IMG/VR virus record: IMGVR_UViG_3300037692_000137
Span: 170,229-234,228 of that record
Direction: 5' to 3' (one strand)
Source: a virus
Lineage: Duplodnaviria; Caudoviricetes
DNA length: 64,000 bases
Shown here: positions 1 to 64,000 of the stretch, piece by piece
How positions within the stretch are numbered: the stretch's first letter is position 1
Layout of the letters: the number at the start of each line of letters is the position of its first letter
Made by a program: the position numbers and the translations under genes
Notes under the pieces: model-generated
The model's input: the letters and a program-made list of their open reading frames with translations, nothing else
The model's database searches: none
Told to the model about the DNA's origin: nothing

Positions 1-1786
1 TAGAATCCAATTGCTGTAAAAAAGTATTGTACTCTTCTTCTGATAAATCTTTTACTATGTATTCTAGCGTGTTCAACGATGCTTCTGACTTAGGTGTTTT
101 TGCAGGTTTTTTAGTTAATTTCTGTGGGTCTGTTTCTTTTTTATTAGTTGGTGATGTGACTTTACCAGATGGTCTACCATTGGAGGGTGTTCCAATAGGA
201 GCACCTTGCACATCTTGTGTTTTAGCTTGCTGCCATGGGCTACCAACAATACCAAATATACCATCCTGCACTAATTGAAATTCGTTTGTCATGTTACTGA
301 GCTCATTAGGATAATCAAAACCTAATAACTCAAGAGCTGTTTGGTAGCTAAGCATTCTTCTGTCCACTAATTGAGAAATGGTACTCATGTACAGAATTAT
401 GTCTTTTAATATACTATTATCCCATCTAACTTTTGGGAATCTTTCAAATCCCATAGCCTCTGCTATCTGTCTAAACTCTTTATACAGCCAGCGACTAACT
501 TGTCTACGGGCATACTCAATTTCTTCTAGTATGCCTTTAATAGCCATGTTCACACTATCGGAACTAAATTCCCCTACACCGTCTATAAGTGCTCTAGTCA
601 TACCAAGACCGCCAGTAATATCCTCATTAACTTGTTCATACTTGGCTTTTCCTAAAATAGAGCTAATTTCGGGACTAACTATCTTCTCTACCTTCAGAGT
701 GTGATTCCATACAACATCAAAAGACTTACTTGGGGTATTAAATAAGTCAGCTACAGCCTCTAACTCTGCCTGAGATGTTACAGGAAATTCATCATTACCA
801 ATAGTTATTTTTAGTATGTAATTAGATATACCATCTAATGTACTTAAGTCAGCCTCACGTAATGCTTTCTTGTAGTTTAATGAGTCAAATATTCTGGTAA
901 GTTTAGGTCTTGCATAGCGCTCATAAGGTTGTTTTCTATACGTAATTGTACTAACTAACCTAGAGTCTAGTTGTAGTTCTTTACCACTTTCAGCAGCAGC
1001 CCTTAAGTCACTTGGTAATGATTTAACTAACACTTTTTCTTCTTCTGTCATAGTGCTAGATGGCTTCTTAAGTAGATCTTTTAACTCTGTGGGGGCAGTT
1101 AATTTTACAGAAACACTGTCAAACAGTAAGTTGCCATCTATAGTCACTAAGGCTGGATTTAGAACTGTGTAGGCTATAGGAAGATGCCCTTTGGACCATA
1201 TCTTTTTAGCAGCACCAGTTTCAAGATTGGCTGTCTTTTTTAGAGCTTTGCCGGGAGCTGGAGATAATGTGGATACCCTAGGCTCATACTTTGCTATGAC
1301 TTTGTAGGTGGTTACCTGACCTACCTTAAAGAAGTCTAAAAATATCCATTCTAAGACCTCATCCATGGCTATGTCAAATACCCAAGTGTCATAAAAGTTT
1401 TTTATGTTCTCATCATCAATGTCTAATTCAAAACCTTTTACTGCCAAAGAAGCAAGTAGGTTAGTAGTAGTGCCTACAATAGGATCAGTGTAGTAGTACC
1501 TGATGGCCTTCTTATAAGCATCTTGTGGTGCTTCGTCGTAAGGATCTTTAGACAGCCCTATATCTAGTAAGGACCTACTTATAGCATCTCTTGTTATAGT
1601 AGAGGCCTGTGACTTATGTACCCTTGGTGTTATAGCTGTCCCTGGTTGCTCTAAAAAAGCTAAGGACTTTTTAGTAGGTTGTAGATAAAAAGTTGATTTA
1701 CCACTTACCTCATCCAGCTCTATACTTCTTATGCCTACATCAGGATACTTCTCTTGTAGCTCACTTGTTATTTTATTTAAATCCAT
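1..1786 (-). CDS. Portal protein (runs off the left edge; absent from the ORF track)
   Basis: Manual translation from ATG at 1786 (AGGGTG SD): MDLNKITSELQEKYP...AIRYYYTDPIVGTTTNLLASL...RPKLTRIFDSL..., open for 595 codons; lies downstream of terL in the head-packaging module. Confidence 0.75.
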   Translation of the reverse strand, partial: MDLNKITSELQEKYPDVGIRSIELDEVSGKSTFYLQPTKKSLAFLEQPGTAITPRVHKSQASTITRDAISRSLLDIGLSKDPYDEAPQDAYKKAIRYYYTDPIVGTTTNLLASLAVKGFELDIDDENIKNFYDTWVFDIAMDEVLEWIFLDFFKVGQVTTYKVIAKYEPRVSTLSPAPGKALKKTANLETGAAKKIWSKGHLPIAYTVLNPALVTIDGNLLFDSVSVKLTAPTELKDLLKKPSSTMTEEEKVLVKSLPSDLRAAAESGKELQLDSRLVSTITYRKQPYERYARPKLTRIFDSLNYKKALREADLSTLDGISNYILKITIGNDEFPVTSQAELEAVADLFNTPSKSFDVVWNHTLKVEKIVSPEISSILGKAKYEQVNEDITGGLGMTRALIDGVGEFSSDSVNMAIKGILEEIEYARRQVSRWLYKEFRQIAEAMGFERFPKVRWDNSILKDIILYMSTISQLVDRRMLSYQTALELLGFDYPNELSNMTNEFQLVQDGIFGIVGSPWQQAKTQDVQGAPIGTPSNGRPSGKVTSPTNKKETDPQKLTKKPAKTPKSEASLNTLEYIVKDLSEEEYNTFLQQLDS

Positions 1787-1804
1787 AGCTTAGTCACCCT
1801 AATA

Positions 1805-2173
1805 TTAATATCTTGTAGATCTTTCATAAACTCTTACTTCGGAATCCTCACCAGTACTGATTATATACAAGGGCGCACTTGTTGTATCCTCCCACTCACC
1901 ACCTGAACCAGCCACTAGTAGTCCGGAGGCGGCCAGTGTACCTGAAGTATACATTATTGCTACGTCAAAAGAACCGGTGTTTATAACCTTTATATAAGTG
2001 CGGTTAAGTAGTGGGTTTGTAGGCAGTAGCGTAGCGGTGCCGCTAGTAACAGTCATGCTGGAAGTGACTACCTTACTGTAGTTATCTCTACGTCCTATCA
2101 TATCATCTATCTCATACGGTGGTGGAACACCTATCGCTCTTGATCTTGTGTAATCGTCTGTCCATGAAGGCAT
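1805..2173 (-). CDS. Hypothetical protein, possibly virion-associated (122 aa)
   Basis: AGGAG SD; beta-rich; directly upstream of portal. Confidence 0.5.
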   Translation of the reverse strand: MPSWTDDYTRSRAIGVPPPYEIDDMIGRRDNYSKVVTSSMTVTSGTATLLPTNPLLNRTYIKVINTGSFDVAIMYTSGTLAASGLLVAGSGGEWEDTTSAPLYIISTGEDSEVRVYERSTRY

Positions 2174-2186
2174 AATATGTATCTCC

Positions 2187-3149
2187 TTAAAATAAAGTGC
2201 TTATAGATACACCAGCACTATAGTTAGAATCTTTATCTAAATAAACTGTTGGGCCAATAAATAAGTTTTCCATTAGAGGTAATAGTTTTCCTATATTATA
2301 TTTAACTGGGGTAAAGTACATCAACTCAGTATCTGATGCTTTTGCGGCGCCGAATGCTATAAACTGCCAGTCGCTGTCCGCCCTTGTCTTACCGTAACTG
2401 AATATACCTAAGTCTAAACCTACAGCAGTATCTGTACCAAATATACCAGAAAAGCCTATTCTTGGGCTATACCAAAACTTCTTTTCTTTCTCGACCCTTT
2501 TAGCCCAGTTGTCTATTGTTAGGTCTATTGGAAACTTTTTATATGTACCATCCTCATTTTTACCTAATGATGACCAATGGTTTTCTACCCATGCCTCAGC
2601 GTACCTTTTAGGGTTACCATCGTCATCTGTTGTTTCTACTATGTCAGTTTTTACTTCAAGTTTGTGTGGCTCTACCGACCAACGTTCTGCACCTTGTATG
2701 TTTGGGCTTAGCCTTACTACTGCTACAGGATATGGACTGCCTTCTGCGTCATTTAAGTTAACCGTTACTTCTTCTAAATCCCTTTTAGGGTTTTCAGGAT
2801 CTTTATATGTGGTTGCTTTTGATAGCCAGTCAACTTTTCCTGAAAGTGTAGCAGTAACTTTACCTATCTCATCGACACGCTCGTTGTTAGCCTTTATAGT
2901 TTTTAGCAACACACTATTTTGGGCCGCTAGTTGTTCTGTTAGTTTTTTGATATCAGCATTATTAGCTGCCACTGTAGCTACGGCAGCGTTAGTAGCTATG
3001 TTTTCTATTGTGGTAATATCCACAGGGTTCTTGTCGTCGCGCCCGGTAAAATTACTTACCATTTTAGGTATTTCCATAAATAGAAATACTACCAGAGCTA
3101 TTAATGCCAGCGACTTAGTTATGTCAAATATACTTGAATCTAATTTCAT
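2187..3149 (-). CDS. N-terminally membrane-anchored coiled-coil protein (spanin-like candidate)
   Basis: Hydrophobic segment SLALIALVVFLF followed by coiled coil; overlaps the stop of the holin-like gene. Confidence 0.45.
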   Translation of the reverse strand: MKLDSSIFDITKSLALIALVVFLFMEIPKMVSNFTGRDDKNPVDITTIENIATNAAVATVAANNADIKKLTEQLAAQNSVLLKTIKANNERVDEIGKVTATLSGKVDWLSKATTYKDPENPKRDLEEVTVNLNDAEGSPYPVAVVRLSPNIQGAERWSVEPHKLEVKTDIVETTDDDGNPKRYAEAWVENHWSSLGKNEDGTYKKFPIDLTIDNWAKRVEKEKKFWYSPRIGFSGIFGTDTAVGLDLGIFSYGKTRADSDWQFIAFGAAKASDTELMYFTPVKYNIGKLLPLMENLFIGPTVYLDKDSNYSAGVSISTLF

Positions 3150-3424
3150 TTATCAGTATCCATACCGTCAGAATCTTCTGTTAGTGATGTCTTTGCTATA
3201 ATACGTGTTGTAGCTAAAGTTATAAAACCGCCTGACAAAAAACTTAGCCCTAACGTAGCGGATATCCAAGGCTCACCTTGTTTCAATCCTTCATTAAACA
3301 TACCATATACAATAGGTGCATAAATAAAAAGTAACCATTGGTATTTAACGGAGGCTACATTTCTCAAGCATTTTTGTATCCAAGCATCCCAAAACGTTCT
3401 ATTAAAAATTGTATACGTCTCCAA
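3146..3424 (-). CDS. Putative holin (92 aa, 2 TM)
   Basis: Two hydrophobic segments and a charged C-terminal tail (TEDSDGMDTDK). Confidence 0.45.
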   Translation of the reverse strand: METYTIFNRTFWDAWIQKCLRNVASVKYQWLLFIYAPIVYGMFNEGLKQGEPWISATLGLSFLSGGFITLATTRIIAKTSLTEDSDGMDTDK

Positions 3425-3484
3425 CGTGTTATTCCCCTAGATATAATATGCTATTAAATTAATAAATCTTTATTTATATAGAGG

Positions 3485-5215
3485 TTACTTTATTTTTTTC
3501 TTTAATATAGCCATAGATATATTAGGATTACCTACTGCCGCGGTAGCAGTTCTGGATATCTCTCTAAAAGAAGCATTTGGGCTTCTTTCTCTAACCATAC
3601 CACCACAACTATGTAATACAGGATCTAAAACAGTATCCACCGGCTTACTTAATTCTTTTGCTCCATACCCAGCTAAAATTAAAGAAGAGTATAAGTCTTT
3701 GTTTTGTCCTTTCTTAGGTGTGTCAAAATGTAGAACGCCACTGCCAGTTTGAGTTAATATAATACTGAGCAGTTGTTTTTTAAGTTCATATATGGCTGCG
3801 TATTGCTCATCTAATTGATCAGACCCGTCCGGCATGCGCTCTGGAAATAGTAAAAGTCTGTCTTCAAACAAGGATAATGTTGAATAGTTAGCTTCTTGTA
3901 TCCACTGTGGCGTAAAATTTATTAACTCTAATATATGCTTGCCTTTCCAATGAGAATGATCTAGATTAGTTCTATCTATAATAGGTGTTGCACCATTATA
4001 ACCTTCTTCTAACAAATCACATATAGCTTTACCACCGCCGGCCTTATCCATATATATACGAATAACATTATAGGTTTTGCAAACACTCTGTAAAGTAGTC
4101 ACCATACTTTGTGTCGTGCCATTCTTTACTTCTAACATATTTACTATTCTATTTGGTTGTCCTAATTTAACTATGGACACACCACAGCTTGCTGAGCCAC
4201 CTTGATTAGGGTCTACGCCAATGACATATTCAGCCTTACTATCTCCACTTAGTTCTAAGTAGTGCCCACTGTTACTTGTACATGCTTCTAGCATAGAAGC
4301 TTTAAAAAAGCCTTCGGAATCAGACACCATCTCTGCTTCATATTCCATACGAAATTCATGGTCAGACATTACCCGGCGGGCCTCTTCAATGTTGTTCTCG
4401 TCCAAGAAACCTTTTGGTAAAAACCAGTGAGGTATCTGATGCACCATAACATTAGACCCTTCTTCACCTTCCTGTATAATTTTATCCCAATACGCACGCA
4501 TACGCCTATACATATGATTGAATTTATAGAAACCAGAAGAAGTCATTACCATCTTATTAACCTGCTCATCATCAAAGTCCTCTTCTGTGGCTAGTCCGGA
4601 CTCAATTAGCAAACGCATCTGCTCAAGGCGTCTAACATTAGCCATAGGATCTTGCTTTGTAGCTCCCATAGGCCGGAGAACCATATCTAATATCTTATCT
4701 GGAACTTGAGCCAACTCATCAATACATATTAAATAAAAACGGGAACCACGTATTTTGGCGCCATCATTACCTAACGGTATAGCCTCAATAAAAGAACCAT
4801 TACTAGAACCAACTGATTTAAATTTAAGATAAGCGGTGTCAGATCCTCTAATTGGTTTCTTTTCTGTGGCTTCCCTGAGGATGGCTGATTTTGTATAGTG
4901 TTTTTCTACTTCGGAAAAAATCATTTTGGACTGTCTAAAGGAGGGACCTACTAAGCCAACCCTATACCCTGGGTATAGCATAGCACGTAGTGCGGCTAGT
5001 GTACCTAAAAGAAAGGACTTACCAAAACCACGGCCGGCCACGGTAATTGTATAGTCTCTAAACCACATATCTTCAAATACGATACGTTGTATAGGAGCTA
5101 AATCTACGCCAAGTAAGTCATAGGCGGCGATACAAGGATTATTTCTGTAGAATTCTATTAACATAGGACCCTGCCCCATTACAGCGTCCATCATTCTACC
5201 TTTCTTAGGAGCCAT
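3485..5215 (-). CDS. terL: Terminase large subunit
   Basis: Walker A AGRGFGKS, Walker B ICIDE, RNase H-like IGVDP and KDLYSS; upstream of portal. Confidence 0.92.
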   Translation of the reverse strand: MAPKKGRMMDAVMGQGPMLIEFYRNNPCIAAYDLLGVDLAPIQRIVFEDMWFRDYTITVAGRGFGKSFLLGTLAALRAMLYPGYRVGLVGPSFRQSKMIFSEVEKHYTKSAILREATEKKPIRGSDTAYLKFKSVGSSNGSFIEAIPLGNDGAKIRGSRFYLICIDELAQVPDKILDMVLRPMGATKQDPMANVRRLEQMRLLIESGLATEEDFDDEQVNKMVMTSSGFYKFNHMYRRMRAYWDKIIQEGEEGSNVMVHQIPHWFLPKGFLDENNIEEARRVMSDHEFRMEYEAEMVSDSEGFFKASMLEACTSNSGHYLELSGDSKAEYVIGVDPNQGGSASCGVSIVKLGQPNRIVNMLEVKNGTTQSMVTTLQSVCKTYNVIRIYMDKAGGGKAICDLLEEGYNGATPIIDRTNLDHSHWKGKHILELINFTPQWIQEANYSTLSLFEDRLLLFPERMPDGSDQLDEQYAAIYELKKQLLSIILTQTGSGVLHFDTPKKGQNKDLYSSLILAGYGAKELSKPVDTVLDPVLHSCGGMVRERSPNASFREISRTATAAVGNPNISMAILKKKIK

Positions 5216-5739
5216 TATTCGTCGTTCTCCTTTTTAACATGTCCATCGACGTCATATTTATTACCAGGATTTTCCATAATTAATTTTTTAGACATTTCGT
5301 CTTCTTCTTTAAGTTGTCTTACTTTGCTCTCTAGTGTGCCACGTTTGGTTTGGTCATATGCAAAAGCTAGGTCTACTATGGAAAAGCCTTTATGCTCATT
5401 AGGGTTAATTCTATCTTTTCTTCTGGAAGATAAGCTCTCTTTAATTTTTTCTGTTTGTTTACGTAGTTTTTCTATACTTGCTGTTATGTCTAGTTGGCGA
5501 TTAGCATCCCCTTTACTGGTGCGTAGTAATCTTATTTCTAAAACCTTATTAGTGGCCAAGGTCATTACGTCATCTAAGTCACTTGCTGACAAGTCCTCAT
5601 CATCGAAGTCTTTTATGTAGATATCTACTAGTGATGTATAGATATTAAGCTCGTCTTCGGCGAATATTTCCCCTACAGGCATAATCTCTGTTAAAAGTTG
5701 CCTAACGCTGGGCGGGTTTTTTGGTCTTCCTGCTGCCAT
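5215..5739 (-). CDS. Putative terminase small subunit
   Basis: 174 aa helical protein starting MAAGRPK, translationally coupled to terL; positional inference. Confidence 0.5.
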   Translation of the reverse strand: MAAGRPKNPPSVRQLLTEIMPVGEIFAEDELNIYTSLVDIYIKDFDDEDLSASDLDDVMTLATNKVLEIRLLRTSKGDANRQLDITASIEKLRKQTEKIKESLSSRRKDRINPNEHKGFSIVDLAFAYDQTKRGTLESKVRQLKEEDEMSKKLIMENPGNKYDVDGHVKKENDE

Positions 5740-5740
5740 G

Positions 5741-6157
5741 TTATATATCCATATAGTCGTTTATATCAATACCTAACTCCGTGCAACGTTCTTTAAGTAG
5801 TAATATTGTTTCCGGTGTTAAATCATGACTAAAATAATCTATGTTATCCCCATAAACTAGCTCTGTTTTGCGAGTATTACGCATAGACCTATCAGTCAAT
5901 ATGTCTTCAAACTCATCTAATTCTTCTCTAATATCTGTAATCCAAGAGCATAAGCTGTCGTCGTCTGATCGACAGTATTTATTAATTAGCTCTGTGGACA
6001 AAGGGTTAAGACGCCTAAAGTAGATCATCAATGTTCTTGATATTTTATTTTTAGTTTCTTGTGTATGTAGTTGCCCTTTTTTAGACTCACTTATTGCCAT
6101 TTTACTGATATCGCTTAGTCTATACCCAGTAGGGCGACCGCGTTTTTTATTATTCAT
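5741..6157 (-). CDS. NUMOD3-motif DNA-binding protein
   Basis: KRGRPTGYRLSDISKMAISESKKGQLHTQETKNKIS; same N-terminal module as 46971..47741. Confidence 0.55.
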   Translation of the reverse strand: MNNKKRGRPTGYRLSDISKMAISESKKGQLHTQETKNKISRTLMIYFRRLNPLSTELINKYCRSDDDSLCSWITDIREELDEFEDILTDRSMRNTRKTELVYGDNIDYFSHDLTPETILLLKERCTELGIDINDYMDI

Positions 6158-6479
6158 TATCTACCTCCTGAACAGCAGCATATACTTTACAACTTGAGCA
6201 TATAATACCTACGGTAGTCTTATTAACATATTTAATGGTGCCACAGTTTGTGCATTTAACAAACTTACTTCTACTATCTTTTTTAGGCTTAGAGAACGTA
6301 AAAGGTAGATTACCATAAGTATCCATACACTTACTTTCTCTCTGTATACGCGCGTTATGCTGAGCCACACCACCATGAGGGTCATACCTACGTCCAGTAA
6401 CTCCTGGAGTTAATTCCTGTTTACCTACATCGGAGTTAATAACACCTTTAGTTAAATCTTTAATAAACTCATTATTCAT
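6150..6479 (-). CDS. Zn-ribbon protein
   Basis: CTNC...CSSC; coupled ORF. Confidence 0.55.
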   Translation of the reverse strand: MNNEFIKDLTKGVINSDVGKQELTPGVTGRRYDPHGGVAQHNARIQRESKCMDTYGNLPFTFSKPKKDSRSKFVKCTNCGTIKYVNKTTVGIICSSCKVYAAVQEVDNE

Positions 6480-7047
6480 TAACTTGCCTCTTAAAATATA
6501 CCTCTATACATTTTTTAGATGCTACGTAATCAGATAAATAAACACATAATTCCTCTGGTGTAAACTCAGACAAAGGCTTTTTCCACGCGCCTGAGGACCA
6601 AGGACCATAGTGGTGACCTACAGCATTACGTATAATAGTGAAAGATTTATCACTTAGTATTTGTGTAGCCTCCTGCACCTCTTCTACAAGCTTGGCTCCA
6701 AGTAGTGGGTGAGTTTTAGCAGTATGACCAGACTTTTCTAAACCTTGTTTTCTTAAATCATGTATTATAGCAGCTGATAAAATCTCATCTCTATTATCTT
6801 CGCAGTCCAACCCTCTGCTTAATTCATAAGCAACTGTAAACACTTTCTTTGTATGTAAAATAGTCCCATCAGGACCTAACTCAGATATTGGATGATATTT
6901 ACCAGTACTACTGGCTGGACAGTCCAAAAAAATATAATCAGGGGCCGACATGATACACAAACGTGTGAACTCTCTTATCGACGGATCAAATATTAACTCT
7001 AATTCCTGTTCAAAAACTACTACTTTATCGTCTGGTGTAATACCCAT
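6472..7047 (-). CDS. HD-domain phosphohydrolase
   Basis: PASSTGKYHP...LHTKKV...AIIHDLRK...HP...HHYGPW, typical of phage HD proteins. Confidence 0.75.
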   Translation of the reverse strand: MGITPDDKVVVFEQELELIFDPSIREFTRLCIMSAPDYIFLDCPASSTGKYHPISELGPDGTILHTKKVFTVAYELSRGLDCEDNRDEILSAAIIHDLRKQGLEKSGHTAKTHPLLGAKLVEEVQEATQILSDKSFTIIRNAVGHHYGPWSSGAWKKPLSEFTPEELCVYLSDYVASKKCIEVYFKRQVNE

Positions 7048-7056
7048 TTAAAAACC

Positions 7057-7287
7057 TCACCTTGATTTCAGAGTGTAGTCATCACTCTCTAAGTTAATTT
7101 TCTCTACTCTTGTTGATTGGTGGTGGGGGTTATAGCCAGCCTGCGGGAAAGTGCCGCCTACACCCCTATAGTTTCTTGGGTAAGTGTCAAATTTAATAAA
7201 CCTGTCTTTTTTATCAGTGCTTAGCGGATATCTTTCTTGCATTTTTATAAATGTAGGTTCTCTAAATTCACTAATGTCTATAGGCAT
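7057..7287 (-). CDS. Hypothetical protein (76 aa)
   Basis: GGAGG SD; in operon orientation. Confidence 0.5.
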   Translation of the reverse strand: MPIDISEFREPTFIKMQERYPLSTDKKDRFIKFDTYPRNYRGVGGTFPQAGYNPHHQSTRVEKINLESDDYTLKSR

Positions 7288-7314
7288 AATTAGTAACCCT
7301 CCAGGTTAAGTTTA

Positions 7315-7362
7315 TTAACAACCACCTTTCTTACCACCCTTCTTAGTGTCTTTCTTAGCCAT
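7315..7362 (-). CDS. 15-aa basic peptide MAKKDTKKGGKKGGC
   Basis: Fills the gap between two genes; AAGGGG SD about 7 nt before ATG. Confidence 0.4.
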   Translation of the reverse strand: MAKKDTKKGGKKGGC

Positions 7363-7373
7363 AGTAAAACCCC

Positions 7374-7658
7374 TTACTTATTTTTAGTAAGCTCCTCATA
7401 CTCTTCTTTGTATGAAGCCACGGCTTTATCAATAGATTCTTTGTTGGACTGAATAAACCCCATTAAATCGAAAGCAAAGTCAGGGATTGTGGTTCCCTTC
7501 CACTCATAGTTAATGGAAATGTACTCACCCTCACCTTTCTTGGCTACCGCTGAAGCGTAGTTATAACCATCTGCACTTTTTGATATACTTGTATGCATAA
7601 TTTCTTCGGGGTTAATCATAAGTGTCATTGCTTTACCTGTCATTGTTTTGCTTGCCAT
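7374..7658 (-). CDS. Hypothetical protein (94 aa)
   Basis: GGAG SD; in operon. Confidence 0.55.
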   Translation of the reverse strand: MASKTMTGKAMTLMINPEEIMHTSISKSADGYNYASAVAKKGEGEYISINYEWKGTTIPDFAFDLMGFIQSNKESIDKAVASYKEEYEELTKNK

Positions 7659-8266
7659 TTTTTTGTCTCCTTTATGTTTATAACATTTTCTACAAAGTAG
7701 TCTAGCTTCTTGTACAAATCATCTGTGCTACCATTGTTAGCAATAACGTAGTGTGTAGGAAGATTGTTATCATCTAAAGCTGTCTCAGTTTCGTGCTCTT
7801 CACCATTTATGAAGGGCCTATTATTTCTTGTAATACGGATGTGGTAACCACCCCTATCTAGTACAGCCTTAACTTCATTAGGTTGTCTTAAGTCTGTAAT
7901 AATAACATTCCCAGCAACAACGTTACGAAATAGCGCTTTGACCCAGTAATCATTATCAAAGGAACGCATAAATTGACCATATGCCTGCATCATTTCTCTT
8001 GGAGTCCAAAACCCTCCAGTTTGTTTAGGATAACGCTCGTCTTGAATTTCCTTTAAATCACCATATACCTGTGTGTAGCTTAAATTAAACTTTTCTATTA
8101 AATCTTGTTTCAATGTGTTGGCATACGCTGTTATATAAGTGTTGTAATATACAGCGCCTATTTTGTTATACAGATAAGTACCAGCGGTATCTTTACCCAC
8201 CCGCGCCTTTCCTGAAATACCTATTAAAATACTTTCTTTGTCCTTTACCGTCTCCATGTAAATCAC
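7640..8266 (-). CDS. Deoxynucleoside monophosphate kinase
   Basis: GISGKARVGKDT P-loop, TPREMMQAYG, IITDLRQPNE, HETETALD. Confidence 0.82.
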   Translation of the reverse strand: MIYMETVKDKESILIGISGKARVGKDTAGTYLYNKIGAVYYNTYITAYANTLKQDLIEKFNLSYTQVYGDLKEIQDERYPKQTGGFWTPREMMQAYGQFMRSFDNDYWVKALFRNVVAGNVIITDLRQPNEVKAVLDRGGYHIRITRNNRPFINGEEHETETALDDNNLPTHYVIANNGSTDDLYKKLDYFVENVINIKETKKWQAKQ

Positions 8267-8279
8267 CTTATATGTATTG

Positions 8280-8558
8280 CTATATTGTTAGGTAGAATGC
8301 ATTACCTTGTCTAGATACCTTACCCCATCGACTGTTGTCTTGTTGCACTGGAGTATCATAATGATATCTAGGTTTTATTACTTTGTTATTATAGCATATA
8401 CATTTGCTACTGTCAACCATATTCTTTTCAATTACTGTAGTATCTACAGTACAGTTAACTATAACTGGCATATCATTGATAAGTAATAATATTGTTTTAT
8501 ACCTAATACCTAAACATATAGCATATATTCTTTTTAAAACGCCGGATGCTAAAGTCAT
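8280..8558 (-). CDS. Hypothetical protein (92 aa)
   Basis: Coupled ORF in the minus-strand operon. Confidence 0.4.
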   Translation of the reverse strand: MTLASGVLKRIYAICLGIRYKTILLLINDMPVIVNCTVDTTVIEKNMVDSSKCICYNNKVIKPRYHYDTPVQQDNSRWGKVSRQGNAFYLTI

Positions 8559-8818
8559 ATTTTAAATCCTTTTAGTTTTTTAATGCTTTTCTTTAACTCG
8601 TTACTTTCTTTTTTTATACTAGTAAGTAGTTTACTGGCTGTATTAGTTAACTGCTTGTCTATAGCAGGTAAATCTTGTCTGTCTATTTCAATTAATTTAA
8701 CTATGTGTTCTCGACACATGTCACTATCAACACAGTGCTTATCTTTACACAAACACTTTATATTCAAACCTTCAAATTGTACCCAATACTTATCAAGCAA
8801 GTTCGGTGCTCCAATCAC
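8555..8818 (-). CDS. Hypothetical protein (87 aa)
   Basis: Coupled ORF with C-terminal coiled coil. Confidence 0.5.
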   Translation of the reverse strand: MIGAPNLLDKYWVQFEGLNIKCLCKDKHCVDSDMCREHIVKLIEIDRQDLPAIDKQLTNTASKLLTSIKKESNELKKSIKKLKGFKI

Positions 8819-9221
8819 TGGCTTTTATATGCCGTATTAATTTTAAGTAGTCCTCTAATAAAACATTCCTATCCTTCATAGTAGTTAAAACATCTATATG
8901 AGAGGCGTCACTATTTATTAAAGTGGTATACAAGTTTAGCCTACTTTCTAACGTAGCAGCTATTTCCAAAGCATCTGTAATACTAATTTTATTATCTCCT
9001 ATAACTACGGTGTTAGCGGTATTACATTTTTTTAATACAACCTTTTGACTTTGTATCTGATCGTACAAACTAAATAATTTACTAATACAATCTTTATATA
9101 CTCTAGATAAACTATCTGTATCCCCAGTCATATTTTGTAGCTTATTGATGTAGGATTCTAGCTCTCTAATTTCATCTTGTGTTTGTAATTTACGTAAAAC
9201 TAATTCAGCTACTAACATCAT
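8793..9221 (-). CDS. Helical hypothetical protein (142 aa)
   Basis: GAGG SD; MLVAELVLRKLQ start. Confidence 0.55.
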   Translation of the reverse strand: MMLVAELVLRKLQTQDEIRELESYINKLQNMTGDTDSLSRVYKDCISKLFSLYDQIQSQKVVLKKCNTANTVVIGDNKISITDALEIAATLESRLNLYTTLINSDASHIDVLTTMKDRNVLLEDYLKLIRHIKASDWSTELA

Positions 9222-9230
9222 AATACCTCA

Positions 9231-9914
9231 TTATAAGTAAGTACCACAACTACCACAATACTTTATGTAAGACTTCCAACGTTTACCACAGGATGAACAC
9301 TGTTTTTTAGTTTTAGTCATTATAGGTTTTTTAACTTCACGTTTAAAGTCATCATATCCTTGTAGTTTAAGTGTAATAACATATGACTGTGTCTCTAAAA
9401 CACCTGTATGGGTTGTTATAAAATCTTGTTTTGTTGGGGTTCCTTTTACAGTTATACCAGACGAACTATATGTATTAGAAGCACCAGCTACATCTGACCT
9501 ATAGCCTATCACGTCATAACTTGATTTAAAGCCCGACAACTCTTTAATAACATCTCTAAAAGGTATCGATGGTTTTTCAAAAGTGTACTCTACTCTAACT
9601 ATACCATCATCTAGCCTGTCTCCTCTAAAATCTGATATAGCCTTGGTCTTCTGTATAAATCTAAACTTATTATTTACCCTTAAATTGTCTAAGGCACCTT
9701 TTAATTCTACTATATCATTAGCCGGAACAACTAGCTGGTTATCATTTAGTACAGATAGACCATCAATGTCCACAGACACTACCGCTCTACGTGAATCGTA
9801 GTTTTTTAATACAATGGTGTAGTCTGAACCAAAAGGAACAGTAACTACACCATCTACTTCTCTAAGTACTTTACCATTGTGTTTTAATATAACTAAAAAA
9901 TTGTTTTTATACAT
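9231..9914 (-). CDS. Hypothetical protein with C-terminal Zn ribbon (227 aa)
   Basis: AAGGAG SD; CSSC...CGSC at the C-terminus. Confidence 0.65.
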   Translation of the reverse strand: MYKNNFLVILKHNGKVLREVDGVVTVPFGSDYTIVLKNYDSRRAVVSVDIDGLSVLNDNQLVVPANDIVELKGALDNLRVNNKFRFIQKTKAISDFRGDRLDDGIVRVEYTFEKPSIPFRDVIKELSGFKSSYDVIGYRSDVAGASNTYSSSGITVKGTPTKQDFITTHTGVLETQSYVITLKLQGYDDFKREVKKPIMTKTKKQCSSCGKRWKSYIKYCGSCGTYL

Positions 9915-9975
9915 AATGTTCTCCTTTAAAGACCTCCAACAATGGTCTTGGTTTATGCTGGATGGATAATTGTTA

Positions 9976-10143
9976 TTATAAAATCTTTACTTCTGTTGCC
10001 TGAATACCCTTCTCTGTGTTCTTTAAAATAAAACTTACTGGTTGGCCTGCTTTAAGTGTTTTATAGCCATCCATATCAATACTTGTAAAGTGGATAAAAT
10101 ACTCTGCATCGGGGTTACCATCAATTAGTACAAAACCATATCC
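9976..10143 (-). CDS. csp: Cold-shock protein, exon 2
   Basis: GYGFV (RNP1) ... EYFIHFTSI (RNP2) ... KTLKAGQPVSF ... KGIQATEV; 55 aa plus stop. Confidence 0.9.
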   Translation of the reverse strand, partial: GYGFVLIDGNPDAEYFIHFTSIDMDGYKTLKAGQPVSFILKNTEKGIQATEVKIL

Positions 10144-10407
10144 CATATATATTCGAGTAAGATCGTTAAACTTACCCCGTCTATAATTTCTAGACAGCTG
10201 CATGTTTCCATACAGATTAGACTATATCACCAACCAATCTGGTTGCTACGCGCTTCCACTCACTTGAGTGTACTTCCTTTCGGAATAGTCGTTGCAGGTT
10301 CCTCATTAATAGAGGCTTCCCTCAGGATTGTCCTCGACTTGACGTTAGGATATTCCCTGAATTCACGTAGTTTTTCAAATCACATTACTGTAAAAAGCCG
10401 CCTATGG
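10144..10407 (-). ncRNA. Group I self-splicing intron (IA2-like, 264 nt, no homing endonuclease)
   Basis: P1 CCGU/GCGG with U.G at the 5' splice site; P2 with GUAA loop; P3 CUACGUG/CGCGUAG; P4 UCAGG/CCUGA; R CCUGCAACGACUA; S GAUAUAGUC (P7 GACUA/UAGUC); P7.1 UUCC-GAAA-GGAA; P7.2 CACUC/GAGUG; P8 CAACCA/UGGUUG; P9 UGUAUG-GAAA-CAUGCA; terminal G; removal restores an in-frame Csp. Confidence 0.93.
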
Positions 10408-10455
10408 ACGGTCGTTAGAAAACCATTTTACAACACCATTAATTCTTTCTTCCAT
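10408..10455 (-). CDS. csp: Cold-shock protein, exon 1 (MEERINGVVKWFSNDR)
   Basis: AAAGGAG SD; G-VVKWF Csp N-terminal motif; joins in frame to exon 2 (71 aa product). Confidence 0.9.
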
Positions 10456-10513
10456 AACTCAAACTCCTTTAGTTTTTTATTTATATTATGATGATTGTAA
10501 GTCACCACGTAGT

Positions 10514-10957
10514 TTAACTTAGAAACAATGCTTTCTCTGATTCTCTCCTATTTACTAAACCTTGAGATACTTTACCGTTAGCTTTTCGCCACTGCCAAAA
10601 ATTATTAGCCACACCAGTATAGTCTCCAACATTAAGCCTTCTCAGTACGGTTGATTTAGCAAAGTTAGCTAAACCTATGTTGTAAGCCAGGCTGGTTAAA
10701 GCGTTAAACTGATTCTGTGTAACTTTAATTTTTACCAGCTCATTTACACTTTCAGAAAAGTCTCCGGCAGTGAACGTGAGTAATTCAGTAGCGCGTTCTT
10801 TTGTTATAGGAGGGTCACTTAGGCGTACCTTTGTGCCGTCCTCATAATAAGTAGAACCAAAACCTATTGTAGGTATACCCGATGGGCATAAGTAAGGCTT
10901 AGAACTAAAACCCTCAAACCTCTTTATTAAGTCTACTCCAGCTATATCTATTTTCAT
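10514..10957 (-). CDS. Endolysin, GH24 lysozyme
   Basis: FEGFSSKPYLCPSGIPTIGFGST catalytic E-x8-C-x5-T; QNQFNALTSLAYNIG; GLVNRRESE. Confidence 0.92.
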   Translation of the reverse strand: MKIDIAGVDLIKRFEGFSSKPYLCPSGIPTIGFGSTYYEDGTKVRLSDPPITKERATELLTFTAGDFSESVNELVKIKVTQNQFNALTSLAYNIGLANFAKSTVLRRLNVGDYTGVANNFWQWRKANGKVSQGLVNRRESEKALFLS

Positions 10958-11003
10958 TAATGTAACCTCCCTTGTACTATTTATTATAGAGGGTAGTTAA
11001 TTA

Positions 11004-11993
11004 TTATAGCTGTGCAGCCATTAAACACCCGGCAGCGACACAGGTCATAGGTGAGGTGGCTCTTCTAATTTCGCTAATAGCCATAGGAAGTACTATACCA
11101 GACAAACGGTCTTCAAACATTTTAGTAAAGCCGTCAGCCAACGTCAGTCCGCCAGAAACAATGATTGGTACAGGCTCTCTAAAGATAGGTAGTTTCTTTT
11201 CTTGCTTTTTTAACTCATATGAAATATTTTGAAGCACGTAATTAATTACTGAAGAATAGTAAACTGATATAGCCTCAGAAATTTTATCTTTGGGGTTGTA
11301 CAAATCTATACCTGCTTCTTTTTCTAACTGAACTAATGATGGTGACATATCTAAAGCAGTGCCAACTGAATGGTCAATAAAATCTCCTGATCTTGTTACA
11401 GAAAATTCTACTAAGGGGTCACCTTGATGAATTACAGCTATGTTGCACATACCAGCGCCAAAAGACAGTGTAATACCAGTTAAAGAGTCGTCTAACAACT
11501 CACTTAAAGCTATAGCAAAGGCTTCATTTATTGGCTGCCCTATAAAACCTTTTTCACGCATGAACATGTTTAGTATCTCTGTGTGGTAAACGATATCAAA
11601 ATTACCGTCTACTGGTTTTGCTGGGACACTGTATACTAAAGGCTCGTCGCCGGAGCCTTTACCAATTAAGCTACTTAGCAACAATTTAAGCATTGGAAGG
11701 CTGCTTTTTTCTTTAGGGGATATTACCCCCTTAGACATAGGGCGGCTAGATACATCATTACGTTCCATTGCTATATGTAGAGCATCTTCTCCTACTACAA
11801 TGAAGTCATTACCTTCTTCTATAAAGTTGGAGCCTCTTTTTTCTAGTGACTTTTTGATGGCTTGTTTATTAACGTCACTCTTTGGAACTATTCTATAAAA
11901 AGCATCACGCTCCATCTTAAATACGGGATTACCCTCTTTATCTATAGAACCACACACCAACATATTAGTACCAACATCAACACCTTTTGACAT
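11004..11993 (-). CDS. Actin-like ATPase (MreB/ParM superfamily)
   Basis: Phosphate-1 GVDVGT, connect-1 INEAFA, phosphate-2 SFGAG, adenosine IIVSGG, terminal AAG. Confidence 0.8.
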   Translation of the reverse strand: MSKGVDVGTNMLVCGSIDKEGNPVFKMERDAFYRIVPKSDVNKQAIKKSLEKRGSNFIEEGNDFIVVGEDALHIAMERNDVSSRPMSKGVISPKEKSSLPMLKLLLSSLIGKGSGDEPLVYSVPAKPVDGNFDIVYHTEILNMFMREKGFIGQPINEAFAIALSELLDDSLTGITLSFGAGMCNIAVIHQGDPLVEFSVTRSGDFIDHSVGTALDMSPSLVQLEKEAGIDLYNPKDKISEAISVYYSSVINYVLQNISYELKKQEKKLPIFREPVPIIVSGGLTLADGFTKMFEDRLSGIVLPMAISEIRRATSPMTCVAAGCLMAAQL

Positions 11994-12011
11994 AAATTAA
12001 TCCTCCTAGTA

Positions 12012-12977
12012 TTATTCCGGTAGAGAACCTAGTAAGTCCTTAAGTTTAGCTACCTTACTAGACATTTTTTCTTGTTCTGCTATTTTAACATCTTTAAAAT
12101 TTAAATGAGGAGCCATACTTTTTTTAGTATCGCTTGGATCTATAAATACCTGCTCCATTTTAGGGCGGGCACTCTCAGGTATAGCTGTTTTTGTAGTTTG
12201 TGAGTCAGTAATTTGTATATTAACTGGTGTACTTTTTAGGGTACTTATTGTATCATCTTTAATTTTGATAATTTCATCTTTGGATTCTAGTTTGGAGTTG
12301 GATACAGCTAAGTCAGTTTTTAATTGTGCTAATTCAACTTTTAAGACGTCTATATCAGCTACCAATTTACTACTATCACCAGAATTACTGGCAGTATTGT
12401 TTTTTAAAGATGTTAGTTGGGACTTAGTTACTTCCAGGGTTGATCTAAGCTTATCAGCCTCAAGCGCCTTAGGTTCATACAAATTAACTTGTTTTTTAAG
12501 TTCTATTACTTTATCCTCTGCTAAGTGTAGTTCTCTAGTTAACTTAGCTACACTTTCTTGTAATAGAAACAATTGGGCTTGATTCTCACTTTTAGCTTCC
12601 TCAACGGCTTTATTAACAATAAGGTTAATATCCGACTCTTTAATACCGGGTTTGATGCCAGTATCCAGCTGTCTTCGTAGTTTAAGTATTTCTTCTTGTT
12701 GTTCCTTAATACGAGCACTATATTTATTTTCCATCTCTGATGAAACCTGTAATATAACCTTGTTTAACTCATCATCAAAGTCCTCTGCCGTGTATTTTGC
12801 AACCGGCGGTCCAGCTACGGATATTTGCTTTGTTAATAGGTTTATTTGTTCTTTAAGTTCATTTACAGCATAAGAGTTTTGTACTTCTTTTTGTTTACGC
12901 TGTAAATCACGTGGCCCAGAGCCACTTTTAAAGGCCCTGGACTTATCACGTGTATCTCTTTCTTTATTGTATTCCAT
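12012..12977 (-). CDS. Long coiled-coil protein (321 aa)
   Basis: Heptad-rich; AGGAGG SD separates it from the actin-like gene. Confidence 0.65.
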   Translation of the reverse strand: MEYNKERDTRDKSRAFKSGSGPRDLQRKQKEVQNSYAVNELKEQINLLTKQISVAGPPVAKYTAEDFDDELNKVILQVSSEMENKYSARIKEQQEEILKLRRQLDTGIKPGIKESDINLIVNKAVEEAKSENQAQLFLLQESVAKLTRELHLAEDKVIELKKQVNLYEPKALEADKLRSTLEVTKSQLTSLKNNTASNSGDSSKLVADIDVLKVELAQLKTDLAVSNSKLESKDEIIKIKDDTISTLKSTPVNIQITDSQTTKTAIPESARPKMEQVFIDPSDTKKSMAPHLNFKDVKIAEQEKMSSKVAKLKDLLGSLPE

Positions 12978-12982
12978 TATAG

Positions 12983-13570
12983 TTATTTTCTTTTGTACTC
13001 TACTTGATCAATTAAACCGTAGATTTTAGCTTCTTCTGAGGACATGAAGTAGTCACGATGCATATCTACTTTAACCTTTCCAACATCCTGTCCAGTCATT
13101 ACAGAATATTGAGAAGCCATCTTATCGTACAACTTCTTGGTGTGTTCCATGGTTTGGAATATATCCCCAGCTTTGCCTTGAACACCGGTGGATAACTCAT
13201 GTATCATAATCTCACAATTTGGTAAGGCATAACGCTTGCCCTTAGTACCGGCGGTTAAAATAAATGACCCCGCACTGGCTACCTGACCGTAGCCGATGGT
13301 TACTATATCAGGTTTAATGTAGTTCATGGTGTCGTAGATGGCATACATAGCTGTAATCTGCCCACCTGGGCTGTTGATATACATGTAAATGTCCGCCCCA
13401 GAATCGTCAGTTTCTAAAAATAGAAGTTGTGCTACAACCAAATCAGCCATGTCTTGGTTAAACTCACCAGAGATAAAGATGATTCTATCTTTTAGCATTC
13501 TTGAGAATGGGTCGTAAGCTCTTTCGGATTCTTCTCGGCTTGATTTTTCAAAAATGTAGGGTGTTCTCAT
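12983..13570 (-). CDS. clpP: ATP-dependent Clp protease proteolytic subunit
   Basis: YDPFSRMLKDRIIF, MYINSPGG, catalytic Ser (VASAG), His (MIHE) and Asp (RDYFMS). Confidence 0.95.
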   Translation of the reverse strand: MRTPYIFEKSSREESERAYDPFSRMLKDRIIFISGEFNQDMADLVVAQLLFLETDDSGADIYMYINSPGGQITAMYAIYDTMNYIKPDIVTIGYGQVASAGSFILTAGTKGKRYALPNCEIMIHELSTGVQGKAGDIFQTMEHTKKLYDKMASQYSVMTGQDVGKVKVDMHRDYFMSSEEAKIYGLIDQVEYKRK

Positions 13571-13627
13571 AGTTAGGTAATTCTCCTTAGTTCTAGTTAA
13601 AATCTTAAATAACCTTATGTTCTGTAT

Positions 13628-13656
13628 ACTTTAACAATAAAAAAGACGTTTGTCAA
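13628..13656 (-). promoter_or_regulatory. Sigma70-type promoter for the clpP operon
   Basis: TTGACA-17 nt-TAAAGT on the minus strand, about 58 nt upstream of the clpP ATG. Confidence 0.65.
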
Positions 13657-13994
13657 GTTTTTTATCATTATCAAAGCTGCGGGTAAAGCCCCCAGAATAT
13701 TTTATATGTGAATGCTGCCTAGGTTGTTTGCTACAATGCCTCAGCAATGTGGTTTAAATTGACCACACGCTGATTTTGTATAACTAACCGAACTACCACT
13801 CACCCTAAACATAAAACAAGCTCTACGGAGTTTGTATTGATTTATATCATTTGCAAATGGTGTATTAAAAATCAGTTAGCTTGTTTTTCGGCTTTATATT
13901 TTTTGTAAAAAAAATTAAAAGCCTATATTTTTATTATTAAACTATATTTAAATACTAGTATACCGTTATTCTAGTATACTTGTTATTCTGGGAG

Positions 13995-14036
13995 GGCGTT
14001 CATGCCTGGTGGCCAACAGGCGTTCATGCCTGGTGG
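13995..14036. repeat. Two perfect 18-bp direct repeats (GGCGTTCATGCCTGGTGG), iteron-like
   Basis: Copies at 13995-14012 and 14019-14036, between an HTH gene and an AT-rich tract. Confidence 0.8.
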
Positions 14037-14052
14037 TACCCCTATTTAATCC

Positions 14053-14550
14053 CTACTTAATCTGCTGTTTTTCCGCACGTTCAGCTAAAGCTAACTTCAT
14101 AAAGTGTGCTTCGAAAAACAAATTTTCTTTTACCTTACCCAGAGAATCAAACTCCCAAGTGCCCAGGATATATATATTGTATGTCTTGTTATAACGTACT
14201 ACTTTTTCTACCTTGATAAATCCCTGTTCTTTTAGCTTTTTTATTTGTCTGTGTATAGATGTGACATTACAACCAGCTATCTCGGCCAGCGCTTCCTGCG
14301 ACCAACTGGTCGCTAGAACATTCTTTTTATAGTGTGTGTGATATAAATCAAACTCACCTTTGTGCGCACTAAATCCTCTAATAATATTGGCTTTAAGAAA
14401 TCTAAGTAATGCACTTTCAGGTGTTATATTAAATCTGAAGAAGGATGTACTTTTTTCTATTAATAAATGGGTAGTAACGTGTAAATTGTATAAATGCTTT
14501 TGGCTCATAGTAATACCTTTTCTTTTAAACAAACCACGGGTTAGTGTCAT
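14053..14550 (-). CDS. Winged-HTH protein, replication-initiator-like
   Basis: SWSQEALAEIAGCNVTSIHRQIKKLKEQGFIKVEK...NIY. Confidence 0.65.
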   Translation of the reverse strand: MTLTRGLFKRKGITMSQKHLYNLHVTTHLLIEKSTSFFRFNITPESALLRFLKANIIRGFSAHKGEFDLYHTHYKKNVLATSWSQEALAEIAGCNVTSIHRQIKKLKEQGFIKVEKVVRYNKTYNIYILGTWEFDSLGKVKENLFFEAHFMKLALAERAEKQQIK

Positions 14551-14836
14551 CTAACACGTGCTCATAATACTCAAATATACTCTCATCAGATACAAGGGCT
14601 ATGGCGCTGTTATATAGATCCATAGCCTCATCATGTTTTCCTTCATCAAATAGTGCAACTATGGCTTGAACTTCTTCAAACTTTTCATGTAGTAAAGCTA
14701 CGCCAGACATACGTAGTATATTACATTCAGAATTCTCCTGTTTACTGTAATTACATAAATCCCAGCCGTTCTGAGCAAGGTAGTCTATCAACTTAGTTAA
14801 GTATACTTTTTTGTCTTTTAATTTCATTTTGACCAT
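14525..14836 (-). CDS. Hypothetical protein (103 aa)
   Basis: GAGG SD; in operon. Confidence 0.5.
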   Translation of the reverse strand: MVKMKLKDKKVYLTKLIDYLAQNGWDLCNYSKQENSECNILRMSGVALLHEKFEEVQAIVALFDEGKHDEAMDLYNSAIALVSDESIFEYYEHVLDDTNPWFV

Positions 14837-14903
14837 TTATATTTACCTCTTAAAATAAAGTATTAGTAGTTAAGTACAATACTACTACTAATACATATAT
14901 TTG

Positions 14904-15155
14904 TCAATAAATATATTGACGAGGTATAAGTTCTGGTAGTTTTTTAGTAAACTTATTACACTCTAAAACATCATAACCTAAGTCCATACCTAAGATTAAA
15001 CATGTCACGTGAGCAACAGGCTCTCCGCCATTTTCATCAAAGTCATCAGGGTCTAACCCTAACATCTCCGCTGATTCAGGGGAATTGGGCATTATAACAC
15101 GTTCCATGTAGTGGTAGCAATTAGGGCACAGAAATGTTACGTCTTCCGTTTCCAT
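14904..15155 (-). CDS. Cys-containing hypothetical protein (83 aa)
   Basis: AAGGAG SD; CPNC. Confidence 0.55.
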   Translation of the reverse strand: METEDVTFLCPNCYHYMERVIMPNSPESAEMLGLDPDDFDENGGEPVAHVTCLILGMDLGYDVLECNKFTKKLPELIPRQYIY

Positions 15156-15176
15156 AGCACACTCCTTAATATTTAA

Positions 15177-15389
15177 CTACATATGTCGCTGTTTGTAGGC
15201 TCTATCTATTACTTCCTCTTTTTTACCCTCTACTATTTTACCTAAAGACTTTAATCTTTTAATTTTACAATTTATACTATCTGCCTGTCTACCAGGGATT
15301 AATTCCTCTAGTTCTTTTATAGTCATACTATCATAGTTTTCTATCAATAAACGCTCTTCTGTGTATGACCACCCACGTCTTCTTGCCAT
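15177..15389 (-). CDS. Myb/SANT-like DNA-binding protein (start re-called at MARRRGWS)
   Basis: W-S-x-x-E-E-x-x-L...GRQADSI pattern; AAGGGG SD. Confidence 0.55.
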   Translation of the reverse strand: MARRRGWSYTEERLLIENYDSMTIKELEELIPGRQADSINCKIKRLKSLGKIVEGKKEEVIDRAYKQRHM

Positions 15390-15390
15390 A

Positions 15391-15567
15391 TTAAAACCCC
15401 TTGTCCTCAAAAAATTCTTCCATAGTATTAACAACTTTGGTGTTATTAACTAGCTCTTTCATAATAGCCAGTACTTCCTTGTTTTTACTTCTTTCTAAAG
15501 CAGTGTCAATACTCTCTAACAATTCGTGCTTCTTTTCCTCCCATAAATAATCTGTTAAACTTTTCAT
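15391..15567 (-). CDS. Hypothetical protein (58 aa, MKSLTDYLWEE...)
   Basis: AGGTGAGG SD; fills the gap, below the ORF-track cutoff. Confidence 0.55.
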   Translation of the reverse strand: MKSLTDYLWEEKKHELLESIDTALERSKNKEVLAIMKELVNNTKVVNTMEEFFEDKGF

Positions 15568-15580
15568 AGCCTCACCTTAT

Positions 15581-16021
15581 CTAAGTTTGTAGTTTTAAGA
15601 CGCTCTCTATTTCTCTATCTTCCCAGCCTATGTACACTTCTTCTTGAGCATCCGTAAGAGCTAAAAAATAAATATTATTTAGTACTGTTTGTACAACTTC
15701 ATACATCAAAGTACTATTAACCATAGAATATCTATGTAGAAAACCTTCAGAGCTATTTAAAGAACTATCTATGTTGGAGAACACCTCCCCTGTTAGAAAC
15801 TCTTCACGTTCTATAATAAAGGTTAGATAATTATCATGATTAGGAGCCTCTACATATAGCTGAACACCTTTCAATTGTGGTATACCCTCAACAATAAATA
15901 AGCCCTTTGTTACAGGCATCCATAAACCGTTCTTCCGCAGGTAACTTATAGCTGAAGGACCCAAACCTTTAAATAAGTTGTCATTATCTAATGTATGTAT
16001 TACTTTTAATAAGTCAAGCAT
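15581..16021 (-). CDS. Hypothetical protein (146 aa)
   Basis: In operon orientation. Confidence 0.55.
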   Translation of the reverse strand: MLDLLKVIHTLDNDNLFKGLGPSAISYLRKNGLWMPVTKGLFIVEGIPQLKGVQLYVEAPNHDNYLTFIIEREEFLTGEVFSNIDSSLNSSEGFLHRYSMVNSTLMYEVVQTVLNNIYFLALTDAQEEVYIGWEDREIESVLKLQT

Positions 16022-16033
16022 AAAAAACCTTAT

Positions 16034-17314
16034 TTAACATAATCTTTTATCTTGTAGTAAGTCTGCAAGCTCTATTAAGCCTCCCCTATGTGAATTAGGT
16101 AACTCAACATAAGCTAAACTTTTGTGTGGTAGTATCCTAAGTAATTTTAATAAACCAGACTCTGACGGTCTTACAACATTATAAGTTTGCGCTAAGTCAC
16201 CAAGTAGTATTAGTTTACTACCTTTATTAGCTCTTGATAGTATCATGCTCATGGTATCAATATCAATTAGTTGACACTCATCACAAATCATTATGTCTGA
16301 CTCTAATATACTCATGCCCTGAATAACATTTATTGGAACAACCTCAAATTTATCCTGAAAGTATCTGTCCTTAACAATGTCATATTTAATACTACCTTGG
16401 TCTTTACTGGAACCTTGACTTCTGGTGTTAGCGTATAGGTAGTACAACGCGCTTAGTATGCCAGCAAACCATGCTTCCATTTTTGCTTGTTTGTCGCCGG
16501 GCAAGAAGCCTATGTCATATTTATGACTTATACCAATTGGGGGTCTTGTAATAAATACTTTGTTATCACTGTTGCACGATAAAGCGTAAGCTGTGCTTAG
16601 TAACGTTTTACCAGTCCCCCACTTACCTGTTATTAAAACACCATCTGCCTCAGTCATTGCATATATAGCACATATCTGGTATATATCCAAAGCCTTAAGT
16701 TTATTACCTTCTACATTGACAGTTCTATACTCAGGAACATTATCTATGCGTGATACTGTAAGGTCAATAGGGTTGGTGGCATATACATAGGCGTTATTTA
16801 ATATAATAAATTTCCAGCACTCTTTGTCTATGTCTAATTTTAGTAGTTTATTAAAATCATCTAAGCTGTAATTTTGTAGATAATTAAACTCCTCTGGTAA
16901 ATCTTTAATATCTAAATATATGTATGGTTTAAATATACCATTTGGAACAACGTCATAGAGTACTGTGGCTACTCCCTTAGTGTTAGCTATTACTGACATA
17001 GATAAGTCTTTTGTAGCTAAGTCAGCTTTATTTTTTAAAGCGGCGTCAATTATTAAGGTATCGTTAGTCTTTAACTCATTATCGTCAGCCGACAAAATTA
17101 ATCTGTCGGGGTAAGCGTCTCTAAAAGCAATTATCTCATAAATGGCTGTTCTGGCACTGTAAGATAAATCAGGATTGAATTTATGTTTATCCAATTCCTT
17201 TAACACTGTTAATGGGACTATTATTTTTTCATACTTAGTCAGGGATTTAAATAATATTTTAGGGTCGTCTAATAATATGTTGGTGTCAATTAAAATGTTT
17301 TTATTTTTTAACAT
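16034..17314 (-). CDS. phoH: PIN-PhoH family protein
   Basis: PIN LIDTNILL...VLKELD...ND...D; ATPase GKWGTGKT, RPP, GFLPGD, QGMS, ICDECQ, LLGDLAQ. Confidence 0.9.
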   Translation of the reverse strand: MLKNKNILIDTNILLDDPKILFKSLTKYEKIIVPLTVLKELDKHKFNPDLSYSARTAIYEIIAFRDAYPDRLILSADDNELKTNDTLIIDAALKNKADLATKDLSMSVIANTKGVATVLYDVVPNGIFKPYIYLDIKDLPEEFNYLQNYSLDDFNKLLKLDIDKECWKFIILNNAYVYATNPIDLTVSRIDNVPEYRTVNVEGNKLKALDIYQICAIYAMTEADGVLITGKWGTGKTLLSTAYALSCNSDNKVFITRPPIGISHKYDIGFLPGDKQAKMEAWFAGILSALYYLYANTRSQGSSKDQGSIKYDIVKDRYFQDKFEVVPINVIQGMSILESDIMICDECQLIDIDTMSMILSRANKGSKLILLGDLAQTYNVVRPSESGLLKLLRILPHKSLAYVELPNSHRGGLIELADLLQDKRLC

Positions 17315-17331
17315 ATATTGTGTATATCTCC

Positions 17332-17895
17332 TTATATATTTTTAGTTAATTCTACATAAAATACAGAAAACGTAAGTAGTTCCACTACTTTAGTGTTTAT
17401 GTCATCTAGCTCCCTGTTGATGTTATTAATAATATATGACGTATCTTTTAAATGCCATTTAACAAAGTCATATGGTGTAAGTGGGTTAATTAAACTAAGA
17501 GTTTCGTGCAGTCTATTTACCATTTTTATAGTAAACGCTTCTTGACTAATAGTGTTTAAATATTTGACTAACTGTGTTTTTTTATTTACAATATTGTCGT
17601 CTTTAAGAAGGAGGGTTAATTCCAGAACAAGATTGGTTATCTTATTACCAAATAAATTCTGTATATCTTGTACTTCTACCCCATCGTAGGTCAGTATATT
17701 TTGTAATATAGCGGCAGCTACTATATACTCATCTTCTACAAATCTAGCTAATAAACAAGCCACATATTCTGGATGCACTAATTTAGAGTTGGATGTAGTT
17801 GTTCTTTCCTGACTTACTTTTGAAAAAAGTAAATAAGCATCTCTAATTGTAGAGGATACTTCTAAATCATTTAGTTCATTCATAATTATCACCAT
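17332..17895 (-). CDS. RelA/SpoT hydrolase-like HD protein with degenerate active site
   Basis: HPEYVA...AAAILQNILTYD (canonical AALLHDxxED)...FGNKITNLVLELT...IKMVNRLHE (canonical KxADRLHN). Confidence 0.7.
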   Translation of the reverse strand: MVIIMNELNDLEVSSTIRDAYLLFSKVSQERTTTSNSKLVHPEYVACLLARFVEDEYIVAAAILQNILTYDGVEVQDIQNLFGNKITNLVLELTLLLKDDNIVNKKTQLVKYLNTISQEAFTIKMVNRLHETLSLINPLTPYDFVKWHLKDTSYIINNINRELDDINTKVVELLTFSVFYVELTKNI

Positions 17896-17957
17896 TAAAT
17901 AATGAAGTTCTTTAATACCTTGTATATCTATACAATGGTTAGATTAATATAAACAAA

Positions 17958-18362
17958 CTATTTACTTGTGTAGGCAAAATTGTTGACTATATTAGGTAGA
18001 GTTATACTTTTAACTGCTGATGGCATCTCATAGGTGGGCTCCGCAGCCCCCTCGGCATTTAATTCAATAGCCGATATGACAAAGTAAGTAATTGTTTTTA
18101 ATTCAACGTTAGGACAAATTATTGTAGTTGCATTTTTATCTACTACATTACAAGCTAGCCTTTTGTCTAACATGTCTGGATAATAGGAACAGTATAAGTT
18201 ATATCCTAGCGTACTTTCGGTATTATTATTATATGACCACGTAGCAGTTACTCCTTTTTTAATAGCGCCAGTTGGCGTAGAGTAACACATAGCAAGTGTA
18301 AATAAAAGCATGGACATTAAAATTTTCATACTATTAGCAGTCCACGTATAAGACTTTTTCAT
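17958..18362 (-). CDS. Secreted or virion fibronectin III-like protein
   Basis: Signal-like N-terminus; ATW...GYNLY...TYFVISA...E...S FN3 pattern. Confidence 0.5.
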   Translation of the reverse strand: MKKSYTWTANSMKILMSMLLFTLAMCYSTPTGAIKKGVTATWSYNNNTESTLGYNLYCSYYPDMLDKRLACNVVDKNATTIICPNVELKTITYFVISAIELNAEGAAEPTYEMPSAVKSITLPNIVNNFAYTSK

Positions 18363-18621
18363 AACCTTGTTTACCTATACTATATAAAACATGCGCATCT
18401 ATGGGTAGTAACATTCTTATATACTTTACGTGGTTATCAATGTTAACAGTCCATTCACTAACTGTGGCTTTAACTATATCTATGTTATTGTGTTCTAATA
18501 AGGTACACAGCATAGGTCCAGCTTCTTTTCTACATGCGCATGAGTCAAACACCAGGTAAAATATACTCTGTTTATCGAAAGCTATGTCTAGTATAATCGG
18601 GTATAAAGCTGATTGAGTCAT
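18334..18621 (-). CDS. Hypothetical protein (95 aa)
   Basis: In operon; 29-nt overlap with the next gene. Confidence 0.4.
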   Translation of the reverse strand: MTQSALYPIILDIAFDKQSIFYLVFDSCACRKEAGPMLCTLLEHNNIDIVKATVSEWTVNIDNHVKYIRMLLPIDAHVLYSIGKQGYEKVLYVDC

Positions 18622-18632
18622 TGTTATTGCCT

Positions 18633-19112
18633 TTATAGTACAGCGTATATTATTAACGGTTCTACAACTATGTATTTAGTAGAGTCATCATAACCAAAAG
18701 CTAGTTTACCTGATTTATCTGGGGTAGCTCTAAATTCAATGGTGGCTACACCATTTACAAACGCTACTTCTAAAGCACCGTAACCTTGTATTACCGCATA
18801 GTCCAGTACATTAACCCCAGTAAGTACATTACCAGTCATATCTTTGAGTGTAGCAGTAACAACAGCTGTATCATAACCGTCGGCTTTTATTGTGGTTTTA
18901 TCTGCAGTAACATAAAGATAAGGCTTAGTAGATACAAACACAGAACTTTCTTTAAATGTGGTTCCATCATATAACCACCCTACCTTTGGTTCTGGTATTA
19001 CTACTGCTGTTTTAGGAATTAACGCTGATTTAGCAGAGTCAAGCGTCATTATATTTACTACAATACCGTTCTCTATAATAGCATATCTGTTTATGCTCAT
19101 ATAATTCTCCAA
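18633..19112 (-). CDS. Tail-fibre-associated protein with Ig-like (invasin-type) domain
   Basis: RYAIIENGIVVNI...VGWLYDGTTF N-terminus; TADKTTIKADGYDTAVVTATLKD. Confidence 0.6.
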   Translation of the reverse strand: MENYMSINRYAIIENGIVVNIMTLDSAKSALIPKTAVVIPEPKVGWLYDGTTFKESSVFVSTKPYLYVTADKTTIKADGYDTAVVTATLKDMTGNVLTGVNVLDYAVIQGYGALEVAFVNGVATIEFRATPDKSGKLAFGYDDSTKYIVVEPLIIYAVL

Positions 19113-19132
19113 GTAGTTTGTTTATTAATATA

Positions 19133-19378
19133 TTATAAAATGGCTTCGTTAGTAATAAGTGCTTTTATATGCACCTGATTACTATTTATATCAACTACTT
19201 TTCCGAAGGCCTCACAAGCTTGGTTGTAACATGTGAATAGAACAACCATTTCATTAACTCCCCCTGCCCTAAAAAATTGACCTATAGGTTCTAAGCTGGT
19301 TTCTCCACAACACTCACAATAATGCTTGCTACTATTACACATACCTTTATTCATACAGTTCTGACAACTTAAGTTCAT
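19133..19378 (-). CDS. Cys-rich hypothetical protein (81 aa)
   Basis: AGGAGG SD; several CxxC motifs. Confidence 0.5.
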   Translation of the reverse strand: MNLSCQNCMNKGMCNSSKHYCECCGETSLEPIGQFFRAGGVNEMVVLFTCYNQACEAFGKVVDINSNQVHIKALITNEAIL

Positions 19379-19400
19379 TTATAGTCCTCCTTTAAAACAA

Positions 19401-20252
19401 TTAAAACATTACAAGCGATTTTAGTATATCTAATAATGTCATTTTTTCATTTAGTCCTATAGCTTTTAGGTAAACTTCTCCAACAATCCAGCGTTCTTTT
19501 GAATAAAGCCTATCTTTATATAGTATTTTAACAAATACAATATTATCTGGGTATATCCTTACTATGTATATATCACCGTCATTTAGTACGGTGCGCTCAA
19601 TAAATGTGGTTTTACTTACTACATCACTTTGTTTAAAGCTTTTAAATGTTTTTTCACAATAAGCTATTTTCTCTTGTTCAAATTTAAGATGTTGTTTGTA
19701 ACTAAAATATTTAGCTGTTGTATTGGTTGTTGTAGGTAATATAAGTATAAAGCTTATTATAGCTATCCAACCTTTAAAAGAAAGCCCTAAAATCCACCGT
19801 TTAATTCTATGTAAAACACGTTTATCACTAAGTTTAGCTACATTAGCAGTTGGTATAATTATGTTGTCAGGAGATATTTCACCTCTTAAATGTTTGTTGG
19901 CTATGACTATAAACGCCTTAGCATCAGGTGGCTTTACCATAACCATTTCTCTAGGTACCTTATGAAACTCTACTAACTCTTTTACTACCTCTTCTGGTAA
20001 ATTTCTAGATAATATTAGACATTTATCTGGATCAGCCCCTCCCCTACCAACAAGTTCTAAGCCACTCTCTCTATTTTCTAGTATTGTGTCAATGATATAC
20101 AAATCATAGTCATACCGCATCATACGTTCTCGGGCTTCTTTTAAACTACTAACTGAATGCACTACACAGTCGTATGGCGCCAGTAATCCTTTGTATAGTT
20201 GTATCATAGCTAAACTTTCTTCAGCTACCAGCACTGCCCTTTTATTGGCCAT
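19401..20252 (-). CDS. Receiver (REC) domain protein with a TM segment and C-terminal domain
   Basis: VLVAEES...YDLYIIDT (phospho-Asp)...LILSR...MVKP; hydrophobic GWIAIISFILILP. Confidence 0.7.
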   Translation of the reverse strand: MANKRAVLVAEESLAMIQLYKGLLAPYDCVVHSVSSLKEARERMMRYDYDLYIIDTILENRESGLELVGRGGADPDKCLILSRNLPEEVVKELVEFHKVPREMVMVKPPDAKAFIVIANKHLRGEISPDNIIIPTANVAKLSDKRVLHRIKRWILGLSFKGWIAIISFILILPTTTNTTAKYFSYKQHLKFEQEKIAYCEKTFKSFKQSDVVSKTTFIERTVLNDGDIYIVRIYPDNIVFVKILYKDRLYSKERWIVGEVYLKAIGLNEKMTLLDILKSLVMF

Positions 20253-20265
20253 AGTTATAACCCCG

Positions 20266-21342
20266 TTATTTAAATATAATATCTAAATCATAATTACAGG
20301 CTTTTATAACTGCCAAGCAAGCCTCCACCACTTTATCGTCATACAATTTTCCAGAGCCCTTAGTTATCTCCTCCATAGCCACATTAATACCTAGAGACGC
20401 CCTATAAGGTCTATGCGATGCCATAGCTTCTACTGTATCTGCTACACCTAGTATCCTAGATTCTATAGATATCTGATCCCCTCTTAAACCATTTGGATAT
20501 CCAGATCCGTCTAGTCTTTCATGATGCTGTAATACCATTCTAGCTATTGGTGCTTCAAAAGGAATGTCACTAATTATATTGTATCCTTCTATAACATGTT
20601 TTTTTAATAATTTAAACTCTGTCTCATTCAATTTGGTTGGTTTAACCAGTAGCTCTTGTGGCACATAAAACTTTCCTATGTCATGCAACATGCCAGCCAA
20701 CTTTATATTTTCTATTTGTGTTTCATCTAAACCATAATACTCAGAAATTTTTACGGCCAGGGCTGTAACACGCTTTTGATGACCGGCCGTATATGGATCT
20801 CGTATCTCCATAGTTTTTGATAAGGCCTCTACAGTTTTATATAAAATACTACTTAAGTCTTTATTGGCCACTGCTAATTTTTCATTTGTTGCTGCTAAAT
20901 TATCTGTTCTTTCTTTAACAAGCTTTTCTAGTTGTTGTTGATACATTTGGTTATCTCTAACCAAGTCATGTTTCTCTAAACACTGGGTTACAGAATGCTT
21001 TAATATTTCTAACGTTATTGGCTTAGTTATAAAGTCACAGGCACCTTTTCTCAGGGCCTCCACCACGAATTCATTACATGTATTACCTGTTATTATAATA
21101 ATCTGTGATGGAGGGTACAATGCTTTAATTTTATCCATTAAGTCTAGGCCCATAGCATCAGGAAGACCTATGTCTAATAGCACTATTGGTGGAGAGTACT
21201 TTTTAAACGCAACTATACCGTCCACCCCTTTAGTAGCATTAATTATATTATCGAACCCAATTACAGATAACATTGTACTTATAACAGATAATATAGACTG
21301 GTCGTCGTCTATTACAAGTATAGGTTCTTTTATTCTTGTCAT
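20266..21342 (-). CDS. REC-HD-GYP cyclic dinucleotide phosphodiesterase (RpfG-like)
   Basis: REC VIDDD/LLDI/IITG/TKP; RDPYTAGHQKRV, LHDIGK, HHERLDGSGYPNGL, VADTVEAM, HRPYR all intact. Confidence 0.93.
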   Translation of the reverse strand: MTRIKEPILVIDDDQSILSVISTMLSVIGFDNIINATKGVDGIVAFKKYSPPIVLLDIGLPDAMGLDLMDKIKALYPPSQIIIITGNTCNEFVVEALRKGACDFITKPITLEILKHSVTQCLEKHDLVRDNQMYQQQLEKLVKERTDNLAATNEKLAVANKDLSSILYKTVEALSKTMEIRDPYTAGHQKRVTALAVKISEYYGLDETQIENIKLAGMLHDIGKFYVPQELLVKPTKLNETEFKLLKKHVIEGYNIISDIPFEAPIARMVLQHHERLDGSGYPNGLRGDQISIESRILGVADTVEAMASHRPYRASLGINVAMEEITKGSGKLYDDKVVEACLAVIKACNYDLDIIFK

Positions 21343-21375
21343 TTAAAGTCTCCAAAAAATCTGTAGAGTGTTTAC

Positions 21376-21690
21376 TTACGGAGTAGTTAGTATAGACAAT
21401 AACGTATCAATTTGTTCTATACTTAAACCTAATTTTATAGCTAGATCTGCTTTTGCTTCTAGCTTACTATCTTCTGTTACAGTACCGACCAGTAATAACT
21501 CATATACGGTAGGTGGTGACGGCACCGGATCTAAAGCGTTATGTGCTTCTTCTTCTGTATCAAACCAATACCACCCGTCCATAGGGTAAGTATATGTTTC
21601 ATGCAAGTCCGCGCGTAGTGTAAAAGTGGGGGCATACACAAAGTTGTCTGCTACTAATAGTATTTGGCTATCCATTTTATAGAACGACAT
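21376..21690 (-). CDS. Hypothetical tail-fibre accessory protein (104 aa)
   Basis: TYPMDGWYWFDTEEEA; directly downstream of the LRR fibre gene. Confidence 0.5.
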   Translation of the reverse strand: MSFYKMDSQILLVADNFVYAPTFTLRADLHETYTYPMDGWYWFDTEEEAHNALDPVPSPPTVYELLLVGTVTEDSKLEAKADLAIKLGLSIEQIDTLLSILTTP

Positions 21691-21700
21691 AATAATCTCC

Positions 21701-24595
21701 TTATGATCCTGCTACTGTCCAACCTTTTGCAGTAGCTATAGATGGGGTATCTAAAGGTATACCGTGGTTCCCTGTTACAGTTATTGTTTGTCCGGATACG
21801 GTAGCTAAATTGGTATATAGTAAGTCTAAACTTTCGGAAGAAAGATTGCAGTTTGCTACTGTAAAAGTATATTTAAACCCAATAGCCTCTACACATGCCA
21901 GATTTGTGCAGCCAAAAAACATATTAGAATAGGCTGAGGATGATGAGGCTTTGTTAACATTAATAGCAGGAACCAAATTTAAAGTATTACAATTTTGGAA
22001 CATGGTTCCAAAAGCAGTACCATTAGCTGTATTTAATAGTGGTATAGTTTGTAGTGATGAACAATTACTAAACATACCAGTAAATGTTATACCTGCTACT
22101 GTATTTAATAAAGGTATAGTTTGCAAAGAAGAACAACCATTAAACATACTACTAAAGTTAGTACCTAATGTGGTATTTAATAAAGACATTACACGTAAAG
22201 AGCTACAATTAAAAAACATATAACTAAAGTTAGTACCTTTGGCCGTATTAATAACAGGCATTTCTTCTAAAGAATAGCAGCCATAAAACATGTAATTAAA
22301 ATTAGTGACGTTAGCGGTATCCAACAAAGGTATGGTTGGTAAAGATGGGCAGTTTTTAAACATATAACTAAAAGTGGTACAGACTGAAGTAGTAAGTGTA
22401 GGTATTTTTTGTAGGGATAAGCAGTTTTCAAACATACTATTCATGACAGTAGCTTTACTAGTATCAATTAAAGGGATTGTTTGTAACGTAGAGCAATTAA
22501 CAAACATATAACTAAAGTTAGTACCCTTAGATGTATTAAATAGAGGTATGGTTTTTAATGATAGGCAACCATAGAACATGTTATTAAAATTGGTGCAGTT
22601 TGACGTGTCTAGTAACGGAAGTTCCTGAAGAGAAACACAATCATAAAAAGTTGAGCTAAAACTAGGGCATTTAGAGGTATTAATCAAGGGTATGGTGATT
22701 AATGAGTAGCAGCTATAAAACATGTTTATAAAATTAGTGCCATTACTTGTATTAATTAAAGGTATGGTTTGTAGAGATCTACAATTAGAAAACATGTAAC
22801 TGAAGTTGGTAACTAAACTTGTATCAAGTAGTGGTACGGTAATTAATGAATAACAACTTGAAAAAGTGCTAGAAAAATTTACACAACTACTTGTATCCAA
22901 AAGAGGTATCTCTTTTAAAGAGTAGCAATATGTGAATGTATTACCAAAATTAGTTACATTAGTGGTATTAAATAAGGGTATTTCAACTAATGAGTTGCAA
23001 CCATTAAACATGTAATAAAAATTTGTTGCGTTGGCAGTGCTTAATAAAGGAACTATTTGCAAAGCAGTGCAACCAGTAAACATATAACTAAAATCAATAC
23101 CTAAAGATGTATCAAATAAAGTTATGGTTTGTAATGCCGGGCAGTCTTGAAACATGTGGCTAAAATTAGTGCAGTTATCAAAACTCATACTACCTGTAGT
23201 TAGTAGTGATCTACAGCCACTAAACATATACATACAATACGTACATGAGTTTGCTGTTATATCTGGAGCCGTCTGCAAAGAGTAGCAATATGAAAACATA
23301 TATGAGGTAGTGGTAGCAACCGGTAGTACTATATTACCTATTTCAACTAAAGATGTGCAATGATCAAACATGTATTCAAGGGTTACAGCTGCAGATAAAT
23401 CCAATTGAGGTACTGACAGTAGAGAGTAACAATTTTGAAACATTCTATCGAGAGTAACACCACTAACAAGATTTATTGCTGGAATAGCCACTAATGATGT
23501 ACAAAAGTTAAACATGTTACCAAACGCAATTCCAGTAGAAAGGTCCAATAAAGGTATGGTACCTAAACTATAGCAATTCATAAACATACTTGAAAATATA
23601 GTACCGTTTGAAGTGTCAATTAATGGTATTTCTTGTAAAGAATAGCAGTTATAGAACATAGAATTAAAATTAGTGACGTTAGCGGTATTAAATAATGGTA
23701 TAGTAATAAGAGATATACAATTATAAAACATATTCAGGCAAGTAGTGCCGTTGGTTGTGTTAAATAGGTTAACATCCTGCAATGATGTACAGGCGTAAAA
23801 CATACTACTGAAAGTAGTACACGCTGTTGTATATAAATCTACACTTCTTAAACCACTGCAACTGTAGAAGATATAACTAAGGTCTGTAATATTGTTTTGG
23901 TATAACTTTACTTGTTCTAAACGTGAAAAACCTATGTATTGATTTCCTGCAGTATAACAACCTACCAGTAGCGTAGATAAATTTGCGCCAGCAATGGCTA
24001 TATCAATAAAGCCTGAATCATACTTTTGTAGATTAGCTTTATTGTGTTTTCTATGAAGGTCTAATACAGTTAAACTTTGACCTGCTTGTGGTATAATAGT
24101 TACTATGGCCTGTTTATAGCCACGAGAACACTCAGTACCATCAAGATTAGCATTATTGTAATCATACTCATGATAGGCCACTACACTGGAAGTATAGTTT
24201 TCTACAGTACCATCACCCCAATCTACAGTATAATCACCATCAGCAGTTAGTGCGCAAAAGGACTCATATTTAGATACCGCATGTAGCCCTACGAACTTCT
24301 CATCAGCACCTGATATAGTAGGTAACTCCAACCAGTCATCAGGTCTTTCCCAAGGCGTACCGCTAGTAGTTAAATTATCGTAAGATAGGGCATAGTTTGG
24401 GAATATTACAGGGTCTTTAGGTAGGGTTATACCGCTGCCCCCACCAGTACCAGAAATGGTTATATCGTCTATTTTTCCAGCATAGGATCTAAAAGTAGTA
24501 TCTACAGGAACAGTACCTCCTTTATTAATTATAGACTGTCTAATAAGATCCTTGGTATCATTTAAGTAAGTTAGTTTTTCGGCTATAGTAGTCAT
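21701..24595 (-). CDS. Receptor-binding-type protein with BspA/DUF285-like leucine-rich repeats (964 aa)
   Basis: Roughly 28 repeats of about 23 aa (LQTIPLINTSNGTNFSYMFxNCxS); N-terminal IAEKLTYLNDTKDLIRQSI tail-fibre-type anchor. Confidence 0.75.
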   Translation of the reverse strand: MTTIAEKLTYLNDTKDLIRQSIINKGGTVPVDTTFRSYAGKIDDITISGTGGGSGITLPKDPVIFPNYALSYDNLTTSGTPWERPDDWLELPTISGADEKFVGLHAVSKYESFCALTADGDYTVDWGDGTVENYTSSVVAYHEYDYNNANLDGTECSRGYKQAIVTIIPQAGQSLTVLDLHRKHNKANLQKYDSGFIDIAIAGANLSTLLVGCYTAGNQYIGFSRLEQVKLYQNNITDLSYIFYSCSGLRSVDLYTTACTTFSSMFYACTSLQDVNLFNTTNGTTCLNMFYNCISLITIPLFNTANVTNFNSMFYNCYSLQEIPLIDTSNGTIFSSMFMNCYSLGTIPLLDLSTGIAFGNMFNFCTSLVAIPAINLVSGVTLDRMFQNCYSLLSVPQLDLSAAVTLEYMFDHCTSLVEIGNIVLPVATTTSYMFSYCYSLQTAPDITANSCTYCMYMFSGCRSLLTTGSMSFDNCTNFSHMFQDCPALQTITLFDTSLGIDFSYMFTGCTALQIVPLLSTANATNFYYMFNGCNSLVEIPLFNTTNVTNFGNTFTYCYSLKEIPLLDTSSCVNFSSTFSSCYSLITVPLLDTSLVTNFSYMFSNCRSLQTIPLINTSNGTNFINMFYSCYSLITIPLINTSKCPSFSSTFYDCVSLQELPLLDTSNCTNFNNMFYGCLSLKTIPLFNTSKGTNFSYMFVNCSTLQTIPLIDTSKATVMNSMFENCLSLQKIPTLTTSVCTTFSYMFKNCPSLPTIPLLDTANVTNFNYMFYGCYSLEEMPVINTAKGTNFSYMFFNCSSLRVMSLLNTTLGTNFSSMFNGCSSLQTIPLLNTVAGITFTGMFSNCSSLQTIPLLNTANGTAFGTMFQNCNTLNLVPAINVNKASSSSAYSNMFFGCTNLACVEAIGFKYTFTVANCNLSSESLDLLYTNLATVSGQTITVTGNHGIPLDTPSIATAKGWTVAGS

Positions 24596-24600
24596 ATTAT

Positions 24601-24849
24601 TTATTCACCATTTATGGCATCAAGTGCAGCACCAATATCGCCTATAACTGACGCACTTACACCTATCTGTGCCCAAACATTAGGGCTTATACTTTTTAGC
24701 ATCCACCTTGTATCATCGCTAAGTTGGTGCACATCTTTACCTACATCATCCGCTACTAAATCTGTTGCTGCTAACCTATCCGCCGCATCAGCGAATAGTC
24801 TAATGTATGGATCAATGCTTATGGTGTTAGAATATTTTGTAAAAGCCAT
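24601..24849 (-). CDS. Hypothetical virion protein (82 aa)
   Basis: AGGGGG SD; within the tail module. Confidence 0.55.
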   Translation of the reverse strand: MAFTKYSNTISIDPYIRLFADAADRLAATDLVADDVGKDVHQLSDDTRWMLKSISPNVWAQIGVSASVIGDIGAALDAINGE

Positions 24850-24862
24850 CTATAACCCCCTA

Positions 24863-25201
24863 TTATATTAATATGTTTACTTTTATACTATCGGTTCCAG
24901 AAGATAGTTTTATTACCTTTGTTTGTGTGTCAGAGTAATTTTGTACTGTATAGTCAGTATTATATCTTACCTCGTACAGTCCGTCTTCAGGTATAAGCTC
25001 TAAAATTTGTACTAGCCTAATCCCATCTGTATCTGACGCGTGTGTAGCGGTTACTTCTTGATTTTGACTAACCCCACTAAAGGTAGTTTGTACTACAGAG
25101 ACAGAGGAACCTCCTATAAAACTGTCTTCGCCAAAGTTATCCACAGCTATGGTGTTAATCTCTGTTATTTCATTGTTTAGTACTTGTGAATAATTTACCA
25201 T
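24863..25201 (-). CDS. Virion protein, paralogue family A (112 aa)
   Basis: MVNYS...SF...TH...ELIP..GLY...DYT...KVNIL shared with the next two genes. Confidence 0.65.
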   Translation of the reverse strand: MVNYSQVLNNEITEINTIAVDNFGEDSFIGGSSVSVVQTTFSGVSQNQEVTATHASDTDGIRLVQILELIPEDGLYEVRYNTDYTVQNYSDTQTKVIKLSSGTDSIKVNILI

Positions 25202-25214
25202 GTAGTTATCCTCG

Positions 25215-25556
25215 TTAAGCTAATAAGATATTAACTTTAATAGTAGCAGTACCAGAAGACACTTTAGTTACTGTTGTTATAGTATCAGACTTATTTGACA
25301 CAGTATAGTTAGCAACGTCTTGTAAGTGGTATAAGCCACTACCTACTTGTAGTTCATAAACCTGAGCTATTATGCCTGAAGCATTACTGCCATGTGTTAT
25401 TATGACGGTGTCATTTTGTCCTATGTTACTAAACACATTTTGTAGTGTACTAGAAGCAGTTCCTCCGTCGCCAATAAAACTGTCAGCCCCGTATTCAGTT
25501 GCCACAGTATTTATTTCTTTTATGTAGTTATTAGTTATTAATGAGTAATTAAGCAT
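25215..25556 (-). CDS. Virion protein, paralogue family A (113 aa)
   Basis: MLNYS...DSF...TH...QVYEL...GLY...NYT...KVNIL. Confidence 0.65.
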   Translation of the reverse strand: MLNYSLITNNYIKEINTVATEYGADSFIGDGGTASSTLQNVFSNIGQNDTVIITHGSNASGIIAQVYELQVGSGLYHLQDVANYTVSNKSDTITTVTKVSSGTATIKVNILLA

Positions 25557-25576
25557 AATGTATTCTCCAAAGTATA

Positions 25577-28219
25577 TTAAGGCAATATAGTATTAACTTT
25601 AACATTACTACTACCAGCACTAGTTTTTACTATTTTTGTGGTTGTACTAGATGTATTTGTTATTGTGTAGTCTGAGTTCATTTTAAGCGTATAGAACCCA
25701 TATTCATCGTAGTTTAAAGTTACTTGGTCTAAACTGGGTGTTACTGTAGAATTGCTGGTATTAAATAGAAAAGCAAAGTCCAAAAAAGGTTCTGTGGTTA
25801 CATAGTAGTTTGCTAATGCTGTCTCTAATTCAGTAGTAGTATTCCATCCAGCTGTATTAGCTATACCGGGATGAGTAACAAATGAGGAGCCATTCCAGTT
25901 TTTCCAAGTTACTCTACCATCAAAGGATACTAAGCAGCCAAGAGAGGTATCGCTGGGCTTTAAAGTGTCTATGGCTAGTGAGTTTATTTGAACTACGTGC
26001 GCTAGATTTATTTGATTATCATCAGAGGTGGTTACATATTTAGGTATAATGGTGTATCCCATATTAAGTTCTAACATTTCTACCTCTGATATTTGTAGTG
26101 TGTCGTTGGTAGTAGCATTCCGGTTACATGCAGTAATGTTCAGTCTGTACCACCTATAGGCAGTAGTATTGGAAAAAGTGTAGGCTTTTATCTGGCTATA
26201 AGAGGAGGGCTCCCCCGTTCTAGTGTCTAAGGTTATCCAAGTTCCATTTGTTATACCATCAGTTGAATCGTTAGATGCTTGAAAGGTCCAATCTTTTGGT
26301 AGCATGTCAGCATAAGTATTTGATATACCAGTTAAAGTATATCTAACTATTATTTTTTCATTTCCGGCGCCAAAGTCATATCCCAGGATAGCAGGTAGTA
26401 TGCTTTGATACCAGTACCATGAAGTACCATTGCTATGTCCCCCTCTAATATTGTCAAAAGCTTTAGCCGGAGTATTAGTACCGTATACCTCACCATTTCC
26501 AAAAGCTTTAGTGCCATCAATACATACGTCAACTGTATATAAATAAGGTATTCCCAAAAAGCCCGCAGTATAACCGTCTGGCACGCTGTAAGTAAAAGGG
26601 CTCCCCCCAAAGTTTGCAGTAAGTGTAGTTAGTGGTTTATTATCTCTACCAGAAACCGCTACAAAATAAGGGGCATTTTTTGTAAATGTAGCTGTATATT
26701 CAAAAACACCGTTTATGTAATAAGTTACTTGTTTGTTGTCCGCGTCTATAGCTAACCCCACTGTGCTACCTGTACCAAATATGGCCGTTCCGGTTTTTAC
26801 TACGGCAGCACCTACATATATAGCGCTATTTTGTGCGTCTAAACAAGTAGCACTAGTTGCCGTAACTGAACTCATCAAATTATTGTTTAAAACAGCATCA
26901 GTAGAAACAATACCAACAAAAGAGTCGTAAGTAGCTGATGCCTGATCACAATGTATTTCACAATAGTATTTACCTGTTGTTACACTTAAAAGTGTAGTTA
27001 CTATATCATTATCAGGCACATTGGCAGTAAGGTTACCATTACTTAGAACAACACTAGCACCCTTTGTTAAAGGACTAAAGGTGGTAGGCGCTATACTAGG
27101 CACCAAATTAAGTTGTGCTATTGCGTCTACAGTAGTTGAATCAGACACATATAAAATATTACTATCTGAGTTTAAAAATAAACTAGCCACAGAGCTCACA
27201 TACTTACCTACTGGTAAGGATATTAAACCATAAACGGCCGTGGTTATATCCCATGGCGTAGTTAATACACATTGATACACGTATAGGCTTAAGTTACCAC
27301 CAATAAATAATGTGGTTCCGTCATTAGATAAACAAAAGGCCACTACTCCGCCATCTATCGAGTTTGCATTAAAAGCACCTATAAAAGTTATAGTACTTAA
27401 ATCCCACGGAGTGGTTAAAGTATATTGACTTATAATATCAGTAGAAATACTTACAGAGTATAACCTTGTTCCATCAGCATTAGCCCACAGCTCAACAGAG
27501 GTTACGGCTTCTCCTTGTGTGCCCATAGTGTAGTAGGTAACTTCTGTGGTAGCTGTGCTAATATCCCATGGGGTACTTAAATTTAATCTTTTTATTCTGT
27601 CTGGTGTTGTGTTGGTGGTTGCAACCAATACTATAGTACCGTCCTCATTTATTACTATACCTTCGACATCTACTATGTCATATGACTTATTAGTATAGCT
27701 AATAGTGGTTATATCCCATGCCGTGCTCAAGGCATACTGATGTATTTTATCAGTGATTTTATCTGCTACATAAACCTTAGTTCCATCAGCACTAATACAA
27801 AAGTCACTATGTGTTGTCGCCTGTGTTATAGCCCCTTTTCCTATGCAAGTTGCGATTGGCAAGTAAATCCCGCCGGAGCCCGTTGACCGTTTTAGTTTAA
27901 CCATACCACCAACAAACTCAGTGCCGCTTACAGTGTCTTCTTGTATAAACTGATCCGCATCAATTAAGTCAAAGTCTAGTGACGTGTTAACTATATTATC
28001 TGTCGCCGGTATCAGTTCATAGACCTGTGTTATACGTTTATCTAAAGTATCCTCAGCATGCGTTACAGTTGCTATACCGCTTTGTGTAACATTATTATAA
28101 GCATTACTAATCATATTAACAGAACCACTATCGGAAGTAAAACTACTAGCTCCTTCTAGTACTGCTTTATCGTTAGCAGTCTTTATTTGGGTGTTGATTA
28201 ATTCTGAATAATTGACCAT
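25577..28219 (-). CDS. Tail fibre/receptor-binding protein (beta-propeller-like repeats, SPRY/ConA-like and F5/8-discoidin-like domains; 880 aa)
   Basis: QYxLxTPWDxxT repeats; GKYYCEI...VGLAIDADN (SPRY); PKDWTFQASND...W..LD...YRWYRLNIT (discoidin). Confidence 0.72.
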   Translation of the reverse strand: MVNYSELINTQIKTANDKAVLEGASSFTSDSGSVNMISNAYNNVTQSGIATVTHAEDTLDKRITQVYELIPATDNIVNTSLDFDLIDADQFIQEDTVSGTEFVGGMVKLKRSTGSGGIYLPIATCIGKGAITQATTHSDFCISADGTKVYVADKITDKIHQYALSTAWDITTISYTNKSYDIVDVEGIVINEDGTIVLVATTNTTPDRIKRLNLSTPWDISTATTEVTYYTMGTQGEAVTSVELWANADGTRLYSVSISTDIISQYTLTTPWDLSTITFIGAFNANSIDGGVVAFCLSNDGTTLFIGGNLSLYVYQCVLTTPWDITTAVYGLISLPVGKYVSSVASLFLNSDSNILYVSDSTTVDAIAQLNLVPSIAPTTFSPLTKGASVVLSNGNLTANVPDNDIVTTLLSVTTGKYYCEIHCDQASATYDSFVGIVSTDAVLNNNLMSSVTATSATCLDAQNSAIYVGAAVVKTGTAIFGTGSTVGLAIDADNKQVTYYINGVFEYTATFTKNAPYFVAVSGRDNKPLTTLTANFGGSPFTYSVPDGYTAGFLGIPYLYTVDVCIDGTKAFGNGEVYGTNTPAKAFDNIRGGHSNGTSWYWYQSILPAILGYDFGAGNEKIIVRYTLTGISNTYADMLPKDWTFQASNDSTDGITNGTWITLDTRTGEPSSYSQIKAYTFSNTTAYRWYRLNITACNRNATTNDTLQISEVEMLELNMGYTIIPKYVTTSDDNQINLAHVVQINSLAIDTLKPSDTSLGCLVSFDGRVTWKNWNGSSFVTHPGIANTAGWNTTTELETALANYYVTTEPFLDFAFLFNTSNSTVTPSLDQVTLNYDEYGFYTLKMNSDYTITNTSSTTTKIVKTSAGSSNVKVNTILP

Positions 28220-28326
28220 TAGTATTATCTCCTATTTAAACACACATCTTTTTATTATTGTTATTACAGATTTTTTAACACGCACCCAATTAACCACATG
28301 TACGACCACCATGTTCTAAAAGCAAG

Positions 28327-28593
28327 TCAGTGGTCGTGGTCTAAAAGCAAGTCATTAATAAACTGGAACCACTGCTCCTCCACGGACGCCAGTATGATAC
28401 CAGGCACAGGTCCAAATGCCTTAACCATCAGTTCCCTTTCTTTATTGGTGGTATGCAACAGGTTGTTTATACTGAAGTATAAATCCATCAAATCAGGTGT
28501 ATCCATACCTTTAATAATTCTAGTTAAACAGTTGTTACATATAGCCTTGTTATCAGGGTTATTAGCTTTACAATGTCTGTCTATGCACTTCAT
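28327..28593 (-). CDS. Hypothetical protein (88 aa)
   Basis: AAGGGA SD; Cys-rich N-terminus. Confidence 0.5.
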   Translation of the reverse strand: MKCIDRHCKANNPDNKAICNNCLTRIIKGMDTPDLMDLYFSINNLLHTTNKERELMVKAFGPVPGIILASVEEQWFQFINDLLLDHDH

Positions 28594-28681
28594 AATATGT
28601 CCCTTAAGTTTCTATAATATACATAGGATAGTTTATTAAAAAACAAGGCTCTTTATCATAATATATAAAACACTAATAACA

Positions 28682-28924
28682 CTACCATATAAGTAGATTA
28701 CTACTATATTTATACATGTGCATTCTCTTAAAATCTAATTCATAAGTATCCACTATATTACTTGGTAAAACGTGTAACAACTGTTTTAAAGCTAAAGTAG
28801 CATAACAGTCTGCTGACACCAGCTGTTCTAGTGTAACACAGCTATTATAAACCCGTCTAACTTTTTTTATCAAAGCCAAACTTTTTTTATACTCTAATTT
28901 ATCCTTATTTCTTACGATAAACAT
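28682..28924 (-). CDS. Hypothetical protein (80 aa)
   Basis: GGGAGGGG SD. Confidence 0.5.
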   Translation of the reverse strand: MFIVRNKDKLEYKKSLALIKKVRRVYNSCVTLEQLVSADCYATLALKQLLHVLPSNIVDTYELDFKRMHMYKYSSNLLIW

Positions 28925-28960
28925 AAACCCCTCCCCTCACAGACTACAAGTTATTTTAAT

Positions 28961-29179
28961 TTAGTGTAGTATAATATTTACTAATGTACACCTCTCTTTA
29001 GAGTAGTTAGCTTCTAAGCAATCCATTTCTAGCTTCTTACATCTACACTTGTAAACAACCTTGAACATCTTATTACTATCTACTATTTCCCATGCGTCTT
29101 GTCTACTACCATAAGGACACCTAAAGAAGTTATCCATCCTATCAACTCTTTTACTTATTAGTGTTTCATCTATTGCCAT
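28961..29179 (-). CDS. Hypothetical protein (72 aa), first gene of the left arm
   Basis: GAGGAG SD. Confidence 0.55.
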   Translation of the reverse strand: MAIDETLISKRVDRMDNFFRCPYGSRQDAWEIVDSNKMFKVVYKCRCKKLEMDCLEANYSKERCTLVNIILH

Positions 29180-29721
29180 GTGTACTCCTCTATGTTATCT
29201 TTATCATGGTCGATGGGTTTTATAGCGCCCGAAATTATTTTTTACAATAAAAAGGGCAGTGCTTTTTACACTACCCTTTCAGGCTTCCGATATTGCCTTT
29301 GTTACACACCTTTATCACAAGTTACTCCACTCCCAGCCGTTTTTATTTTAGTTTTAATTCACTCACTGCCTAATAGGTTAGTTTATAATAATATAGTATA
29401 CTATCCATAGTATCTACCATATTAAAGTAGACATGTTAAAATCGTTATATACTATTAAAATCGTTATATACTATTCGATAGATAATCTAGTAGACAACTT
29501 ATATGCTCATATATTTATACCATCGATAAATTAGTTATACTGATTATACTGGAGTTGTAGTATACCTTACTATAACTTTATACCCATTATCACACTAATC
29601 TACCTTATAACTAAGACTACACCACTATACTATAATACTACATTAATGGCAGTGCTGGCTTACTCTACTCTAGTTTACTAGTTTATTGTGTTACTAGTTT
29701 ATATAATACTCTACGGTAGGA

Positions 29722-29756
29722 CTACTCTACTCTACTCTACTCTACTCTACTCTACT
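29722..29756. repeat. (CTACT)7 perfect microsatellite in the divergent intergenic region
   Basis: Read directly from the sequence. Confidence 0.95.
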
Positions 29757-30044
29757 ATTATATTACTATACTATCATGGTCATCTATTTATAGGTCCGCA
29801 AACTATTTTATTGTATACACCTACATACAAACGCTATCGTTGTTATGTAGTTGAAATTTAAATAAAATATAGCCAAAGGGACCCATATAGTAAGTCATGT
29901 AGAAAGGTATATATTACAGACTTATAGGGCCCCCTTATGCGCATTTTTGATTTTTACCCTGAGTAATGATGGTTTGTTTTTTACCTGTATTGTGAAGGAT
30001 TACCCTTCTATTTATTAATCTTTAGTCCTGTAAGGAGATTTGTC

Positions 30045-30317
30045 ATGTCTACATCTATTATTTTAGCGCGGCCTTCAAACCTCTCAAATACTTTCTCTTC
30101 CTCCGATGGTAAAATCACTGCTATCGCTGGCCGTTGTGGTGAATTTGACAATGCCCACGTTCTGGAGGTTATCACCCCTAAGGGCACCTACCACCTTTCG
30201 GGGGACAGGCTTGGTCAGAATCTTACCCGTTACACTGGCTATGCCCCAGAACACTTCCTTATAGCAAAGTACGATAAAGGTTCTATTATCCTTAGCTGGA
30301 CACCTTATCGTAAGTAA
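30045..30317 (+). CDS. Early hypothetical protein (90 aa)
   Basis: AAGGAG SD; TPKGxYxL motif shared with 30714..30986. Confidence 0.6.
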   Translation: MSTSIILARPSNLSNTFSSSDGKITAIAGRCGEFDNAHVLEVITPKGTYHLSGDRLGQNLTRYTGYAPEHFLIAKYDKGSIILSWTPYRK

Positions 30318-30342
30318 TTATAAGGTATACGCCTTGTACTAA

Positions 30343-30410
30343 TGTCGAAACCCCGCTATGAGGGGGCCTGTTAGGACTGGACCCCCTAATACTGATGATG
30401 ATAGACCAAC
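30343..30410 (+). ncRNA. Type II hammerhead ribozyme, degenerate copy (U16.1 to C)
   Basis: UGUC-GAAA-CCCC/GGGG-C-C-UGUUAGG/CCUAAUA-CUGAUGA-U-GAUA. Confidence 0.65.
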
Positions 30411-30441
30411 TACTAACCTTTTATCCTGTAAGGAGGATGCC

Positions 30442-30678
30442 ATGAACATTCAACACATCTGTAAGTCCCAAACTAATTGTAAAGCACAGCCTGCTGCCAA
30501 TTGTGCTGGTTGTTTCTACTACGACACCGTAAAAGAAACTGCTATATGTGTATGCTGTAACCTGGCGGCTGACCAAGGCAGTGAGTACTGTGGCTTCTGT
30601 AATCCAGTCTACCAAGAGCGTTTCAGGAAAGCAGTTATCCGTGAATCCGCTGGCCTTCATAGTGAGTATGATATTTAG
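30442..30678 (+). CDS. Cys-rich early protein (78 aa; start re-called)
   Basis: AGGAGG SD before the ATG at 30442. Confidence 0.6.
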   Translation: MNIQHICKSQTNCKAQPAANCAGCFYYDTVKETAICVCCNLAADQGSEYCGFCNPVYQERFRKAVIRESAGLHSEYDI

Positions 30679-30713
30679 TCATCTCAACAACCTTTTATCC
30701 TAGGAGGATAACC

Positions 30714-30986
30714 ATGAGCAAACACGTCGCAAAACAACAGCACTCTTTCCCTTTAACAGCAGTAAAGACTGTAGGTAAACAGTCAGTTCTATTTGAGACC
30801 ACTCCTGCTGGGTTCTCAGTAGCTTGGTGCGACAGTACTCCTGATAGAGTTACCCTCACAACCCCTAAGGGTAAGTACACTCTTATCAAGCACAGAACAT
30901 TGGGCTACTACCACGGTGTTTGTGGTGGGTTTAAGGTTCAGGTATCACTTAAAGTCCAGGTGGGTGAGCTTCGAGCCTGGTATTAA
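30714..30986 (+). CDS. Early hypothetical protein (90 aa)
   Basis: AGGAGG SD. Confidence 0.6.
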   Translation: MSKHVAKQQHSFPLTAVKTVGKQSVLFETTPAGFSVAWCDSTPDRVTLTTPKGKYTLIKHRTLGYYHGVCGGFKVQVSLKVQVGELRAWY

Positions 30987-30989
30987 CCA

Positions 30990-31055
30990 CTGTCGAAACC
31001 CCTCTATGAGGGGTCTATTAGGGCCGGCCTCCTAATATTGATAATGACAGGCCAA
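30990..31055 (+). ncRNA. Type II hammerhead ribozyme (predicted cleavage after C31015)
   Basis: Stem II CUGUC/GACAG; GAAA; stem III CCCCUC/GAGGGG; GUC cleavage triplet; stem I UAUUAGG/CCUAAUA; core UUGAUAA (U3-A8 covariant of C3-G8) plus an extra U; loop I GGCC can pair with 3' GGCC. Confidence 0.85.
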
Positions 31056-31262
31056 CTAACACAACCTTTTATCCTGATGGAGGGATACCCATGAAAGAAT
31101 TACTTACAGCAGATGAGTCTTTTGAGAATGTAGCACATATACTTGAAGTATTAGCCCTGGCAGATGAGGCTGATTTTGAGTTTATTAATTAACATTTTTT
31201 TGCCAGATCTATGTGGCGTAGCATTACCCTATACAGCTGCTAAGCAGCAAAGGAGCAGTATT

Positions 31263-31463
31263 ATGTTTATTTGTGAGGTATGTGGCTGTGCTTTTGGCGG
31301 AGACTGGTCGCCGGTATGTGATAAACAAACGTGCTATGATGCCTTCATGCAGCATGCCTGCACTGATGAGGAGAACTGGGGGCCTGAGGACGGTGGATGT
31401 TGCCCTTGTAACAGCCCCAGTTGTGATGGCACTTGTGCTAAACAACAAGGAGAACTACTATGA
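31263..31463 (+). CDS. Cys-rich early protein (66 aa; start re-called)
   Basis: AAGGAG SD; MFICEVCG. Confidence 0.55.
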   Translation: MFICEVCGCAFGGDWSPVCDKQTCYDAFMQHACTDEENWGPEDGGCCPCNSPSCDGTCAKQQGELL

Positions 31464-31669
31464 ACTGTATTAAAAACTGTGTTAAATGTGTCGAGTCTGA
31501 GTGTGCTTCCCACCCACTTAAAGCACAACTTAAGAAGTGTACTCGTTGTGGAGCTATGGAGGTATTAACAATCACAGAGTATGGGGCCACAGCTTCCTGC
31601 CCTAACGATAAGCACCCCGCTCGTATCCTTAGCGCAGCCAGCAACGTATGGGCGGCTATGGGTTGCTAA
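31460..31669 (+). CDS. Cys-rich early protein (69 aa)
   Basis: AGGAG SD; coupled. Confidence 0.55.
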   Translation: MNCIKNCVKCVESECASHPLKAQLKKCTRCGAMEVLTITEYGATASCPNDKHPARILSAASNVWAAMGC

Positions 31670-31719
31670 CTACCAATGGGCCAGGACCACATGACTGACC
31701 CAAACTAAGGAGTTATAGT

Positions 31720-32007
31720 ATGAAGATAAACAACGCATTAAAAAGACTCATTGAAGAGGCCTTATCAGAGGCTAAGGCGGCCTCTACTGAGTACGTTGTA
31801 GTAAGATGCTTGTTCAGGCACGCTCTTTGTCGCAAAACACGCCTTTCTAAGGGCCAGGCTACATGGGTATGGCACAACATAGTATACGTTGACCCTAAGC
31901 ATGTATGTGGCAGGGAGCAGCGTGGTGAAATAAGTAGGTCTGACCAATGCGGGTTCAGATGTATCTCGCCTTTAGGCAACTGTCCTGACTTTAAACTTTC
32001 GCTCTAA
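31720..32007 (+). CDS. Early hypothetical protein (95 aa)
   Basis: AAGGAG SD. Confidence 0.55.
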   Translation: MKINNALKRLIEEALSEAKAASTEYVVVRCLFRHALCRKTRLSKGQATWVWHNIVYVDPKHVCGREQRGEISRSDQCGFRCISPLGNCPDFKLSL

Positions 32008-32019
32008 GGAGACATCACC

Positions 32020-32271
32020 ATGACTGCTAATACTGTCACTACTACCAATGAACATCCGCCGTTTGTAACCACTGGCAGCGGTGTTGGCCCATCATTTGTA
32101 ACCACCTATGAATGTATCATAGGATGGAAAGCTGTTTTGATTACTTGGGACGCTGAGTTTGGTTATATTCCAGATACTACTGCCTACTTCGCTCATCCAA
32201 CTGAAGACGTTGCTATCGAGGATGCTAAGCAGTGGGCGGAAGCCGAAGGAATTGAGTACCGTCCGCGCTAA
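32020..32271 (+). CDS. Early hypothetical protein (83 aa)
   Basis: AAGGAG SD. Confidence 0.6.
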   Translation: MTANTVTTTNEHPPFVTTGSGVGPSFVTTYECIIGWKAVLITWDAEFGYIPDTTAYFAHPTEDVAIEDAKQWAEAEGIEYRPR

Positions 32272-32310
32272 ATAGTTTATTTATCTCTAACCTTTTTCAG
32301 GAGAATTACC

Positions 32311-33072
32311 ATGAAATCTATTAAATCAATCGCAGTAGTAGCAATCATTGTTCTTTCACTCGTAGCCTGTAAACAAGAGGCTATGGTTAGTGCTCCTCAG
32401 CCCGCGGTAGTAGTTGGTAACGTATACACCACTGATGTTCTGCGTTATGAGGGCGACATTGTTAATAACATGCCCAATGGTAAGGGTGTTATCACCTTCA
32501 TCTGGGGTGATACTTATGCCGGAGATGTTGTCAACGCACTACCTAATGGCGGAGGTGTTATGCGTTATGTGGATGGCAGTATCTACCGCGGGCAGTGGAA
32601 GGACGGCCTGCGTGACGGGCATGGCAGGTTTGACTCATCTGATGGCAGCCGGTATAATGGTTCCTGGGTAGCAGGGAGTAAGCATGGCCAGGGAACACTT
32701 ACAGTGGATGGCCTTAGCCAGACGGGTACCTTTGAGAAAGACCAGCCCAAACGTGTTGTGGTTTTGGATACTAATACCTGTATCGAAGGTAACTGTCGCA
32801 CAGGCTATGGTATTAAACGCACAGCAGACGGTGTTTACTCTGGTGACTTCGAAAACGGTGACTTCCATGGACAAGGCACATTTAAGTATAGCAATGGTGA
32901 TACCTACAAGGGCAGCTTTCTCAAGGGACACATGTTTGGTGCTGGAAGGCTTACCAGCCCCAATAACCATTGTGTAACCATGGGTATCTGGGAAAGAGGT
33001 AAATGGGTTGAGGGTAACAGACGTTACGATGACGGTACACCTGAGTACATTCTTATGAGACACATTCTGTAA
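32311..33072 (+). CDS. MORN-repeat lipoprotein
   Basis: Signal peptide with lipobox LVA-C; repeated YxGxWxDGxRxGxG motifs. Confidence 0.85.
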   Translation: MKSIKSIAVVAIIVLSLVACKQEAMVSAPQPAVVVGNVYTTDVLRYEGDIVNNMPNGKGVITFIWGDTYAGDVVNALPNGGGVMRYVDGSIYRGQWKDGLRDGHGRFDSSDGSRYNGSWVAGSKHGQGTLTVDGLSQTGTFEKDQPKRVVVLDTNTCIEGNCRTGYGIKRTADGVYSGDFENGDFHGQGTFKYSNGDTYKGSFLKGHMFGAGRLTSPNNHCVTMGIWERGKWVEGNRRYDDGTPEYILMRHIL

Positions 33073-33083
33073 TTGTCGCTTCT

Positions 33084-33113
33084 CTCTGCTTATCTCCCGT
33101 TAGGTAAGCAGGG
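33084..33113 (+). other. Conserved hairpin, copy 1
   Basis: CTCTGCTTATC-8 nt-GGTAAGCAGGG just after a stop codon; related to 36398-36427. Confidence 0.6.
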
Positions 33114-33162
33114 GTTAGGAGACAAGAACAATAATAACCCTATCATGAAAAGGAGAAATATC

Positions 33163-33360
33163 ATGACCGCACAATTACGTTGGTTCGAGCGCATTCATCA
33201 GGCCGTTGTTGTTACACAAGATAAAGTGTGTAAATATCAAATTCACAATATGGAGGAGTTGGAAGTAGCCATTAAAGTATTAGAAAGTATGTTCAGTACT
33301 AGTGCTAAGCTGGTTAGTTCTAAGAAGCCAGATGTGTTCATATTTAACTTCAACAAATAA
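33163..33360 (+). CDS. Early hypothetical protein (65 aa; start re-called)
   Basis: AAGGAG SD. Confidence 0.55.
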   Translation: MTAQLRWFERIHQAVVVTQDKVCKYQIHNMEELEVAIKVLESMFSTSAKLVSSKKPDVFIFNFNK

Positions 33361-33434
33361 AAGGAGACACACGCCATGTCATTACGTTCAATTGTATGTA
33401 CGTGTCGCCGCACCCAGACAAGCCACACTTTCTT

Positions 33435-33502
33435 GTCGATTGGGCGACTATAAATAGGCATTAGGCCCAAAGCGCCCCTATCTATACCAGGTAGGGGGTT
33501 GC
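33435..33502 (+). ncRNA. Pistol ribozyme (predicted cleavage G33498/U33499)
   Basis: P1 GUCG/CGAC, loop AUUGGG pseudoknotting with CCCAA; UAUAAAUAG; P2 GCA/UGC; UUAGGCCCAAAGCG; P3 CCCCUAUCU/AGGUAGGGG; G-U cleavage dinucleotide. Confidence 0.88.
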
Positions 33503-33541
33503 TCTCTGTGTTAGTTTATTAACTTTATATAAGGAGATTGT

Positions 33542-33826
33542 ATGTCATATATCACACTTATTCATTGGACTATGCGCATATTTAAGAGTTCTTCTGTTCT
33601 TACTGTGCATGAAAAACAGATTATTTATGAAGTGCCTTTTTCCGGTTTATATGACGCTAAGTACATGCGTTATTTATTAATAAATAGGCTTATTCCAAAA
33701 GGAGAGTTAAGCGAATTAGATAAGTACATAAAAGAGGTACTTGTAGATGAATGGGATAAAGCATTAACAATAAGGGTGTGTGTTATTATACGCTATAACG
33801 CTGTCATAGGAGGTAGTCATGCCTAA
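33542..33826 (+). CDS. Early hypothetical protein (94 aa)
   Basis: AAGGAG SD. Confidence 0.55.
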   Translation: MSYITLIHWTMRIFKSSSVLTVHEKQIIYEVPFSGLYDAKYMRYLLINRLIPKGELSELDKYIKEVLVDEWDKALTIRVCVIIRYNAVIGGSHA

Positions 33827-34007
33827 ACAAAAAGGAGACACGTTGGTGCTTTATCAAAACATGTCAGACGGTCATTGGGTTAGGGGGTACTGCCTTTCGC
33901 CCGCATGTGCATGTAGTAACTACAGGAAAACACATTGTGACAATGGAACATGTCGTTTCTATAAAGAAGAGTTTATTTCTATTAAACAGAAAGGGGGTAG
34001 CTCATGA
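33819..34007 (+). CDS. Cys-rich early protein (62 aa)
   Basis: AGGAGG SD. Confidence 0.5.
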   Translation: MPKQKGDTLVLYQNMSDGHWVRGYCLSPACACSNYRKTHCDNGTCRFYKEEFISIKQKGGSS

Positions 34008-34172
34008 CTATAAGCACAGTAGCAAGGTGCTCTGTATGTAAACAATTAAAGAGATATTTCTATTTCTCTTTATCTGAGCAGGCTAAACTAAAACCAGCCG
34101 TGTGTAATGACTGTTTTGACTCAGTCAATGTACCTTTATTCACAATTATTGGCGTTGGGGGGGGGTAATATT

Positions 34173-34379
34173 ATGAGCACGTTCTTTATCACGATGGGTG
34201 TTGCTGCAGATGGGGGCTTTCAGCCGGTAAAAGCTGTAAAGCTGCCTAATAGCCGGATAGCTGTAGTAAACAGGAGCCCAATTACTACGCACTGTCCAGA
34301 GTTAGCAGAGGAGATAGCAGAGGCTTGGGCAAAAGAGGAAGGCTTAATCTACAACAAGAAGGAGAATGACTATGTTTAA
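34173..34379 (+). CDS. Early hypothetical protein (68 aa; start re-called)
   Basis: ATG preceded by a G9 tract that could serve as SD. Confidence 0.5.
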   Translation: MSTFFITMGVAADGGFQPVKAVKLPNSRIAVVNRSPITTHCPELAEEIAEAWAKEEGLIYNKKENDYV

Positions 34380-34602
34380 ACTCGACTCTCAGAACATACT
34401 TATTGGTGCTGTTATTGTAACAATTATCTGGTTCTTCAATTACATATTGGGTTCCATGCTGATTATTATAGCAGCAAGTGTTATCGGGTTGTTTATGTTT
34501 AACTGGCTTGGTAGTATATTCCGTAAGGATACAACAAAGCCCAAAGATAAGGCAAAAGACCCAACAGACTTGTCAGGGGCATTTAAGGAGACTAAACCAT
34601 GA
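34366..34602 (+). CDS. Small membrane protein (78 aa)
   Basis: Two hydrophobic segments; AAGGAG SD. Confidence 0.6.
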   Translation: MTMFKLDSQNILIGAVIVTIIWFFNYILGSMLIIIAASVIGLFMFNWLGSIFRKDTTKPKDKAKDPTDLSGAFKETKP

Positions 34603-34861
34603 AGATAGTAAAGGTAGTTTGCTCGTGGTGTATTGCTGAGGGGTTTCCTGTGACCCCTTTACATGAAATAGAGGTGCCTGATGATGTTGAAGGAGATTCA
34701 CACGGTATCTGCGAGTACCACGCCTCAGAGTTGGAAGAGATGCTGACGTTATACATGGAGTATGATGAGGAGTAAAGATATCAAACTTAATTACAAAGGA
34801 GACAGCAAAAATGTTCACATAACCTAAGGGAGGTGGTGCCTATGAGATAAGCGTTAGGGTT

Positions 34862-34940
34862 TAACGTGAAGGGCAAACCCGGAGCAATCCGGGGACGCAA
34901 AGCTATGGGCCCTCATTGTGAGGGCAGCCAGGTTACCAAA
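34862..34940 (+). ncRNA. c-di-GMP-I (GEMM-I) riboswitch
   Basis: AAG-GGCAAACC-CGGA-GCAA-UCCG-GGGACGCAAAGC-UAUGG-GCCCUCA/UGAGGGC-AGCCAG-GUUACC; GNRA loop; G at the position equivalent to G20. Confidence 0.9.
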
Positions 34941-34965
34941 CAAACCGAATTACAGGAGAATTACC

Positions 34966-35934
34966 ATGAAGAAATCAATCGTTATTTCCGCAATCGTTTC
35001 TCTTATTTCTATTATGTCTACCTCATCAGCACAGGGTGAACTCATTGATGGTCGTTTTACTGTTCTGGATACCACTACCAATTACGAATGGCAGAAACAC
35101 CCCTTCGTGTATACCAATTGGTATGACGGTAAGGACCAATGTGAAGACCTCGTTATGGATGGGCATGATGATTGGGTTATGCCTATGCCCGGCCATTTGA
35201 GAACAATCAAGGGCGTTATCCAGTACCTGGCATACAACTACATGTACTACCACACAATCAAAGAGTATTCAGCTACGGCGGACTACTCATACAACATTGA
35301 TACTGGTGTTGTTGGTGTTGTATCCAAATACAATCTTGGCAACGTTCGTTGTATGCGGGATGCTTCGGCTGATATGGCTGAGGTTATTACCAGCGTAACT
35401 ATCCAGAAAACCGGATATTACACGATGGCCACTTCCATTGCCAACGTAACTGGCATGGTATCAGCATTTGTTGATGGTGTTCTGGTGGCTTCTTACAATA
35501 CCGACTATATCAACACACCTGTTGGTATTGGCAATCTTACCGCCGGCCAGAATCTGGAAGTTACGGTCAATGGCGACAAGGCCGAGGGCATCAACGAAAT
35601 CGATTGGCAGAGTTGGGATATGACCTTTTCTGCCGGTGACATCGAAATCTATGTCGAAGACCCTCCGGTACCCAACAATTGTGTTGCCGCTGAGCCTACT
35701 GAAGAACTGCCCCCGCCGGTGATTGTTGAGGTGGGTATTACCAAGGCGCAAGTACTCAACAGTAAGAACAAGAGTACTTTAACGTTGGTATTGAACGTCC
35801 CTGAACAGATTACTATGGGAGACGGCCCCGCAGACTTCACGTTCTTCGTTTACAAGAATGGTTCAGATGTTGCGTATGTAGGTTCCACCGTAATGACACA
35901 CAAGGGGAATGGTAACATCATTTCCAATAAGTAG
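34966..35934 (+). CDS. Secreted DUF1566 (Lcl C-terminal-like) domain protein (322 aa; start re-called)
   Basis: CAGGAG SD; signal peptide; TVLDTTTNYEWQK...NWYDGKDQCEDL...GHDDWVMP...VRCMRD. Confidence 0.75.
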   Translation: MKKSIVISAIVSLISIMSTSSAQGELIDGRFTVLDTTTNYEWQKHPFVYTNWYDGKDQCEDLVMDGHDDWVMPMPGHLRTIKGVIQYLAYNYMYYHTIKEYSATADYSYNIDTGVVGVVSKYNLGNVRCMRDASADMAEVITSVTIQKTGYYTMATSIANVTGMVSAFVDGVLVASYNTDYINTPVGIGNLTAGQNLEVTVNGDKAEGINEIDWQSWDMTFSAGDIEIYVEDPPVPNNCVAAEPTEELPPPVIVEVGITKAQVLNSKNKSTLTLVLNVPEQITMGDGPADFTFFVYKNGSDVAYVGSTVMTHKGNGNIISNK

Positions 35935-35988
35935 TCTAACCAAAGGGGCGCCCTATCTGGGCGTCCCTACACCCAATGAGGTAATATT

Positions 35989-36390
35989 ATGACAGGGCAC
36001 TATAAACGTGGCATATACCACACAAATCAAGGCTTTGTTCACGTATATGCTCTCGAAAGTAAATGGTTGTATAAACGCGTATCCTTATCCTGTTTTACTG
36101 ATGTTGTAGAAGAAATGAATCAAGACACGTGGGATACTTGTGATGAAGTTAACGACTTGAACATATTAGCCAGATTTACACGCCCGGCTGATATTAGTGA
36201 CACATTCAGGATATGTGATGGAGCATCTACTTGCTTAAAGAACTGTTCAGCCAAGAAAGTACCTAATTCTGCTACGTGGATATCTACAGCAGTTTTAAAT
36301 AATCCTTCCGCCTGTATTCACTCAGACCACATAGATGGGGAAGAGCACGATTGTACGTACACAACTGTTTATGCCAAGTTAAAGCGTTAA
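35989..36390 (+). CDS. Early hypothetical protein (133 aa)
   Basis: GAGG SD; N-terminus resembles 38160..38405 (G.Y.G..G...V...E.KW.Y++V). Confidence 0.55.
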   Translation: MTGHYKRGIYHTNQGFVHVYALESKWLYKRVSLSCFTDVVEEMNQDTWDTCDEVNDLNILARFTRPADISDTFRICDGASTCLKNCSAKKVPNSATWISTAVLNNPSACIHSDHIDGEEHDCTYTTVYAKLKR

Positions 36391-36397
36391 CAATTCT

Positions 36398-36427
36398 TCC
36401 TGCTCATCAACTATTAGATGAGCGGGG
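36398..36427 (+). other. Conserved hairpin, copy 2 (possible pseudoknot to 36431-36437)
   Basis: TCCTGCTCATC-AACTATTA-GATGAGCGGGG; loop complementary to downstream AGTAGTT. Confidence 0.6.
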
Positions 36428-36639
36428 CTGAGTAGTTAAACCCGTACCACTTAATCTCTATACCAAGGAGGAGACCCATGAAACCAAAGTGTGGCTGTAC
36501 CGAATATGTGCTATGTGACAGATGTGCTATCATCCTGATGATGAAGATATTGTATTCATTTAGAAACGGTATTAAAAACGATACCACTACAACTACTAAT
36601 ACTGAACCTAAATAATTTATTCACTTGTGGAGGTGTACT

Positions 36640-36963
36640 ATGTTGGAAAAATGTAATGTTATCGAAAATAGTGTGTTGTGTGGTGAACCCGTACTTACAG
36701 ATGGTGCTTGTTATGACCACTGTGTTCCCTGTACTGTATGTGGTGAGCCTATTTCTAAACTTAAAGACAAACCTGTATGTGACTTGTGTGCGTACACCTC
36801 AGTACAGATGATTCCTGTCTATGTATGGCCGGATGATACGTGGATGTATGCGCATGAGTATAACGATGTTGAGGATGCCTGGCGGGGTGATGATTACACC
36901 ATCAAATACTTCTCTGGGGATTCTACGTATGAAGAAGTTGATGAGGCAGTATTGTCAAAGTAA
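36640..36963 (+). CDS. Cys-rich early protein (107 aa; start re-called)
   Basis: GGAGG SD. Confidence 0.6.
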   Translation: MLEKCNVIENSVLCGEPVLTDGACYDHCVPCTVCGEPISKLKDKPVCDLCAYTSVQMIPVYVWPDDTWMYAHEYNDVEDAWRGDDYTIKYFSGDSTYEEVDEAVLSK

Positions 36964-36983
36964 ACACTTGTGGAGGTGTGCTT

Positions 36984-37934
36984 ATGGATATTTATGAAAG
37001 AATAACTACCAGGCTTGATGGCTTCTTCAAAAAAGGTATGAAGAGGCATTCCTTTGTTGACAAACAACAACACCAGTTGGCCAGAATCAACGCCTCAAAG
37101 ATTTCAAGGGCGCTTAACTCACTGCCGATGTACTTTGTTAACATCTACGATGAATTGGTAAGTCCTACATTTAGGGAACACGCTGCTAAAATATCCGAAT
37201 ACGTAAAGAAGAATAACATTACAGTTGATGAAGTATATGCCGCGTTTAGGGCCCCTTACAATGATTTTGTTCTTTGCGATGGCGTGGACCTTTATATCGT
37301 AAATAGTCCCGCTAATCTTGTACTTAACATGTTGGTGTTTACACCATATCGTGATGAAGGGCGCCCTTATTTTGGTCTATATATTGAGGCCAATCTTAAT
37401 ACCGATATGTGGAAGGTAAAAGATATGGTGATGTTAACCCATAATGCGTTACTTCCTAAAAAGGCTGTTTCAAAAGTATCAGCTGCTGATATACGTAACA
37501 TTTGTAACAGTCTTGACATTGAGAAGCTAACAGATATGTTTACTCGTGTGGGCCGGGTCATTCATAATTTTGTAATTTGTTCTGTATTTAGTAAGTTTGA
37601 AGGCGAGTATACCGATATTAAGAAGGTTACTCCTGGTGTTAAGCCTATTAGTAGTAGGCCTAATGTATTCAGAGAAATAGATATTAACCTCAACCATACA
37701 AAGTTTATTATGAACCGCAAAGCACAACGTAAGGGGCATAAACTTCAGTATCAAAGTGCTATGCCCAGGATGTTGAAGTACATGCGGCACGAGCGGTATA
37801 GCCAGAATGGGACACTTCCTATACAGTACGACATTCAAGGTAAGCCATACTACTACACTGTTGAGGTTGATCCGTTTACCAGAGGAAAAGAACTTCCTCG
37901 GAAAGAAGACAGTATCAAATACAAAGTCGGTTAG
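36984..37934 (+). CDS. Hypothetical protein (316 aa)
   Basis: GGAGG SD; long ORF. Confidence 0.7.
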   Translation: MDIYERITTRLDGFFKKGMKRHSFVDKQQHQLARINASKISRALNSLPMYFVNIYDELVSPTFREHAAKISEYVKKNNITVDEVYAAFRAPYNDFVLCDGVDLYIVNSPANLVLNMLVFTPYRDEGRPYFGLYIEANLNTDMWKVKDMVMLTHNALLPKKAVSKVSAADIRNICNSLDIEKLTDMFTRVGRVIHNFVICSVFSKFEGEYTDIKKVTPGVKPISSRPNVFREIDINLNHTKFIMNRKAQRKGHKLQYQSAMPRMLKYMRHERYSQNGTLPIQYDIQGKPYYYTVEVDPFTRGKELPRKEDSIKYKVG

Positions 37935-37953
37935 CCCTTAAAGGAGGTGCGTT

Positions 37954-38118
37954 ATGAAGATGAAGTATACAGTAATAGTCGAGAGCTCTACGTATAGGCT
38001 GGAAATCGAAGTTAATAAACTGCTTGCCGAGGGGTGGGTACTCCAAGGAGGAGTATCTACGACTACTTTGGAGGGCGGGACTCATTGTGCTCAGGCACTC
38101 GTGCTGATTGAGAAGTAA
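37954..38118 (+). CDS. DUF1737-like small protein (54 aa)
   Basis: AAGGAGG SD; EVNKLLAEGWVLQGGV...QAL. Confidence 0.55.
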   Translation: MKMKYTVIVESSTYRLEIEVNKLLAEGWVLQGGVSTTTLEGGTHCAQALVLIEK

Positions 38119-38159
38119 TAAGTGGTGGCGTCAATTGGTTCTTTTAAAGGAGGTTAACC

Positions 38160-38405
38160 ATGAACGGACACTTTTTGACTGGTATGTATTCTGGACACCT
38201 GGGAAATATCCAGGTAGCAGTCGTTGAGGGTAAATGGATGTACAGAAAGGTTAAGACTAGGGCAGCTCCTGATAAATATCTTCCTATGACTGAGTACGTC
38301 TGGGAGCGCTGCTGGCCTATCACTGAAGTAAAGTTGTTAAGGAAGCTGTATAGGACAACGGATGTCCTCTACAAAGAGAAGAAGGCTCGTGAGGTTGGAG
38401 CATAA
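38160..38405 (+). CDS. Early hypothetical protein (81 aa)
   Basis: AAGGAGG SD. Confidence 0.6.
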   Translation: MNGHFLTGMYSGHLGNIQVAVVEGKWMYRKVKTRAAPDKYLPMTEYVWERCWPITEVKLLRKLYRTTDVLYKEKKAREVGA

Positions 38406-38417
38406 CCGTACCACAAT

Positions 38418-38455
38418 GGGGAAAGGGCACTAGCTGCCTTTTCCCCCGTTTTTTT
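38418..38455 (+). terminator. Intrinsic terminator
   Basis: GGGGAAAGGGCA/TGCCTTTTCCCC stem followed by T7. Confidence 0.85.
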
Positions 38456-38830
38456 GAGGGGTAGTGTTACGAGAGCCACACCTCTTCTATCTGCTTGAGG
38501 GTGTAGATAGTTAACCCAAAACTCTTATTAACCTTGTTCATATCAGGAGGTATGGACGTATGTCTGAAATGACAAAAGATATTTGGTATTAGGTTATGGG
38601 TAGGCTTTGCCCCCATATGGGGGCGCGCCATTGTGCGCACAAAAGACATGCCCGTAACAGCTCCTTAAATTCCACCGGTTTCCTATGGAGGCATTGCCCT
38701 TGTGGGAACCCCGAGACCTCGGAAGAAGCAACCAGGTTTGAAAGAGTCCATGGTATGGGCCGGCCCCTAATTGGTACTGCCTTGGACAGACCATTACATT
38801 CAACTCATTGGCATAAAGGAGGTGGTTCAA

Positions 38831-39205
38831 ATGCCATTCTACACTGCGCGTATTAATTATAGTGGTGCTGACAGATTAGACATCACTGCTGCTGGACAAC
38901 ACCCGATAGGTAAGATATTTGCTCCTACTTGGGAAATTGTTAAAATGTGGCAAAACGCAAAAAAGTTGACTGAAAAAACTGGAGACCCCCGTATATTAGC
39001 TAAGGCAGAAGATTATTATAGAGAACAATATAAAGAGCAGATGCGAGCCAGTATACACAACAACGGAGGTACGTGGATTCAAGTACTTTCACAACCAACA
39101 GTTACCTTTGTTTGCTACTGCCCATCAGGGACATTCTGCCATAGGTATCAACTTATGGAAATTCTAACAAAAGAGTTAGGCGCCATCTACATAGGCGAAC
39201 GCTAA
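38831..39205 (+). CDS. DUF488/YeaO-like protein (start re-called)
   Basis: AAGGAGG SD; FAPTW...Y..QY...TFVCYC....CHR. Confidence 0.65.
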   Translation: MPFYTARINYSGADRLDITAAGQHPIGKIFAPTWEIVKMWQNAKKLTEKTGDPRILAKAEDYYREQYKEQMRASIHNNGGTWIQVLSQPTVTFVCYCPSGTFCHRYQLMEILTKELGAIYIGER

Positions 39206-39387
39206 CTACTTGGCCGTTTGGCGACGCAAGCCATCCCCTTGCATCCGCTGGCCAAGTCTCTACAAATTCCATGTAATATATTCACGAAGTACTGCTGATG
39301 AAGACACAATTTTTCCCGTATTGTGGAGAGCCATTATGGTATCTACCACTTCAACTCAACTTAACCCAAGATTAAAGGAGAAACACC

Positions 39388-39600
39388 ATGCCGACATACA
39401 AAAGAAAATTGGGCAAAAGAGATTATAAAGAGTTGTTATTAACCCAGGAAGAGGCCAGTAGCGTGGACCTTATGGAGAGTATATACAACAACGTACCGAC
39501 ATGTGGCGGGCAGTGGCAACACGAGGAGGAAAGCACATGGCGGCCCTCATGCCGTAGGAAAAATGACAGGCAATTAAGTCTTGACAAACTTTTCAGGTAG
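39388..39600 (+). CDS. Hypothetical protein (70 aa)
   Basis: AAGGAG SD. Confidence 0.45.
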   Translation: MPTYKRKLGKRDYKELLLTQEEASSVDLMESIYNNVPTCGGQWQHEEESTWRPSCRRKNDRQLSLDKLFR

Positions 39601-39627
39601 TGGTAGTGGTAGTAGGTAGTAACACCG

Positions 39628-39652
39628 GTAGTGTTTTTTCCCGCTTCGCGGA
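39628..39652 (+). repeat. Dispersed 25-bp leader motif, copy 1 (GTAGTGTTTTTTCCCGCTTCGCGGA)
   Basis: Identical at 41639; one T shorter at 58401. Confidence 0.9.
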
Positions 39653-39702
39653 GGGGCTGGCGTATTGTCAGTCCCATAACCATACTCTTATAGGAGAACA
39701 AC

Positions 39703-41358
39703 ATGTTTACACTCAACGAAGATGCTGCTTTGGCTATGGAAAAAGCCGAGCAAGCACAACAAAAACGTGCGCAAGAAGAAGCCGAAGCTATTGCTGCGCA
39801 ACAGAGGAGAGCAGCTGCTGAGGCACAAGCAGCCGCCGAGGAGGCCAAGTGGGGCAAGAACCGGCTGATCATTTGTGCAGGTGAGTTAGCCATCAACGGG
39901 GTACAGCTGCTGCCGGCGAAACTGATAGGTGTTATCCAGGAAATCTGGAAAATGACCAACAAACCATTCTTGGGTAGCACATCCTTTACCAGGGATATCC
40001 TCACGGACGCTGTCTCAAACAGCAAACTTACCGGAGTCTATGACGCCACCACCAAGTCGGTTGTAATCAGCCTGCACCAACTTTGGGAAGACTGTACCAA
40101 ACCTGAATGCCTCCAACGTATGGGTATGGCAGAACAGGTGTGGGCAACCCTGCTTCAAGTGGTATCTCATGAGATTGTACACGCTGTTGAGCCAGAAGAG
40201 CGCGCCTGTGAAGTACGTGCCAAGGACATCATTACCACTTTGGCACAAAAGTTCGACCTCGAATGTCCGGCCATCGTCGACATGGGTTGGTTCGCCCCCA
40301 AACTGGATGAGTGGTATGCCAGCATCGAGAACAGTGATGAGGAACTCCACAAGCTCCAGAGGCAGATGCGTATGGAGGGTGTTCCTTATATCTTCGCCAG
40401 CGGGAAAAGGCTGAGCAGCATGAGACAGTGGTTCAGACTGTATCACGTTGAGAGGCGTGAAGAAACCGCATGGGATGAGGCAGTTAGTTCACTCATTCTT
40501 CAAGGCGCACAGCCCACACCTCCGGCCAATCCGCACGTAACCAACGCGGCAGCAACCACAATAGCAGAGGCAGCAATGACCATGGGAACCTATGAGATGC
40601 CTAAGATGCCTGGAGTGCCTGCGGCCGAAACAACAGCTGCCGGTCTTAATGACCTGAGAGCACAGATGGCTGCGCTGGGAGTTCCGTTCGGTGATGGCTG
40701 CTCGACGGTGACTGAGGAAGGTTACGATGCTTCCGCACAGATGCCCGGTGAGCTTAACTTCGGTGAAACACCCAACTATCAGCCGGCAGCACAGCAGGGA
40801 CAGCAGAAACAGTACAGTGGCCCTGCTCCCTGGGCAATGCCAAGCAGCATCCCACCTCAGCCCCTCGAAGCACCTATTGATGAGCTGAGAACGTACACTA
40901 GGGAAGTCATGATTCGTGCGTTCATGGCCATATTCGGCTACTGTGGATGGAATGGGCAGGGTGGGTACAGTGACCCTGACTTCGTGGCCAGAACCCCAAT
41001 CAATGTAACCGACATCCCACATGTCAACAACATCCTTCTGGGACTCGACACGGTGGTAGACAAGCGTAAAGTCTACGACCAGCCGACCCAAGGTATCATT
41101 CGAGGGTTTGTTGGCAAAGCAGCCAAGATGCCGCAGTATTCGTTACATATTAACCATGGGAGTAAGGTAGTTAGGTACTCCTTGATGCCGCAAAATCCGG
41201 AGCGGCCTGGACCTCGTGGGCAGGAAGCGAAAGCCGGAGCGATGTTCGGCTGGGTTACTATGCCGGGTGAAGGAGACAAGAGTGTCTACGTAGCCAAGAT
41301 ATCCTGCCCCTCTGGTGTAGTAAATCGTGCAAACATGGTCTTTGAAAAACTGGTGTAG
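39703..41358 (+). CDS. 551-aa protein with a HExxH metallopeptidase-like motif and a P/Q/A-rich linker
   Basis: AGGAG SD; VVSHEIVHA. Confidence 0.7.
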   Translation: MFTLNEDAALAMEKAEQAQQKRAQEEAEAIAAQQRRAAAEAQAAAEEAKWGKNRLIICAGELAINGVQLLPAKLIGVIQEIWKMTNKPFLGSTSFTRDILTDAVSNSKLTGVYDATTKSVVISLHQLWEDCTKPECLQRMGMAEQVWATLLQVVSHEIVHAVEPEERACEVRAKDIITTLAQKFDLECPAIVDMGWFAPKLDEWYASIENSDEELHKLQRQMRMEGVPYIFASGKRLSSMRQWFRLYHVERREETAWDEAVSSLILQGAQPTPPANPHVTNAAATTIAEAAMTMGTYEMPKMPGVPAAETTAAGLNDLRAQMAALGVPFGDGCSTVTEEGYDASAQMPGELNFGETPNYQPAAQQGQQKQYSGPAPWAMPSSIPPQPLEAPIDELRTYTREVMIRAFMAIFGYCGWNGQGGYSDPDFVARTPINVTDIPHVNNILLGLDTVVDKRKVYDQPTQGIIRGFVGKAAKMPQYSLHINHGSKVVRYSLMPQNPERPGPRGQEAKAGAMFGWVTMPGEGDKSVYVAKISCPSGVVNRANMVFEKLV

Positions 41359-41360
41359 CC

Positions 41361-41642
41361 ATGGCACCATACAGGGGTATGATTGAAGCCATTACCTCCA
41401 GTGAGTTTCGTATACAGCTCATTGGGGGTAACCCTGTAACATTCCCATATGATAACAAGTATGCGCATATGCGTAAATATGAAATCATCTGGGTATATAT
41501 CTATCACGGCGTAGTAACCGAGCTCCATACGTTAGAGTGTGTAGAACGTAAGAGCAAGGTGCGCCATAGACCACCACCAATGTCGCTGGAGATGTTGGAA
41601 GTGGAAGCAGGGGACTGTTTCGAAGAGGGTATTGTTTGGTAG
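41361..41642 (+). CDS. Hypothetical protein (93 aa)
   Basis: Coupled ORF. Confidence 0.5.
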   Translation: MAPYRGMIEAITSSEFRIQLIGGNPVTFPYDNKYAHMRKYEIIWVYIYHGVVTELHTLECVERKSKVRHRPPPMSLEMLEVEAGDCFEEGIVW

Positions 41643-41663
41643 TGTTTTTTCCCGCTTCGCGGA
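41639..41663 (+). repeat. Dispersed 25-bp leader motif, copy 2
   Basis: Exact match to 39628-39652. Confidence 0.9.
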
Positions 41664-41741
41664 TAGTGTAGTGGTAGTTAGTAGTGTGGAGGTGCATTTA
41701 GCACCAAACAATTAATAATCTTTTTATTATGAGGTATTACA

Positions 41742-42767
41742 ATGATCGGACGCAAAACAACTGACGTATTTGGCACAATCGTACCCGCAACCCTTGGTTG
41801 GAACGCTGGTCAGCCAGTGAAACACGCATTGATTGGCGGTGTTCTTACTCCGCCGTGTATGAAAAATGGAGTGCGGCAGAAAGAGCGCGTGACCTTTGAT
41901 GTACTGATCAACGACAATAGCGAGGCAGGTTATTCCATCACTCGTTGTGTAGCATGGAGTAGTGCTGAAGCTGAGTCTGGAAAAGGCTTCGCGGCGAAAC
42001 TGGCGCGGATGCTCGTACCTGGACGTTATATCTGTCTCTTCGGAGCTACCATTAGCTCAAACAAGGTGGCAGTCCTGAATAACGACGCTACCCCGGTGCT
42101 TCATAACGGCACGCAATATTTCCGTACATTTGATTCAGTGGTAGTACAGCCAGGTGGGAATATTATCATAAACCGTGATTCTCTGGAAACGCAGGCAGCT
42201 ATGGCGAGGCACTATAACAAGGCCAAAACCTTCGCCGGTAATTCCTGGGACTTCTTCCATCGTCCGCTGTCCGTCTACTGCGACCAGAATGGAGAAGTCC
42301 ATTTCATGTCCGACGCTACGAAAGCCGAGCTGGAAGCCACCAACAAATGTCGTAATAGCATTCCGTTGTTCACGGGTATGCAGACTTATGGGTTCTGTAC
42401 AGTACGCCTGCCTGAGGGTGCCCTGCCGGTATATCCGCGGAGCAATGAGTACGACGCATGGCTGGCACGGTATAAAGCTGCTGGTATTCTCGATGCTAAC
42501 GGTCTTCCGATGCTGACACCTGGACAGCAGAACGTTGCTACTCCGGCTGCTGGTCTTCAGATGCCAACCATGGGTGGGACTACCACCATGCCGCAGATGC
42601 CAGGTATGCCTGGTACGACCACCACACCGGCAAGTACGGCCAATGCAACGGCCTCAGCACTGGGAATCGATGCGAACATGCTGAAACTGCTTCAGGCTGC
42701 GCTGGCTGGTCAAGGGCATAGTACTGAGGCTAGTGCCGGCGGTGAAATGCCGACTGTTATGATTTAA
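41742..42767 (+). CDS. 341-aa protein, possibly OB-fold/SSB-like, with a low-complexity tail
   Basis: GAGG SD; RVTFDVLIND...ITRCVAW...AAKLARMLVPGRYICLFG resembles SSB strand order; M/P/G/T-rich C-terminus. Confidence 0.55.
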   Translation: MIGRKTTDVFGTIVPATLGWNAGQPVKHALIGGVLTPPCMKNGVRQKERVTFDVLINDNSEAGYSITRCVAWSSAEAESGKGFAAKLARMLVPGRYICLFGATISSNKVAVLNNDATPVLHNGTQYFRTFDSVVVQPGGNIIINRDSLETQAAMARHYNKAKTFAGNSWDFFHRPLSVYCDQNGEVHFMSDATKAELEATNKCRNSIPLFTGMQTYGFCTVRLPEGALPVYPRSNEYDAWLARYKAAGILDANGLPMLTPGQQNVATPAAGLQMPTMGGTTTMPQMPGMPGTTTTPASTANATASALGIDANMLKLLQAALAGQGHSTEASAGGEMPTVMI

Positions 42768-42814
42768 TAGTACATAAGTGTAGTACCGCAGTAAAACAGC
42801 TTTGATACGGCTGA

Positions 42815-42851
42815 GGGGGAGAGGCAATCGTGCCTCTCCCCCGTTTTTTTT
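42815..42851 (+). terminator. Intrinsic terminator
   Basis: GGGGGAGAGGCA/TGCCTCTCCCCC stem followed by T8. Confidence 0.9.
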
Positions 42852-43036
42852 CATACACATAAGGAGCTAACTTAATGCTGCTACTAATAGGTAGTAAAAT
42901 CCCGAATTTTTTTAACATAGGACATATACTATACAAGAAGTACTTTTACTGCGCTGGGGCGCTAATGGTAGTGTATGGAACGAGTAACACATTTCATACA
43001 CCGAAGTTAGTTTTACAGCCGGGGAAAGAAAGACGA

Positions 43037-43309
43037 CTATAGGACCGACTCTTCGTTCATACCTGCAGTTTTTTTCAATTCATTTTTACTGCGTGGCTTT
43101 CTTGCTAGCAGTTCATCTTTATATGCCATAGAATGTTCTACTATATTAGAAATACTTACTGTACCAAGTAGCTGATGTACAATAATGTCTACCACTCTAC
43201 CAACTCCAACTTTGTTGCCCGTTTCTTTTTCTATAAACTTACTTAACATATATAAATTAGCTAAGGTAGTGTCAAGTAACCTAAGTGTAATATCTTTTTT
43301 ATCTAACAT
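43037..43309 (-). CDS. Small ribbon-helix-helix-like DNA-binding protein (90 aa)
   Basis: AGGAG SD; ITLRL strand, helix DTTLANLYMLSKF, G, helix VGRVVDIIVHQLL; has its own promoter; the only convincing minus-strand gene in the right arm. Confidence 0.55.
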   Translation of the reverse strand: MLDKKDITLRLLDTTLANLYMLSKFIEKETGNKVGVGRVVDIIVHQLLGTVSISNIVEHSMAYKDELLARKPRSKNELKKTAGMNEESVL

Positions 43310-43326
43310 AATTCTTCTCCTGTCGT

Positions 43327-43454
43327 TAAGTTAATACATTAACTTATAGAGATAAGTTAATACATTAATTTATCTTTTATACTACACTACATTAATTTAT
43401 CTTTTATACTACACTACATTAATTTATCTTTTATACTATACTACATTAATTTAT
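43327..43454. repeat. Tandem 27-bp repeats (TACATTAATTTATCTTTTATACTACAC): three full and two partial units
   Basis: TACATTAA cores at 43335, 43361, 43388, 43415 and 43442 (spacing 26, 27, 27, 27). Confidence 0.93.
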
Positions 43455-43483
43455 AGTATACTATATCATACCCTAACTGTCAA
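43455..43483 (-). promoter_or_regulatory. Sigma70-type promoter reading into the 27-bp array and the RHH-like gene
   Basis: TTGACA-17 nt-TATACT on the minus strand. Confidence 0.8.
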
Positions 43484-43494
43484 GAGGTAATCAA

Positions 43495-43683
43495 ATGAAA
43501 AAAGAGAAAAAAGCGTCTGTCAAACTGAATGTATACCCTATTATAGGTGGTATTCTCATTATATTGTCCTGGTTAATGGTCTGGTACCTAGCCATAGCCA
43601 CTGGATTCATGGACTGGTCTATGAATGAGTACAACAAAATAGTCTCAACGCCCCCACAAGTGTCTGATTCTAAAACAAAATAG
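43495..43683 (+). CDS. Small membrane protein (62 aa)
   Basis: GAGG SD; one TM segment. Confidence 0.55.
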   Translation: MKKEKKASVKLNVYPIIGGILIILSWLMVWYLAIATGFMDWSMNEYNKIVSTPPQVSDSKTK

Positions 43684-43957
43684 AATAACTCACGTATTTA
43701 CCCGTTTCTTTTTCAACAAAATAGTAAAACAGACCTAAAAGGTCCCATATAAAGGAGCAATATAGTCTATTATGCTAGTATATTGTTTTATACTCTATAG
43801 GGGTATAAATGGCACTAAAAATATAAGTAGTTAATATGCTTATCTATTTTATTTTGGGCGGCCTATAAAAGCCTAAAAGGGTATCGTTTTTACCCCTATA
43901 AACTATAAAATATTCGGCAAACAGCCCTACAACCCAATAAAACATATGAGGAGGTAA

Positions 43958-44158
43958 ATGACCCCTGTAATATATAAAATACTATACAATAGTATACTAC
44001 TATCTACCATGGTAAGCATTATCACAGGTATATGGTGTGTATACGATATGGATTCATTAACCAGGATTCTATATAAAGAGGTATCTAAACTATTCTTCGG
44101 CATAACCATAATTTCTGGCACGGCCCTAGGATTGATAAAGCTTTTAACTTCCACATAA
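43958..44158 (+). CDS. Small membrane protein (66 aa)
   Basis: GAGGAGG SD; two hydrophobic segments. Confidence 0.55.
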   Translation: MTPVIYKILYNSILLSTMVSIITGIWCVYDMDSLTRILYKEVSKLFFGITIISGTALGLIKLLTST

Positions 44159-44171
44159 GGAGATATAAACA

Positions 44172-44459
44172 ATGAAGAAACATTTAAGAGATATCAATCA
44201 ATTAAGAGCTTTAAACGGTGAAGAGTTACTAACCTGTATACCTGTACCAGAGCCTACCATGAAAGTAATAGCTAGTTTTGGGGAGTTAGTAAGAAGGGCT
44301 GCTGTTCTTGGTAAAGCAGAACAATCAGGGGATAAAGAAGCAATTGATAAAGCAAGAATAGCTCATAATGAATATAAAGTGATATGCTTAAACGCAGATG
44401 AACTGACCACAGGGCTAACCTACGGTGAGTTGACACCGTCTGTAAAGCCACGTGAATAA
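44172..44459 (+). CDS. Hypothetical protein (95 aa)
   Basis: AAGGAG SD. Confidence 0.6.
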   Translation: MKKHLRDINQLRALNGEELLTCIPVPEPTMKVIASFGELVRRAAVLGKAEQSGDKEAIDKARIAHNEYKVICLNADELTTGLTYGELTPSVKPRE

Positions 44460-44611
44460 AGGGTTTGCTTTATGGCTAGTCTACTACAAGGCTATGTAGT
44501 ACTATGTTATAGTATACTACTCTATCGATATTTTTTAATCGATTTCATCTATCGATAATTTTTTCGATATGTTGTGAGTGAGTGTTATCGACACCCTGAG
44601 AGCGTAATAAC

Positions 44612-44832
44612 ATAGTATAATATAGTGTAGTGTAAAGATAAAATAGAGTACCTATAATATAGAGTAGTGGAAAGGGGTGTAGTATGTAGCAGAGTAGTAT
44701 AAAGATAATATAGTGTAGTATGAAGGTAACTATAAAGATAAAATAGAGTAGTGGTATGGTAAACTTGTGGTATGGTAAACTTGCAATGTAGCAGAGTAGT
44801 ATGAAGATAAAAAGATAAACTTGTGGTGCTGT
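44612..44832. repeat. Degenerate repeat cluster (AAAGATAA, TGTAGCAGAGTAGTAT x2, GTGGTATGGTAAACTT x2)
   Basis: Read directly; partly the reverse complement of the 43.3-kb 27-mer. Confidence 0.75.
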
Positions 44833-45070
44833 AGCATAGTTTAAAGGAGGTTGCTATGTGGAAAGACTTTTTGAATGGTAATTGGAAGACTAGAGTTTAT
44901 ATACTCCTTCTTATATTTACTATAGGAGTTATTTTCTCTATATTGCTTTTAATGGTGTTTTGTACTTTTTGTAATACTTTAAAGTGCCTGTAATAATGCA
45001 TGTTCTCGGCTGGCTCTTTTCTTAGCCCGCGGGCGTAAATTGTAGTATAACATAGTATAAGGAGAATAGT

Positions 45071-45850
45071 ATGAATAATAAGAAAATACACTATGAAAAA
45101 TCAACGTGTTGTTCAGACACCAGAGAGCGAAAGCTACTCTATCATTATAATCCATTTCATGTAACGTGTGAGAAGTGCAAAGACCTTTTGAGGCCATATC
45201 TCTCACTGGCTGAAGGTGATACTGTTACTAACATTTATAAAAAGACTTCACTATTTGGCAAACGTGGTATTGTAAGTATACAAAAAGAAAATTTCTGTGT
45301 GGCTGTAACTTATGATACCGGATTTACCTATGTATACAACCCAATAGAAGTACATAGACACCTTAAACAAAGTAAAAAACCCCCTGTACACTACTGTATT
45401 CCTATCGCCAAGATGCCCCTTTTTGGACGGTCGGGAGAAAATGTTGTTCTTTGTGATAAAGATAGTACTATGTTTCTAGACCGTTCGCTGGAACATACAG
45501 AAGATGTAAACAAAGTAACGTGTACACACTGTATAAAAGTAATCAATACAGCTGAATTTAAAACCCTTATGGAGGAAAACACTGTGTCAGAAAACACAGT
45601 TGCTACACCTAATTACAGTGAACTTATGCTGTGTAAAGTAGACTATACAGGCAGGTATAGCTTGGTACTTAACACCTTTGATGCTACCGCCATAGATGCA
45701 ATGGTAGAATTTATGAAGACCGCTTGTCAATTAAATGCAATAGATATTGAAGAAATTTTTTCAGGAAAAATAACAAATGGTTTTAAGCTGGTTATACTTA
45801 AACCTGTTACTATTAAAACAGTATGTACATATACTGTTGAGGAACTTTAA
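45071..45850 (+). CDS. Hypothetical protein (259 aa) with two CxxC motifs
   Basis: AAGGAG SD; VTCEKC and VTCTHC. Confidence 0.65.
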   Translation: MNNKKIHYEKSTCCSDTRERKLLYHYNPFHVTCEKCKDLLRPYLSLAEGDTVTNIYKKTSLFGKRGIVSIQKENFCVAVTYDTGFTYVYNPIEVHRHLKQSKKPPVHYCIPIAKMPLFGRSGENVVLCDKDSTMFLDRSLEHTEDVNKVTCTHCIKVINTAEFKTLMEENTVSENTVATPNYSELMLCKVDYTGRYSLVLNTFDATAIDAMVEFMKTACQLNAIDIEEIFSGKITNGFKLVILKPVTIKTVCTYTVEEL

Positions 45851-45851
45851 T

Positions 45852-46094
45852 ATGGTAATGCACTTTTTCAAATATACACTTCTTCCGGCCGCGATACAAA
45901 TTGCAGTTATGCTTACTGATATACTGATATTAGTTGCTATTACTGCTTTTACGTTACGTTGGGGTTTATCGGGTTTTATTATAGCTGTTTTACTTGCAAT
46001 GCCTGGTGTACAAGCCACTGGCGGGTTTTTCTATTCTTGGAAACCCAGTGTAATTAAATCCTTTTTTGAGAATTGGCGCATAGATATGCGTTAG
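45852..46094 (+). CDS. Membrane protein (80 aa; start re-called)
   Basis: GAGGA SD; hydrophobic. Confidence 0.5.
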   Translation: MVMHFFKYTLLPAAIQIAVMLTDILILVAITAFTLRWGLSGFIIAVLLAMPGVQATGGFFYSWKPSVIKSFFENWRIDMR

Positions 46095-46183
46095 ATGGTA
46101 CGCTTACAGATGCTGAGTTTAGGGTGTTTGTATTGTGCTGGGAATAGAACAACCATGGAAACATTTAATATTGAGGAAGAAAA

Positions 46184-46396
46184 ATGAAACCGCCCAAACG
46201 AGCAAAAGTCAATAAGGTCAAGCGTCAGGAGGAACTTCAGGCACTTAAAACAGAGTTTGAGGAATTCAAAGCAATGACAAAAGCATTGCTGCATCTTGCT
46301 GACTTGGCATCTCAACCCCCTCATAATATAATTCAACCATCCCTTAACATTGTCAAGACACATAGAGTTCTTATCAATAAATACAGCCTCTTATAA
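46184..46396 (+). CDS. Hypothetical protein (70 aa)
   Basis: GAGGA SD. Confidence 0.5.
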   Translation: MKPPKRAKVNKVKRQEELQALKTEFEEFKAMTKALLHLADLASQPPHNIIQPSLNIVKTHRVLINKYSLL

Positions 46397-46430
46397 GCCT
46401 TTTGGCCGGCGAAAAACAAGGAGAATTACT

Positions 46431-46754
46431 ATGGCAAAGTTACTTACAGATTTATCTGACTGTACAGAAAGCTTAATAGCTGAAGACCGCGTGGTTGTAA
46501 TGCTGGTGCCATCAAACCCACCAGCTTTAGGAAACTCTGACGTTACTATGTGCAGAGCAAGAAGTATGAAAGCAGTTGAATTGGCCCTTATTGCGCCGCC
46601 TTCGGCCTGGACCAAGTTGGTCATTATACTCGACAGACCTTACGAGAATTACACCTCCAGGCAACTGAAAGAGGAGATAGCAAAAGGCCCTCAAAATGAC
46701 ACACCTGTACTATCTCCGAAAGAATTGATTTTCTTATCAGCTGACCAGAGTTAA
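46431..46754 (+). CDS. Hypothetical protein (107 aa; start re-called)
   Basis: AAGGAG SD. Confidence 0.55.
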   Translation: MAKLLTDLSDCTESLIAEDRVVVMLVPSNPPALGNSDVTMCRARSMKAVELALIAPPSAWTKLVIILDRPYENYTSRQLKEEIAKGPQNDTPVLSPKELIFLSADQS

Positions 46755-46970
46755 TTCAGATTAATTCCCCGTTTATTTACAGAAATCAACAAAAAACTAC
46801 TATTAATTAAACTACTGTAATAATTGGCTTATATATTAGGTTATATTTAGTCAATGATTACACAGTGTTACATTCCATTGTTACGCTGTTACACTCCGTT
46901 ACAATTGTATGTAATATAGTATAATAATAGTAGTAATATCAATGTACTATCAATGTAATGGAGAAGTGAC

Positions 46971-47741
46971 ATGAAGGCAAAGAATAGGGGTAGGCCTTTT
47001 GGTCATAAGTTGTCAGAAGAATCGAAACGTAAGATTAGTGTGTCTAAAAAAGGGTATAAGCACACAGTTGAAACCAAAAATAAAATAACTAAATCAGTTA
47101 CTAGATATTATAGTAATGGTTATGCCGTGGAGGGCACTACAATGGGAGTCAATATTAGTCCGAATAAGATTCGAGCATACAACCTTGGTGACAATGAATT
47201 CAACATCAAGATTGTTGAGGCTGATAATCGCTATGTGTACCTTACAGCAGATTTCACCTATGAATCTTTATTAGAAGAAACAGGCATGAAGATAATAGCT
47301 GTTAAAATGAGCACCATAAACCTTGAGCGTACACCAATCAAAACGGCCGATGATGTCGGATTTGGTACTGTCTCACAAATCAAAAAGGTCAGGCTCTCCT
47401 GCCGCTTTACAAAAATAAAGAAGCCGGCTGATTTTAACAGGATATTCCTAATTATGGAATCTAACTTTCCGAATATACTTTTTAAGATAAATACACTGGT
47501 CACCAGAAAAAACGGCCATGAGTATGTCTGGAAAAGAAAACATGTCCCTGGTATGGACGGTATGCTTGTTACAAAACTAATACTTACAGAGGTTGATAAC
47601 AACCAGCCTTATGAACTGTCATCCGAAATGAAAAGACATATTTTAACTCTTGTTGAAGACTTTGTTGTTCCAAGATTCTGCAATATAGAGGTAACAGGGT
47701 CCCAAGAGGGGATTCAATGCACTGGTTATGAGAAATTGTAA
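46971..47741 (+). CDS. NUMOD3-motif protein (256 aa)
   Basis: RGRPFGHKLSEESKRKISVSKKGYKHTVETKNKIT. Confidence 0.65.
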   Translation: MKAKNRGRPFGHKLSEESKRKISVSKKGYKHTVETKNKITKSVTRYYSNGYAVEGTTMGVNISPNKIRAYNLGDNEFNIKIVEADNRYVYLTADFTYESLLEETGMKIIAVKMSTINLERTPIKTADDVGFGTVSQIKKVRLSCRFTKIKKPADFNRIFLIMESNFPNILFKINTLVTRKNGHEYVWKRKHVPGMDGMLVTKLILTEVDNNQPYELSSEMKRHILTLVEDFVVPRFCNIEVTGSQEGIQCTGYEKL

Positions 47742-47772
47742 TACACACAAACTTTAAAGGAGCACCACTAAA

Positions 47773-47958
47773 ATGGCCCGTAATTATTGTAAAACTTGTG
47801 ACTACTGCCAAGTGGTCAATGAAGAAAAAAGCCTTGGTAAATGCCGAATCAACCCACCAACTGTGATTGTTTATGACATTGACATGGCGACGGTGTTTCC
47901 AAAAGTAGACATCCACAAAGACTGGTGTGGTAGTCATACCGAAAGCACAGGCGTCTGA
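47773..47958 (+). CDS. Cys-rich small protein (61 aa)
   Basis: AAGGAG SD; CKTC...GKCRINPP...FPKV....WCG. Confidence 0.6.
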   Translation: MARNYCKTCDYCQVVNEEKSLGKCRINPPTVIVYDIDMATVFPKVDIHKDWCGSHTESTGV

Positions 47959-48003
47959 GCAACTTGCCGACTATTTTACCAGCTATCAGAGGATTTTTTA
48001 ATT

Positions 48004-48255
48004 ATGGAAACTTTTCCTTATATAGTAACCGTGACTGTTGGAGGAGTAACTTTAACTTTGCCTTTTAACACAAGGGAAGCTGCTTATGATGTATTTTCCA
48101 CAATGCTGGATAACATGCGTGCTACTAACCATATAGCAGCTGTATATAGAGACTCCCAGGAAGTACTCTTATTGCTGCCGGCCGCTGTTTTACGTAAAGC
48201 CGTGATTCAGTTGCTGCCCGCTCCTACTGCTAACTTCTACACTGGTAAACCCTAA
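48004..48255 (+). CDS. Hypothetical protein (83 aa)
   Basis: GAGGA SD. Confidence 0.55.
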   Translation: METFPYIVTVTVGGVTLTLPFNTREAAYDVFSTMLDNMRATNHIAAVYRDSQEVLLLLPAAVLRKAVIQLLPAPTANFYTGKP

Positions 48256-48320
48256 ATAAGCAGTTAAGTATTAAAATGTAGTTAAATTGAAAAATGTAAA
48301 TTGAGGAGCATAGAATTAAA

Positions 48321-49409
48321 ATGGTATCAACAACTTCATGGAAAGAGGAGTACAAGGATTTTGTAATACAGCATTTGCTGGCTGGAAATAATCTCAAGGA
48401 GGTGGAGGTTGCTTTACATGCAAATTTTCCTTCCAGTACAGATTTGACCGTTGATACACTGGCAAAAAGAGTAAATAGCATACGAAAAACAAACGAAGCC
48501 TTACAAAATGTGTTTGTGGGGGTGAGGTACAATGTTTCTCTGGCTGATTTTATAGGGTTGTACAACGACCCTACGCTCTCTACAAAGGATATTCGTGACA
48601 CATTTGGTATGAACTACTGCACTCTATCCAAGGCACTTGCATATGCAGAAGCCAGTGGTATACCAGTTATTCGAAGAAAAGTGGCAACAATAATGGTAAA
48701 GAAAAGCAAAAGCAAAGTTACCAATAAACGTGGGGCTACTCTTAACTATACTGCTAGACCAGTAAAGAGGGCGGAAGAACAAAAAGCAGTAGAAGCTATT
48801 GTTGAACATGGGGGCTTCTTTGGTCTTACTAACAGCAATGTTATTGAGCACTGGGAAATGTTTAATCATCTCCTCCGCCCGAAATCGCCATTTTTCATCG
48901 CAGAAAGGGACCCGGAAGTATACTCAGTAATAAAAGCACAAGTTGAGGCGCTCCAACAGGATGAAACACAGCCGAAGGCAAAGAATATCGTTGCTGTCCA
49001 GGGAGATCTGTTTAGTGAACTACGTCGTAAGTACGCCAACAGCACAAAAAGCCTTTTTCGCTACGGGCACCTGGATTTTTGCAACACCGCACTCACACTG
49101 GTAAGGGATGGGAACCTTATAAACGATCTGACGTGGCTCGCCAACAGTACCATTTTAAAAGACGTCTTTTATATGGATATTACATTCGTCCACAGAATGG
49201 ACCACTCCTCCCCTCCGATGTATGATACTGTCTTAAACCACTTCATACCCAGCATCTTTTCCGCTTGTGGTTGGATGGTGTCCACTTTTGAAGATAAGAA
49301 CCAAATAGAACAGGAAGCAGAGACACACGGGTTTTACAAAACATACCATGAGAATTTCAGATCTGCTAAAATGGTTCGTGGCTTCTTCAAATTTGAACGT
49401 AATTATTAA
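48321..49409 (+). CDS. 362-aa protein: N-terminal HTH-like region and C-terminal Rossmann/SAM-methyltransferase-like region
   Basis: FFIAERDPEVY, VAVQGDLF and GHLDFC resemble class I MTase motifs II-IV; no clear glycine-rich motif I. Confidence 0.45.
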   Translation: MVSTTSWKEEYKDFVIQHLLAGNNLKEVEVALHANFPSSTDLTVDTLAKRVNSIRKTNEALQNVFVGVRYNVSLADFIGLYNDPTLSTKDIRDTFGMNYCTLSKALAYAEASGIPVIRRKVATIMVKKSKSKVTNKRGATLNYTARPVKRAEEQKAVEAIVEHGGFFGLTNSNVIEHWEMFNHLLRPKSPFFIAERDPEVYSVIKAQVEALQQDETQPKAKNIVAVQGDLFSELRRKYANSTKSLFRYGHLDFCNTALTLVRDGNLINDLTWLANSTILKDVFYMDITFVHRMDHSSPPMYDTVLNHFIPSIFSACGWMVSTFEDKNQIEQEAETHGFYKTYHENFRSAKMVRGFFKFERNY

Positions 49410-49420
49410 AAGGAACCGTT

Positions 49421-49606
49421 ATGTTATTTAATAAAGAGACACGCTATTGGCAAAAAGAATACAGAGAAGGACGTCTAGATAATGTGGGCATGCTAGGAGA
49501 AACCAGGGCTTTACTTGATGGCTCGGCAGAAAAAGGATTCTGGGTCATAGTGAAAGTCATGTGCATTGTAGCGTGCCTCCTTCTCGCACTCTGTATTTGG
49601 CACTAA
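49421..49606 (+). CDS. Small membrane protein (61 aa)
   Basis: C-terminal TM segment. Confidence 0.5.
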   Translation: MLFNKETRYWQKEYREGRLDNVGMLGETRALLDGSAEKGFWVIVKVMCIVACLLLALCIWH

Positions 49607-49625
49607 TCATTAAAGGAGAGCTTCA

Positions 49626-50057
49626 ATGCTTGATAATGATATGAGTTTAAGGGACATCTCCATAGAGTATGACAAAATATACTCTGAGATGCAGGAGTTG
49701 TTAAACGAATACCAACCCTGTAGAGGGTATCATGGCGAGCCTTGTATTAGAGTAGGCTTTTGTTGTCAAGGTTGCAAGCACCTAAGCGAAACAGGTTGCA
49801 CTGTTAAGTCTATGTGGTGTAAGTTTTGGCTTTGCGCTTCCGCGACGGCTGGATTGTCAACAAAGTTTCTGACTGGGAGAGCCGCGTTACAAAAACGGTT
49901 CTACAAATTACCCTTTTCCACATGGCTTGAGGGGAGATACTCAAAAGCTCAATACATAAGGGCTCTTGTGCGTTTACGGCACCGACGTAAACGAGTAGCA
50001 GCAAGAAAATTAAGGATGAGTGAAACAAATGCCACCTGTACACATTGTTCAAGGTAA
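49626..50057 (+). CDS. Cys-rich protein (143 aa)
   Basis: AAGGAG SD; CC.GC.HL...GC......CK.WLC. Confidence 0.6.
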   Translation: MLDNDMSLRDISIEYDKIYSEMQELLNEYQPCRGYHGEPCIRVGFCCQGCKHLSETGCTVKSMWCKFWLCASATAGLSTKFLTGRAALQKRFYKLPFSTWLEGRYSKAQYIRALVRLRHRRKRVAARKLRMSETNATCTHCSR

Positions 50058-50412
50058 AGTTATATGGGTGCATGGGGTAGTTACTGGGACTATCCCTATA
50101 TACATGCGCAACTATAAATTCTCCCCAGAGAAAGTATGTAGTATACTTAACATAAAACTACCCACTCTTCGTAATTGGGTAGCTGGTGGGTTTGTTGGAA
50201 AGCCTAAGCAGCTCACCAAAGCCTGTAGTTTTGATTTCTGGGAAGTACTCAATATAAAAGTTTTCAAGGAGTTACGGGCTTTTGGACTCCGACGAGAGTT
50301 GGTGGGGAGGGTGGTAATGGGTGAGCGCTTGACCCATGGTGCCGATGTAGTTATAAATTGGCAGGAACAAGTACACTCCTTAAGAAAAATGTTGCAAGGT
50401 AACTTATCCTGA
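50020..50412 (+). CDS. MerR-like HTH DNA-binding protein (start uncertain)
   Basis: FSPEKVCSILNIKLPTLRNWVAGGF...FDFWEVLNIKVFKELRAFG. Confidence 0.65.
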   Translation: MKQMPPVHIVQGKVIWVHGVVTGTIPIYMRNYKFSPEKVCSILNIKLPTLRNWVAGGFVGKPKQLTKACSFDFWEVLNIKVFKELRAFGLRRELVGRVVMGERLTHGADVVINWQEQVHSLRKMLQGNLS

Positions 50413-50437
50413 TTTAACATCAGGTAAAATAAAACGA

Positions 50438-50470
50438 GACGCCTCCGGCCGGCGTCAGTTAATAGGCCGG
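50438..50470 (+). other. Predicted H-type RNA pseudoknot
   Basis: S1 GACGCC/GGCGTC; S2 CCGGCC/GGCCGG; loops of 1, 0 and 8 nt. Confidence 0.6.
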
Positions 50471-50949
50471 TATATTTTTCATTGAAGCGGTAGGCCAACT
50501 GCTGATGGACCTCCTTATCCCCTGTTGTCGAAGTCAAAAAGAGCTGTATGCATATCTTTTTGATAAAGTGCTAAAACAATCTTAACAAAACAAATGACTG
50601 ATGGATTACTATAAACAGGTACGAATGGCTCGGTGTAATTTAAAGTTATATTGTGCAAGCCGGCCTATTCAGGGGTAGGTTGGTGTTAAGATACCTTTTT
50701 CTATAAACATACACACTGGAGGTGTGGTAGTGAAGATAAGATTTCGTGGGCAAAAGATAACCGTCCGATTGATGACCGACGAGGAGATCATAAGAGCCAG
50801 ATGCCTTTTTAGAGAAAGATCTTGTTTTGATAGCGATTCTAGTAGTATATGGCGTGAATCTAATGCACAAGGTGATCGTGTTGGAGAACATCCACATAGA
50901 GAATATGTGGAGATAATCTCCTCATGGTTTAAATTATAAAATTATATAT

Positions 50950-51180
50950 GTGGAGAAAATAATCATGAGTTCCGCAGTAAGAAGTTCGGAAGACGACCCT
51001 ACTTCGTTTAGCCCGCTGCATACATTTGAAGAGTATGCTGGAAGCACGAAAGATGGCCGATGTAGGGATTACCTTTCCGTGGTAAGAGCAGTAACCTGCT
51101 TACACGGAAGTATGGAAGAATTTTCTAAAGAATCTGAGCAAAAAGCTCAGGAACATGGTAATAATTCGGAGGATTATTAA
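50950..51180 (+). CDS. Hypothetical protein (76 aa; start uncertain)
   Basis: In operon orientation. Confidence 0.4.
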   Translation: MEKIIMSSAVRSSEDDPTSFSPLHTFEEYAGSTKDGRCRDYLSVVRAVTCLHGSMEEFSKESEQKAQEHGNNSEDY

Positions 51181-51418
51181 CATGTTATTTACAGTGTTAA
51201 AAGTCGGTTTTATTTTCATGGCTGGTTTTGGCGCCGGGATCGCTATTGGTGTGATTAGCACCACAGAAACGTATTATACTTTAACAAGTAGGCTTTTCGA
51301 AAAAGACTGTACTACAAGCACCGTTTATCATGCTGCCCGTGAACATGAGTTTATAACCTCATTGGTGCTCATACTTCTATCTTTAATTGGTTTAATCCTT
51401 ACAACCTACTTAAAGTAG
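51155..51418 (+). CDS. Membrane protein (87 aa)
   Basis: Two hydrophobic segments. Confidence 0.5.
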   Translation: MVIIRRIINMLFTVLKVGFIFMAGFGAGIAIGVISTTETYYTLTSRLFEKDCTTSTVYHAAREHEFITSLVLILLSLIGLILTTYLK

Positions 51419-51447
51419 AAATAAATCCAAAAGCTACGAGGCAAGGC

Positions 51448-51660
51448 ATGTCGGATAAAATAAAAAAGTACACATTCTATTTCTTGGATGGAGTCCAGTC
51501 TGTTGGTGTTGGTACTTCTGTATCAAAAGCATTTGCTAACGCTGGTTACGGCGGCGGGGCAATAAACGTAGTAGATTTCTGGGAGGAGGGTGATCATATA
51601 GCGCACATCTGGAATAAGTCAAAAAAATGTTGGGAAACCAATTCCGAAGTAAGCATGTAG
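51448..51660 (+). CDS. Hypothetical protein (70 aa)
   Basis: GAGG SD. Confidence 0.55.
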   Translation: MSDKIKKYTFYFLDGVQSVGVGTSVSKAFANAGYGGGAINVVDFWEEGDHIAHIWNKSKKCWETNSEVSM

Positions 51661-51682
51661 TAAATAAACTATAATTAATTAA

Positions 51683-52510
51683 TTGTGGAGGATTCAAATG
51701 ATCAAAATGAACGATGTGGAAAAAGATTTGCGTAAGGCACTTACCATGTTTAACATTTTATTGCCTTTTACACTCTCAGATCTCAAGAAAACATACAGAG
51801 AGCTTTGTCTGCAAAACCACCCTGATCGCTTTATCGCTGGCCCCGGCCGTGAGGCAGCTAATGATTATATGGCTGAAATTAACACCGGATTCCTGCTGCT
51901 CGGTAAGTGCGCGGCGGACGACAGGTCTGAGGATGAGATGTTGCTGCTTGATAAGGAAACCCTCATTGCCCGGCTGTCCAAAGATCCCTTTGCTGTATAT
52001 GATACCTGTAGCTCGTGTGGCGGTAAGAAAGTTGTTACGCATACTTACGTAAGCGGTCATGATGACTGCTCTGCTTGTGGTGCTCATGGTTACACAGAAA
52101 AGTTGTGCAAAGACTGTTACGGTACCGGCATTTTCTTGGCCGGGGTAAAAGAGCTGTCCTGTTCCATCTGCAATGGCTCCGGTTCTTTTACCACAAGGAG
52201 TGGAAAAGTTGTTCCCTGCTTGAAATGTGACGGAACTGGTGTGTTCCATGTGAAACTCAAAAATCAGTACAAATGTCGCACTTGTGCTGGTGTTGGCACA
52301 ATTGTGACATCTTGTCCCACGTGTAACGCCATAGGCGTAGTTGCAGTCACTGGGGAAAAGAAGACTGTCTGCGCAGCCTGCCTGGGCGTTGGCGAAGTAA
52401 AGAAGGATTTATGGAATCCCGTTATCAAACCTGGCGCCATCCTGGCCATGAATATCTGCCACAAAAACCGCACGAAACATCATCGTAACACCTCCGTTGC
52501 TGCCGGCTAA
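51683..52510 (+). CDS. DnaJ-like protein (J domain plus expanded CxxCxGxG zinc-finger repeats; true start probably 51698 or 51707)
   Basis: LKKTYRELCLQNHPDRF; about eight CxxCxGxG-type motifs; no G/F-rich or C-terminal substrate domain. Confidence 0.85.
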   Translation: MWRIQMIKMNDVEKDLRKALTMFNILLPFTLSDLKKTYRELCLQNHPDRFIAGPGREAANDYMAEINTGFLLLGKCAADDRSEDEMLLLDKETLIARLSKDPFAVYDTCSSCGGKKVVTHTYVSGHDDCSACGAHGYTEKLCKDCYGTGIFLAGVKELSCSICNGSGSFTTRSGKVVPCLKCDGTGVFHVKLKNQYKCRTCAGVGTIVTSCPTCNAIGVVAVTGEKKTVCAACLGVGEVKKDLWNPVIKPGAILAMNICHKNRTKHHRNTSVAAG

Positions 52511-52526
52511 TCCACCAAAGTAACTT

Positions 52527-52556
52527 GAATGAGGGTTCCGTAAGGAGCCCTTATTC
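52527..52556. terminator. 13-bp hairpin with GTAA loop after the DnaJ-like gene (no U-tract)
   Basis: GAATGAGGGTTCC-GTAA-GGAGCCCTTATTC. Confidence 0.45.
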
Positions 52557-52568
52557 TAGGTAATATAA

Positions 52569-52778
52569 ATGATAATCACACCCGCTATTAATAAGCTACC
52601 GTTCGACCGTAAACTCCCGTTTAAGGCCATTAAGCAAGCTCGAAGTAAGAAGATGCTTGAACTTGTAAGTTGTACCAACTGCAAGCACAGAAGATCCCGT
52701 CTCAATTTATCCCCAAAGTATAACACATGTCTCATCTGCAATAACTTTGATAGGTGGGAATTCAGAATCATAGCCTGA
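52569..52778 (+). CDS. Cys-containing small protein (69 aa)
   Basis: CTNC...CLIC. Confidence 0.5.
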   Translation: MIITPAINKLPFDRKLPFKAIKQARSKKMLELVSCTNCKHRRSRLNLSPKYNTCLICNNFDRWEFRIIA

Positions 52779-52788
52779 GGTAAATACT

Positions 52789-53070
52789 ATGAGAAAAGTA
52801 GAAATACGCATATTAGAGGGGCATCCTGACGAAATGTATTTTAACATTGAGTTGCTAACGGATGATGCTTCTGCCAAGGAAGGGCCAAGTACCATGAGAA
52901 TGATAGTAACTAAACATATCTCAAGTATGCAGCCTTCTACCGGATTTAAACATCTTCCACATTTCAGTGAGAGAGAAATGCAGCATATTACAAGCCACAC
53001 ACGCTTCTGCTTTGACTTATTTTCTGCTGAAAAAGAACTGGCTGTACTATGGCTAAATAACCTTGACTAA
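52789..53070 (+). CDS. Hypothetical protein (93 aa)
   Basis: GAGG SD. Confidence 0.55.
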   Translation: MRKVEIRILEGHPDEMYFNIELLTDDASAKEGPSTMRMIVTKHISSMQPSTGFKHLPHFSEREMQHITSHTRFCFDLFSAEKELAVLWLNNLD

Positions 53071-53090
53071 ACTGAAAGGATTTCTGGATT

Positions 53091-53387
53091 ATGAAGAGCG
53101 TAATTTTAGAATGGAACCCAAAAATTGGAGATCAGTCACTTGAAGTGATAGTATCCTTTGTGGGTAAGCATATACCTTTGGCAACTATTGTTGCTACAAA
53201 GCAAACAATGTCCTGGAAACCGTTTCCAGGATTTTATGCACTTCCAGAAACAACTGAACAAGAGAGAGACCTCGTAGAAACGCATGTGCGCACTTACTAT
53301 GACGCTTTCTTTCGGTTGGTTAAAGAGACTACAATCTGGTACGATGAAACCTCTACCGTGGAGGCTAGAATACAAAAATCAATATAA
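53091..53387 (+). CDS. Hypothetical protein (98 aa)
   Basis: AAGGA SD. Confidence 0.55.
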   Translation: MKSVILEWNPKIGDQSLEVIVSFVGKHIPLATIVATKQTMSWKPFPGFYALPETTEQERDLVETHVRTYYDAFFRLVKETTIWYDETSTVEARIQKSI

Positions 53388-53397
53388 AGGAGTTACT

Positions 53398-53529
53398 ATG
53401 GCAAAAAAGAAACGCCCAAGCGAGGAATTTGGAATAAGAATTCCAGTACCCCCACCTAATCAAGCGCATAAAAACAAAAGTAAATATGTGCGCAAGCCCA
53501 AACGTCCAAAGGAGGACGCAGATGAATAA
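53398..53529 (+). CDS. 43-aa basic peptide (MAKKKRPSEEFGIRIPVPPPNQAHKNKSKYVRKPK...)
   Basis: AAGGAG SD; fills the gap. Confidence 0.55.
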   Translation: MAKKKRPSEEFGIRIPVPPPNQAHKNKSKYVRKPKRPKEDADE

Positions 53530-53851
53530 AAAGAGTAAGTATAGTTCGGTTGAAAATACGTTTGTTTACGCGTTACTTTGCTTGAAGCAGAAAGCCTTGT
53601 CTGCCTTTAAAGACAACGTGCCTTCGTGGATTTCTGCCCAAATTAAGAAAAAAGAGCTTTGCTCAGACAACTGGTCCCTTTCGGAAGAGAATCTTAATCA
53701 CGGGGCAGAGCTGGTGTTGACACTCAGTTTGGTATCGGAGGCCGGCGTTAAGAACAAAGTAGTAAAGCTTTACTACTGTTATAGCTGTGTGAAAGATTCA
53801 AATAAAATCGTCGAAGTTAGGCAATCCAATATAATCATCAACATCAATTAA
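53522..53851 (+). CDS. Hypothetical protein (109 aa; start re-called)
   Basis: AGGAGG SD. Confidence 0.55.
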   Translation: MNKKSKYSSVENTFVYALLCLKQKALSAFKDNVPSWISAQIKKKELCSDNWSLSEENLNHGAELVLTLSLVSEAGVKNKVVKLYYCYSCVKDSNKIVEVRQSNIIININ

Positions 53852-53865
53852 CAGGATCTACTACG

Positions 53866-54732
53866 ATGACAAAAGTACTTTTTGGTTTAGAACCACAAGA
53901 GCAGCGTACATATCTGGCGGTTGAGGCAGGAGAAGCAGTTTTACTTTATGGCCCCGCCGGAAGTGGAAAAACAATTCTTGCCCAGCAACTTGCTGACAAG
54001 TACGCTGAATCAGTAAAGAAGCGTACAGGTCAAGACATCCCGGTTATCTATTTACAGCTTTACCCGGAGATGACAAAAGGGACACTCATCGGAGGTGAGA
54101 CCCTGAGAAACGGCTCTATCGTAGTTGAGCCGCAAGTAATAACCAGGCTTGGTGCACAAGGAGCCGTTTTTATAATTGATGAGTGTACCCATACCACGGA
54201 GCCAGTTCTCTTGGCATTCAATTCACTCATAGAAGAACCAAACCTTACTGTAATTGGAGACAAGGTCTTCAACATGCATAAGGACACCCGCTTTATTTTC
54301 TCCGGCAACTGGCCAGATCATACAGGTAATATATCCTTACCTACATCATTTGCAAATCGTGTTTACATCGAAGAAATCAACTACCCTGATGAGGAAAGTT
54401 ACGTTAAGCTGGCTGTGCATTACACCAATGTGCATGCCGACATTGCTAAGTTCGTTGCTCTGTTGATAAACAAGGTACGCGACGACACCCTTCCCCTTTC
54501 CCCAAGAAACATGCTGGCTTGTACCAGAGCTGCAAAGCGTCTCCACAAATCAGGCTTTAAAGCGCTGCCTTCGAGTGTACGAACAACTAGCGACACAAGG
54601 AAATTCTTTCTCGTATTAAAAGAATTGGACATTGATCCAGAGATGTTTAAAGCAGTGGTTTTATCCACGCTGTCGGTCTATGTTAAAACACATTCGGCAA
54701 CACCGGATAAAATAAAAGCACTTTTATGGTGA
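53866..54732 (+). CDS. MoxR/CbbQ-type AAA+ ATPase
   Basis: GPAGSGKT, LIGG, FIIDE, FNSLIE, SFANR, SPRN. Confidence 0.88.
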   Translation: MTKVLFGLEPQEQRTYLAVEAGEAVLLYGPAGSGKTILAQQLADKYAESVKKRTGQDIPVIYLQLYPEMTKGTLIGGETLRNGSIVVEPQVITRLGAQGAVFIIDECTHTTEPVLLAFNSLIEEPNLTVIGDKVFNMHKDTRFIFSGNWPDHTGNISLPTSFANRVYIEEINYPDEESYVKLAVHYTNVHADIAKFVALLINKVRDDTLPLSPRNMLACTRAAKRLHKSGFKALPSSVRTTSDTRKFFLVLKELDIDPEMFKAVVLSTLSVYVKTHSATPDKIKALLW

Positions 54733-54733
54733 G

Positions 54734-56041
54734 ATGATGATAAAACCAACTTTCGATCCTAGGCTTACTGCCTTGGCTGAATGCCCTGTGTTAGATGTAA
54801 CAGAGGAACTGAATGAGTCGAATAAAAGAAGAAAACCTGAGGATACACATAAGCATTCAGGAAATATAGTATTTAACCCTCATCCAGTTATTCAAGCAAC
54901 ATCTGATCTTGTCTTAACCCATGAGTTATGTCATCGTTTTGCTGGAAAACAAGACTACGACGTATTTCTTACGGCCATAATAGTGCGTAAAAGAGACACG
55001 CTATTCAAATGGGTGCTCAATGCACTATATGACTGGTATCATGAGAATAAACACAGAGAAGTTTCTGTGCTAATAAGTACCAATCTCATGCTATTACGAC
55101 AAGATCATCAAATAACCAATAAAGAAAAAGATCCAGCATTAGATGTTTTGCTGCATCTTCTCAATAATGAGATAGACATTGAAGAAGGGGAGAAACTTCT
55201 TGAACACAAGGTCAGAGACGTTATTGACCTTGTTGTTATAGCAGACAAACTTTCTGCTGAAATTAAAACTCCACCTGTACACGCCTGCTGTATGCTAGCA
55301 GGCTCCAGGCCTGGTAATTGCATTACTGGTGATAATGACACAGGTGCTGGTGGTAGCAAAAAAGATAGGCCTGTGCTGTCTAATTACTATTTCACTGCTG
55401 TTAGTAAGTATTACAGCATAATAACCACATTAGCAAAAATGTGGTCGCGCAATAAGTATGGTTGGCAAAAAAGCTATTACGGTGAGATAAACTGGTGTAA
55501 CTTGCCCCTGTTACTGCTAGGAAACGAAATAGGCCTGCCTGTTTTTAGGCTTATGTCCAAAATAAACATAGATCGTAGAGTCTTCCTAGTGGTGGATAGG
55601 AGTGGCTCAACAAATGATATTAAGGACATGTTAATGGATACAACAGTCATTATCACAGAGTCTTTACGCATGCTTGGTGTGCCTATATCTGTAATGGATG
55701 TGGGTGTAACAGACTCAGTTGTTAATAAAATAAATGAGCCTGTTATACTACGATGGTTTACACCAAAAAGTTGTGGCGGTACACCGTTAGGCGAGGTAAT
55801 AAAGTTAATAGAAGGAGATGACACACAATCTCTATTAATTATCATAACAGACGGTTGTCCGGGTAGCTGGACTACGTTAAAAGAGGGTTTATACAAGTTT
55901 AAAGGGGATTATGTTTCTTTTGTTATTGGGTCTTCTTACAAAGACTACCAAAGACAGATAAAGAATGTAATCCCTGTTGAACCCAACACCATAATAAGGA
56001 GTTTGATAGGCTATCATGACAGAAATTTCTCAAATAGTTAA
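54734..56041 (+). CDS. vWA-domain protein with N-terminal HExxH (MoxR partner)
   Basis: THELCH; MIDAS DRSGS, GGTP, ITDG. Confidence 0.82.
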   Translation: MMIKPTFDPRLTALAECPVLDVTEELNESNKRRKPEDTHKHSGNIVFNPHPVIQATSDLVLTHELCHRFAGKQDYDVFLTAIIVRKRDTLFKWVLNALYDWYHENKHREVSVLISTNLMLLRQDHQITNKEKDPALDVLLHLLNNEIDIEEGEKLLEHKVRDVIDLVVIADKLSAEIKTPPVHACCMLAGSRPGNCITGDNDTGAGGSKKDRPVLSNYYFTAVSKYYSIITTLAKMWSRNKYGWQKSYYGEINWCNLPLLLLGNEIGLPVFRLMSKINIDRRVFLVVDRSGSTNDIKDMLMDTTVIITESLRMLGVPISVMDVGVTDSVVNKINEPVILRWFTPKSCGGTPLGEVIKLIEGDDTQSLLIIITDGCPGSWTTLKEGLYKFKGDYVSFVIGSSYKDYQRQIKNVIPVEPNTIIRSLIGYHDRNFSNS

Positions 56042-57059
56042 AAAAATAGTAAAAGCTGTAACTAAAAAGAAGCCTCCGGCTAAAAAGCCGGCACTTAAAG
56101 AAGATGATCTTAATGTAATTTCAAGCCAACTCCTTGGAATAAAGGGGTTATGGTCAACGGCTACTTTAGAAAAGGCCCGTGTTCTGTACCTTGAAGGAAA
56201 ACACCCTGATTTGGCGGTTATTTTACCACATCTAAGAGATAACCCTGATGAGTTTATTCAGCGCCTTATGTTAAGCAGAGCTTTACTTATTGGTGAGGCA
56301 TACGATAAAGCTGTACCTTTGACATTTGGCGCCGATCCAGAGTTTATTCTGGAAAATGAGGCAGGAGAAATTGTATTATTCTCAGCAAATATGTGTCAAG
56401 GTAATACTATAGTTATGTCAGAGGCAGCAATTGGCGCAGATTATGGCCTTATGGAATTTAGGCCCGAATATGCTCGTACAATTCCTACTTTTATAAAGAA
56501 TCTTGATGCGTTACAGAATAATTTTGTTGCAAACTTTACTAAACTACGTATTAAACGTAGTGAAGCTGAGGTGTTTGATCATAAAAAAATGCGCATATTG
56601 GAACAGCTTGAAGATGCCCTTATAGATCACGGCGTGCAAATAGCCAAAGGGTTCTTTGTAGAACAGAACATCAATCTTGATGATGAAAGTTCCTATGCCA
56701 AAATGTCTATCTCTGCTTACGATGAACCGTTGTTTGGTTCTAACAGGAAGGACATCCTGTCTGCCGGCGGGCATATTCATATTGGCGGGACTTTTATCAA
56801 GATGTTGTCACTTCCACAAATGAAAGAGTTCGTTCGTAGAATTGACACACTCGTGAAACCAATGTGTGCCGCTGTCGAAACACCTGCCGCAGCATTAAGG
56901 CAGGAGGTTTATGGGTTTCCTGGAGAGTTCCGAATTAAACCCTATGGCCTGGAATACAGATCACCAAGTAATGCCATTTTCTGGCCGGAAAACAGAAAAG
57001 TGCTAAGTGAGATTTTAACCGTAATTAAAGGAGAAGCTGAAAGTTTCTTTATTAAATAA
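56016..57059 (+). CDS. phiEco32-like COOH-NH2 ligase type 2
   Basis: TFGADPEF, GADYGLMEFRP, AGGHIHIG, YGFPGEFRIKPYGLEYRSPSN. Confidence 0.85.
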   Translation: MTEISQIVKKIVKAVTKKKPPAKKPALKEDDLNVISSQLLGIKGLWSTATLEKARVLYLEGKHPDLAVILPHLRDNPDEFIQRLMLSRALLIGEAYDKAVPLTFGADPEFILENEAGEIVLFSANMCQGNTIVMSEAAIGADYGLMEFRPEYARTIPTFIKNLDALQNNFVANFTKLRIKRSEAEVFDHKKMRILEQLEDALIDHGVQIAKGFFVEQNINLDDESSYAKMSISAYDEPLFGSNRKDILSAGGHIHIGGTFIKMLSLPQMKEFVRRIDTLVKPMCAAVETPAAALRQEVYGFPGEFRIKPYGLEYRSPSNAIFWPENRKVLSEILTVIKGEAESFFIK

Positions 57060-57069
57060 GAGGTGAAGT

Positions 57070-57354
57070 ATGAAACATGTATTAGTAGTACACAACAATT
57101 GTACAGATGACCACTGCCCAATCTGTGATGGTGGTCTATGCGTGTGTTCAGTGTGTGGTGGCGCGGATTCCTCCCTTACGACAGAGTGTTCTGGTAAAAT
57201 AATTCCGGCATGGTTAGAAACTGCCGTTAGTAATTCATATGTGGACTTTATTGGTGGCAGGTGGCTTATTACAGAGCGTGGTAAGCAGGCTGCTAACAAC
57301 TGCGCTGCTGGAGCATATAATCTGAACACGTTGGTAGCAATTCAAAGAATATAA
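57070..57354 (+). CDS. Cys-rich small protein (94 aa)
   Basis: GAGG SD; CPICDGGLCVCSVCGG...LTTECSG. Confidence 0.6.
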   Translation: MKHVLVVHNNCTDDHCPICDGGLCVCSVCGGADSSLTTECSGKIIPAWLETAVSNSYVDFIGGRWLITERGKQAANNCAAGAYNLNTLVAIQRI

Positions 57355-57366
57355 GGAGGATACCAT

Positions 57367-57576
57367 TTGCCGACATACACTGTCAATAACATTGAATATA
57401 GGCTAATGTCTATTAATGATGTGGGTTCCAAATCTGTATGGGAATGGGGAACAAAAGCAAAAGCGCTTGATTTGCAAAAAGTTGCCCAAGCTATGTTCCC
57501 TAGAGCCACATACAGCATTCAAAGTAGACCCAAAAAAGATTTAGCGGATAAAAGAGCGAGGTCTAAGCAAAGGTGA
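57367..57576 (+). CDS. Hypothetical protein (69 aa, TTG start)
   Basis: AGGAGG SD. Confidence 0.5.
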   Translation: MPTYTVNNIEYRLMSINDVGSKSVWEWGTKAKALDLQKVAQAMFPRATYSIQSRPKKDLADKRARSKQR

Positions 57577-57580
57577 GTCC

Positions 57581-57766
57581 ATGAATAACTTTGTTGCGGT
57601 ATTATTTGATATGGTTAAATGCTTTGAGTGTGGGGTGTACTTTTTCCCAGGGGATTTAAACCCCCATAAGTGTAAAAACAAAGAGCCACAGGTCGTCGAG
57701 GATTTGTCTGTAATATTAGCGCCATTAACAACTATTTTAAATAAACAACATAAAGGAACAAAATAA
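57581..57766 (+). CDS. Hypothetical protein (61 aa)
   Basis: AGGTGAG SD. Confidence 0.45.
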   Translation: MNNFVAVLFDMVKCFECGVYFFPGDLNPHKCKNKEPQVVEDLSVILAPLTTILNKQHKGTK

Positions 57767-57954
57767 TGCTTTTTAAAGACTATGTAAATACCAAAGAGTA
57801 CGAAGAGGTGGCCGCCAGAGTAAAGCAAGCGGCTATTGAACTGGACAACGCTACCAAACATATTGTTGAGACCTGTTCAGATATAGATGAAGAGGATATT
57901 TTTGTCAGTCAAGAGGGTAACATCGAGTTGATACAATGGTAGTGGAGGACCGTT

Positions 57955-58404
57955 ATGAAAATAGGCAGCGCTATGCTTATAGCAGCACAAGTACATCAAA
58001 ACCAACTTGACCTGGCTGGTAAAGCCTACATCTTTCATCCTATAAGGGTCAGTCAAAACGTAGTCATAGTGGATGATAGCCAGCGTGCGCTAGCCCTACT
58101 TCATGATACCTTGGAAGATTATGATAGAACAAAATTACCCAACCTACCAAGTATTATTGAAAAAGGACTAACGGCCATTGAATTATCAGCCTTGCATGCA
58201 CTAACTCATGGTGATAAAGTATCTTGGGATACATACATTAGCAATATTGCCGAGAATCTTTTGGCCTCACGCGTAAAAATTGCTGATTTGGAAGATAACA
58301 TGAATCTTCTTCGACTAAGACATTTGTCCAGCAAGGCTCTTGATAGGGCAAAGAAATACCATGAGTCGTGGGTATTTTTGAATAAGACAATAAAGAGGGT
58401 GTAG
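57955..58404 (+). CDS. Small alarmone hydrolase (Mesh1/SAH-type HD protein)
   Basis: AAQVHQNQLDLAGKAYIFHPIRV, ALLHDTLED, VKIADLEDN all intact. Confidence 0.85.
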   Translation: MKIGSAMLIAAQVHQNQLDLAGKAYIFHPIRVSQNVVIVDDSQRALALLHDTLEDYDRTKLPNLPSIIEKGLTAIELSALHALTHGDKVSWDTYISNIAENLLASRVKIADLEDNMNLLRLRHLSSKALDRAKKYHESWVFLNKTIKRV

Positions 58405-58424
58405 TGTTTTTCCCGCTTCGCGGA
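58401..58424 (+). repeat. Dispersed leader motif, copy 3 (T5 variant)
   Basis: GTAGTGTTTTTCCCGCTTCGCGGA. Confidence 0.9.
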
Positions 58425-58469
58425 GAGGTTAGTTGTAGTTGGTAGTATTAATCTATTATAGGAGTTACT

Positions 58470-58814
58470 ATGAAAGTCATAGAACTGAAACACATTGCAG
58501 AAGTGACATGTCCTACTTGCGGCGCGGCATGTATAACCAGTAAGCAGTCACTGCAACATTCCAGCGGCGAATGGAATGAGTATAGAACGTTTAACTGTGG
58601 TCTTACACTGAATTATTCCCCTAATTTCAGGAGGGTTGTTGTAAACAGCCCTTGCACAAGGTCAGAGGAGGCTAAACACATACGTAATAAAAGGGTGACG
58701 GCTATAGCTAGACTTGCTAAATACATCAAACTGCTGGATGTGGATGAGCAGTTTAAATCAAAAGTATATAAAACTATTACACAAGCGGAGTACACCCATG
58801 ATAAGAAACTTTGA
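58470..58814 (+). CDS. Zn-ribbon-like protein (114 aa)
   Basis: AGGAG SD; CPTC. Confidence 0.6.
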   Translation: MKVIELKHIAEVTCPTCGAACITSKQSLQHSSGEWNEYRTFNCGLTLNYSPNFRRVVVNSPCTRSEEAKHIRNKRVTAIARLAKYIKLLDVDEQFKSKVYKTITQAEYTHDKKL

Positions 58815-59247
58815 TAATAATCATGCGTTTCTGTCTAATTTTTATCCTTCTCCAATAAACCATGAGGGTGTTGTATATCCAACTGTTGAACATTTCTATC
58901 AAGCAATGAAAAGTGCTTCTGTCGTTGTAAGAAAAACAGTGGCTAATCTGCCTACCCCAGCTGCAACTAAGAAGTACGGCCGTAAAATAGCTCTAAGAGC
59001 AGATTGGGAGGAGAAGAAGGTTGAGATAATGACAGCTGCTTTACGTGCCAAGTTTAAATACCCCGAGTTGAAGGCTAAGCTATTGGCTACCGATGTCTCC
59101 CTGCTGGAAGAAGGTAACTACTGGCATGATAACTTTTGGGGAAATTGCTCCTGCCCAAAATGCTGGAATACAGTAGGCTATAATGTGTTGGGTAAGTTGT
59201 TAATGATGATTAGGGCTGAAATTCAACATGATGAGGCACGCAAATGA
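58798..59247 (+). CDS. NADAR (YbiA-like) family hydrolase (start re-called)
   Basis: FLSNFY, YPTVEHFYQAMK, KKYGR, DWEEKK, LRAKF, DNFWG, GxNxLGKLLM. Confidence 0.92.
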   Translation: MIRNFDNNHAFLSNFYPSPINHEGVVYPTVEHFYQAMKSASVVVRKTVANLPTPAATKKYGRKIALRADWEEKKVEIMTAALRAKFKYPELKAKLLATDVSLLEEGNYWHDNFWGNCSCPKCWNTVGYNVLGKLLMMIRAEIQHDEARK

Positions 59248-59960
59248 AGATAGGTATAACTGAAAGAGGTGATGCTGCTTTGAATTTTGCTGAGTGGCAT
59301 CGCAAACTCGGTACAGTGGATGGTGTTATATTAATTACAAAAAATCCAATTAAACTGTTCGAGTACCGTGAGTACATTCCACCCAAGTCCATTATACACA
59401 CAACAATCACTGGCCATGGCGGTACTGCCCTTGAACCAAACGTGCCTGTGGTCGAAGAGGCTATTGAAGCCTATAAAAAGTTGGTAGCTATCTTTGGCAG
59501 CCAGCGTGTGGTGCTTCGTGTAGACCCAATAATACCCACAGTTAATGCTGTTACTAAAGCATTACATGTTATAGGTCAAAAACAGGGTAGATTTCGCGTG
59601 TCTATGCTGGATCTATACCCACATGTAAAGGGCCGCTTATTTGGTAAAATGCCTGATTTGGCGCAGGCATTAACAGAAGAGCGGCTATATGGGCAAAATG
59701 CTGTTCATTTACAAGACAGTCTACGACTTCCTGCATTAAAGCACCTGGCAAGAATGGGCGCTGAAATTTGCGGTGAGCCGGGAATTGAATGCACTGGTTG
59801 TGTATCAATAAGAGACCTGGAAATTATGGGCATTATGCCAAAGGGTTCCGGCAAAAGTAAGCAGCGGAGCGCCTGCGCATGTGTGGCTGAAAAGACAGAG
59901 TTACTTACGAAAAGACACCCTTGTGCTCATGGCTGTCTTTATTGCTACTGGAAAAATTGA
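59244..59960 (+). CDS. DUF1848-like (spore-photoproduct-lyase/radical-SAM-related) protein
   Basis: LITKNP, TITG, LEPNVP, VLRVDPIIP, C-terminal CAHGCLYCYW. Confidence 0.78.
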   Translation: MKIGITERGDAALNFAEWHRKLGTVDGVILITKNPIKLFEYREYIPPKSIIHTTITGHGGTALEPNVPVVEEAIEAYKKLVAIFGSQRVVLRVDPIIPTVNAVTKALHVIGQKQGRFRVSMLDLYPHVKGRLFGKMPDLAQALTEERLYGQNAVHLQDSLRLPALKHLARMGAEICGEPGIECTGCVSIRDLEIMGIMPKGSGKSKQRSACACVAEKTELLTKRHPCAHGCLYCYWKN

Positions 59961-59970
59961 GGAGATTTCG

Positions 59971-60504
59971 ATGTATACAATGTGTTTTACCGGACACCGA
60001 AAATTACAAGATCAGTACTATAATGGAAATGCTAATGGTACTGGTATCTGGGCAAACGTGTATCGTGCGTTATATGCTCAAATTTTATTCGCTTATGAAA
60101 AACGAGCTGTTACAACCTTTATTGCAGGTGGTGCCATTGGTGTTGATACAGTTGCCGCTCAGGCGGTATTGGCCCTTAAAGTCGCATATCCAGAGGTAAA
60201 GCTTATTATAGCGCGCCCCTTTCCGTCGCAGGCGTGTAAGTGGTCGCGGTCTACTCAGGAGTTGGCTGCGGCTATAAATAAACACGCAGAGGTAGTAGAC
60301 GTTTCACCAGATCCGTATTCACCACAAAAAATGCAAATAAGAAATCAATGGATGATTGATCACAGCCAATGTGTGTTGGCAGTACAGCTGTCGGACAAAC
60401 CTGCCGGAGGTACTGCTAATGCCGTTCAATATGCCAAAATTAAACAAAAGCTTATTGGAATTTTGGACCCATTCACATTAAATGTGTCATGGTCAAAGGG
60501 ATAA
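59971..60504 (+). CDS. SLOG superfamily, YspA/DUF1273-like protein (start re-called)
   Basis: CFTGHR, GGAIGVD, RNQWMID, GGTANAVQYA. Confidence 0.85.
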   Translation: MYTMCFTGHRKLQDQYYNGNANGTGIWANVYRALYAQILFAYEKRAVTTFIAGGAIGVDTVAAQAVLALKVAYPEVKLIIARPFPSQACKWSRSTQELAAAINKHAEVVDVSPDPYSPQKMQIRNQWMIDHSQCVLAVQLSDKPAGGTANAVQYAKIKQKLIGILDPFTLNVSWSKG

Positions 60505-61016
60505 CTATGAGAAAAGAAATGTCTGCTGAAGAAGCAAAGAAATTGTTTGACTCTTTAGTTCAACCGAAGAGGGGTTACGAACATAAAAAGATACCCAACC
60601 CGGTAGTTGGTAGTATCATAGTAAGACCCGCTATTGGTTATAATGACGGGCGTTTTGAACCAAAGCATGTAATCTTACAGAAGACTACAAAAAAGTCATA
60701 CATGTTTAAGGCACACAGGTTGTATAGAAACACGGTAGTAAAATCCATGGTATCGCATACACCGCATTACATAGTAGGGTCGCCTACGTTGGTCGGTGAG
60801 TTGGTTTGTTTCACTGTAACAGAGGATATTCCTAAAAATTGGACATACTTTGAGGTAGTAGCTGTTGGGAAGAAGGGTAAGGTTTTATTTGTGCGCCCTC
60901 GTGTAGGCAATTTACGGATGTTCTACTGTTATCCCCTCCGCCGCCCTAAATTAGGGTCAGTAAGAAAAGTATTTGATAGAAAACTTCTTATGGAGATGTA
61001 CCATGCCCGCTTCTAA
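60489..61016 (+). CDS. Hypothetical protein (about 170 aa; start uncertain)
   Basis: In operon orientation. Confidence 0.55.
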   Translation: MVKGITMRKEMSAEEAKKLFDSLVQPKRGYEHKKIPNPVVGSIIVRPAIGYNDGRFEPKHVILQKTTKKSYMFKAHRLYRNTVVKSMVSHTPHYIVGSPTLVGELVCFTVTEDIPKNWTYFEVVAVGKKGKVLFVRPRVGNLRMFYCYPLRRPKLGSVRKVFDRKLLMEMYHARF

Positions 61017-61218
61017 CAGGAGTACCATTGACCGACGAGGTGGTGACAGGAGGGGTACCTTTAACAGAAGGGCTGCGCCAGCACTAACTTTAAACACGAT
61101 GCTGTTATGCGCTGGTGCTAACACAACAGTATCTCTTAATCAGTGTGCTATCTGCGATAAGAAGTGTGAACGCGGTATGCAACTATTGCTATTAATCAAT
61201 AAAAACTGAGGTAACAAC

Positions 61219-61491
61219 ATGGAACCGTGGCTTATATTAGGCCTTTTAGGTATACTTATTAATGAGCTAGCCAACCATATCTCTGGCAAGCCTATAAAAA
61301 TTGACGGTAAAAAACTTATTCAATATATTGTCATGCTGGCCTTAGGGCCAGCTACAGCAGTATACGCAATATACAAATTCTTTAACGCTTCTCCGATATC
61401 AATTAAGGCAGAGGAAGAAGAAAATATCAAGGCAGAGGATGTTCCTCACGTAACTCATTCATTCAGAGCAAAGAAGAAAAATGAAGGATAA
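61219..61491 (+). CDS. Membrane protein (90 aa)
   Basis: GAGG SD; hydrophobic segments. Confidence 0.55.
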   Translation: MEPWLILGLLGILINELANHISGKPIKIDGKKLIQYIVMLALGPATAVYAIYKFFNASPISIKAEEEENIKAEDVPHVTHSFRAKKKNEG

Positions 61492-61687
61492 TACCATGTC
61501 TCGTCCAAACAACAAACATGATCGCAGAGAAAAAGATAATAAAAACAACATCAACCCTGATCGACAGGACACGAAACGTGTCCTTCCATATAAACGGCCC
61601 AAATCAAACAGGCGCTCCCTCCTGTATGACCCGCTTGTAAGTGAAGAAACGGATGATGTTGATGACGAGGATATCACTGATGGGTAG
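61481..61687 (+). CDS. Small protein with basic N-terminus and acidic tail (68 aa)
   Basis: Coupled ORF. Confidence 0.45.
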   Translation: MKDNTMSRPNNKHDRREKDNKNNINPDRQDTKRVLPYKRPKSNRRSLLYDPLVSEETDDVDDEDITDG

Positions 61688-61990
61688 ATATAGTAGAATA
61701 TTTGGCCTACCCAGGCATGCGGCAGATATATCTGTCCTGCCTTCACTTAGGTTGCCCCCAATAGATCAACCAGCTAGCGCTGAAAAAACAGAAAGTACTG
61801 ACTTGCTAAGTTTAATAAACCATGCTGAGCAATCCCACGTATTGCACACGCCAGTGGTAAAGCGTGTAATAACACCAACTTTTTTTATACGAGAGTCCCC
61901 GCTCCCAACTAGAGGTGACTTAGACTTATTACGCCGTTGTTTGATTCTAAGAACCAAGTTAGTAAAAGAAAAGGAACAAAAGGGGTATAA

Positions 61991-62242
61991 ATGACATACA
62001 TACAAGAGTTGTGGGGTAACATGGCATTACTGGAGGTTATGGCAACAGTCTTAACCATAGTAGCTGTATGGTTTATATCCAAACCGAGATACATTGGACA
62101 AGTAATTATGCTTGCAGCTCAGATTTTCTGGTTGGCACATAGCCTGAATAAGGCTAGCCTAGGATTAATAATTCAGTCTGTAGTACTTCTGCTCTTTTCA
62201 ATAAGAGCTTTAATAAGTTGGCGAAAAAATAAAATCGCCTAG
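61991..62242 (+). CDS. PnuC-like half transporter (83 aa, 3 TM)
   Basis: LEVMATVLTIVAVWFISK...QIFW...GLIIQSV...ALISWRK resembles one PnuC/SWEET-type triple-helix bundle. Confidence 0.6.
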   Translation: MTYIQELWGNMALLEVMATVLTIVAVWFISKPRYIGQVIMLAAQIFWLAHSLNKASLGLIIQSVVLLLFSIRALISWRKNKIA

Positions 62243-62253
62243 GTAGAAATATC

Positions 62254-62598
62254 ATGCAAAAATTCATAGTAACAACGGACCCGATAGCATTCGGTAAGGC
62301 TGTTAATACAGCGCTTATGACCGAGAAACTTAGGATTTGTCCAGGAACTTCTTATGCTGTAACAATCTATAAAAGTTTGCCAGTATTTTGTTCCGTGGCA
62401 CTGGAAAACCATGGAGGACAAATACTGATAACAGCAACTGAGGGGGCTTCTTTCATTAATGAGGTAACAAGGTACCTATCTTATGGTTACTGGGTGGTAC
62501 CAGGAACAATTTATATAACAAACACAGAAGTAAATATGTCAACTAATCCTGATGATAGGGTGGCTATAAGACTATACACTGTGTTTGTAGGTAACTAA
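62254..62598 (+). CDS. Hypothetical protein with two internal DUF1737-like repeats (114 aa)
   Basis: AFGKAVNTAL....ICPGT and SFINEVTRYL..GYWVVPGT. Confidence 0.55.
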   Translation: MQKFIVTTDPIAFGKAVNTALMTEKLRICPGTSYAVTIYKSLPVFCSVALENHGGQILITATEGASFINEVTRYLSYGYWVVPGTIYITNTEVNMSTNPDDRVAIRLYTVFVGN

Positions 62599-62600
62599 CT

Positions 62601-63002
62601 ATGCAAATTACTTATGGGCATCCAGCCAGTGGTGGGCCAACAAGGTTTGTAATGTATGATCGTAACGAAGTAATAAAACATCTTATATTGTCATCCAATG
62701 AAGCAAAAGAGCATCAAAGACACCTTGTTGGTAGCACTAAATATCAGATAAAGATTTTTGTTGATGGTATTCTTCCGGCGGCCGTCTTTGCAGCAGCATT
62801 GCTGCGCACAAATAATGTGCCATTAAAAAGTACCTACTACGATAAAGAAGAAAAAGCACTAGTCATAGGGTATGATGAGGCCCACTATAAAAATGATTTT
62901 ACTTCTTACATCGAGGAGCTATTCAGGTATGGATCTTTGCTGGATTTAAAGCGTGATATATGGGGAAATAATTTATTCATTAACGGGGATGCTATTGTTT
63001 AA
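62601..63002 (+). CDS. Hypothetical protein (133 aa)
   Basis: Coupled ORF. Confidence 0.55.
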   Translation: MQITYGHPASGGPTRFVMYDRNEVIKHLILSSNEAKEHQRHLVGSTKYQIKIFVDGILPAAVFAAALLRTNNVPLKSTYYDKEEKALVIGYDEAHYKNDFTSYIEELFRYGSLLDLKRDIWGNNLFINGDAIV

Positions 63003-63016
63003 TAAGGAGAGTCGTT

Positions 63017-63484
63017 ATGCAGATGGTACGGAAAGACATATTGACTGTGCAATCAGGCATCATTTGTCATCAGGTTAACTGTAAAGGTGTAATGGGCGCT
63101 GGTTTAGCCGCGCAACTGAGGAAAAAATGGCCTGTTGTTTACGAGGTGTATAGAGAACAACATGAAAACAAACAGTTAAAGTTGGGCTCCATATCTTTGG
63201 CTGCCGTTCATGCTGACCTTATTGTATGCAACATGGCCGCTCAGGATACGTATGGTAGAGATGGAAATCGACACACAGATTACACTGCTTTTGCCGTTTG
63301 TCTATCCAGGTTAGGTAATTTCATTACAGCGTATAAGCCAATGTTACCTGCAACAGCTTCTACCTCTAATATACCCGTGTATTTTCCTTACAAAATAGGC
63401 TGTGGTCTGGGTGGAGGTGACTGGACCATCGTGCTTAATTTGATAGTAAACAATTTCCCAGAAGCAATAATTACAAAAGTATAG
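63017..63484 (+). CDS. Macrodomain protein (Poa1p/TARG1/DarG-like)
   Basis: IICHQVNCKGVMGAGLAAQLRKKWP, VYFPYKIGCGLGGGDW. Confidence 0.92.
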   Translation: MQMVRKDILTVQSGIICHQVNCKGVMGAGLAAQLRKKWPVVYEVYREQHENKQLKLGSISLAAVHADLIVCNMAAQDTYGRDGNRHTDYTAFAVCLSRLGNFITAYKPMLPATASTSNIPVYFPYKIGCGLGGGDWTIVLNLIVNNFPEAIITKV

Positions 63485-63489
63485 AGGGC

Positions 63490-63879
63490 ATGGACATGCA
63501 GACACAGTGCAGAGGTCTTAAATCAACGTTTAAAGTTTTATCTGTCCTATGTATTAAGTGTGGCAAGACTATTTTCCTTGAAAGAGCTTGGAGCTATACC
63601 AAAAGTGACTGTAAAACGTCTTACGTGTGTATCACATGTGCTCCTGATCGTAAAACAGCCCTCCTCACGATTTTACGGGCAGTATTCCCAAACGCTTTTA
63701 GGAAGATACTCTTTTCAGACTCTGAGGATAAGGTAAAAGAGCCCGTACTAGCTACATCGCAACCAGCACTAAAGGAGCTTAAACAAATAACAAATGACAT
63801 GTTAATCAGGGCGGGTGTACTTAGCCCAATAACAACGGAATCCAACGAGGATTCCACAACATTAAAGGAGGACTCATGA
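63490..63879 (+). CDS. Zn-finger-like hypothetical protein (129 aa)
   Basis: CIKC...CITC. Confidence 0.55.
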   Translation: MDMQTQCRGLKSTFKVLSVLCIKCGKTIFLERAWSYTKSDCKTSYVCITCAPDRKTALLTILRAVFPNAFRKILFSDSEDKVKEPVLATSQPALKELKQITNDMLIRAGVLSPITTESNEDSTTLKEDS

Positions 63880-64000
63880 AGTTTGTTTTAAAGCAGGCTC
63901 AATTTGAGCTGGCACGACTGGCTTCTAATAATAGCAGCCAGTCACACAACCTTAAGGAGGTAGTAGAATGAAGAACGTGAAGAAAGCTTTGACACGAGGG

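Follow-up and report, generated by a model that had tools for sequence, protein, structure and literature searches.

Phages are known to carry small ORF-less group I introns that home in trans with free-standing endonucleases, as in psbA of S-PM2 with F-CphI, nrdA of Aeh1 with MobE and nrdB of T4 with mobE (PMC3984707, PMC2790892, PMC6083498). Elements driven by homing endonucleases habitually insert in the most conserved coding stretch (PMC3984707). The Jug jumbo phages of the gut possess about 18.5 group I introns per genome (PMC12880540), and the HNH endonuclease of the PhiPA3 RNA-polymerase intron attacks PhiKZ, an instance of interference between jumbo phages (PMC11620839). Here we describe a phage cold-shock gene, csp, that is split by a 264-nt group I intron. 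We consider it probable that this is a functional ORF-less intron of subgroup IA and a mobile selfish element rather than a device specific to csp, one that would have been trans-homed with free-standing HNH endonucleases.

The csp locus is like the psbA, nrdA and nrdB systems in having a small ORF-less intron in a highly conserved coding stretch, in some genomes a putative free-standing endonuclease gene beside the split gene (contigs L064 and L197, and a glycosyltransferase locus of the window phage), a co-converted flanking exon, here within a 317-nt tract, and a presence that varies among close relatives. It differs from them in its host, which is a cold-shock gene and not a gene of DNA metabolism or photosynthesis, and in that insertion has occurred at three different points no more than 17 nt apart. 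The putative endonucleases combine CapR repeats with HNH or a zinc ribbon with HNH, unlike those of the F-CphI and MobE systems. With the subgroup IA2 introns of phages (T4 td, nrdB and nrdD; Staphylococcus Twort- and K-like phages; T4-like DNA polymerase) the csp intron shares membership of the RF00028 family, the helices P7.1 and P7.2 and an in-frame stop soon after the 5' splice site, whereas it has no ORF, occupies another host gene and lies only 16 codons into a gene of 71 codons; its assignment is at the level of subgroup IA. The phage resembles the Jug and PhiPA3-type jumbo phages in its large genome, in having several group I introns along with numerous HNH genes that stand alone, and in that introns and endonucleases vary between close relatives. 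Unlike in the Jug phages, only two introns of the family described below were found in its genome, and it belongs to a groundwater or sediment lineage. The csp product has the single 71-aa cold-shock domain with RNP1 and RNP2 that is typical of the bacterial CspA family (PF00313), but it is phage-encoded and its gene is intron-split.

The analysed stretch of DNA, hereafter the window, is 64,000 nt long and runs from base 170229 to base 234228 of an IMG/VR virus record, which is 234 kb in length and has a CheckV completeness of 89%. The runs bearing its sequence in a sequencing-run search are sediment or groundwater metagenomes, and those with the locus comprise 21 DNA-type runs and no RNA run. 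In related contigs the neighbourhood of the locus consists of an actin-like Volactin protein, a lysozyme or peptidase, csp and a zinc-ribbon protein of 227-257 aa. The features of the window locus are collected in Table 1. Gene callers would give a truncated ORF of 75 aa here (9976-10203) and would miss the true split csp.

Table 1. Features of the csp locus in window coordinates; a slash, here and in the text, marks a splice site or insertion point.
Feature	Position	Strand	Basis or remark
Phage lysozyme gene, upstream neighbour of csp	10514..10957	-	Pfam Phage_lysozyme, 142 bits
Ribosome-binding site AAAGGAG	10464..10470	-	Read from sequence; 8 nt 5' of the start codon (ATG, 10455-10453)
csp exon 1, 16 codons, MEERINGVVKWFSNDR	10408..10455	-	Last base is U and forms the U.G pair at the splice site
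Group I intron of 264 nt with subgroup IA architecture and no ORF	10144..10407	-	RF00028, family model, covariation, intronless homologues
csp exon 2, 55 codons and stop, GYGFV...(RNP1)...YFIHF (RNP2)...KIL	9976..10143	-	
Stretch aligned by the Rfam group I model (P1-P9, catalytic core)	10198..10417	-	
P1 hairpin CCGU/CCAUAGGCGG with 5' splice site and internal guide sequence GGCGG	10398..10411	-	Rfam alignment
P7.1 (UUCC-GAAA-GGAA) and P7.2 (CACUC-AAGU-GAGUG), between P7 and P3'	10257..10285	-	Insert in the Rfam alignment
3' extension past the Rfam model: P9.1 (GUCUA...UAGAC), P9.2 (GUAAG...CUUAC), AAUAUAUAUG, terminal G	10144..10197	-	
Tract of 317 nt, 100% identical in contig L064; covers the intron together with most of exon 1 and the first 8 nt of exon 2	10136..10452	-	

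The stretch from 10407 to 10144 has all the sequence and structure features required for guanosine-initiated self-splicing. A first-pass annotation of this DNA had described a group I intron with a U.G pair in P1, an intact core, P7.1 and P7.2, a GNRA-capped P9 and a terminal G, and each of these elements is found again in the RF00028 alignment and the sequence. The covariance model matches over its full length (model positions 1-253) with 86 bits and an E value of 1.7e-20, the gathering score being 50. The alignment places the U.G pair of the 5' splice site exactly after GACCGU, with CCGU/C opposite the guide sequence GGCGG, and shows a GNRA-capped P2 followed by P3 to P8 with the core helices all intact and a P9 capped by GAAA. 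A 31-nt insert in the same alignment corresponds to P7.1 and P7.2, the mark of subgroup IA. The terminal G is position 10144, and no other choice of G preserves the reading frame. Guide sequences track their own exons within the family: the intron of the glycosyltransferase gene pairs CUGU/A with UGCAG, and the intron at the insertion point designated site A pairs GGU/UC with GAGCC. As a candidate P10, the intron's CCAUA can pair with UAUGG at positions +4 to +8 of exon 2, not abutting the splice site; a similarly offset pairing, CAUUA with UAAUG at +6 to +10, was read by eye in the site-A intron. The intron has stops in its sense frames and encodes no endonuclease, in agreement with the earlier description of it as endonuclease-free. 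The P1 hairpin and a run of U resemble a transcription terminator in a simple scan. This candidate was rejected: the stem has only 5 pairs, and the equivalents in the sister introns are without the U run.

A covariance model, R1, built from three introns of the family made eight matches in the sequences searched and scored the window intron at 307 bits. Among seven distinct members, 93.9% of the pair cells are standard-paired, compared with 40-44% when the 3' partners are slid by one to three columns, and 49 of the 68 pairs show compensatory changes, in an alignment that was fitted to R1 itself and so favours the structure. P7.1 and P7.2 (helices 9 and 10) are 100% paired in the family alignment, with changes on both sides in eight of nine pairs; in helix 13, which belongs to the 3' extension, both sides have changed in eight of ten. 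An independent MAFFT/RNAalifold analysis of three sequences gave 29 compensatory pairs. Because the RNAalifold structure behind R1 mis-draws the P1 and P2 region, these two helices were taken from the Rfam alignment. R1 recognizes the csp introns of L149, L175 and L197 at 108-149 bits despite the silence of RF00028, which gave no match to them at the gathering score or at E <= 0.01.

Excision of the intron joins the exons in frame, as had been claimed, to give a complete Csp of 71 aa that contains both RNP1 (RGYGFV) and RNP2 (YFIHF). The spliced product matches the Pfam CSD profile (PF00313) with 69 bits over positions 2-64 of 66, and exon 2 alone reaches 49 bits over positions 13-64. The insertion had been placed inside RNP1, and it lies between the codons for Arg16 and Gly17 (R/GYGFV), at the start of the RNP1-coding stretch. 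The predicted ligated RNA junction is GACCGU/GGAUAUGG. The intronless homologue L005 reads KWFSNDRGYGFV unbroken, which is the predicted junction, and intronless homologues in related contigs with the same neighbourhood have KWFSNDRGYGFV or KWFNNDRGYGFV without interruption. The pre-mRNA cannot yield Csp, because its frame stops two codons into the intron, at a CCA TAG that lies in the P1 loop; the sequence thus bears out the earlier statement that Csp production depends on excision. We considered and rejected the possibility that exon 2 is translated by itself from an ATG at 10203 or at 10146 (the latter giving MGYGFV...): neither start has a ribosome-binding site, and the product would be without strand beta-1 and the KWF motif.

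Exon 2 of the window differs from that of the L003 allele by 11 synonymous codons and 1 non-synonymous codon. The protein is therefore under selection in intron-bearing genomes, which implies, without proving, that splicing occurs. We infer that the intron splices in vivo because its exons are under such strong purifying selection. The cold-shock proteins of cultured phages are distant from this one: in a tblastn search with the spliced Csp, every csp of the cultured-phage collection was below 60% identity (at most 48.5%) and none was obviously split. In a blastn search of 50,697 phage records nothing beyond the intron core was matched, and the locus had no relative there. Over this core, of about 200 nt, introns of phages of Staphylococcus, Escherichia, Vibrio and Pseudoalteromonas are 70-79% identical to it.

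The genome possesses one other intron of the family (G000:C1:71791-72054), also of 264 nt and 79-81% identical to the csp intron. Its host is, by Pfam, a GT4-type glycosyltransferase gene, which is split after codon 16 (MERKTKILCYMDTPTC/ATGFGTV), and a gene for a 229-aa HNH endonuclease ends 10 nt before the start of the glycosyltransferase gene. The nearest relative of the csp intron is this one and not an intron from another csp, and the csp intron most likely arose from the family that also occupies the glycosyltransferase gene. An in-frame stop two codons in (AAA UAA) is found in the glycosyltransferase intron too, and the csp introns at sites A and C likewise have one just inside, so the stop is not a feature peculiar to csp. 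The 3' exons of the two targets have GGTTTTG in common at +7 to +13, a faint clue to the way in which the family came to csp; this match could represent a common endonuclease target or merely two codings of Gly-Phe.

We surveyed 80 phage csp loci, with an in-frame check and R1. Seventy-three of them, about nine in ten, are intronless, in a survey that was seeded on exon 2 alone so that split genes would not be disfavoured. Three insertion points are used. Site A, inside the Phe codon (TGGT/T), is occupied in L141-L143, L149 (330 nt) and L197 (268 nt); site B (CGU/GGA) is occupied only in the window and L064; site C, after the Gly codon (GGT/TAY) and 3 nt past site B, is occupied in L175 (254 nt) and L206. 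The intron of L206 is about 1.57 kb long and has two ORFs, an HNH (Pfam, 37.7 bits) and a LAGLIDADG_2 (85 bits). All three sites fall within 17 nt of the sequence coding for KWF-xxx-R-GYGF, the most conserved part of csp.

The closest relatives of the window phage, with 98% identity in the protein sequence encoded by exon 2, are the sisters L002-L004, L061 and L078. Their csp has a different intron (263 nt, 64% identical to the window intron, Rfam 88 bits), inserted 14 nt upstream of the window's, inside the Phe codon of KWF (TGGT/TT). Contigs from the runs contain both intron alleles and no intronless joint. Since the closest relatives show no intronless allele, presence/absence polymorphism at the exact site is read from more distant homologues. 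Comparison with csp homologues supports the first-pass annotation in part: the intronless loci give the junction it had predicted, but the intron is not associated with csp throughout the lineage.

Evidence of recent movement comes from a metagenome contig of 2,439 nt, L064, which contains the site-B intron. L064 and the window show no differences over 317 nt and then 63 in the following 935 nt, their backbones being about 6-7% diverged; the upstream leader of L064 is unrelated to that of the window. Under a uniform divergence of about 6.7%, the probability of zero differences in 317 nt is by our arithmetic near 1e-9 to 1e-10. Structural constraint cannot account for this identity, because the csp and glycosyltransferase introns show a 20% difference although they share a genome. 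In its flanks L064 is nearer to L003 than to the window, both for the lysozyme (96% versus 69%) and for the downstream gene (97% versus 94%). The site-B intron has therefore entered a backbone like that of L003, or the transfer ran the other way, and the tracts of co-conversion were short. An identical tract in a diverged backbone beside an HNH gene is the apparent signature of recent homing with co-conversion. Ordinary homologous recombination during co-infection, with no endonuclease to drive it, could also have produced the tract. In two groundwater runs from different studies, the site-A allele and the site-B allele with the HNH gene co-occur, with contig depths of about 600-700 and about 100 for the former and 28 and 6 for the latter. 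A further sediment run yielded short contigs identical to the window arrangement, without the HNH gene.

HNH genes recur next to csp. In L064 an ORF of 292 aa separates csp from the lysozyme gene and stops 22 nt short of the csp start codon; several PHROG families of HNH endonucleases match it (E values down to 2.5e-10), and its Pfam HNH score, 18.6 bits, is under the cut-off of 21.4. By contrast, no endonuclease gene is present between lysozyme and csp in the window genome. L197 encodes an HNH ORF (HNH_2, 37.9 bits) directly upstream of its csp with the site-A intron. In L006-L008 a 346-aa gene with CapR repeats and HNH is directly upstream of an intronless csp, and it is 49% identical to the HNH gene beside the glycosyltransferase intron.

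These arrangements suggest a scenario for the spread of the csp intron, whose movement in trans is probably due to free-standing HNH endonucleases. The intron family would invade one of three alternative points within 17 nt of the most conserved coding sequence of csp, and DNA homing would spread it among relatives that infect the same cell. Where a gene for a free-standing HNH endonuclease lies just 5' of csp, as in L064 and L197, its product would cut csp alleles that are without the resident intron, and repair would copy the intron, often together with the endonuclease gene, from the donor, as in collaborative or trans homing. We infer both this homing route and the endonuclease target. Homing from the window genome would need a helper, because no endonuclease gene adjoins csp there; the intron of the window phage would be a passenger, whose likely benefit is a broken endonuclease target and hence a protected allele.

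It had been proposed that this endonuclease-free intron was domesticated as a splicing switch, in which dependence on temperature or an RNA chaperone would gate Csp synthesis by cold and Csp would feed back on its own mRNA. The strict requirement of Csp synthesis for splicing, the lack of an intron ORF and the purifying selection on the csp exons of intron-bearing alleles are all in keeping with such a switch, as is the fact that CspA-type proteins are RNA chaperones and that chaperones aid the folding of group I introns (PMC3017892). The comparative data point elsewhere. The intron is not tied to csp, since its closest relative lies in a glycosyltransferase gene; in the csp of close relatives both the intron and its site are different; some nine in ten related csp genes are uninterrupted; and the intron is 100% identical across the diverged backbones of the window and L064, travelling with an HNH gene, which argues for recent spread and not long-term retention. 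No stable, lineage-wide association of intron and csp was thus found. The association is sporadic, recent and shared with another gene, and the comparative data give no pointer to domestication, which we now regard as very unlikely. These data may still be compatible with a splicing reaction that temperature or Csp influences incidentally. The stronger form of that idea, that folding of the intron depends on Csp-type chaperones and so couples Csp output to temperature and Csp level in an autocatalytic or cold-gated manner, seems to us highly doubtful. If true, the three-site invasion of csp would not be neutral, and would be tolerated or favoured as Csp helps its own intron to splice.

A different benefit would follow if the intron were kept as a weapon or shield in competition between phages, the occupied RNP1 target giving immunity to the HNH endonucleases of relatives and the alleles at sites A, B and C being rival states that displace one another. 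The three sites inside 17 nt are consistent with this, and sister phages twice have related introns at different sites (the window versus L003, and L175 versus L197). In L064, whose backbone resembles that of L003, the site-B intron and an HNH gene stand where the site-A intron would be expected; the two alleles are found together, at about 25:1, in a single groundwater community; and there is the precedent of endonuclease-mediated interference between jumbo phages (PMC11620839). This explanation largely overlaps with that of a mobile, trans-homed element, differing only in the beneficiary, and the window phage could at most be shielded and not armed, because the endonuclease is missing. We consider a role of this kind unlikely as the reason for the intron's retention. 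It is also formally conceivable that the intron is decaying and has lost the ability to splice, and that csp is a pseudogene here. The endonuclease ORF has been lost or was never present, and the runs with the sequence are all of DNA type, so that splicing is read from sequence. Against decay stand the full-length match to the group I model with every core helix intact, the 100% conservation of the intron in a second backbone, an ORF intact over both exons with a good ribosome-binding site, and the 11:1 ratio of synonymous to non-synonymous differences in exon 2, which would be unexpected for a pseudogene. We regard decay as extremely improbable.

As a group I intron host gene, csp appears to be new. 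The first-pass annotation knew of no such case, and we found no group I intron in a cold-shock gene in full-text searches of the literature, where the main text on the Jug phages (PMC12880540) does not include csp among host genes; one may be listed in a database of 42,459 introns (PMC11835236). A small RNA-chaperone gene would thereby join the phage genes known to have been invaded by group I introns. This one locus provides a compact natural series. It begins with csp genes that have no intron, some of them preceded by an HNH gene, continues with ORF-less introns, again with or without an HNH gene upstream, and ends with an intron that has both HNH and LAGLIDADG ORFs. The series spans three insertion points within 17 nt, and two rival alleles occur in one groundwater community.

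The cold-shock protein (csp) intron is not the only member of its family in this phage. A GT4 glycosyltransferase gene elsewhere in the genome, outside the window, is split after codon 16 by a second group I intron, also of 264 nt, which is 79-81% identical to the csp intron. Directly upstream of the split glycosyltransferase gene lies a gene for a 229-aa CapR-repeat/HNH endonuclease. The two introns' targets have in common the heptamer GGTTTTG, which spans +7 to +13 in each 3' exon and falls in Gly-Phe codons. The common heptamer may represent a target shared by an endonuclease or a guide, or else it may be a coincidence. Other parts of the genome also have tblastn matches to the HNH or CapR-repeat endonuclease proteins; within one of these, positions 113009-113326 of the genome record (G000:C1) share 55% identity with the nuclease end of the HNH protein linked to csp on L064, a metagenome contig with the identical csp intron.

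Related phage contigs retain the gene order actin-lysozyme-csp, and in the window ORFs for an actin-like protein and a ClpP-like protease are found just upstream of the lysozyme-csp block. In the related locus L206/L229 (IMGVR_UViG_3300033064_003457, about 72.1-73.7 kb), an intron of ~1.57 kb interrupts csp just past the Gly codon in the RNA-binding motif RNP1. This intron contains two ORFs, for an HNH protein of 181 aa and a LAGLIDADG_2 protein of 209 aa. Two further, adjacent matches to the intron family are present on the same contig, at 57198-57404 and 57556-57783.

The P1 hairpin of the window's csp intron is followed by CUUUUU and was flagged as terminator-like by a simple scan. It is probably not a terminator, because its stem consists of only five pairs and sister introns do not preserve this feature.

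Separately, at about 32000-44000 of the window the G+C content rises from 0.32-0.39 to 0.43-0.46, and the GC skew reverses sign near 32 kb. Both changes coincide with the switch from minus- to plus-strand genes and with a region that contains a Pistol self-cleaving ribozyme, flanked by small ORFs, and, ~1.4 kb downstream of it, a c-di-GMP-I-GGC variant riboswitch aptamer. A second-messenger riboswitch is unusual in a phage genome. The aptamer immediately precedes a 338-aa ORF with a hydrophobic, signal-like N-terminus and overlaps its start.

Coordinates of introns, genes and RNA elements in the window, the genome record (G000:C1) and its excerpt around the second intron (L001)
Feature	Location	Strand	Remark
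Glycosyltransferase intron	L001 1450-1713 (= G000:C1:71791-72054)	minus	group I, 264 nt
CapR-repeat/HNH endonuclease gene	L001 1771-2460	minus	229 aa
GGTTTTG in 3' exons	window 10131-10137 and L001 1437-1443	minus (both)	+7 to +13
HNH/CapR-repeat matches	G000:C1 about 50266-50745, 101069-101605, 113009-113889, 148033-148611		tblastn
P1 hairpin	window 10398-10411	minus	
Volactin-family actin-like protein	window 11004-11993	minus	Pfam, 217 bits
ClpP-like protease ORF	window 12983-13570	minus	
Pistol ribozyme	window 33434-33503	plus	65 bits (cut-off 34.5)
c-di-GMP-I-GGC aptamer	window 34863-34941	plus	66 bits (cut-off 59)
338-aa ORF	window 34918-35934		

Stop-to-start ORF finding yields a 75-aa ORF at 9976-10203 on the minus strand of the window (MQLSRNYRRGKFNDLTRIYMGYGFV...), which starts within the intron, and automatic annotation will report this ORF in place of the true split csp. 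The Rfam group I model RF00028 gave no match to the csp introns of three related phage loci (L149, L175 and L197), even at E <= 0.01; with a model built from three relatives, these introns score 108-149 bits. Where RF00028 is the only model used, surveys of environmental phages may overlook introns of this family.

What the first reader, a model, noticed from the sequence alone, without database searches (positions are those of the whole stretch)
19401..21342. REC-TM and REC-HD-GYP pair in the tail-fibre module: possible phage sense-and-degrade circuit for cyclic dinucleotides
Seen in sequence: an intact RpfG-like phosphodiesterase and a co-transcribed membrane-anchored receiver protein sit between the LRR fibre gene and Ig-like tail genes; no histidine kinase is present in the window. 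Established: HD-GYP enzymes hydrolyse c-di-GMP, and some (Vibrio V-cGAPs, Myxococcus PmxA) hydrolyse 3',3'-cGAMP, a CBASS messenger. Inference: with the riboswitch 14 kb away, this phage has both a sensor and an eraser of the same messenger, wired into host phosphorelays. It could lower c-di-GMP late in infection (biofilm dispersal, receptor change) or counter CBASS. This pairing looks like an undescribed phage signalling system.
Basis: partly seen in the sequence, partly recalled or inferred. Interest (0 to 1): 0.85.

Follow-up and report, generated by a model that had tools for sequence, protein, structure and literature searches.

The report
Phage phosphorelay with c-di-GMP phosphodiesterase
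A 234-kb sediment phage carries an intact, strongly conserved, switch-controlled enzyme of the kind that destroys the bacterial signal c-di-GMP. It also carries a phage-only membrane-anchored receiver protein and, elsewhere in its genome, its own sensor kinase, so it probably brings its own sensing pathway rather than relying only on the host's.

Summary
Observation confirmed. Window 20266-21342(-) encodes an intact REC-HD-GYP protein (358 aa) with every receiver and catalytic motif present. Window 19401-20252(-), 13 nt downstream, encodes a receiver/one-TM-helix/about 100-aa C-terminal domain protein (283 aa).

The pair is kept in relatives down to 73% identity, and HD-GYP dN/dS is 0.025. It is therefore not a recent dead capture.

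1. The phage encodes its own 1207-aa hybrid sensor histidine kinase, outside the window at genome 19683-23306(-). It is syntenic in the sister phage.
2. The membrane receiver belongs to a tiny family: 19 representatives among 1.84 billion proteins, found here only on phage-like contigs. In four distant members the gene just upstream encodes, or ends in, a kinase-REC-Hpt protein. One cluster also holds REC-HD-GYP and HDOD genes.
3. The riboswitch is a canonical c-di-GMP-I aptamer (75 bits). It is absent before the orthologous gene in the 73% relative.

Best reading: a phage-borne RpfC/RpfG-like phosphorelay that gates c-di-GMP hydrolysis. The substrate and the phosphotransfer steps are inferred. 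A counter-defence role against cGAMP is not excluded. Phage HD-GYPs were already noted (PMC7824862). First-stage notes flagged the same pair in a second genome.

The parts
20266..21342 (-). REC-HD-GYP protein (358 aa), RpfG-like response-regulator phosphodiesterase
   Evidence: Pfam HD_5 4.6e-41, Response_reg 4e-21. Best NCBIfam match is 'response regulator c-di-GMP phosphodiesterase, NosR family', 206.8 bits, below its cut-off of 400. Relatives at 94% and 73-74% identity sit on phage contigs. dN/dS is 0.025 against the sister phage.
20989..21321 (-). Receiver domain of the HD-GYP protein (aa 8-118): D12/D13, phospho-acceptor D57, T85, K107
   Evidence: Pfam match over aa 8-118. Motif positions. 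These residues are invariant in the nine-sequence alignment A5.
20848..20970 (-). Helical linker between receiver and HD-GYP domain (aa ~125-165)
   Evidence: In alignment A5 the relatives differ here by gaps of exactly 7 and 14 residues, that is, whole heptads. Reading this as a coiled-coil signalling helix is my inference from the heptad-sized gaps.
20329..20823 (-). HD-GYP catalytic domain (aa 174-338): H188, H220-D221, H249, H273-H274-E275, GYP at 281-283, D302
   Evidence: Nearest solved structures by sequence are V-cGAP3 5z7c (8.5e-35) and PmGH 4mcw (5.7e-33).
19401..20252 (-). Membrane-anchored receiver protein (283 aa), member of a small family seen here only on phage-like contigs
   Evidence: 19 hits among 1.84 billion representative proteins, 18 of them at E<=1e-10 and 138-320 aa long. 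Alignment A1 shows invariant D55, S82, K107-P108 and W255. dN/dS is 0.11-0.24. No match in 50,697 GenBank phage records, and none next to 80 metagenomic HD-GYP loci, mostly ordinary-looking.
19887..20240 (-). Divergent receiver domain of the membrane protein (aa 5-122): acidic pair E13/E14, phospho-acceptor D55, S82, K107
   Evidence: Pfam 28.0 bits against a cut-off of 30.2. The AF2 model has a (beta-alpha)5 layout with pLDDT above 90. Foldseek matches to receiver domains have probability 1.0; for example rank 16 has rmsd 2.3 over 124 residues.
19710..19793 (-). Single hydrophobic transmembrane segment (aa ~154-181)
   Evidence: Best 19-residue Kyte-Doolittle mean is 2.23. The equivalent segment is present in all 18 family members (1.38-2.59). 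Six K/R residues lie before it and two after, which fits N-in/C-out. The AF2 model has a long helix over aa 159-203.
19404..19697 (-). C-terminal, probably extracytoplasmic domain (aa 186-283): helix, four-stranded beta meander, two helices
   Evidence: Separate AF2 model with pLDDT 81.9. Conserved F203, Y234-P235 and W255. An HMM of this domain hits only family members.
34863..34941 (+). c-di-GMP-I riboswitch aptamer, the only one in the genome, ending 24 nt before the ATG of an exported DUF1566/Lcl_C protein
   Evidence: RF03167 66.3 bits and RF01051 75.1 bits, E 5.6e-16. Sequence. Conserved in the sister phage at L001 1008-1086. Absent in L028.
34966..35934 (+). Riboswitch-controlled gene for an exported DUF1566/Lcl_C-like protein
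   Evidence: ATG at 34966 with an AGGAGA Shine-Dalgarno sequence. Orthologues in L001 and L028 carry Lcl_C hits. No PHROG match.

Best explanation
The two genes are the output end of a phage-encoded two-component-type phosphorelay.

The phage makes its own membrane hybrid histidine kinase (1207 aa, genome 19683-23306, outside the window). Its domain order is a periplasmic solute-binding-like domain, a second extracytoplasmic domain with a CxxCH motif, then cytoplasmic PAS, GAF, a CckA-like kinase core and a fused receiver.

Phosphoryl groups from this kinase, or from host kinases, possibly through a host Hpt protein, reach Asp57 of the REC-HD-GYP protein and Asp55 of the membrane-anchored receiver.

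Phosphorylation of the first receiver is passed through a helical linker to the HD-GYP domain. That domain hydrolyses a cyclic dinucleotide, most probably c-di-GMP. The infected cell's c-di-GMP level, and with it matrix, motility and surface structures, is thereby reset according to outside conditions.

In this phage and its closest sister, the same messenger is also read by a c-di-GMP-I riboswitch in front of an exported DUF1566 protein.

The membrane receiver is a phage-specific terminal acceptor of such relays. Its C-terminal domain lies outside the cytoplasm and is the unknown output, or a second input.

Shown: gene integrity, motifs, folds, conservation, purifying selection, the phage's own kinase, and the linkage of the membrane-receiver family to kinase-REC-Hpt genes.

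Inferred: the substrate, every phosphotransfer step, the direction of regulation and the physiological effect.
For: - HD-GYP integrity: all receiver and metal or catalytic residues are present and invariant.
- Selection: HD-GYP dN/dS is 0.025 at dS 1.2, as tight as ClpP (0.021) and PhoH (0.045). The membrane receiver is at 0.11-0.24.
- Conservation of the pair: it is kept at 94% and 73-74% identity while upstream genes are swapped or absent.
- Own kinase: HATPase_c 6.9e-24, GAF_2, PAS_9, SBP_bac_3 and Response_reg 1.1e-22 in one 1207-aa ORF with an H-box. It is flanked by phage genes and syntenic in the sister phage. dN/dS is 0.05-0.10 in the GAF/kinase/receiver part and 0.16-0.33 in the sensor part.
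- Membrane-receiver family: invariant D55, S82 and K107, with a receiver fold.
- Distant members: in four, the gene just upstream encodes or ends in a kinase-REC-Hpt protein. These are the 24-kb contig of P0166, L031, L034 and L035.
- L034 also carries a REC-HD-GYP, a second hybrid kinase and an HDOD protein in the same cluster. The P0166 contig has a faint GGDEF hit next to the kinase.
- Clade: the L034 HD-GYP falls in the same well-supported nine-member clade as the window protein (SH-aLRT 99).
- c-di-GMP relevance in this host: a canonical c-di-GMP-I aptamer at 75.1 bits.
Against: - No Hpt domain was found in this 89%-complete genome, although the kinase is a hybrid. The path from kinase to the two receivers is therefore incomplete on phage DNA.
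- The kinase lies about 170 kb away along the contig and is not orthologous to the kinases next to the membrane receiver in other phages. It shares 25-27% identity with them against 44% with a metagenomic kinase of unknown source (P0127).
- No orthologous kinase was found for the 73-74% lineages, though their contigs are fragments.
- Substrate is unproven. The best solved-structure match by sequence is a 3'3'-cGAMP-specific enzyme, marginally ahead of a c-di-GMP enzyme.
- The genome has no GGDEF, EAL or PilZ gene.
- The riboswitch is missing in the 73% relative.
Confidence: 0.5

Rival explanations
1. Counter-defence enzyme. The HD-GYP protein destroys host immune cyclic nucleotides, such as the 3'3'-cGAMP of CBASS or other cyclic di- or oligonucleotides, as proposed for jumbo-phage HD-GYPs. 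The receiver only tunes its activity.
For: PMC7824862 proposes exactly this role for jumbo-phage HD-GYPs. The closest solved structure by sequence is V-cGAP3, a cGAMP-specific enzyme (8.5e-35). The one matching record from a named, cultured phage, Microcystis phage MaAM05, has an HD-GYP annotated as a cGAMP phosphodiesterase.
Against: To my knowledge, known anti-CBASS enzymes are unregulated. Here the enzyme is fused to an intact phosphorylatable receiver and linked to kinase, Hpt, HDOD and a faint GGDEF hit in related phage cassettes. That is the make-up of c-di-GMP signalling. The same genome reads c-di-GMP with a riboswitch. The PmGH c-di-GMP enzyme matches almost as well (5.7e-33).
Confidence: 0.2
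2. Both receivers are orphan acceptors fed only by host kinases or acetyl phosphate, and the phage kinase serves an unrelated purpose.
For: The kinase is far from the pair and lacks an Hpt domain. It is of separate origin from the kinases linked to the membrane receiver elsewhere. No kinase was detected for the 73-74% lineages.
Against: In four distant members the gene just upstream of the membrane receiver encodes or ends in a kinase-REC-Hpt protein. The only receiver domains in this genome are the kinase's own and these two. All three genes are kept in the sister lineage; there the kinase and HD-GYP clusters share a longest contig of 236,830 bp, which is an inference from that shared length.
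Confidence: 0.22
3. Recently captured host genes with no role in infection.
For: The nearest non-phage relatives are ordinary bacterial REC-HD-GYP proteins at 42-49% identity.
Against: dN/dS is 0.025 over dS 1.2. The pair is conserved across lineages that are only 54-67% identical in PhoH. There is a gap from 73% to 49% identity to anything else. The membrane receiver has no cellular homologue of comparable score.
Confidence: 0.03

Closest known systems
RpfC/RpfG of Xanthomonas (hybrid kinase with Hpt, feeding a REC-HD-GYP c-di-GMP phosphodiesterase)
   Same: The output protein has the same architecture, a receiver fused to HD-GYP with all motifs. A hybrid kinase is present in the same genome. 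In the related phage cluster L034 the full kinase-REC-Hpt plus REC-HD-GYP set is adjacent.
   Different: The genes are on a phage. The kinase here has no Hpt, is CckA-like in its core, and carries different sensors: SBP_bac_3, a CxxCH domain, PAS and GAF. There is an extra membrane-anchored receiver with no counterpart in the Rpf system.
HD-GYP enzymes of jumbo phages noted by Iyer et al. 2021 (PMC7824862)
   Same: An HD-GYP phosphodiesterase encoded by a phage of more than 200 kb.
   Different: That paper treats them as stand-alone counter-nucleotide enzymes. In the passages I read it does not describe a fused receiver, a partner receiver, a phage kinase or a riboswitch. In GenBank phage records, full-length REC-HD-GYP matches are below 30% identical and occur only in unannotated faecal contigs.
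Solved HD-GYP structures: V-cGAP3 (5z7c), PmGH (4mcw), PA4781 (4r8z)
   Same: 163-181 aligned residues with all metal-binding and GYP residues.
   Different: At the position of the PmGH Glu in 'DPETQNH' the phage protein has Tyr184, as V-cGAP3 does. From memory (Bellini et al. 2014), that Glu binds a third metal, so the phage enzyme may be of the two-metal type. This was not tested.
c-di-GMP-I riboswitches in Clostridioides difficile prophages (Sudarsan 2008, as cited in PMC5473149)
   Same: A phage-borne c-di-GMP-I aptamer before a gene for an exported protein.
   Different: Here it is on a large uncultured phage that also encodes a candidate degrading enzyme. PMC5473149 states that riboswitches are rarely found in phage genomes.

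Membership tests
HD-GYP phosphodiesterase (Pfam HD_5 PF13487; RpfG-type) | HD dyad and further His/Asp metal ligands | tested here: met
   H188, H220-D221, H249, H273-H274 and D302 are present and invariant in A5. HD_5 scores 140.8 bits against a cut-off of 27.2.
HD-GYP phosphodiesterase (Pfam HD_5 PF13487; RpfG-type) | HHExxDGxGYP signature | tested here: met
   HHERLDGSGYP at residues 273-283.
HD-GYP phosphodiesterase (Pfam HD_5 PF13487; RpfG-type) | Hydrolysis of c-di-GMP (or another cyclic dinucleotide) | not testable with these tools
   This needs an enzyme assay. Sequence matches to cGAMP-specific and c-di-GMP-specific solved enzymes are about equal.
Response-regulator receiver domain (PF00072): HD-GYP protein | Acidic pair, phospho-acceptor Asp, Thr/Ser and Lys | tested here: met
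   D12/D13, D57, T85 and K107. Pfam 75.7 bits against a cut-off of 30.2.
Response-regulator receiver domain (PF00072): membrane protein | Receiver fold with phospho-acceptor Asp, Thr/Ser and Lys | tested here: met
   The Pfam score of 28.0 is just below 30.2. The AF2 model has the receiver fold. D55, S82 and K107-P108 are invariant in 18 family members, with an acidic pair at positions 13-14.
RpfC/RpfG-type His-Asp-His-Asp phosphorelay | Hybrid kinase with receiver and Hpt domain encoded with the REC-HD-GYP | tested here: not met
   A hybrid kinase is present in the genome, but no Hpt was found with Pfam PF01627 or with a profile of phage Hpt domains. The genome is 89% complete. The feature is met in the related phage cluster L034 (Hpt 24.0 bits, E 4.6e-5, just under the 24.6 cut-off).
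c-di-GMP-I riboswitch (RF01051) | Covariance-model score above the gathering cut-off, and position before a gene | tested here: met
   75.1 bits against a cut-off of 35. The aptamer ends 24 nt before the ATG. At the two positions where the GGC-variant consensus has G, the sequence has A (alignment). From my memory of Vc2 numbering these are the canonical nucleotides.
Sensor histidine kinase (HisKA/HATPase_c): the phage's own | H-box His, ATP-binding domain and intact reading frame | tested here: met
   HATPase_c 84.9 bits. HisKA 24.0 bits, sub-threshold, with an SHDFNN H-box. A CckA-like core at 324.6 bits, below the equivalog cut-off. 1207 aa without stops.

The most novel reading that the evidence does not exclude
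A lineage of large environmental phages carries self-contained phosphorelays: a sensor hybrid kinase (with or without Hpt) feeding a dedicated, phage-specific class of response regulator. In that regulator the receiver is tethered by one membrane helix to an extracytoplasmic domain of unknown fold, and c-di-GMP turnover enzymes form a second output branch. Through its own periplasmic sensor, the phage would read conditions outside the infected cell. It would then set both the host's c-di-GMP level and a membrane or envelope process such as lysis timing, superinfection exclusion or receptor masking. In this phage it would also set a riboswitch-controlled exported protein.
Probability: 0.35. Interest if true: 0.8.

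Novelty: new variant of a known kind. Interest (0 to 1): 0.6.

Why it matters
Phages are known to eavesdrop on host signals with single receptors, for example quorum-sensing receptors and the arbitrium system. They are also known to carry single enzymes that erase immune nucleotides.

Here a phage appears to carry a whole sensory chain of its own:
- an envelope-spanning sensor kinase whose sensor part evolves fast;
- two phosphorylatable receivers;
- a c-di-GMP-type phosphodiesterase;
- in the closest lineages, a c-di-GMP riboswitch.

If the chain works as read, infected cells are steered by a viral two-component system that responds to the outside environment. This would bear on how phages affect biofilm and surface behaviour in sediments.

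The membrane-anchored receiver family is a testable new class of response regulator. The receiver sits inside and the unknown domain outside. I found it only on phage-like contigs.

Tried and rejected
- No DNA match of window 17000-25000 in GenBank phages.
- IMG/VR scans found only fragments of the sister phage for the HD-GYP, the kinase and the membrane receiver. One sister fragment of 152 kb holds the kinase but not the HD-GYP. It is 58% complete, so this says nothing.
- A viral scan with P0006 found nothing.
- The metagenome scan with the HD-GYP alignment used generic motifs and returned 80 mostly ordinary-looking HD-GYP loci. It was useful only as a negative control for the membrane receiver.
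- Fold searches of the C-terminal domain gave nothing clear. The best VIA Z was 4.6, with none at 5 or above among 48,161 chains. Foldseek/AFDB gave a best E of 5.7e-3 with TM at or below 0.43. The Atlas feature search gave no usable hit. This does not show that the fold is new.
- The sigma-70 promoter and terminator scan was at chance level: 66 found against 64 expected.
- No RNA holder was listed among public runs, and only the probable source sample holds the stretch. Expression could therefore not be examined.
- Literature searches for phage-encoded histidine kinases or two-component systems found no description. Weinberg 2017 and Wright 2020 are not held. The ligand of the GGC variant and any cGAMP-specific HD-GYP signature could therefore not be checked.
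- The Rfam label 'c-di-GMP-I-GGC' is rejected as the better description, because the canonical model scores higher.
Full report
**Where the finding lies.** The window is the last 64 kb of a single 234,228-bp virus contig, classed as linear and about 89% complete. Earlier notes of this scan describe it as an uncultured sediment or groundwater phage. Window 1 to about 28,200 is a co-directional minus-strand gene array with 32-39% GC. From about 30,000 onward the genes run on the plus strand.

**The observation.** Both ORFs are open at the stated coordinates.

- The 358-aa product of 20266-21342(-) matches Pfam HD_5 (4.6e-41), HD (9.1e-21) and Response_reg (4e-21). Its best NCBIfam match is 'response regulator c-di-GMP phosphodiesterase, NosR family', at 206.8 bits, below that model's cut-off.
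- Its receiver has D12/D13, D57, T85 and K107. Its catalytic domain has H188, H220-D221, H249, H273-H274-E275, D278, G279, G281-Y282-P283 and D302. All are invariant in the nine closest relatives.
- The linker between the domains differs among relatives by gaps of exactly 7 and 14 residues. I read this as a heptad-periodic signalling helix.
- The 283-aa product of 19401-20252(-) starts 13 nt after the first gene's stop, behind a GGGG run. Pfam sees only half a receiver, at 28.0 bits, just under the cut-off.
- An AlphaFold2 model built on 18 family members (pLDDT 85) shows three parts: a complete receiver fold (1-122), a disordered linker followed by one long hydrophobic helix, and a small beta-rich C-terminal domain. 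Foldseek matches the first part to receiver domains with probability 1.0.

**Not a recent capture.**

- The HD-GYP protein has relatives at 94% identity (P0002, indexed in 113 blocks of the collection) and at 73-74% identity (P0003-P0005). Identity then drops to 49% and below.
- In each lineage with DNA reaching past the gene, the membrane-receiver gene follows directly. The neighbourhood is phage-like: PIN-PhoH, ClpP, an actin-like Volactin, lysozyme and a cold-shock gene.
- The genes upstream are not conserved. Here it is a 964-aa DUF285 repeat protein. The sister phage has proteins of 610 and 464 aa. L005 has a SPRY/BNR protein. In L006 there is none, and the pair opens the block.
- Against the sister phage, HD-GYP dN/dS is 0.025 at dS 1.2. 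This is as constrained as ClpP (0.021) and PhoH (0.045). The membrane receiver is at 0.11-0.24.

**The phage has its own kinase.**

- A Pfam search of the whole contig found three receiver domains. Two are in the pair. The third is fused to an HATPase_c domain in a 1207-aa ORF at genome 19683-23306(-).
- Its domain order is signal/TM, SBP_bac_3, TM, a second extracytoplasmic stretch with a CxxCH motif and a weak Tll0287-like match (E 0.0011), TM, PAS, GAF, HisKA-like H-box, HATPase_c and receiver. The kinase core is CckA-like.
- Its neighbours are phage genes: an intein-bearing ATPase, two DNA methylases, HIT, HD and a resolvase. The same arrangement is found in the sister phage.
- The two kinases are 69% identical overall. 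The GAF, DHp, catalytic and receiver parts are about 80-95% identical (dN/dS 0.05-0.10). The periplasmic parts have diverged (dN/dS 0.16-0.33).
- The genome has no GGDEF, EAL, PilZ or Hpt match.

**The membrane receiver is a small, phage-linked family tied to hybrid kinases.**

- A full HMMER search of 1.84 billion representative proteins found 19 hits. Eighteen are at E<=1e-10, and 17 of these are 283-320 aa long. D55, S82, K107-P108 and W255 are invariant, with an acidic pair at positions 13-14.
- A hydrophobic 19-mer sits at the same place in every member. In the window protein there are more K/R residues before it than after.
- There is no match in 50,697 GenBank phage records. None lies next to any of the 80 HD-GYP loci fetched from metagenomes.

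Contexts of distant members (28-37% identity):

| Member | Context |
|---|---|
| P0166 (24-kb contig) | RNR, homing endonucleases, Volactin and RecA on the contig; the gene follows a 718-aa HATPase-REC-Hpt protein, which follows a 251-aa protein with a faint GGDEF hit |
| L031 | The upstream gene ends in an Hpt domain (1.1e-9) |
| L034 (46-kb contig, with SMC and a split RNR) | Gene order is REC-HD-GYP, kinase-REC, HDOD, PAS-kinase-REC-Hpt, membrane receiver |
| L035 | Follows a 925-aa PAS-HisKA-HATPase-REC-Hpt protein |
| P0168 | Overlaps the stop of a 758-aa gene that could not be looked up |

The three Hpt segments share the phospho-accepting His. The L034 HD-GYP falls in the same supported nine-member clade as the window protein, although on a long branch. 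The window's kinase is not orthologous to these kinases: it shares 25-27% identity with them against 44% with a metagenomic kinase of unknown source (P0127). Different kinases have therefore been recruited in different phages.

**The riboswitch.**

- Rfam's clan competition labels window 34863-34941 as the GGC variant (66.3 bits). The canonical c-di-GMP-I model scores 75.1 bits at the same place, and this is the only hit in the genome.
- At the two positions where the GGC consensus has G, the sequence has A. From my memory of Vc2 numbering these are the canonical nucleotides.
- The aptamer is conserved in the sister phage.
- The 73% relative keeps the DUF1566/Lcl_C gene. Its 95-nt leader has no aptamer, and none was found elsewhere in the 20.8-kb locus (12.8 kb at E<=0.01, the whole at gathering score).
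- Sensor and eraser are therefore not an obligate unit.

**How it most likely works.** The best-supported model is an RpfC/RpfG-like relay carried by the phage. A viral sensor kinase in the host inner membrane reads periplasmic and cytoplasmic cues. Phosphoryl groups reach the two receivers. The phosphorylated REC-HD-GYP hydrolyses c-di-GMP. The membrane receiver is a second terminal acceptor whose outside domain is an unknown output or input.

The missing Hpt means that a host protein, or direct transfer from the DHp domain, must bridge the gap. This is the weakest link.

The rival of counter-defence against cGAMP-type immune signals was proposed for jumbo-phage HD-GYPs (PMC7824862) and cannot be excluded by sequence. 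It is less favoured for three reasons. The receiver is intact. Kinase, Hpt and HDOD domains plus a faint GGDEF hit sit in related cassettes. The genome has a c-di-GMP aptamer.

**Novelty.** HD-GYP genes in jumbo phages and c-di-GMP riboswitches in prophages are both on record. I found no description of a phage-encoded sensor kinase working with receivers, nor of the membrane-anchored receiver family. I rate it a new variant of a known kind. First-stage notes of this scan flagged the same pair in a second genome (e1-5363489 and e1-5363493) and a kinase, receiver and HD-GYP toolkit in another phage-like genome (e1-5406239). None of those notes has been followed up.

Noticed in passing
outside the window: G000:C1:19683-23306 (-) = L013:4684-8307 (-): A phage-encoded 1207-aa hybrid sensor histidine kinase with a periplasmic SBP_bac_3 domain and a second extracytoplasmic domain. 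That second domain carries a CxxCH (haem c-type) motif and a weak Tll0287-like match. The sensor half evolves much faster than the kinase half between sister phages.
   Followed up: partly
window 17332-17895 (-): A 187-aa protein with a Pfam HD_4 match (28.7 bits, cut-off 27.2) and a PHROG 'phosphohydrolase' hit. From memory, HD_4 is the RelA/SpoT-type hydrolase domain, so this may be a (p)ppGpp hydrolase lying 1.5 kb from the HD-GYP gene and next to PIN-PhoH. It would be a second messenger-erasing enzyme in the same block. PMC7824862 mentions HD alarmone phosphodiesterases in jumbo phages.
   Followed up: no
window 34863-34941 (+): Rfam's clan competition reports the aptamer as 'c-di-GMP-I-GGC' (66.3 bits), yet the canonical c-di-GMP-I model scores 75.1 bits. 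The sequence has A where the GGC consensus has G at two positions. The family label is therefore misleading here.
   Followed up: partly
window 21701-24595 (-) and the equivalent positions in L001, L005 and L006: The large gene or genes just upstream of the HD-GYP gene are swapped between relatives. Here it is a 964-aa protein with nine DUF285 repeats. The sister phage has proteins of 610 and 464 aa. L005 has a 745-aa SPRY/BNR protein. L006 has none. This looks like a hypervariable receptor-binding or host-interaction slot.
   Followed up: no
window 19133-19378 (-): An 81-aa cysteine-rich protein (CxxC-type pairs, zinc-ribbon-like by eye) follows the membrane receiver here, in the sister phage and in L005 (80 aa). 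In L006 no gene of like size follows. It has no Pfam or PHROG match.
   Followed up: no
window 33434-33503 (+); L028 11515-11561 (+): A pistol ribozyme at 65.3 bits in the window. A just-sub-threshold partial pistol match (33.1 bits, cut-off 34.5) lies at the corresponding early region of the 73% relative.
   Followed up: no
window 10198-10417 (-); L001 20422-20645; L003 16078-16301: A group I intron next to or within the cold-shock gene, conserved in the sister phage. An earlier report of this scan already followed it up.
   Followed up: no
L034 1848-8855 (+): A compact phage-like signalling cluster: REC-HD-GYP, kinase-REC, HDOD, PAS-kinase-REC-Hpt and membrane receiver, followed by SMC and an RNR split by homing endonucleases. 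It is the most complete version of the cassette seen.
   Followed up: partly

Follow-up and report, generated by a model that had tools for sequence, protein, structure and literature searches.

The window analysed here is a 64,000-nucleotide stretch, numbered from its first letter, of the 234-kb genome of an uncultured phage from groundwater or sediment. This phage encodes a RecA protein (match of 265 bits), and its large terminase subunit (TerL) is at most 28% identical to that of any cultured phage. Between 30.0 and 38.45 kb the window carries a single plus-strand operon of ~25 small accessory genes, for which an early status is plausible. Strand and GC content both switch at ~30 kb, at a divergent, AT-rich intergenic region with TACTCTA-type repeats (29400..30016) that is 79-87% conserved in relatives; this region, in which only weak sigma-70-like matches were found, is the probable promoter region of the operon. 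The 3' end of the operon is probably formed by a strong intrinsic terminator on the plus strand (38418..38455), with a 12-bp stem and a T-run, and a scan of 29.2-42 kb for terminators revealed no other strong one.

Within the operon, three leaders are reused, each copy on the plus strand and immediately 5' of a start codon. L1, with the core AACCTTTTATCCT, is made up of a U-rich tract and a weak hairpin presenting GGAGG, and precedes a 78-aa gene (leader 30415..30441, gene 30442-30678), the 90-aa gene B (30689..30713, 30714-30986) and a 33-aa gene (31063..31090, 31091-31192). A fourth, degenerate copy, which matches 70% of the reference copy of L1 (30017..30043), lies ahead of gene A (90 aa, 30045..30317), and homology to relatives ends within it, at the Shine-Dalgarno sequence. 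Gene A is known from the window phage alone, being its own sole homologue in a word-indexed protein search, and its kinship to gene B is not demonstrable (BLASTP E 0.039 over 16 aa; hhalign probability 5%). Gene B shares 49% identity with an 86-aa gene of sister phages, in which a 32-aa orthologue of the 33-aa gene heads the array. L2, defined as AGGAGAWTTACCATGA, was found by repeat search as CAGGAGAATTACCATGAA ahead of a MORN-repeat lipoprotein gene (32298..32315, 32311-33072) and the gene for a secreted Lcl_C-like protein (34953..34970, 34966-35934), whose products both have N-termini that read as signal- or lipoprotein-like. An L2-like leader (38144..38164) precedes an 81-aa gene (38160-38405) and marks the right edge of a segment swapped in sister strains. 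L3, CACTTGTGGAGGTGT, contains the hairpin CACUU-GUGG-AGGUG and is located ahead of a 107-aa gene (36622..36639, 36640-36963; repeat search and folding) and a 316-aa gene (36965..36982, 36984-37934; repeat search).

An earlier sequence-only reading had proposed that small genes here carry reused translation-initiation blocks, and the repeats indeed exceed shuffle expectation and are confined to the operon. Between 30000 and 39400 there are six exact 13-mer repeat pairs against a shuffle mean of 0.67, and three exact 15-mer pairs against 0.04 in shuffles, and almost all exact repeats of at least 12 nt fall at translation starts. A search of the whole 234-kb genome revealed no further copies of the L1 core, L2 or L3 sequences. 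A sister species with only ~80% overall identity has the leaders unchanged. L1 and L3 form weak hairpins (-3.6 to -7.8 kcal/mol; -3.3 to -7.8 kcal/mol across the leader hairpins) whose loop and 3' arm carry GGAGG, and no T-run follows. In 29.2-42 kb there are 33 promoter-like sites, a number that does not exceed shuffle expectation (mean 27.3), and no L1, L2 or L3 leader overlaps any of them.

The other motifs named in that reading were likewise all present where it had placed them. Two same-strand type II hammerheads (Hammerhead_II, RF02276) lie at 30343..30410 (copy 1, 30.7 bits) and 30991..31056 (copy 2, 32.2 bits), both below the Rfam threshold of 37 bits, which is exceeded by the orthologous hammerhead in three sister contigs (L092, L094 and L095; 50.3 bits). 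Alignment pairing gives a fold with three stems, stem II being open, in which loop I forms a pseudoknot with the 3' tail; 93% of the alignment cells are paired, compared with 31-55% in slid controls, and double-sided changes affect two pairs of stem II, one pair of the pseudoknot and the 3-8 pair, from C3-G8 to U3-A8. This covariation, together with the 50.3-bit orthologue, supports the two sub-threshold copies as candidate hammerheads. Copy 1 has the canonical CUGAUGA core and a mispaired A15.1-C16.1, with cleavage predicted after C30368. Copy 2, which begins 3 nt past the stop codon of gene B, has the core variant UUGAUAA (U3-A8), a GGCC/GGCC pseudoknot and an intact A15.1-U16.1 pair that is also present in sister alleles, with cleavage predicted after C31015. 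Both copies have one extra U after A9, and the allele in L103 and L104 has C3-A8. U3-A8 is a known natural variant that is active, mutants at the A15.1-C16.1 position are at least 10-fold less active, and candidates with A-C there were rejected by Perreault et al. (PMC3088659). Hammerhead and leader together form a ~105-nt block, of which the two window copies are ~83% identical (counted on the alignment) and which stands ahead of gene 78, gene 33 or gene 66 depending on the genome. A 33-nt run across the tail of copy 1 and the following L1 (30415..30441) is identical to the post-hammerhead block in L094.

A pistol ribozyme (RF02679, plus strand, 33434..33503) scored 65.3 bits against a threshold of 34.5 and covers model positions 1-68 in full. 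Its fit to the consensus is almost perfect and includes the G-U cleavage site, P1-P3 and the pseudoknot, and the predicted cut falls between G33498 and U33499, 43 nt 5' of the gene at 33542. It belongs to a ~180-nt insertion with AAGGAGA on both flanks, and no counterpart was found in any relative. A 25-codon open reading frame with its own Shine-Dalgarno sequence (ORF25, read from the sequence at 33376..33453, plus strand) ends in a stop codon within pistol P1 and is missing in relatives. The 5' leader of the Lcl_C-like gene contains a c-di-GMP-I-GGC riboswitch aptamer (RF03167, plus strand, 34863..34941; 66.3 bits, threshold 59) that ends 24 nt before the start at 34966; in the seven sister loci scanned its score was 66.6 bits each time. 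Two related two-tier hairpins on the plus strand follow the stop of the MORN gene at 33072 (33073..33125; -27.8 kcal/mol, 98-nt segment) and that of a 133-aa gene at 36390 (36387..36439; -27.5 kcal/mol, 95-nt segment). Both are retained in relatives with compensatory changes, the former in L089, where a GC-rich plus-strand hairpin after the Lcl_C-like gene (35944..35968; -23.4 kcal/mol, 63-nt segment) also shows compensatory changes. As the sequence-only reading had it, the two hammerheads, pistol, riboswitch and two related hairpins sit at cassette boundaries, where they occupy the largest intergenic gaps of the operon.

We then compared the operon with a sister population of at least 15 contigs from independent assemblies, including k=141 MEGAHIT contigs, which are 95-100% identical to one another and ~80% identical in nucleotide sequence to the window; all variants derive from metagenome assemblies. 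Gene order in these relatives is neither collinear nor invariant, and four structural differences within the population have breakpoints in or at L1, L2-type and L3 leaders. In the first, a 360-nt unit of leader, 86-aa gene and hammerhead, flanked by two L1 leaders with a shared identical stretch of ~24 nt (28 nt aligned), is present in nine contigs and missing from six of the 15; the absent form has a single hybrid leader, so that the downstream gene there has the leader alone. Forms with and without the hammerhead coexist in one sample (3300025030), and its presence or absence is seen among strains that are 99% identical. The second event concerns a 259-nt unit with a 72-aa gene between two L2-type leaders, leaving a hybrid junction, and in the third L108 lacks the gene between two L3 copies and keeps a single L3. 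The fourth is an allele swap starting at L3: L109-L111 are 98-100% identical to L089 until 13 nt past the counterpart of the L3 copy at 36965..36982, fall to ~45-55%, and are back to 99% exactly at the leader of an 82-aa gene. Three of the four events leave a single hybrid leader with flanks from both parental leaders, and in these the crossover falls in a nearly identical stretch of 15-28 nt. The leaders are accordingly supported as recombination homology, the interpretation offered by the sequence-only reading, for whole-cassette changes, whose crossovers fall inside L1, L2-type and L3 leaders. One 57-nt in-frame indel with a microhomology of 2 nt lies away from leaders, and the edges of a window-specific 54-aa gene and of a 147-aa gene of the relatives are not cleanly tied to them. 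What looks like a duplication in L092 includes a stretch of N and is a scaffolding artefact.

Taken together, these comparisons make it fairly probable that the translation leaders double as crossover sites and that the ribozymes are optional appendages of cassettes. The leaders would be retained for translation initiation and, since they are the sole long identical sequences between otherwise unrelated genes, we infer homologous recombination within them, possibly by the phage's own RecA, as well as the direction of each event. Crossing over there would allow single genes to be deleted, inserted, moved or swapped for divergent alleles with their neighbours undamaged. A competing explanation, that the leaders are selected ribosome-binding regions and that recombination is illegitimate, with intact-gene survivors placing the breakpoints at gene borders, appears unlikely to us. 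Leaders are 100% conserved across alleles and species, which points to a role in their own right, selection for intact genes would also be expected to concentrate the surviving breakpoints at gene borders, and both the indel with 2-nt microhomology and the window-specific differences lacking a clean leader junction fit this explanation. However, leaders make up only ~2.5% of the operon (estimated from coordinates), 15-28 nt of exact identity exceeds what a Shine-Dalgarno sequence requires, and hybrid leaders are what three of the four leader events left behind. It is very improbable that there is no current exchange and that the repeats merely record how one leader-gene-hammerhead unit was duplicated in tandem long ago: there are two leader-gene-hammerhead-leader units 648 nt apart, both with 90-aa genes, yet the proteins of genes A and B lack demonstrable kinship where the adjoining hammerhead-leader blocks are strongly alike, and the population-level polymorphisms represent recent events. 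An integron-type, site-specific cassette system, suggested by the cassette-like layout of promoterless small genes with repeats between them, is hardly credible, as no tyrosine recombinase (PF00589) was matched in the 234-kb genome, with controls matched in 14 of 14 genomes, and the repeats are 15-30-nt ribosome-binding leaders rather than attC-like imperfect palindromes.

With the leaders as crossover sites, the ribozymes would be 3' appendages (gene B or the 86-aa gene with a hammerhead, gene A with a hammerhead, ORF25 with the pistol) that travel together with their cassettes. Those that are active would probably cut the long transcript in vivo just past the stop codon of the cassette, giving an upstream message that ends in a 3' hairpin with a cyclic phosphate and a downstream message that begins with a 5'-OH hairpin followed by the leader. 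The further proposal of the sequence-only reading, that RNA self-processing sets per-cassette expression, seems weakened by the comparative data: no relative has the pistol and many lack the hammerhead, so that the neighbouring genes would need neither, copy 1 carries the A15.1-C16.1 mispair, and one sister allele has C3-A8. It is conceivable, if somewhat doubtful, that the ribozymes are neutral or selfish passengers, cassette-linked and in some cases decaying, that have no role in expression. Their coming and going among 99% identical strains, the presence of the pistol in the window alone, the deviations in the core (C16.1 of copy 1 and C3-A8 of L103/L104) and the failure to find either hammerhead or pistol in 29 IMG/VR records related via TerL all favour this, but stem II, the pseudoknot and the 3-8 pair are maintained by compensatory changes, the pistol hardly departs from its consensus, and cleavage of comparable hammerheads from phages is known both in vitro and in E. 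coli (PMC3088659). Quite unlikely, in our view, is a mobile unit of leader, open reading frame and ribozyme in which the terminating ribosome gates cleavage, so that the transcript would be severed only while the upstream frame is untranslated, and in which the leaders would be partly dedicated recombination linkers making ribozyme cassettes portable between phages. In the hammerhead cassettes of gene B and the 86-aa gene the stop codon precedes stem II by 1-3 nt, and in the pistol cassette it falls within P1.

We regard the operon as a well-documented case of known phage genome plasticity rather than a new mechanism. Phage operons in which ribozymes flank genes (Perreault 2011) are already known, as is shuffling mediated by repeats (PeSLs, see below), and the phage is uncultured, so the gain lies in documentation and test material, not in a new concept. 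The role of self-cleaving ribozymes in bacteria and phages is an open question (PMC6765202), and the population offers natural near-isogenic junctions that either have a hammerhead (L094 type) or lack one (L088 type), as well as graded core alleles (C3-G8, C3-A8, U3-A8 and C16.1), all directly usable in reporter and cleavage assays. In addition, these nucleotide-resolution data from a wild population indicate that ribosome-binding leaders, and not just promoter-terminator cassettes, can be recombination linkers, which helps explain how small accessory genes turn over in phages without operon breakage.

The sequence-only reading had drawn an analogy to the early regions of RB49. Promoter-early stem-loops (PeSLs), described in the T4-type phages RB49/phi1, PST and nt-1 (PMC2839356; PMC4122927), combine a strong sigma-70 promoter with a terminator-like stem-loop (Arbiol 2010, PMC2839356; Comeau 2014, PMC4122927). 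As in those phages, short repeated regulatory sequences occupy stop-to-start spacers in a region of small non-essential genes, and indels and replacements between close relatives, here four events, cross over in the repeats. In contrast to PeSLs, the leaders have no promoter-like hexamers, their weak hairpins bear a Shine-Dalgarno sequence and form no terminator stem-loop, and both host and phage lineage are unrelated. The analogy thus extends to the working principle, but the absence of a promoter from the leaders keeps them out of the PeSL class.

[quoted passage not shown] 2011, PMC3088659); the co-location of pistol, twister and hammerhead ribozymes has been reviewed (PMC6765202). Like those hammerheads, ours are same-strand type II ribozymes with a loop I/3' tail pseudoknot, in spacers around changing single small genes; a second ribozyme class is nearby, and the proposed role is likewise the processing of long phage transcripts. 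Unlike them, the hammerhead here varies in presence at strain level and moves with its upstream gene between leader repeats, and two of four alleles deviate in the core or at 15.1-16.1.

Phage T7 has RNase III processing sites between its early genes, which are conserved and are cut by a host enzyme. In both T7 and this operon a long early polycistronic transcript would be cut between cistrons at structured RNA, leaving stabilising hairpins, but here the RNA would cut itself, at sites that are optional. Finally, lambdoid phages possess conserved boundary or linker sequences in their modular evolution. There, as here, short conserved sequences at gene borders are the crossover points between diverged modules, whereas in this phage the linkers are ribosome-binding hairpins reused within one operon, which also allows intragenomic deletion.

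The window forms the final 64 kb of a linear IMG/VR virus record of 234,228 bp that is ~89% complete according to CheckV. Left of ~29.9 kb the genes lie on the minus strand at ~35% GC and include TerL (3485-5215), PhoH, a REC-HD-GYP protein and DUF285 proteins, while from 30.0 kb onwards they lie on the plus strand at 42-46% GC. Since the sole strong intrinsic terminator within 29.2-42 kb is found at 38418-38455, we treated 30.0-38.45 kb as a single operon of ~25 small genes, most of them without a known family, the exceptions being a MORN-repeat lipoprotein, a secreted Lcl_C-like protein and a DUF1737 protein. The description of this operon as an 'early' region is plausible. Elsewhere in the window, the minus strand carries a group I intron (86 bits, 10198-10417) between two ORFs of unknown function and, within the structural-gene half, a Volactin-family actin-like protein (PF25216, E 7e-63, 11004-11993). 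Just past the operon terminator, 38456-38830 is a GC-rich spacer of 375 nt in which ORFs are few; the palindromes GCCCCCATATGGGGGC and TTGTGCGCACAA lie within it, its conservation in relatives is ~79%, and it has no match in Rfam. Further along, an exact 26-nt repeat (39627-39652 and 41638-41663) flanks genes of 551 and 94 aa and is 100% identical in sister phages at both places, compared to ~73-76% for the surrounding DNA.

The motif observation of the sequence-only reading, namely that small genes share reused translation-initiation blocks interspersed with structured RNAs, is confirmed. The leader families L1 (30415, 30689 and 31063), L2 (32298 and 34953) and L3 (36622 and 36965), all on the plus strand, are absent elsewhere in the 234-kb genome, and a fourth, degenerate L1 copy is present at 30017. 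Exact repeats fall almost entirely at translation starts and exceed shuffled expectation, with six 13-mer pairs against a shuffle mean of 0.67 and three 15-mer pairs against 0.04. On folding, L1 and L3 form weak hairpins in which GGAGG occupies the loop and 3' arm. The two related hairpins were likewise recovered after the stops at 33072 and 36390; in relatives, compensatory changes preserve both of them and also a third hairpin at 35944-35968. Together, ribozymes, riboswitch and hairpins take up the operon's largest intergenic gaps.

Both the pistol ribozyme (33434-33503; 65.3 bits), which aligns with its model from end to end, and the c-di-GMP-I-GGC riboswitch aptamer (34863-34941; 66.3 bits) passed their Rfam thresholds. 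The two hammerhead copies (30343-30410 and 30991-31056) scored 30.7 and 32.2 bits, under the Rfam threshold of 37. In an alignment of four alleles, the hammerhead fold is kept in 93% of alignment cells, compared to 31-55% paired in slid controls, and double-sided changes affect two stem II pairs, one pseudoknot pair and the C3-G8 pair. Copy 2 carries U3-A8, a natural, covarying and active hammerhead variant (Perreault et al., PMC3088659), and the C3-A8 of the L103/L104 allele from relatives is an apparent intermediate. Copy 1 carries A15.1-C16.1; mutants at 15.1-16.1 have activity reduced at least 10-fold (PMC3088659). At three of four ribozyme loci the ribozyme begins 1-3 nt after the stop codon of the preceding gene or overlaps it, and hammerhead copy 1 lies 25 nt after the preceding stop. 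No clear expression platform for the riboswitch emerged when 34776-34985 was folded (z = -0.9). A three-codon mini-ORF (ATG TTC ACA TAA; 34797-34823) with a good Shine-Dalgarno sequence precedes the aptamer by about 40 nt. Since the pistol is missing from every relative scanned, the hammerhead is missing from 6 of 15 sister contigs, where the downstream gene has the leader alone, and the riboswitch is the sole constant element of the three, the ribozymes behave as optional components that belong to particular cassettes.

Judged by its terminase and its DNA, the phage is close to no cultured phage, because the best TerL matches to cultured phages are at most 28% identical and 30000-39400 has no DNA match among GenBank phages in either near or distant search mode. 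Within IMG/VR, neither the hammerhead pattern nor a 316-aa protein (36984-37934) encoded after the second L3 has a counterpart, and two matches to the L1 pattern were dismissed as chance, since they fall within coding sequence of AT-rich phages that are unrelated. Comparison of the operon DNA with 29 TerL-related IMG/VR records yielded just two short matches, of 73 nt (77%, E 7e-9) and 33 nt (E 8e-4); neither pistol nor hammerhead occurs in these records, and the L1 and L3 leaders are absent from four of the larger ones. Gene A (30045-30317, 90 aa) has no homologue except itself, and gene B (30714-30986, 90 aa) has one partial homologue only, on a 1.3-kb contig without a hammerhead. We also considered genes A and B as paralogues and rejected the idea, as comparison did not support a relationship.

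Through the 316-aa protein we reached a sister population (87% protein and ~80% nucleotide identity) that recurs across many assemblies from groundwater and sediment, one of its contigs being 236,830 bp long, and whose contigs are mutually 95-100% identical, structural differences apart. The genes of the window and of this population are for the most part collinear, with several exceptions. Gene A with hammerhead copy 1, a 54-aa gene, and a 25-codon ORF with the pistol, the latter pair forming a ~180-nt insertion flanked by AAGGAGA, are confined to the window, and a 147-aa gene to the relatives. A 32/33-aa gene occupies position 1 of the array in relatives and position 4 in the window, and a partly shared gene encodes 95 aa in the window and 126 aa in relatives. 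Order therefore varies, and the invariant collinearity that had been named in advance as refuting the recombination idea was not found.

The 316-aa gene is itself hypervariable among co-occurring strains, with alleles at 87, 50, 42 and 39% identity (window; contigs L108-L111), yet its final ~70 residues are nearly invariant. The protein belongs to no Pfam or PHROG family, and the allele pattern would be consistent with diversifying selection on an early protein. An 86-aa gene, the orthologue of gene B, is confined to contigs of <5 kb in 53 of the 58 collection blocks carrying it; assemblies seem to break in the L1 array (L088-L104), as expected with several coexisting strain variants per sample. 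On a Logan contig from a more distant relative (that encoding protein P0006), genes of 86, 33 and 65 aa are separated by gaps of 99 and 70 nt. This order corresponds to gene B, hammerhead copy 2 and the 33- and 66-aa genes of the window, so the arrangement may be common to another lineage, and a hammerhead may lie in the 99-nt gap.

Within the sister population, four structural events map to leaders at nucleotide resolution. In the first, nine contigs have and six lack a 360-nt unit consisting of leader, 86-aa gene and hammerhead. The flanking leaders are identical over ~24 nt (28 nt aligned), and the deletion form retains a single hybrid leader, which combines the left flank of the first leader with the right flank of the second. 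Sample 3300025030 contains both forms. In the second, a pair of L2-type leaders (AGGAGAWTTACCATGA) encloses a 259-nt unit with a 72-aa gene, and this event too leaves a hybrid junction. In L108, which shows the third, the DNA flanking the first L3 on its upstream side is joined straight to an allele of the 316-aa gene, so that the gene between the two L3 copies is missing. In the fourth, L109-L111 are 98-100% identical to L089 until 13 nt past the second L3 and ~45-55% identical thereafter; where the 316-aa gene has its conserved 3' end the figure climbs to 88%, and precisely at the leader of an 82-aa gene it is back at 99%. An additional 57-nt in-frame indel lies away from leaders. A seeming duplication in L092, with three L2 copies, was discarded as a scaffold artefact, since it contains a run of N.

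The deletion forms are seen in several independent assemblies, k=141 contigs among them, from which we infer that they are not assembly errors caused by repeats of 16-28 nt. Homologous exchange at the leaders, which the sequence-only reading had proposed as recombination homology, is supported by these breakpoints and by the changing neighbours of the hammerhead+leader block, which follows gene A, or gene B or its 86-aa orthologue, and precedes a gene of 78, 33 or 66 aa, depending on the genome. Further support comes from the leaders themselves, which are identical between the window phage and the sister species despite ~80% overall identity and absent in distant terminase relatives, and from the recombination genes: the phage encodes a RecA homologue outside the window (G000:C1:80052-80837 of the full genome record; 265 bits), and its genome has no match to a tyrosine integrase, RecT or RtcB. 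RegA and RegB also had no match, which is little informative given that control genomes likewise lacked one.

Taken together, the locus is useful mainly as ready-made material for experiments, as both its ribozyme layout and its leader-type shuffling are already known in kind. Cleavage of long phage transcripts by such ribozymes, to give messages of differing stability, is an existing, unproven proposal (PMC3088659), and the layout described here matches that of the hammerhead-flanked genes of prophage operons reported in 2011 in the same study. The analogy drawn with the early regions of T4-like RB49 holds in part: the leaders work like the PeSLs of T4-type phages (PMC2839356, PMC4122927), but they are not PeSLs, because they have neither a promoter nor a terminator-like stem.

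Follow-up and report, generated by a model that had tools for sequence, protein, structure and literature searches.

A Probable Type II Hammerhead Ribozyme with a U3-A8 Core Pair between Small Genes of an Uncultured Large Phage

Introduction

Can a phage hammerhead whose core carries U3-A8 in place of C3-G8, together with an extra U beside stem II, still be a self-cleaving ribozyme kept by selection, or is such an element the remnant of one? The question is raised by a locus in an uncultured virus record of 234,228 bp (estimated completeness 89%), within its final 64 kb; this 64-kb stretch is here called the window, and all positions without a contig name refer to it. The type II architecture and its loop I/3'-tail pseudoknot, which is kinetically important, have been described previously (Perreault et al. 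2011; PMC3088659). From the letters alone, the original prediction had recognized a type II hammerhead at 30990-31055, with intact stems I-III, a GUC cleavage triplet, the core UUGAUAA, a U inserted before stem II and a possible GGCC pseudoknot between loop I and the 3' tail. It also took the C3-G8 pair of a sister copy at 30343 as covariation within one genome, and hence as support for function. In this study, we follow up both copies, hereafter HH2 (the U3-A8 element) and HH1 (the sister copy), through their folds, their scores with covariance models, their counterparts in related phages and the behavior of the 3-8 pair across phage hammerheads at large.

Results

HH2 lies between two small genes, in a block that also holds HH1 and a pistol ribozyme (table 1). 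The two hammerheads and the pistol fall inside 3.2 kb. At the curated Rfam cut-offs no hammerhead is called in the 64-kb window. Scanning for promoters and terminators produced nothing exceeding the shuffled expectation, and no terminator-like site was called in HH2. Downstream of HH2 comes a AACCUUUUAUCCU leader with a hairpin that contains the Shine-Dalgarno sequence. This leader and hairpin occur in three copies in the genome (30415-30445, 30689-30716, and 31063-31093), each preceding one of the consecutive small genes. The 32-33-aa gene is found 5' of the 78-aa gene in relatives and 3' of HH2 in the window, a difference in gene order that is consistent with shuffling or recombination at the thrice-repeated leader. 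As for the 66-aa gene, its start is likely the ATG at 31263 (31263-31463), by homology with relatives that begin with MFICE or MFTCE; in the protein collection the same locus appears as a GTG open reading frame in another frame (31273-31473). A paralogous origin of the two 90-aa upstream genes was considered and found unsupported (E = 0.039 over 16 residues).

Table 1. Coordinates of HH2, its parts and other features of the window
Feature	Position	Strand	Remarks
Group I intron	10198-10417	-	Passes Rfam cut-off
HH1, sister hammerhead	30343-30410	+	C3-G8 and extra U; RF02276 30.7 bits; R1 52 bits
Upstream 90-aa gene	30714-30986	+	Stop codon 3 nt before HH2
HH2, predicted type II pseudoknot hammerhead ribozyme, U3-A8 core	30990-31056	+	67 nt; from sequence, descriptor and covariance models
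HH2 stem II, 3' strand CUGUC	30990-30994	+	Partner 31046-31050
HH2 core G12 A13 A14 A15.1	30995-30998	+	GAAA invariant across family alignment
HH2 stem III hairpin ACCCCUC/GAGGGGU, loop UAU	30998-31014	+	30998-31004 with 31008-31014; includes A15.1-U16.1
HH2 predicted cleavage site, C17 (31015)/U1.1 (31016)	31015-31016	+	From hammerhead consensus, cut after GUC
HH2 stem I hairpin UAUUAGG/CCUAAUA, loop GCCGGCCU	31016-31037	+	31016-31022 with 31031-31037
HH2 pseudoknot, loop I half GGCC	31026-31029	+	Partner 31050-31053
HH2 core U3 U4 G5 A6 U7 A8 A9	31038-31044	+	UUGAUAA, not CUGAUGA
HH2 extra U between A9 and 10.1	31045	+	Read from sequence
HH2 stem II, 5' strand GAC (extendable to GACAG), then GGCC pseudoknot half	31046-31053	+	Pseudoknot half at 31050-31053
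AACCUUUUAUCCU leader, Shine-Dalgarno hairpin and downstream 33-aa gene	31063-31192	+	ATG at 31091
Pistol ribozyme	33434-33503	+	RF02679 65.3 bits (gathering score 34.5); 2.4 kb downstream of HH2, same gene block
c-di-GMP-I-GGC riboswitch	34863-34941	+	Passes Rfam cut-off

A permissive type II descriptor, run over both strands of the whole genome, returned HH2 as the sole full match with three stems of convincing length; the few remaining matches in the 234 kb have minimal 3-4-bp stems and non-consensus cores. [quoted passage not shown] Eleven consensus positions of the core are canonical, all of the unpaired core nucleotides included, and C3 and G8 have been jointly swapped for U3 and A8. Stem II can reach 5 bp, but we assign to it the 3 bp typical of the family (30992-30994 with 31046-31048), following the other members. 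In most type II hammerheads, loop I forms a pseudoknot of at least 4 bp with the nucleotides that follow stem II, and HH2 has such a pseudoknot as well. The segment after the 5' strand GACAG of its stem II reads GCCAAC, and G31050 is contested between the possible 5-bp stem II and the pseudoknot. On the anatomy the original prediction fared well. Sequence, descriptor scan, MFE fold and the covariance model R1 described below all confirm a type II hammerhead with three stems and a GUC triplet at the place it had named; the UUGAUAA core and the inserted U are read directly, the two GGCC halves of the suspected pseudoknot do face each other in loop I and in the 3' tail, and the predicted cut after C31015 fits the hammerhead consensus. 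A GTCGAAAC-like site at 56874 was considered as a further hammerhead and rejected, as it lies within coding sequence and has no hammerhead fold.

A search with the type II covariance model had been proposed as a check, and its outcome is twofold. The Rfam model Hammerhead_II (RF02276) does recognize HH2, with 32.2 bits (E = 2e-4 in the 1.1-kb region scanned), yet HH2 and HH1 (30.7 bits) both stay under its gathering score of 37. In HH2, we ascribe the shortfall to the U3 and A8 positions and to the inserted U. We also used a covariance model, R1, made from 45 diverse hammerheads on unrelated viral contigs, with the sequences of the window and of its lineage excluded. R1 assigns 64.8 bits to HH2 (E about 8e-16) and 52 bits to HH1, and these two are its only matches in the 64-kb window and in the entire 234-kb genome; given that the R1 seeds come from pattern scans anchored on GUCGAAAC, these scores speak to membership of that subfamily.

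Related phages were reached only via the 78-aa protein encoded between HH1 and HH2, which was searched in a large protein collection; many contigs from groundwater and sediment encode homologues with 83-92% identity to it. A metagenome scan with the lineage-specific stem III/stem I string gained one new contig, blastn of 29900-31500 against GenBank phages gave no match, and searches of the two flanking 90-aa proteins and of the 253-aa protein against viral contigs found no relatives. A hammerhead occupies the junction of HH2 in contigs L238-L243, L249, L246, L254, and L255, where it lies 3' of an 86-88-aa gene and 5' of the AACCUUUUAUCCU leader and the next gene. Stems III and I of these orthologues are identical to those of HH2, and their scores exceed the Rfam cut-off (50.3 or 44.6 bits vs. 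37). The L238 type (L238-L243 and L249) has the core CUGAUGA, with C3-G8, and a G after A9. In three separate contigs (L246, L254, and L255) the core is CUGAUAA, with a mismatched C3·A8, and a U follows A9. Both types have the stem II ACC/GGU and the pseudoknot UGGUC/GACCA, whereas HH2 combines the core UUGAUAA and a U after A9 with the stem II GUC/GAC and the pseudoknot GGCC/GGCC. Relative to both, then, two compensatory pairs have turned stem II from ACC/GGU into GUC/GAC, C-G has replaced one U-A pair of the pseudoknot, whose terminal U-A is missing (4 bp vs. 5), and the core pair, C-G or C·A in the orthologues, is U-A. The best evidence for selection on HH2 to keep the hammerhead fold comes from these double changes, which preserve pairing.

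The C3·A8 elements are found at L246:3044-3109, at L254:814-879 and on the minus strand of L255 around 879, and score 44.6 bits with the Rfam model. These sequences suggest the persistence of a mismatched C3·A8 core pair in natural phages. A single metagenome (3300025030) contains both the C-G and the C·A alleles, and C-G, C·A and U-A alleles of the orthologous site coexist within this phage lineage. Relatives of the L244 type lack both the upstream gene and the ribozyme; thus, the ribozyme cassette is optional or dispensable.

The sister copy tells a different story. HH1 has the C3-G8 pair that had been reported for it, but also a feature that the original prediction left unmentioned, a C at position 16.1, which makes the triplet GCC instead of GUC and produces an A15.1·C16.1 mismatch. 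Position 16.1 is U in 86/86 relatives scanned, C16.1 being unique to HH1. Stem III contains an extra G, stems I and II include G·U pairs, the pseudoknot UGGAC/GACCA contains a mismatch, and the predicted fold is not that of a hammerhead. Identity between HH1 and the orthologues is about 89% over 103 nt. Judging from sequence and predicted fold, HH1 is probably an impaired paralogue of the ribozyme of this lineage, and its impairment is more likely than that of HH2. With C16.1, a mismatched pseudoknot and a predicted misfold in one of the two copies, covariation between them is doubtful. The argument from two paralogues is weak alone; the conclusion drawn from it, that covariation of the pair supports function, stands on the orthologues and on the family-wide counts given below. 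We also considered, and rejected, the release of a 648-nt circular RNA by the two hammerheads: the genome has no RtcB, and HH1 looks impaired. Perreault et al. could not detect circularised products released by hammerheads (PMC3088659).

The family-wide behavior of positions 3 and 8 was followed in IMG/VR, scanned with the pattern GTCGAAACCCC..GGGGNC..TGATRA, in which position 3 is left free. Self matches excluded, the scan yielded 86 hammerheads with the same layout (GUC-GAAA-stem III-GUC-stem I-core-GAC-A-pseudoknot tail); tandem arrays are common among them. Among 189 hammerheads at loci fetched regardless of position 3, the pair is C-G in 188 and U·G in one, with neither U-A nor C·A. Dedicated scans, designed around the other states, retrieved structurally valid matches with U-A (106, about 70 distinct), U·G (25, 19 distinct) and C·A (2). 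The U-A matches span roughly ten or more unrelated sequence groups, and many of the sequences, from many other phage lineages, have the extra U alongside U3-A8. Of 189 relatives, 39 (about 20%) insert a nucleotide after A9, and the inserted base is U in 113/115 cases. By these sequence counts, U3-A8 is rare yet recurrent in phage type II hammerheads, and positions 3 and 8 act as a base pair across them.

In a 49-sequence alignment the full structure, pseudoknot and 3-8 pair included, is 91.7% paired, against 66.7% with shuffled partners (0/500 shuffles reach the observed value) and 32-45% with partners shifted by one to three columns; the percentages of stems I and III and of the pseudoknot are inflated, as our own structural filter chose the sequences, and the 3-8 pair was left unfiltered. 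The pseudoknot columns, subject to the same inflation, are 81.5% paired, with changes on both sides in 4/5 pairs. The scans also brought in, as by-catch, type II hammerheads with an A3-U8 core (AUGAUUA), at L119:4972-5041 (IMG/VR contig 3300025617_000062) and similar loci. This third Watson-Crick state adjoins U3-A8 copies in the same phage contigs. In addition, a large group of contigs of about 13 kb from sample 3300045988, within L143-L229, bear one U3-A8 (in some, U3·G8) hammerhead each. It lies some 500-1,000 bases from one end of the contig, the extra U being present in some and absent in others, and a small phage family may have conserved this feature.

Discussion

Our findings support a model where HH2 is a genuine pseudoknot-stabilised type II hammerhead of the common intergenic phage kind, kept by selection and probably active. 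This is the reading we favor with good, if not full, confidence, and it draws on sequence comparison and on structural modeling. HH2 would be transcribed together with the upstream gene, within a polycistronic message of small early-region genes. We infer the co-transcription, like the cleavage that follows, from the established behavior of the family; the stop codon lies 3 nt before HH2, and no promoter or terminator signal stands out. The RNA would fold into the three-helix junction, loop I being clamped to the 3' tail by the 4-bp GGCC/GGCC pseudoknot, and would cut itself between C31015 and U31016. The message of the upstream 90-aa gene would then have the stem III hairpin and a 2',3'-cyclic phosphate at its 3' end, and the downstream message would start at the stem I hairpin with a 5'-OH, 75 nt before the AUG at 31091. 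Such cleavage may in turn affect message stability or translation. [quoted passage not shown] In agreement, U3-A8 double mutants are described as active in vitro (Przybilski and Hammann 2007, as cited in PMC3088659). Cleavage of polycistronic transcripts, in vitro and in Escherichia coli, has been reported for prophage hammerhead clusters that flank single genes (PMC3088659), and cleavage in vivo by type II hammerheads of Desulfovibrio vulgaris was shown by cyPhyRNA-seq (PMC8782182). Against our model we counted the sub-cut-off Rfam score, the shortness of the pseudoknot, the competition for G31050 and the absence of the element from the L244 type. As to the pseudoknot, its reduction from six to four pairs in the construct of Perreault et al. 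made cleavage ~20-fold slower (PMC3088659).

Some of the same points could be read as signs of decay. HH2 would then have inherited its fold, but cleavage would be too slow on account of U3-A8, the inserted U and a short pseudoknot, leaving the element decaying or strongly attenuated. The other copy in this genome, HH1, shows plain degradation (C16.1, pseudoknot mismatch, misfold), the cassette is missing from some relatives, HH2 itself remains under the Rfam gathering cut-off, and a C3·A8 allele that persists in relatives suggests relaxed constraint in the lineage. Yet a decaying element would not be expected to show four independent compensatory double changes relative to its orthologues, nor to keep every unpaired core nucleotide canonical and a clean junction as its predicted fold, and many other phage lineages possess the very combination held responsible for slow cleavage, U3-A8 plus the extra U. 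We therefore regard decay as distinctly unlikely. Alternatively, HH2 could be active but tuned, slower or dependent on conditions, with the U-A, C·A and C-G alleles setting different rates of processing for the downstream genes. The three allelic states at the orthologous site, two of which (C-G and C·A) occur together in metagenome 3300025030, would be in line with this, as would the suggestion of Perreault et al. that slow phage variants might be regulated (PMC3088659); however, neutral or mildly deleterious polymorphism would explain the alleles just as well, and the 67 nt of HH2 include no ligand-binding or sensor element. We lend this reading little credence. That HH2 is no ribozyme at all, but two hairpins that resemble a hammerhead by chance and act as a terminator, as a stability element or within a translation leader, is scarcely credible: simple hammerhead consensus matches do arise by chance in large databases and HH2 does sit in a reused leader region, but the R1 match (E about 1e-15) has a single companion in 234 kb, the orthologues pass the Rfam cut-off, neither hairpin is followed by a U-tract, no terminator-like site is called in HH2, and the leader copy at 30689 has no hairpins ahead of it.

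With HH2 taken as a genuine and probably active hammerhead, the three alleles of this lineage invite a further thought. They might be the natural record of a compensatory evolution of the core pair that passed through a still-working C·A intermediate. We deem this scenario unlikely, if worth stating. The pseudoknot-stabilised fold might, for instance, accommodate the intermediate in the form of a protonated A+·C wobble, and, if so, phage hammerheads could cross this "valley" with processing retained. For annotation, the lesson is more immediate: the curated Rfam cut-offs miss variants of this sort (32 vs. 37 bits), although these are genuine and viral metagenomes contain a fair number of them. 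The existing picture, in which self-cleaving RNAs divide up the small-gene blocks of large phages, is upheld and left unchanged.

How, then, does HH2 compare with known hammerheads? Among its close counterparts are the orthologues of its own lineage, with which it shares the junction after an 86-90-aa gene and before the AACCUUUUAUCCU leader, as well as identical stems I and III, and from which it is set apart by its U-A core, GUC/GAC stem II and 4-bp pseudoknot. Its extra U has parallels in other hammerhead types and hosts. De la Pena and Flores are said to have reported, in 2001, a nucleotide between A9 and 10.1 in the CChMVd (+) hammerhead. The hammerheads of Penelope-like elements also have a nucleotide at this place (PMC4209133), and the likeness to HH2 is in both cases one unpaired nucleotide between A9 and the first pair of stem II. 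With the type II pseudoknot hammerheads at large (RF02276; PMC3088659; PMC11300833), HH2 has in common an open stem II, closed stems I and III, the GAAA, the GUC site, a CUGAUGA-type core and a pseudoknot right after a 3-bp stem II. The setting is shared too, namely intergenic, on the coding strand and among small phage genes, with clusters that flank one or two genes. It departs from them by U3-A8 for C3-G8, the extra U after A9, the 4-bp pseudoknot and the score of 32.2 bits. Natural U3-A8 covariation was already noted by Perreault et al. (2011), who mention "several hammerhead ribozyme examples" (PMC3088659), and about 1,300 minimal hammerheads with U3-A8 were described from Penelope-like retroelements of Schistosoma (Cervera and de la Peña 2014; PMC4209133). 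The latter show the same double change, which retains a Watson-Crick pair between positions 3 and 8; they are, however, minimal type I forms of eukaryotes, whereas HH2 is a type II pseudoknot form of a large phage and has orthologous C-G and C·A alleles in related phages. Overall, neither the U3-A8 core, nor the extra nucleotide after A9, nor the pseudoknot is new, and HH2 is a known core covariation in a known context; what it adds is a well-documented switch of the core pair from C-G to U-A, with orthologues that form a series of C-G, C·A and U-A in one lineage.
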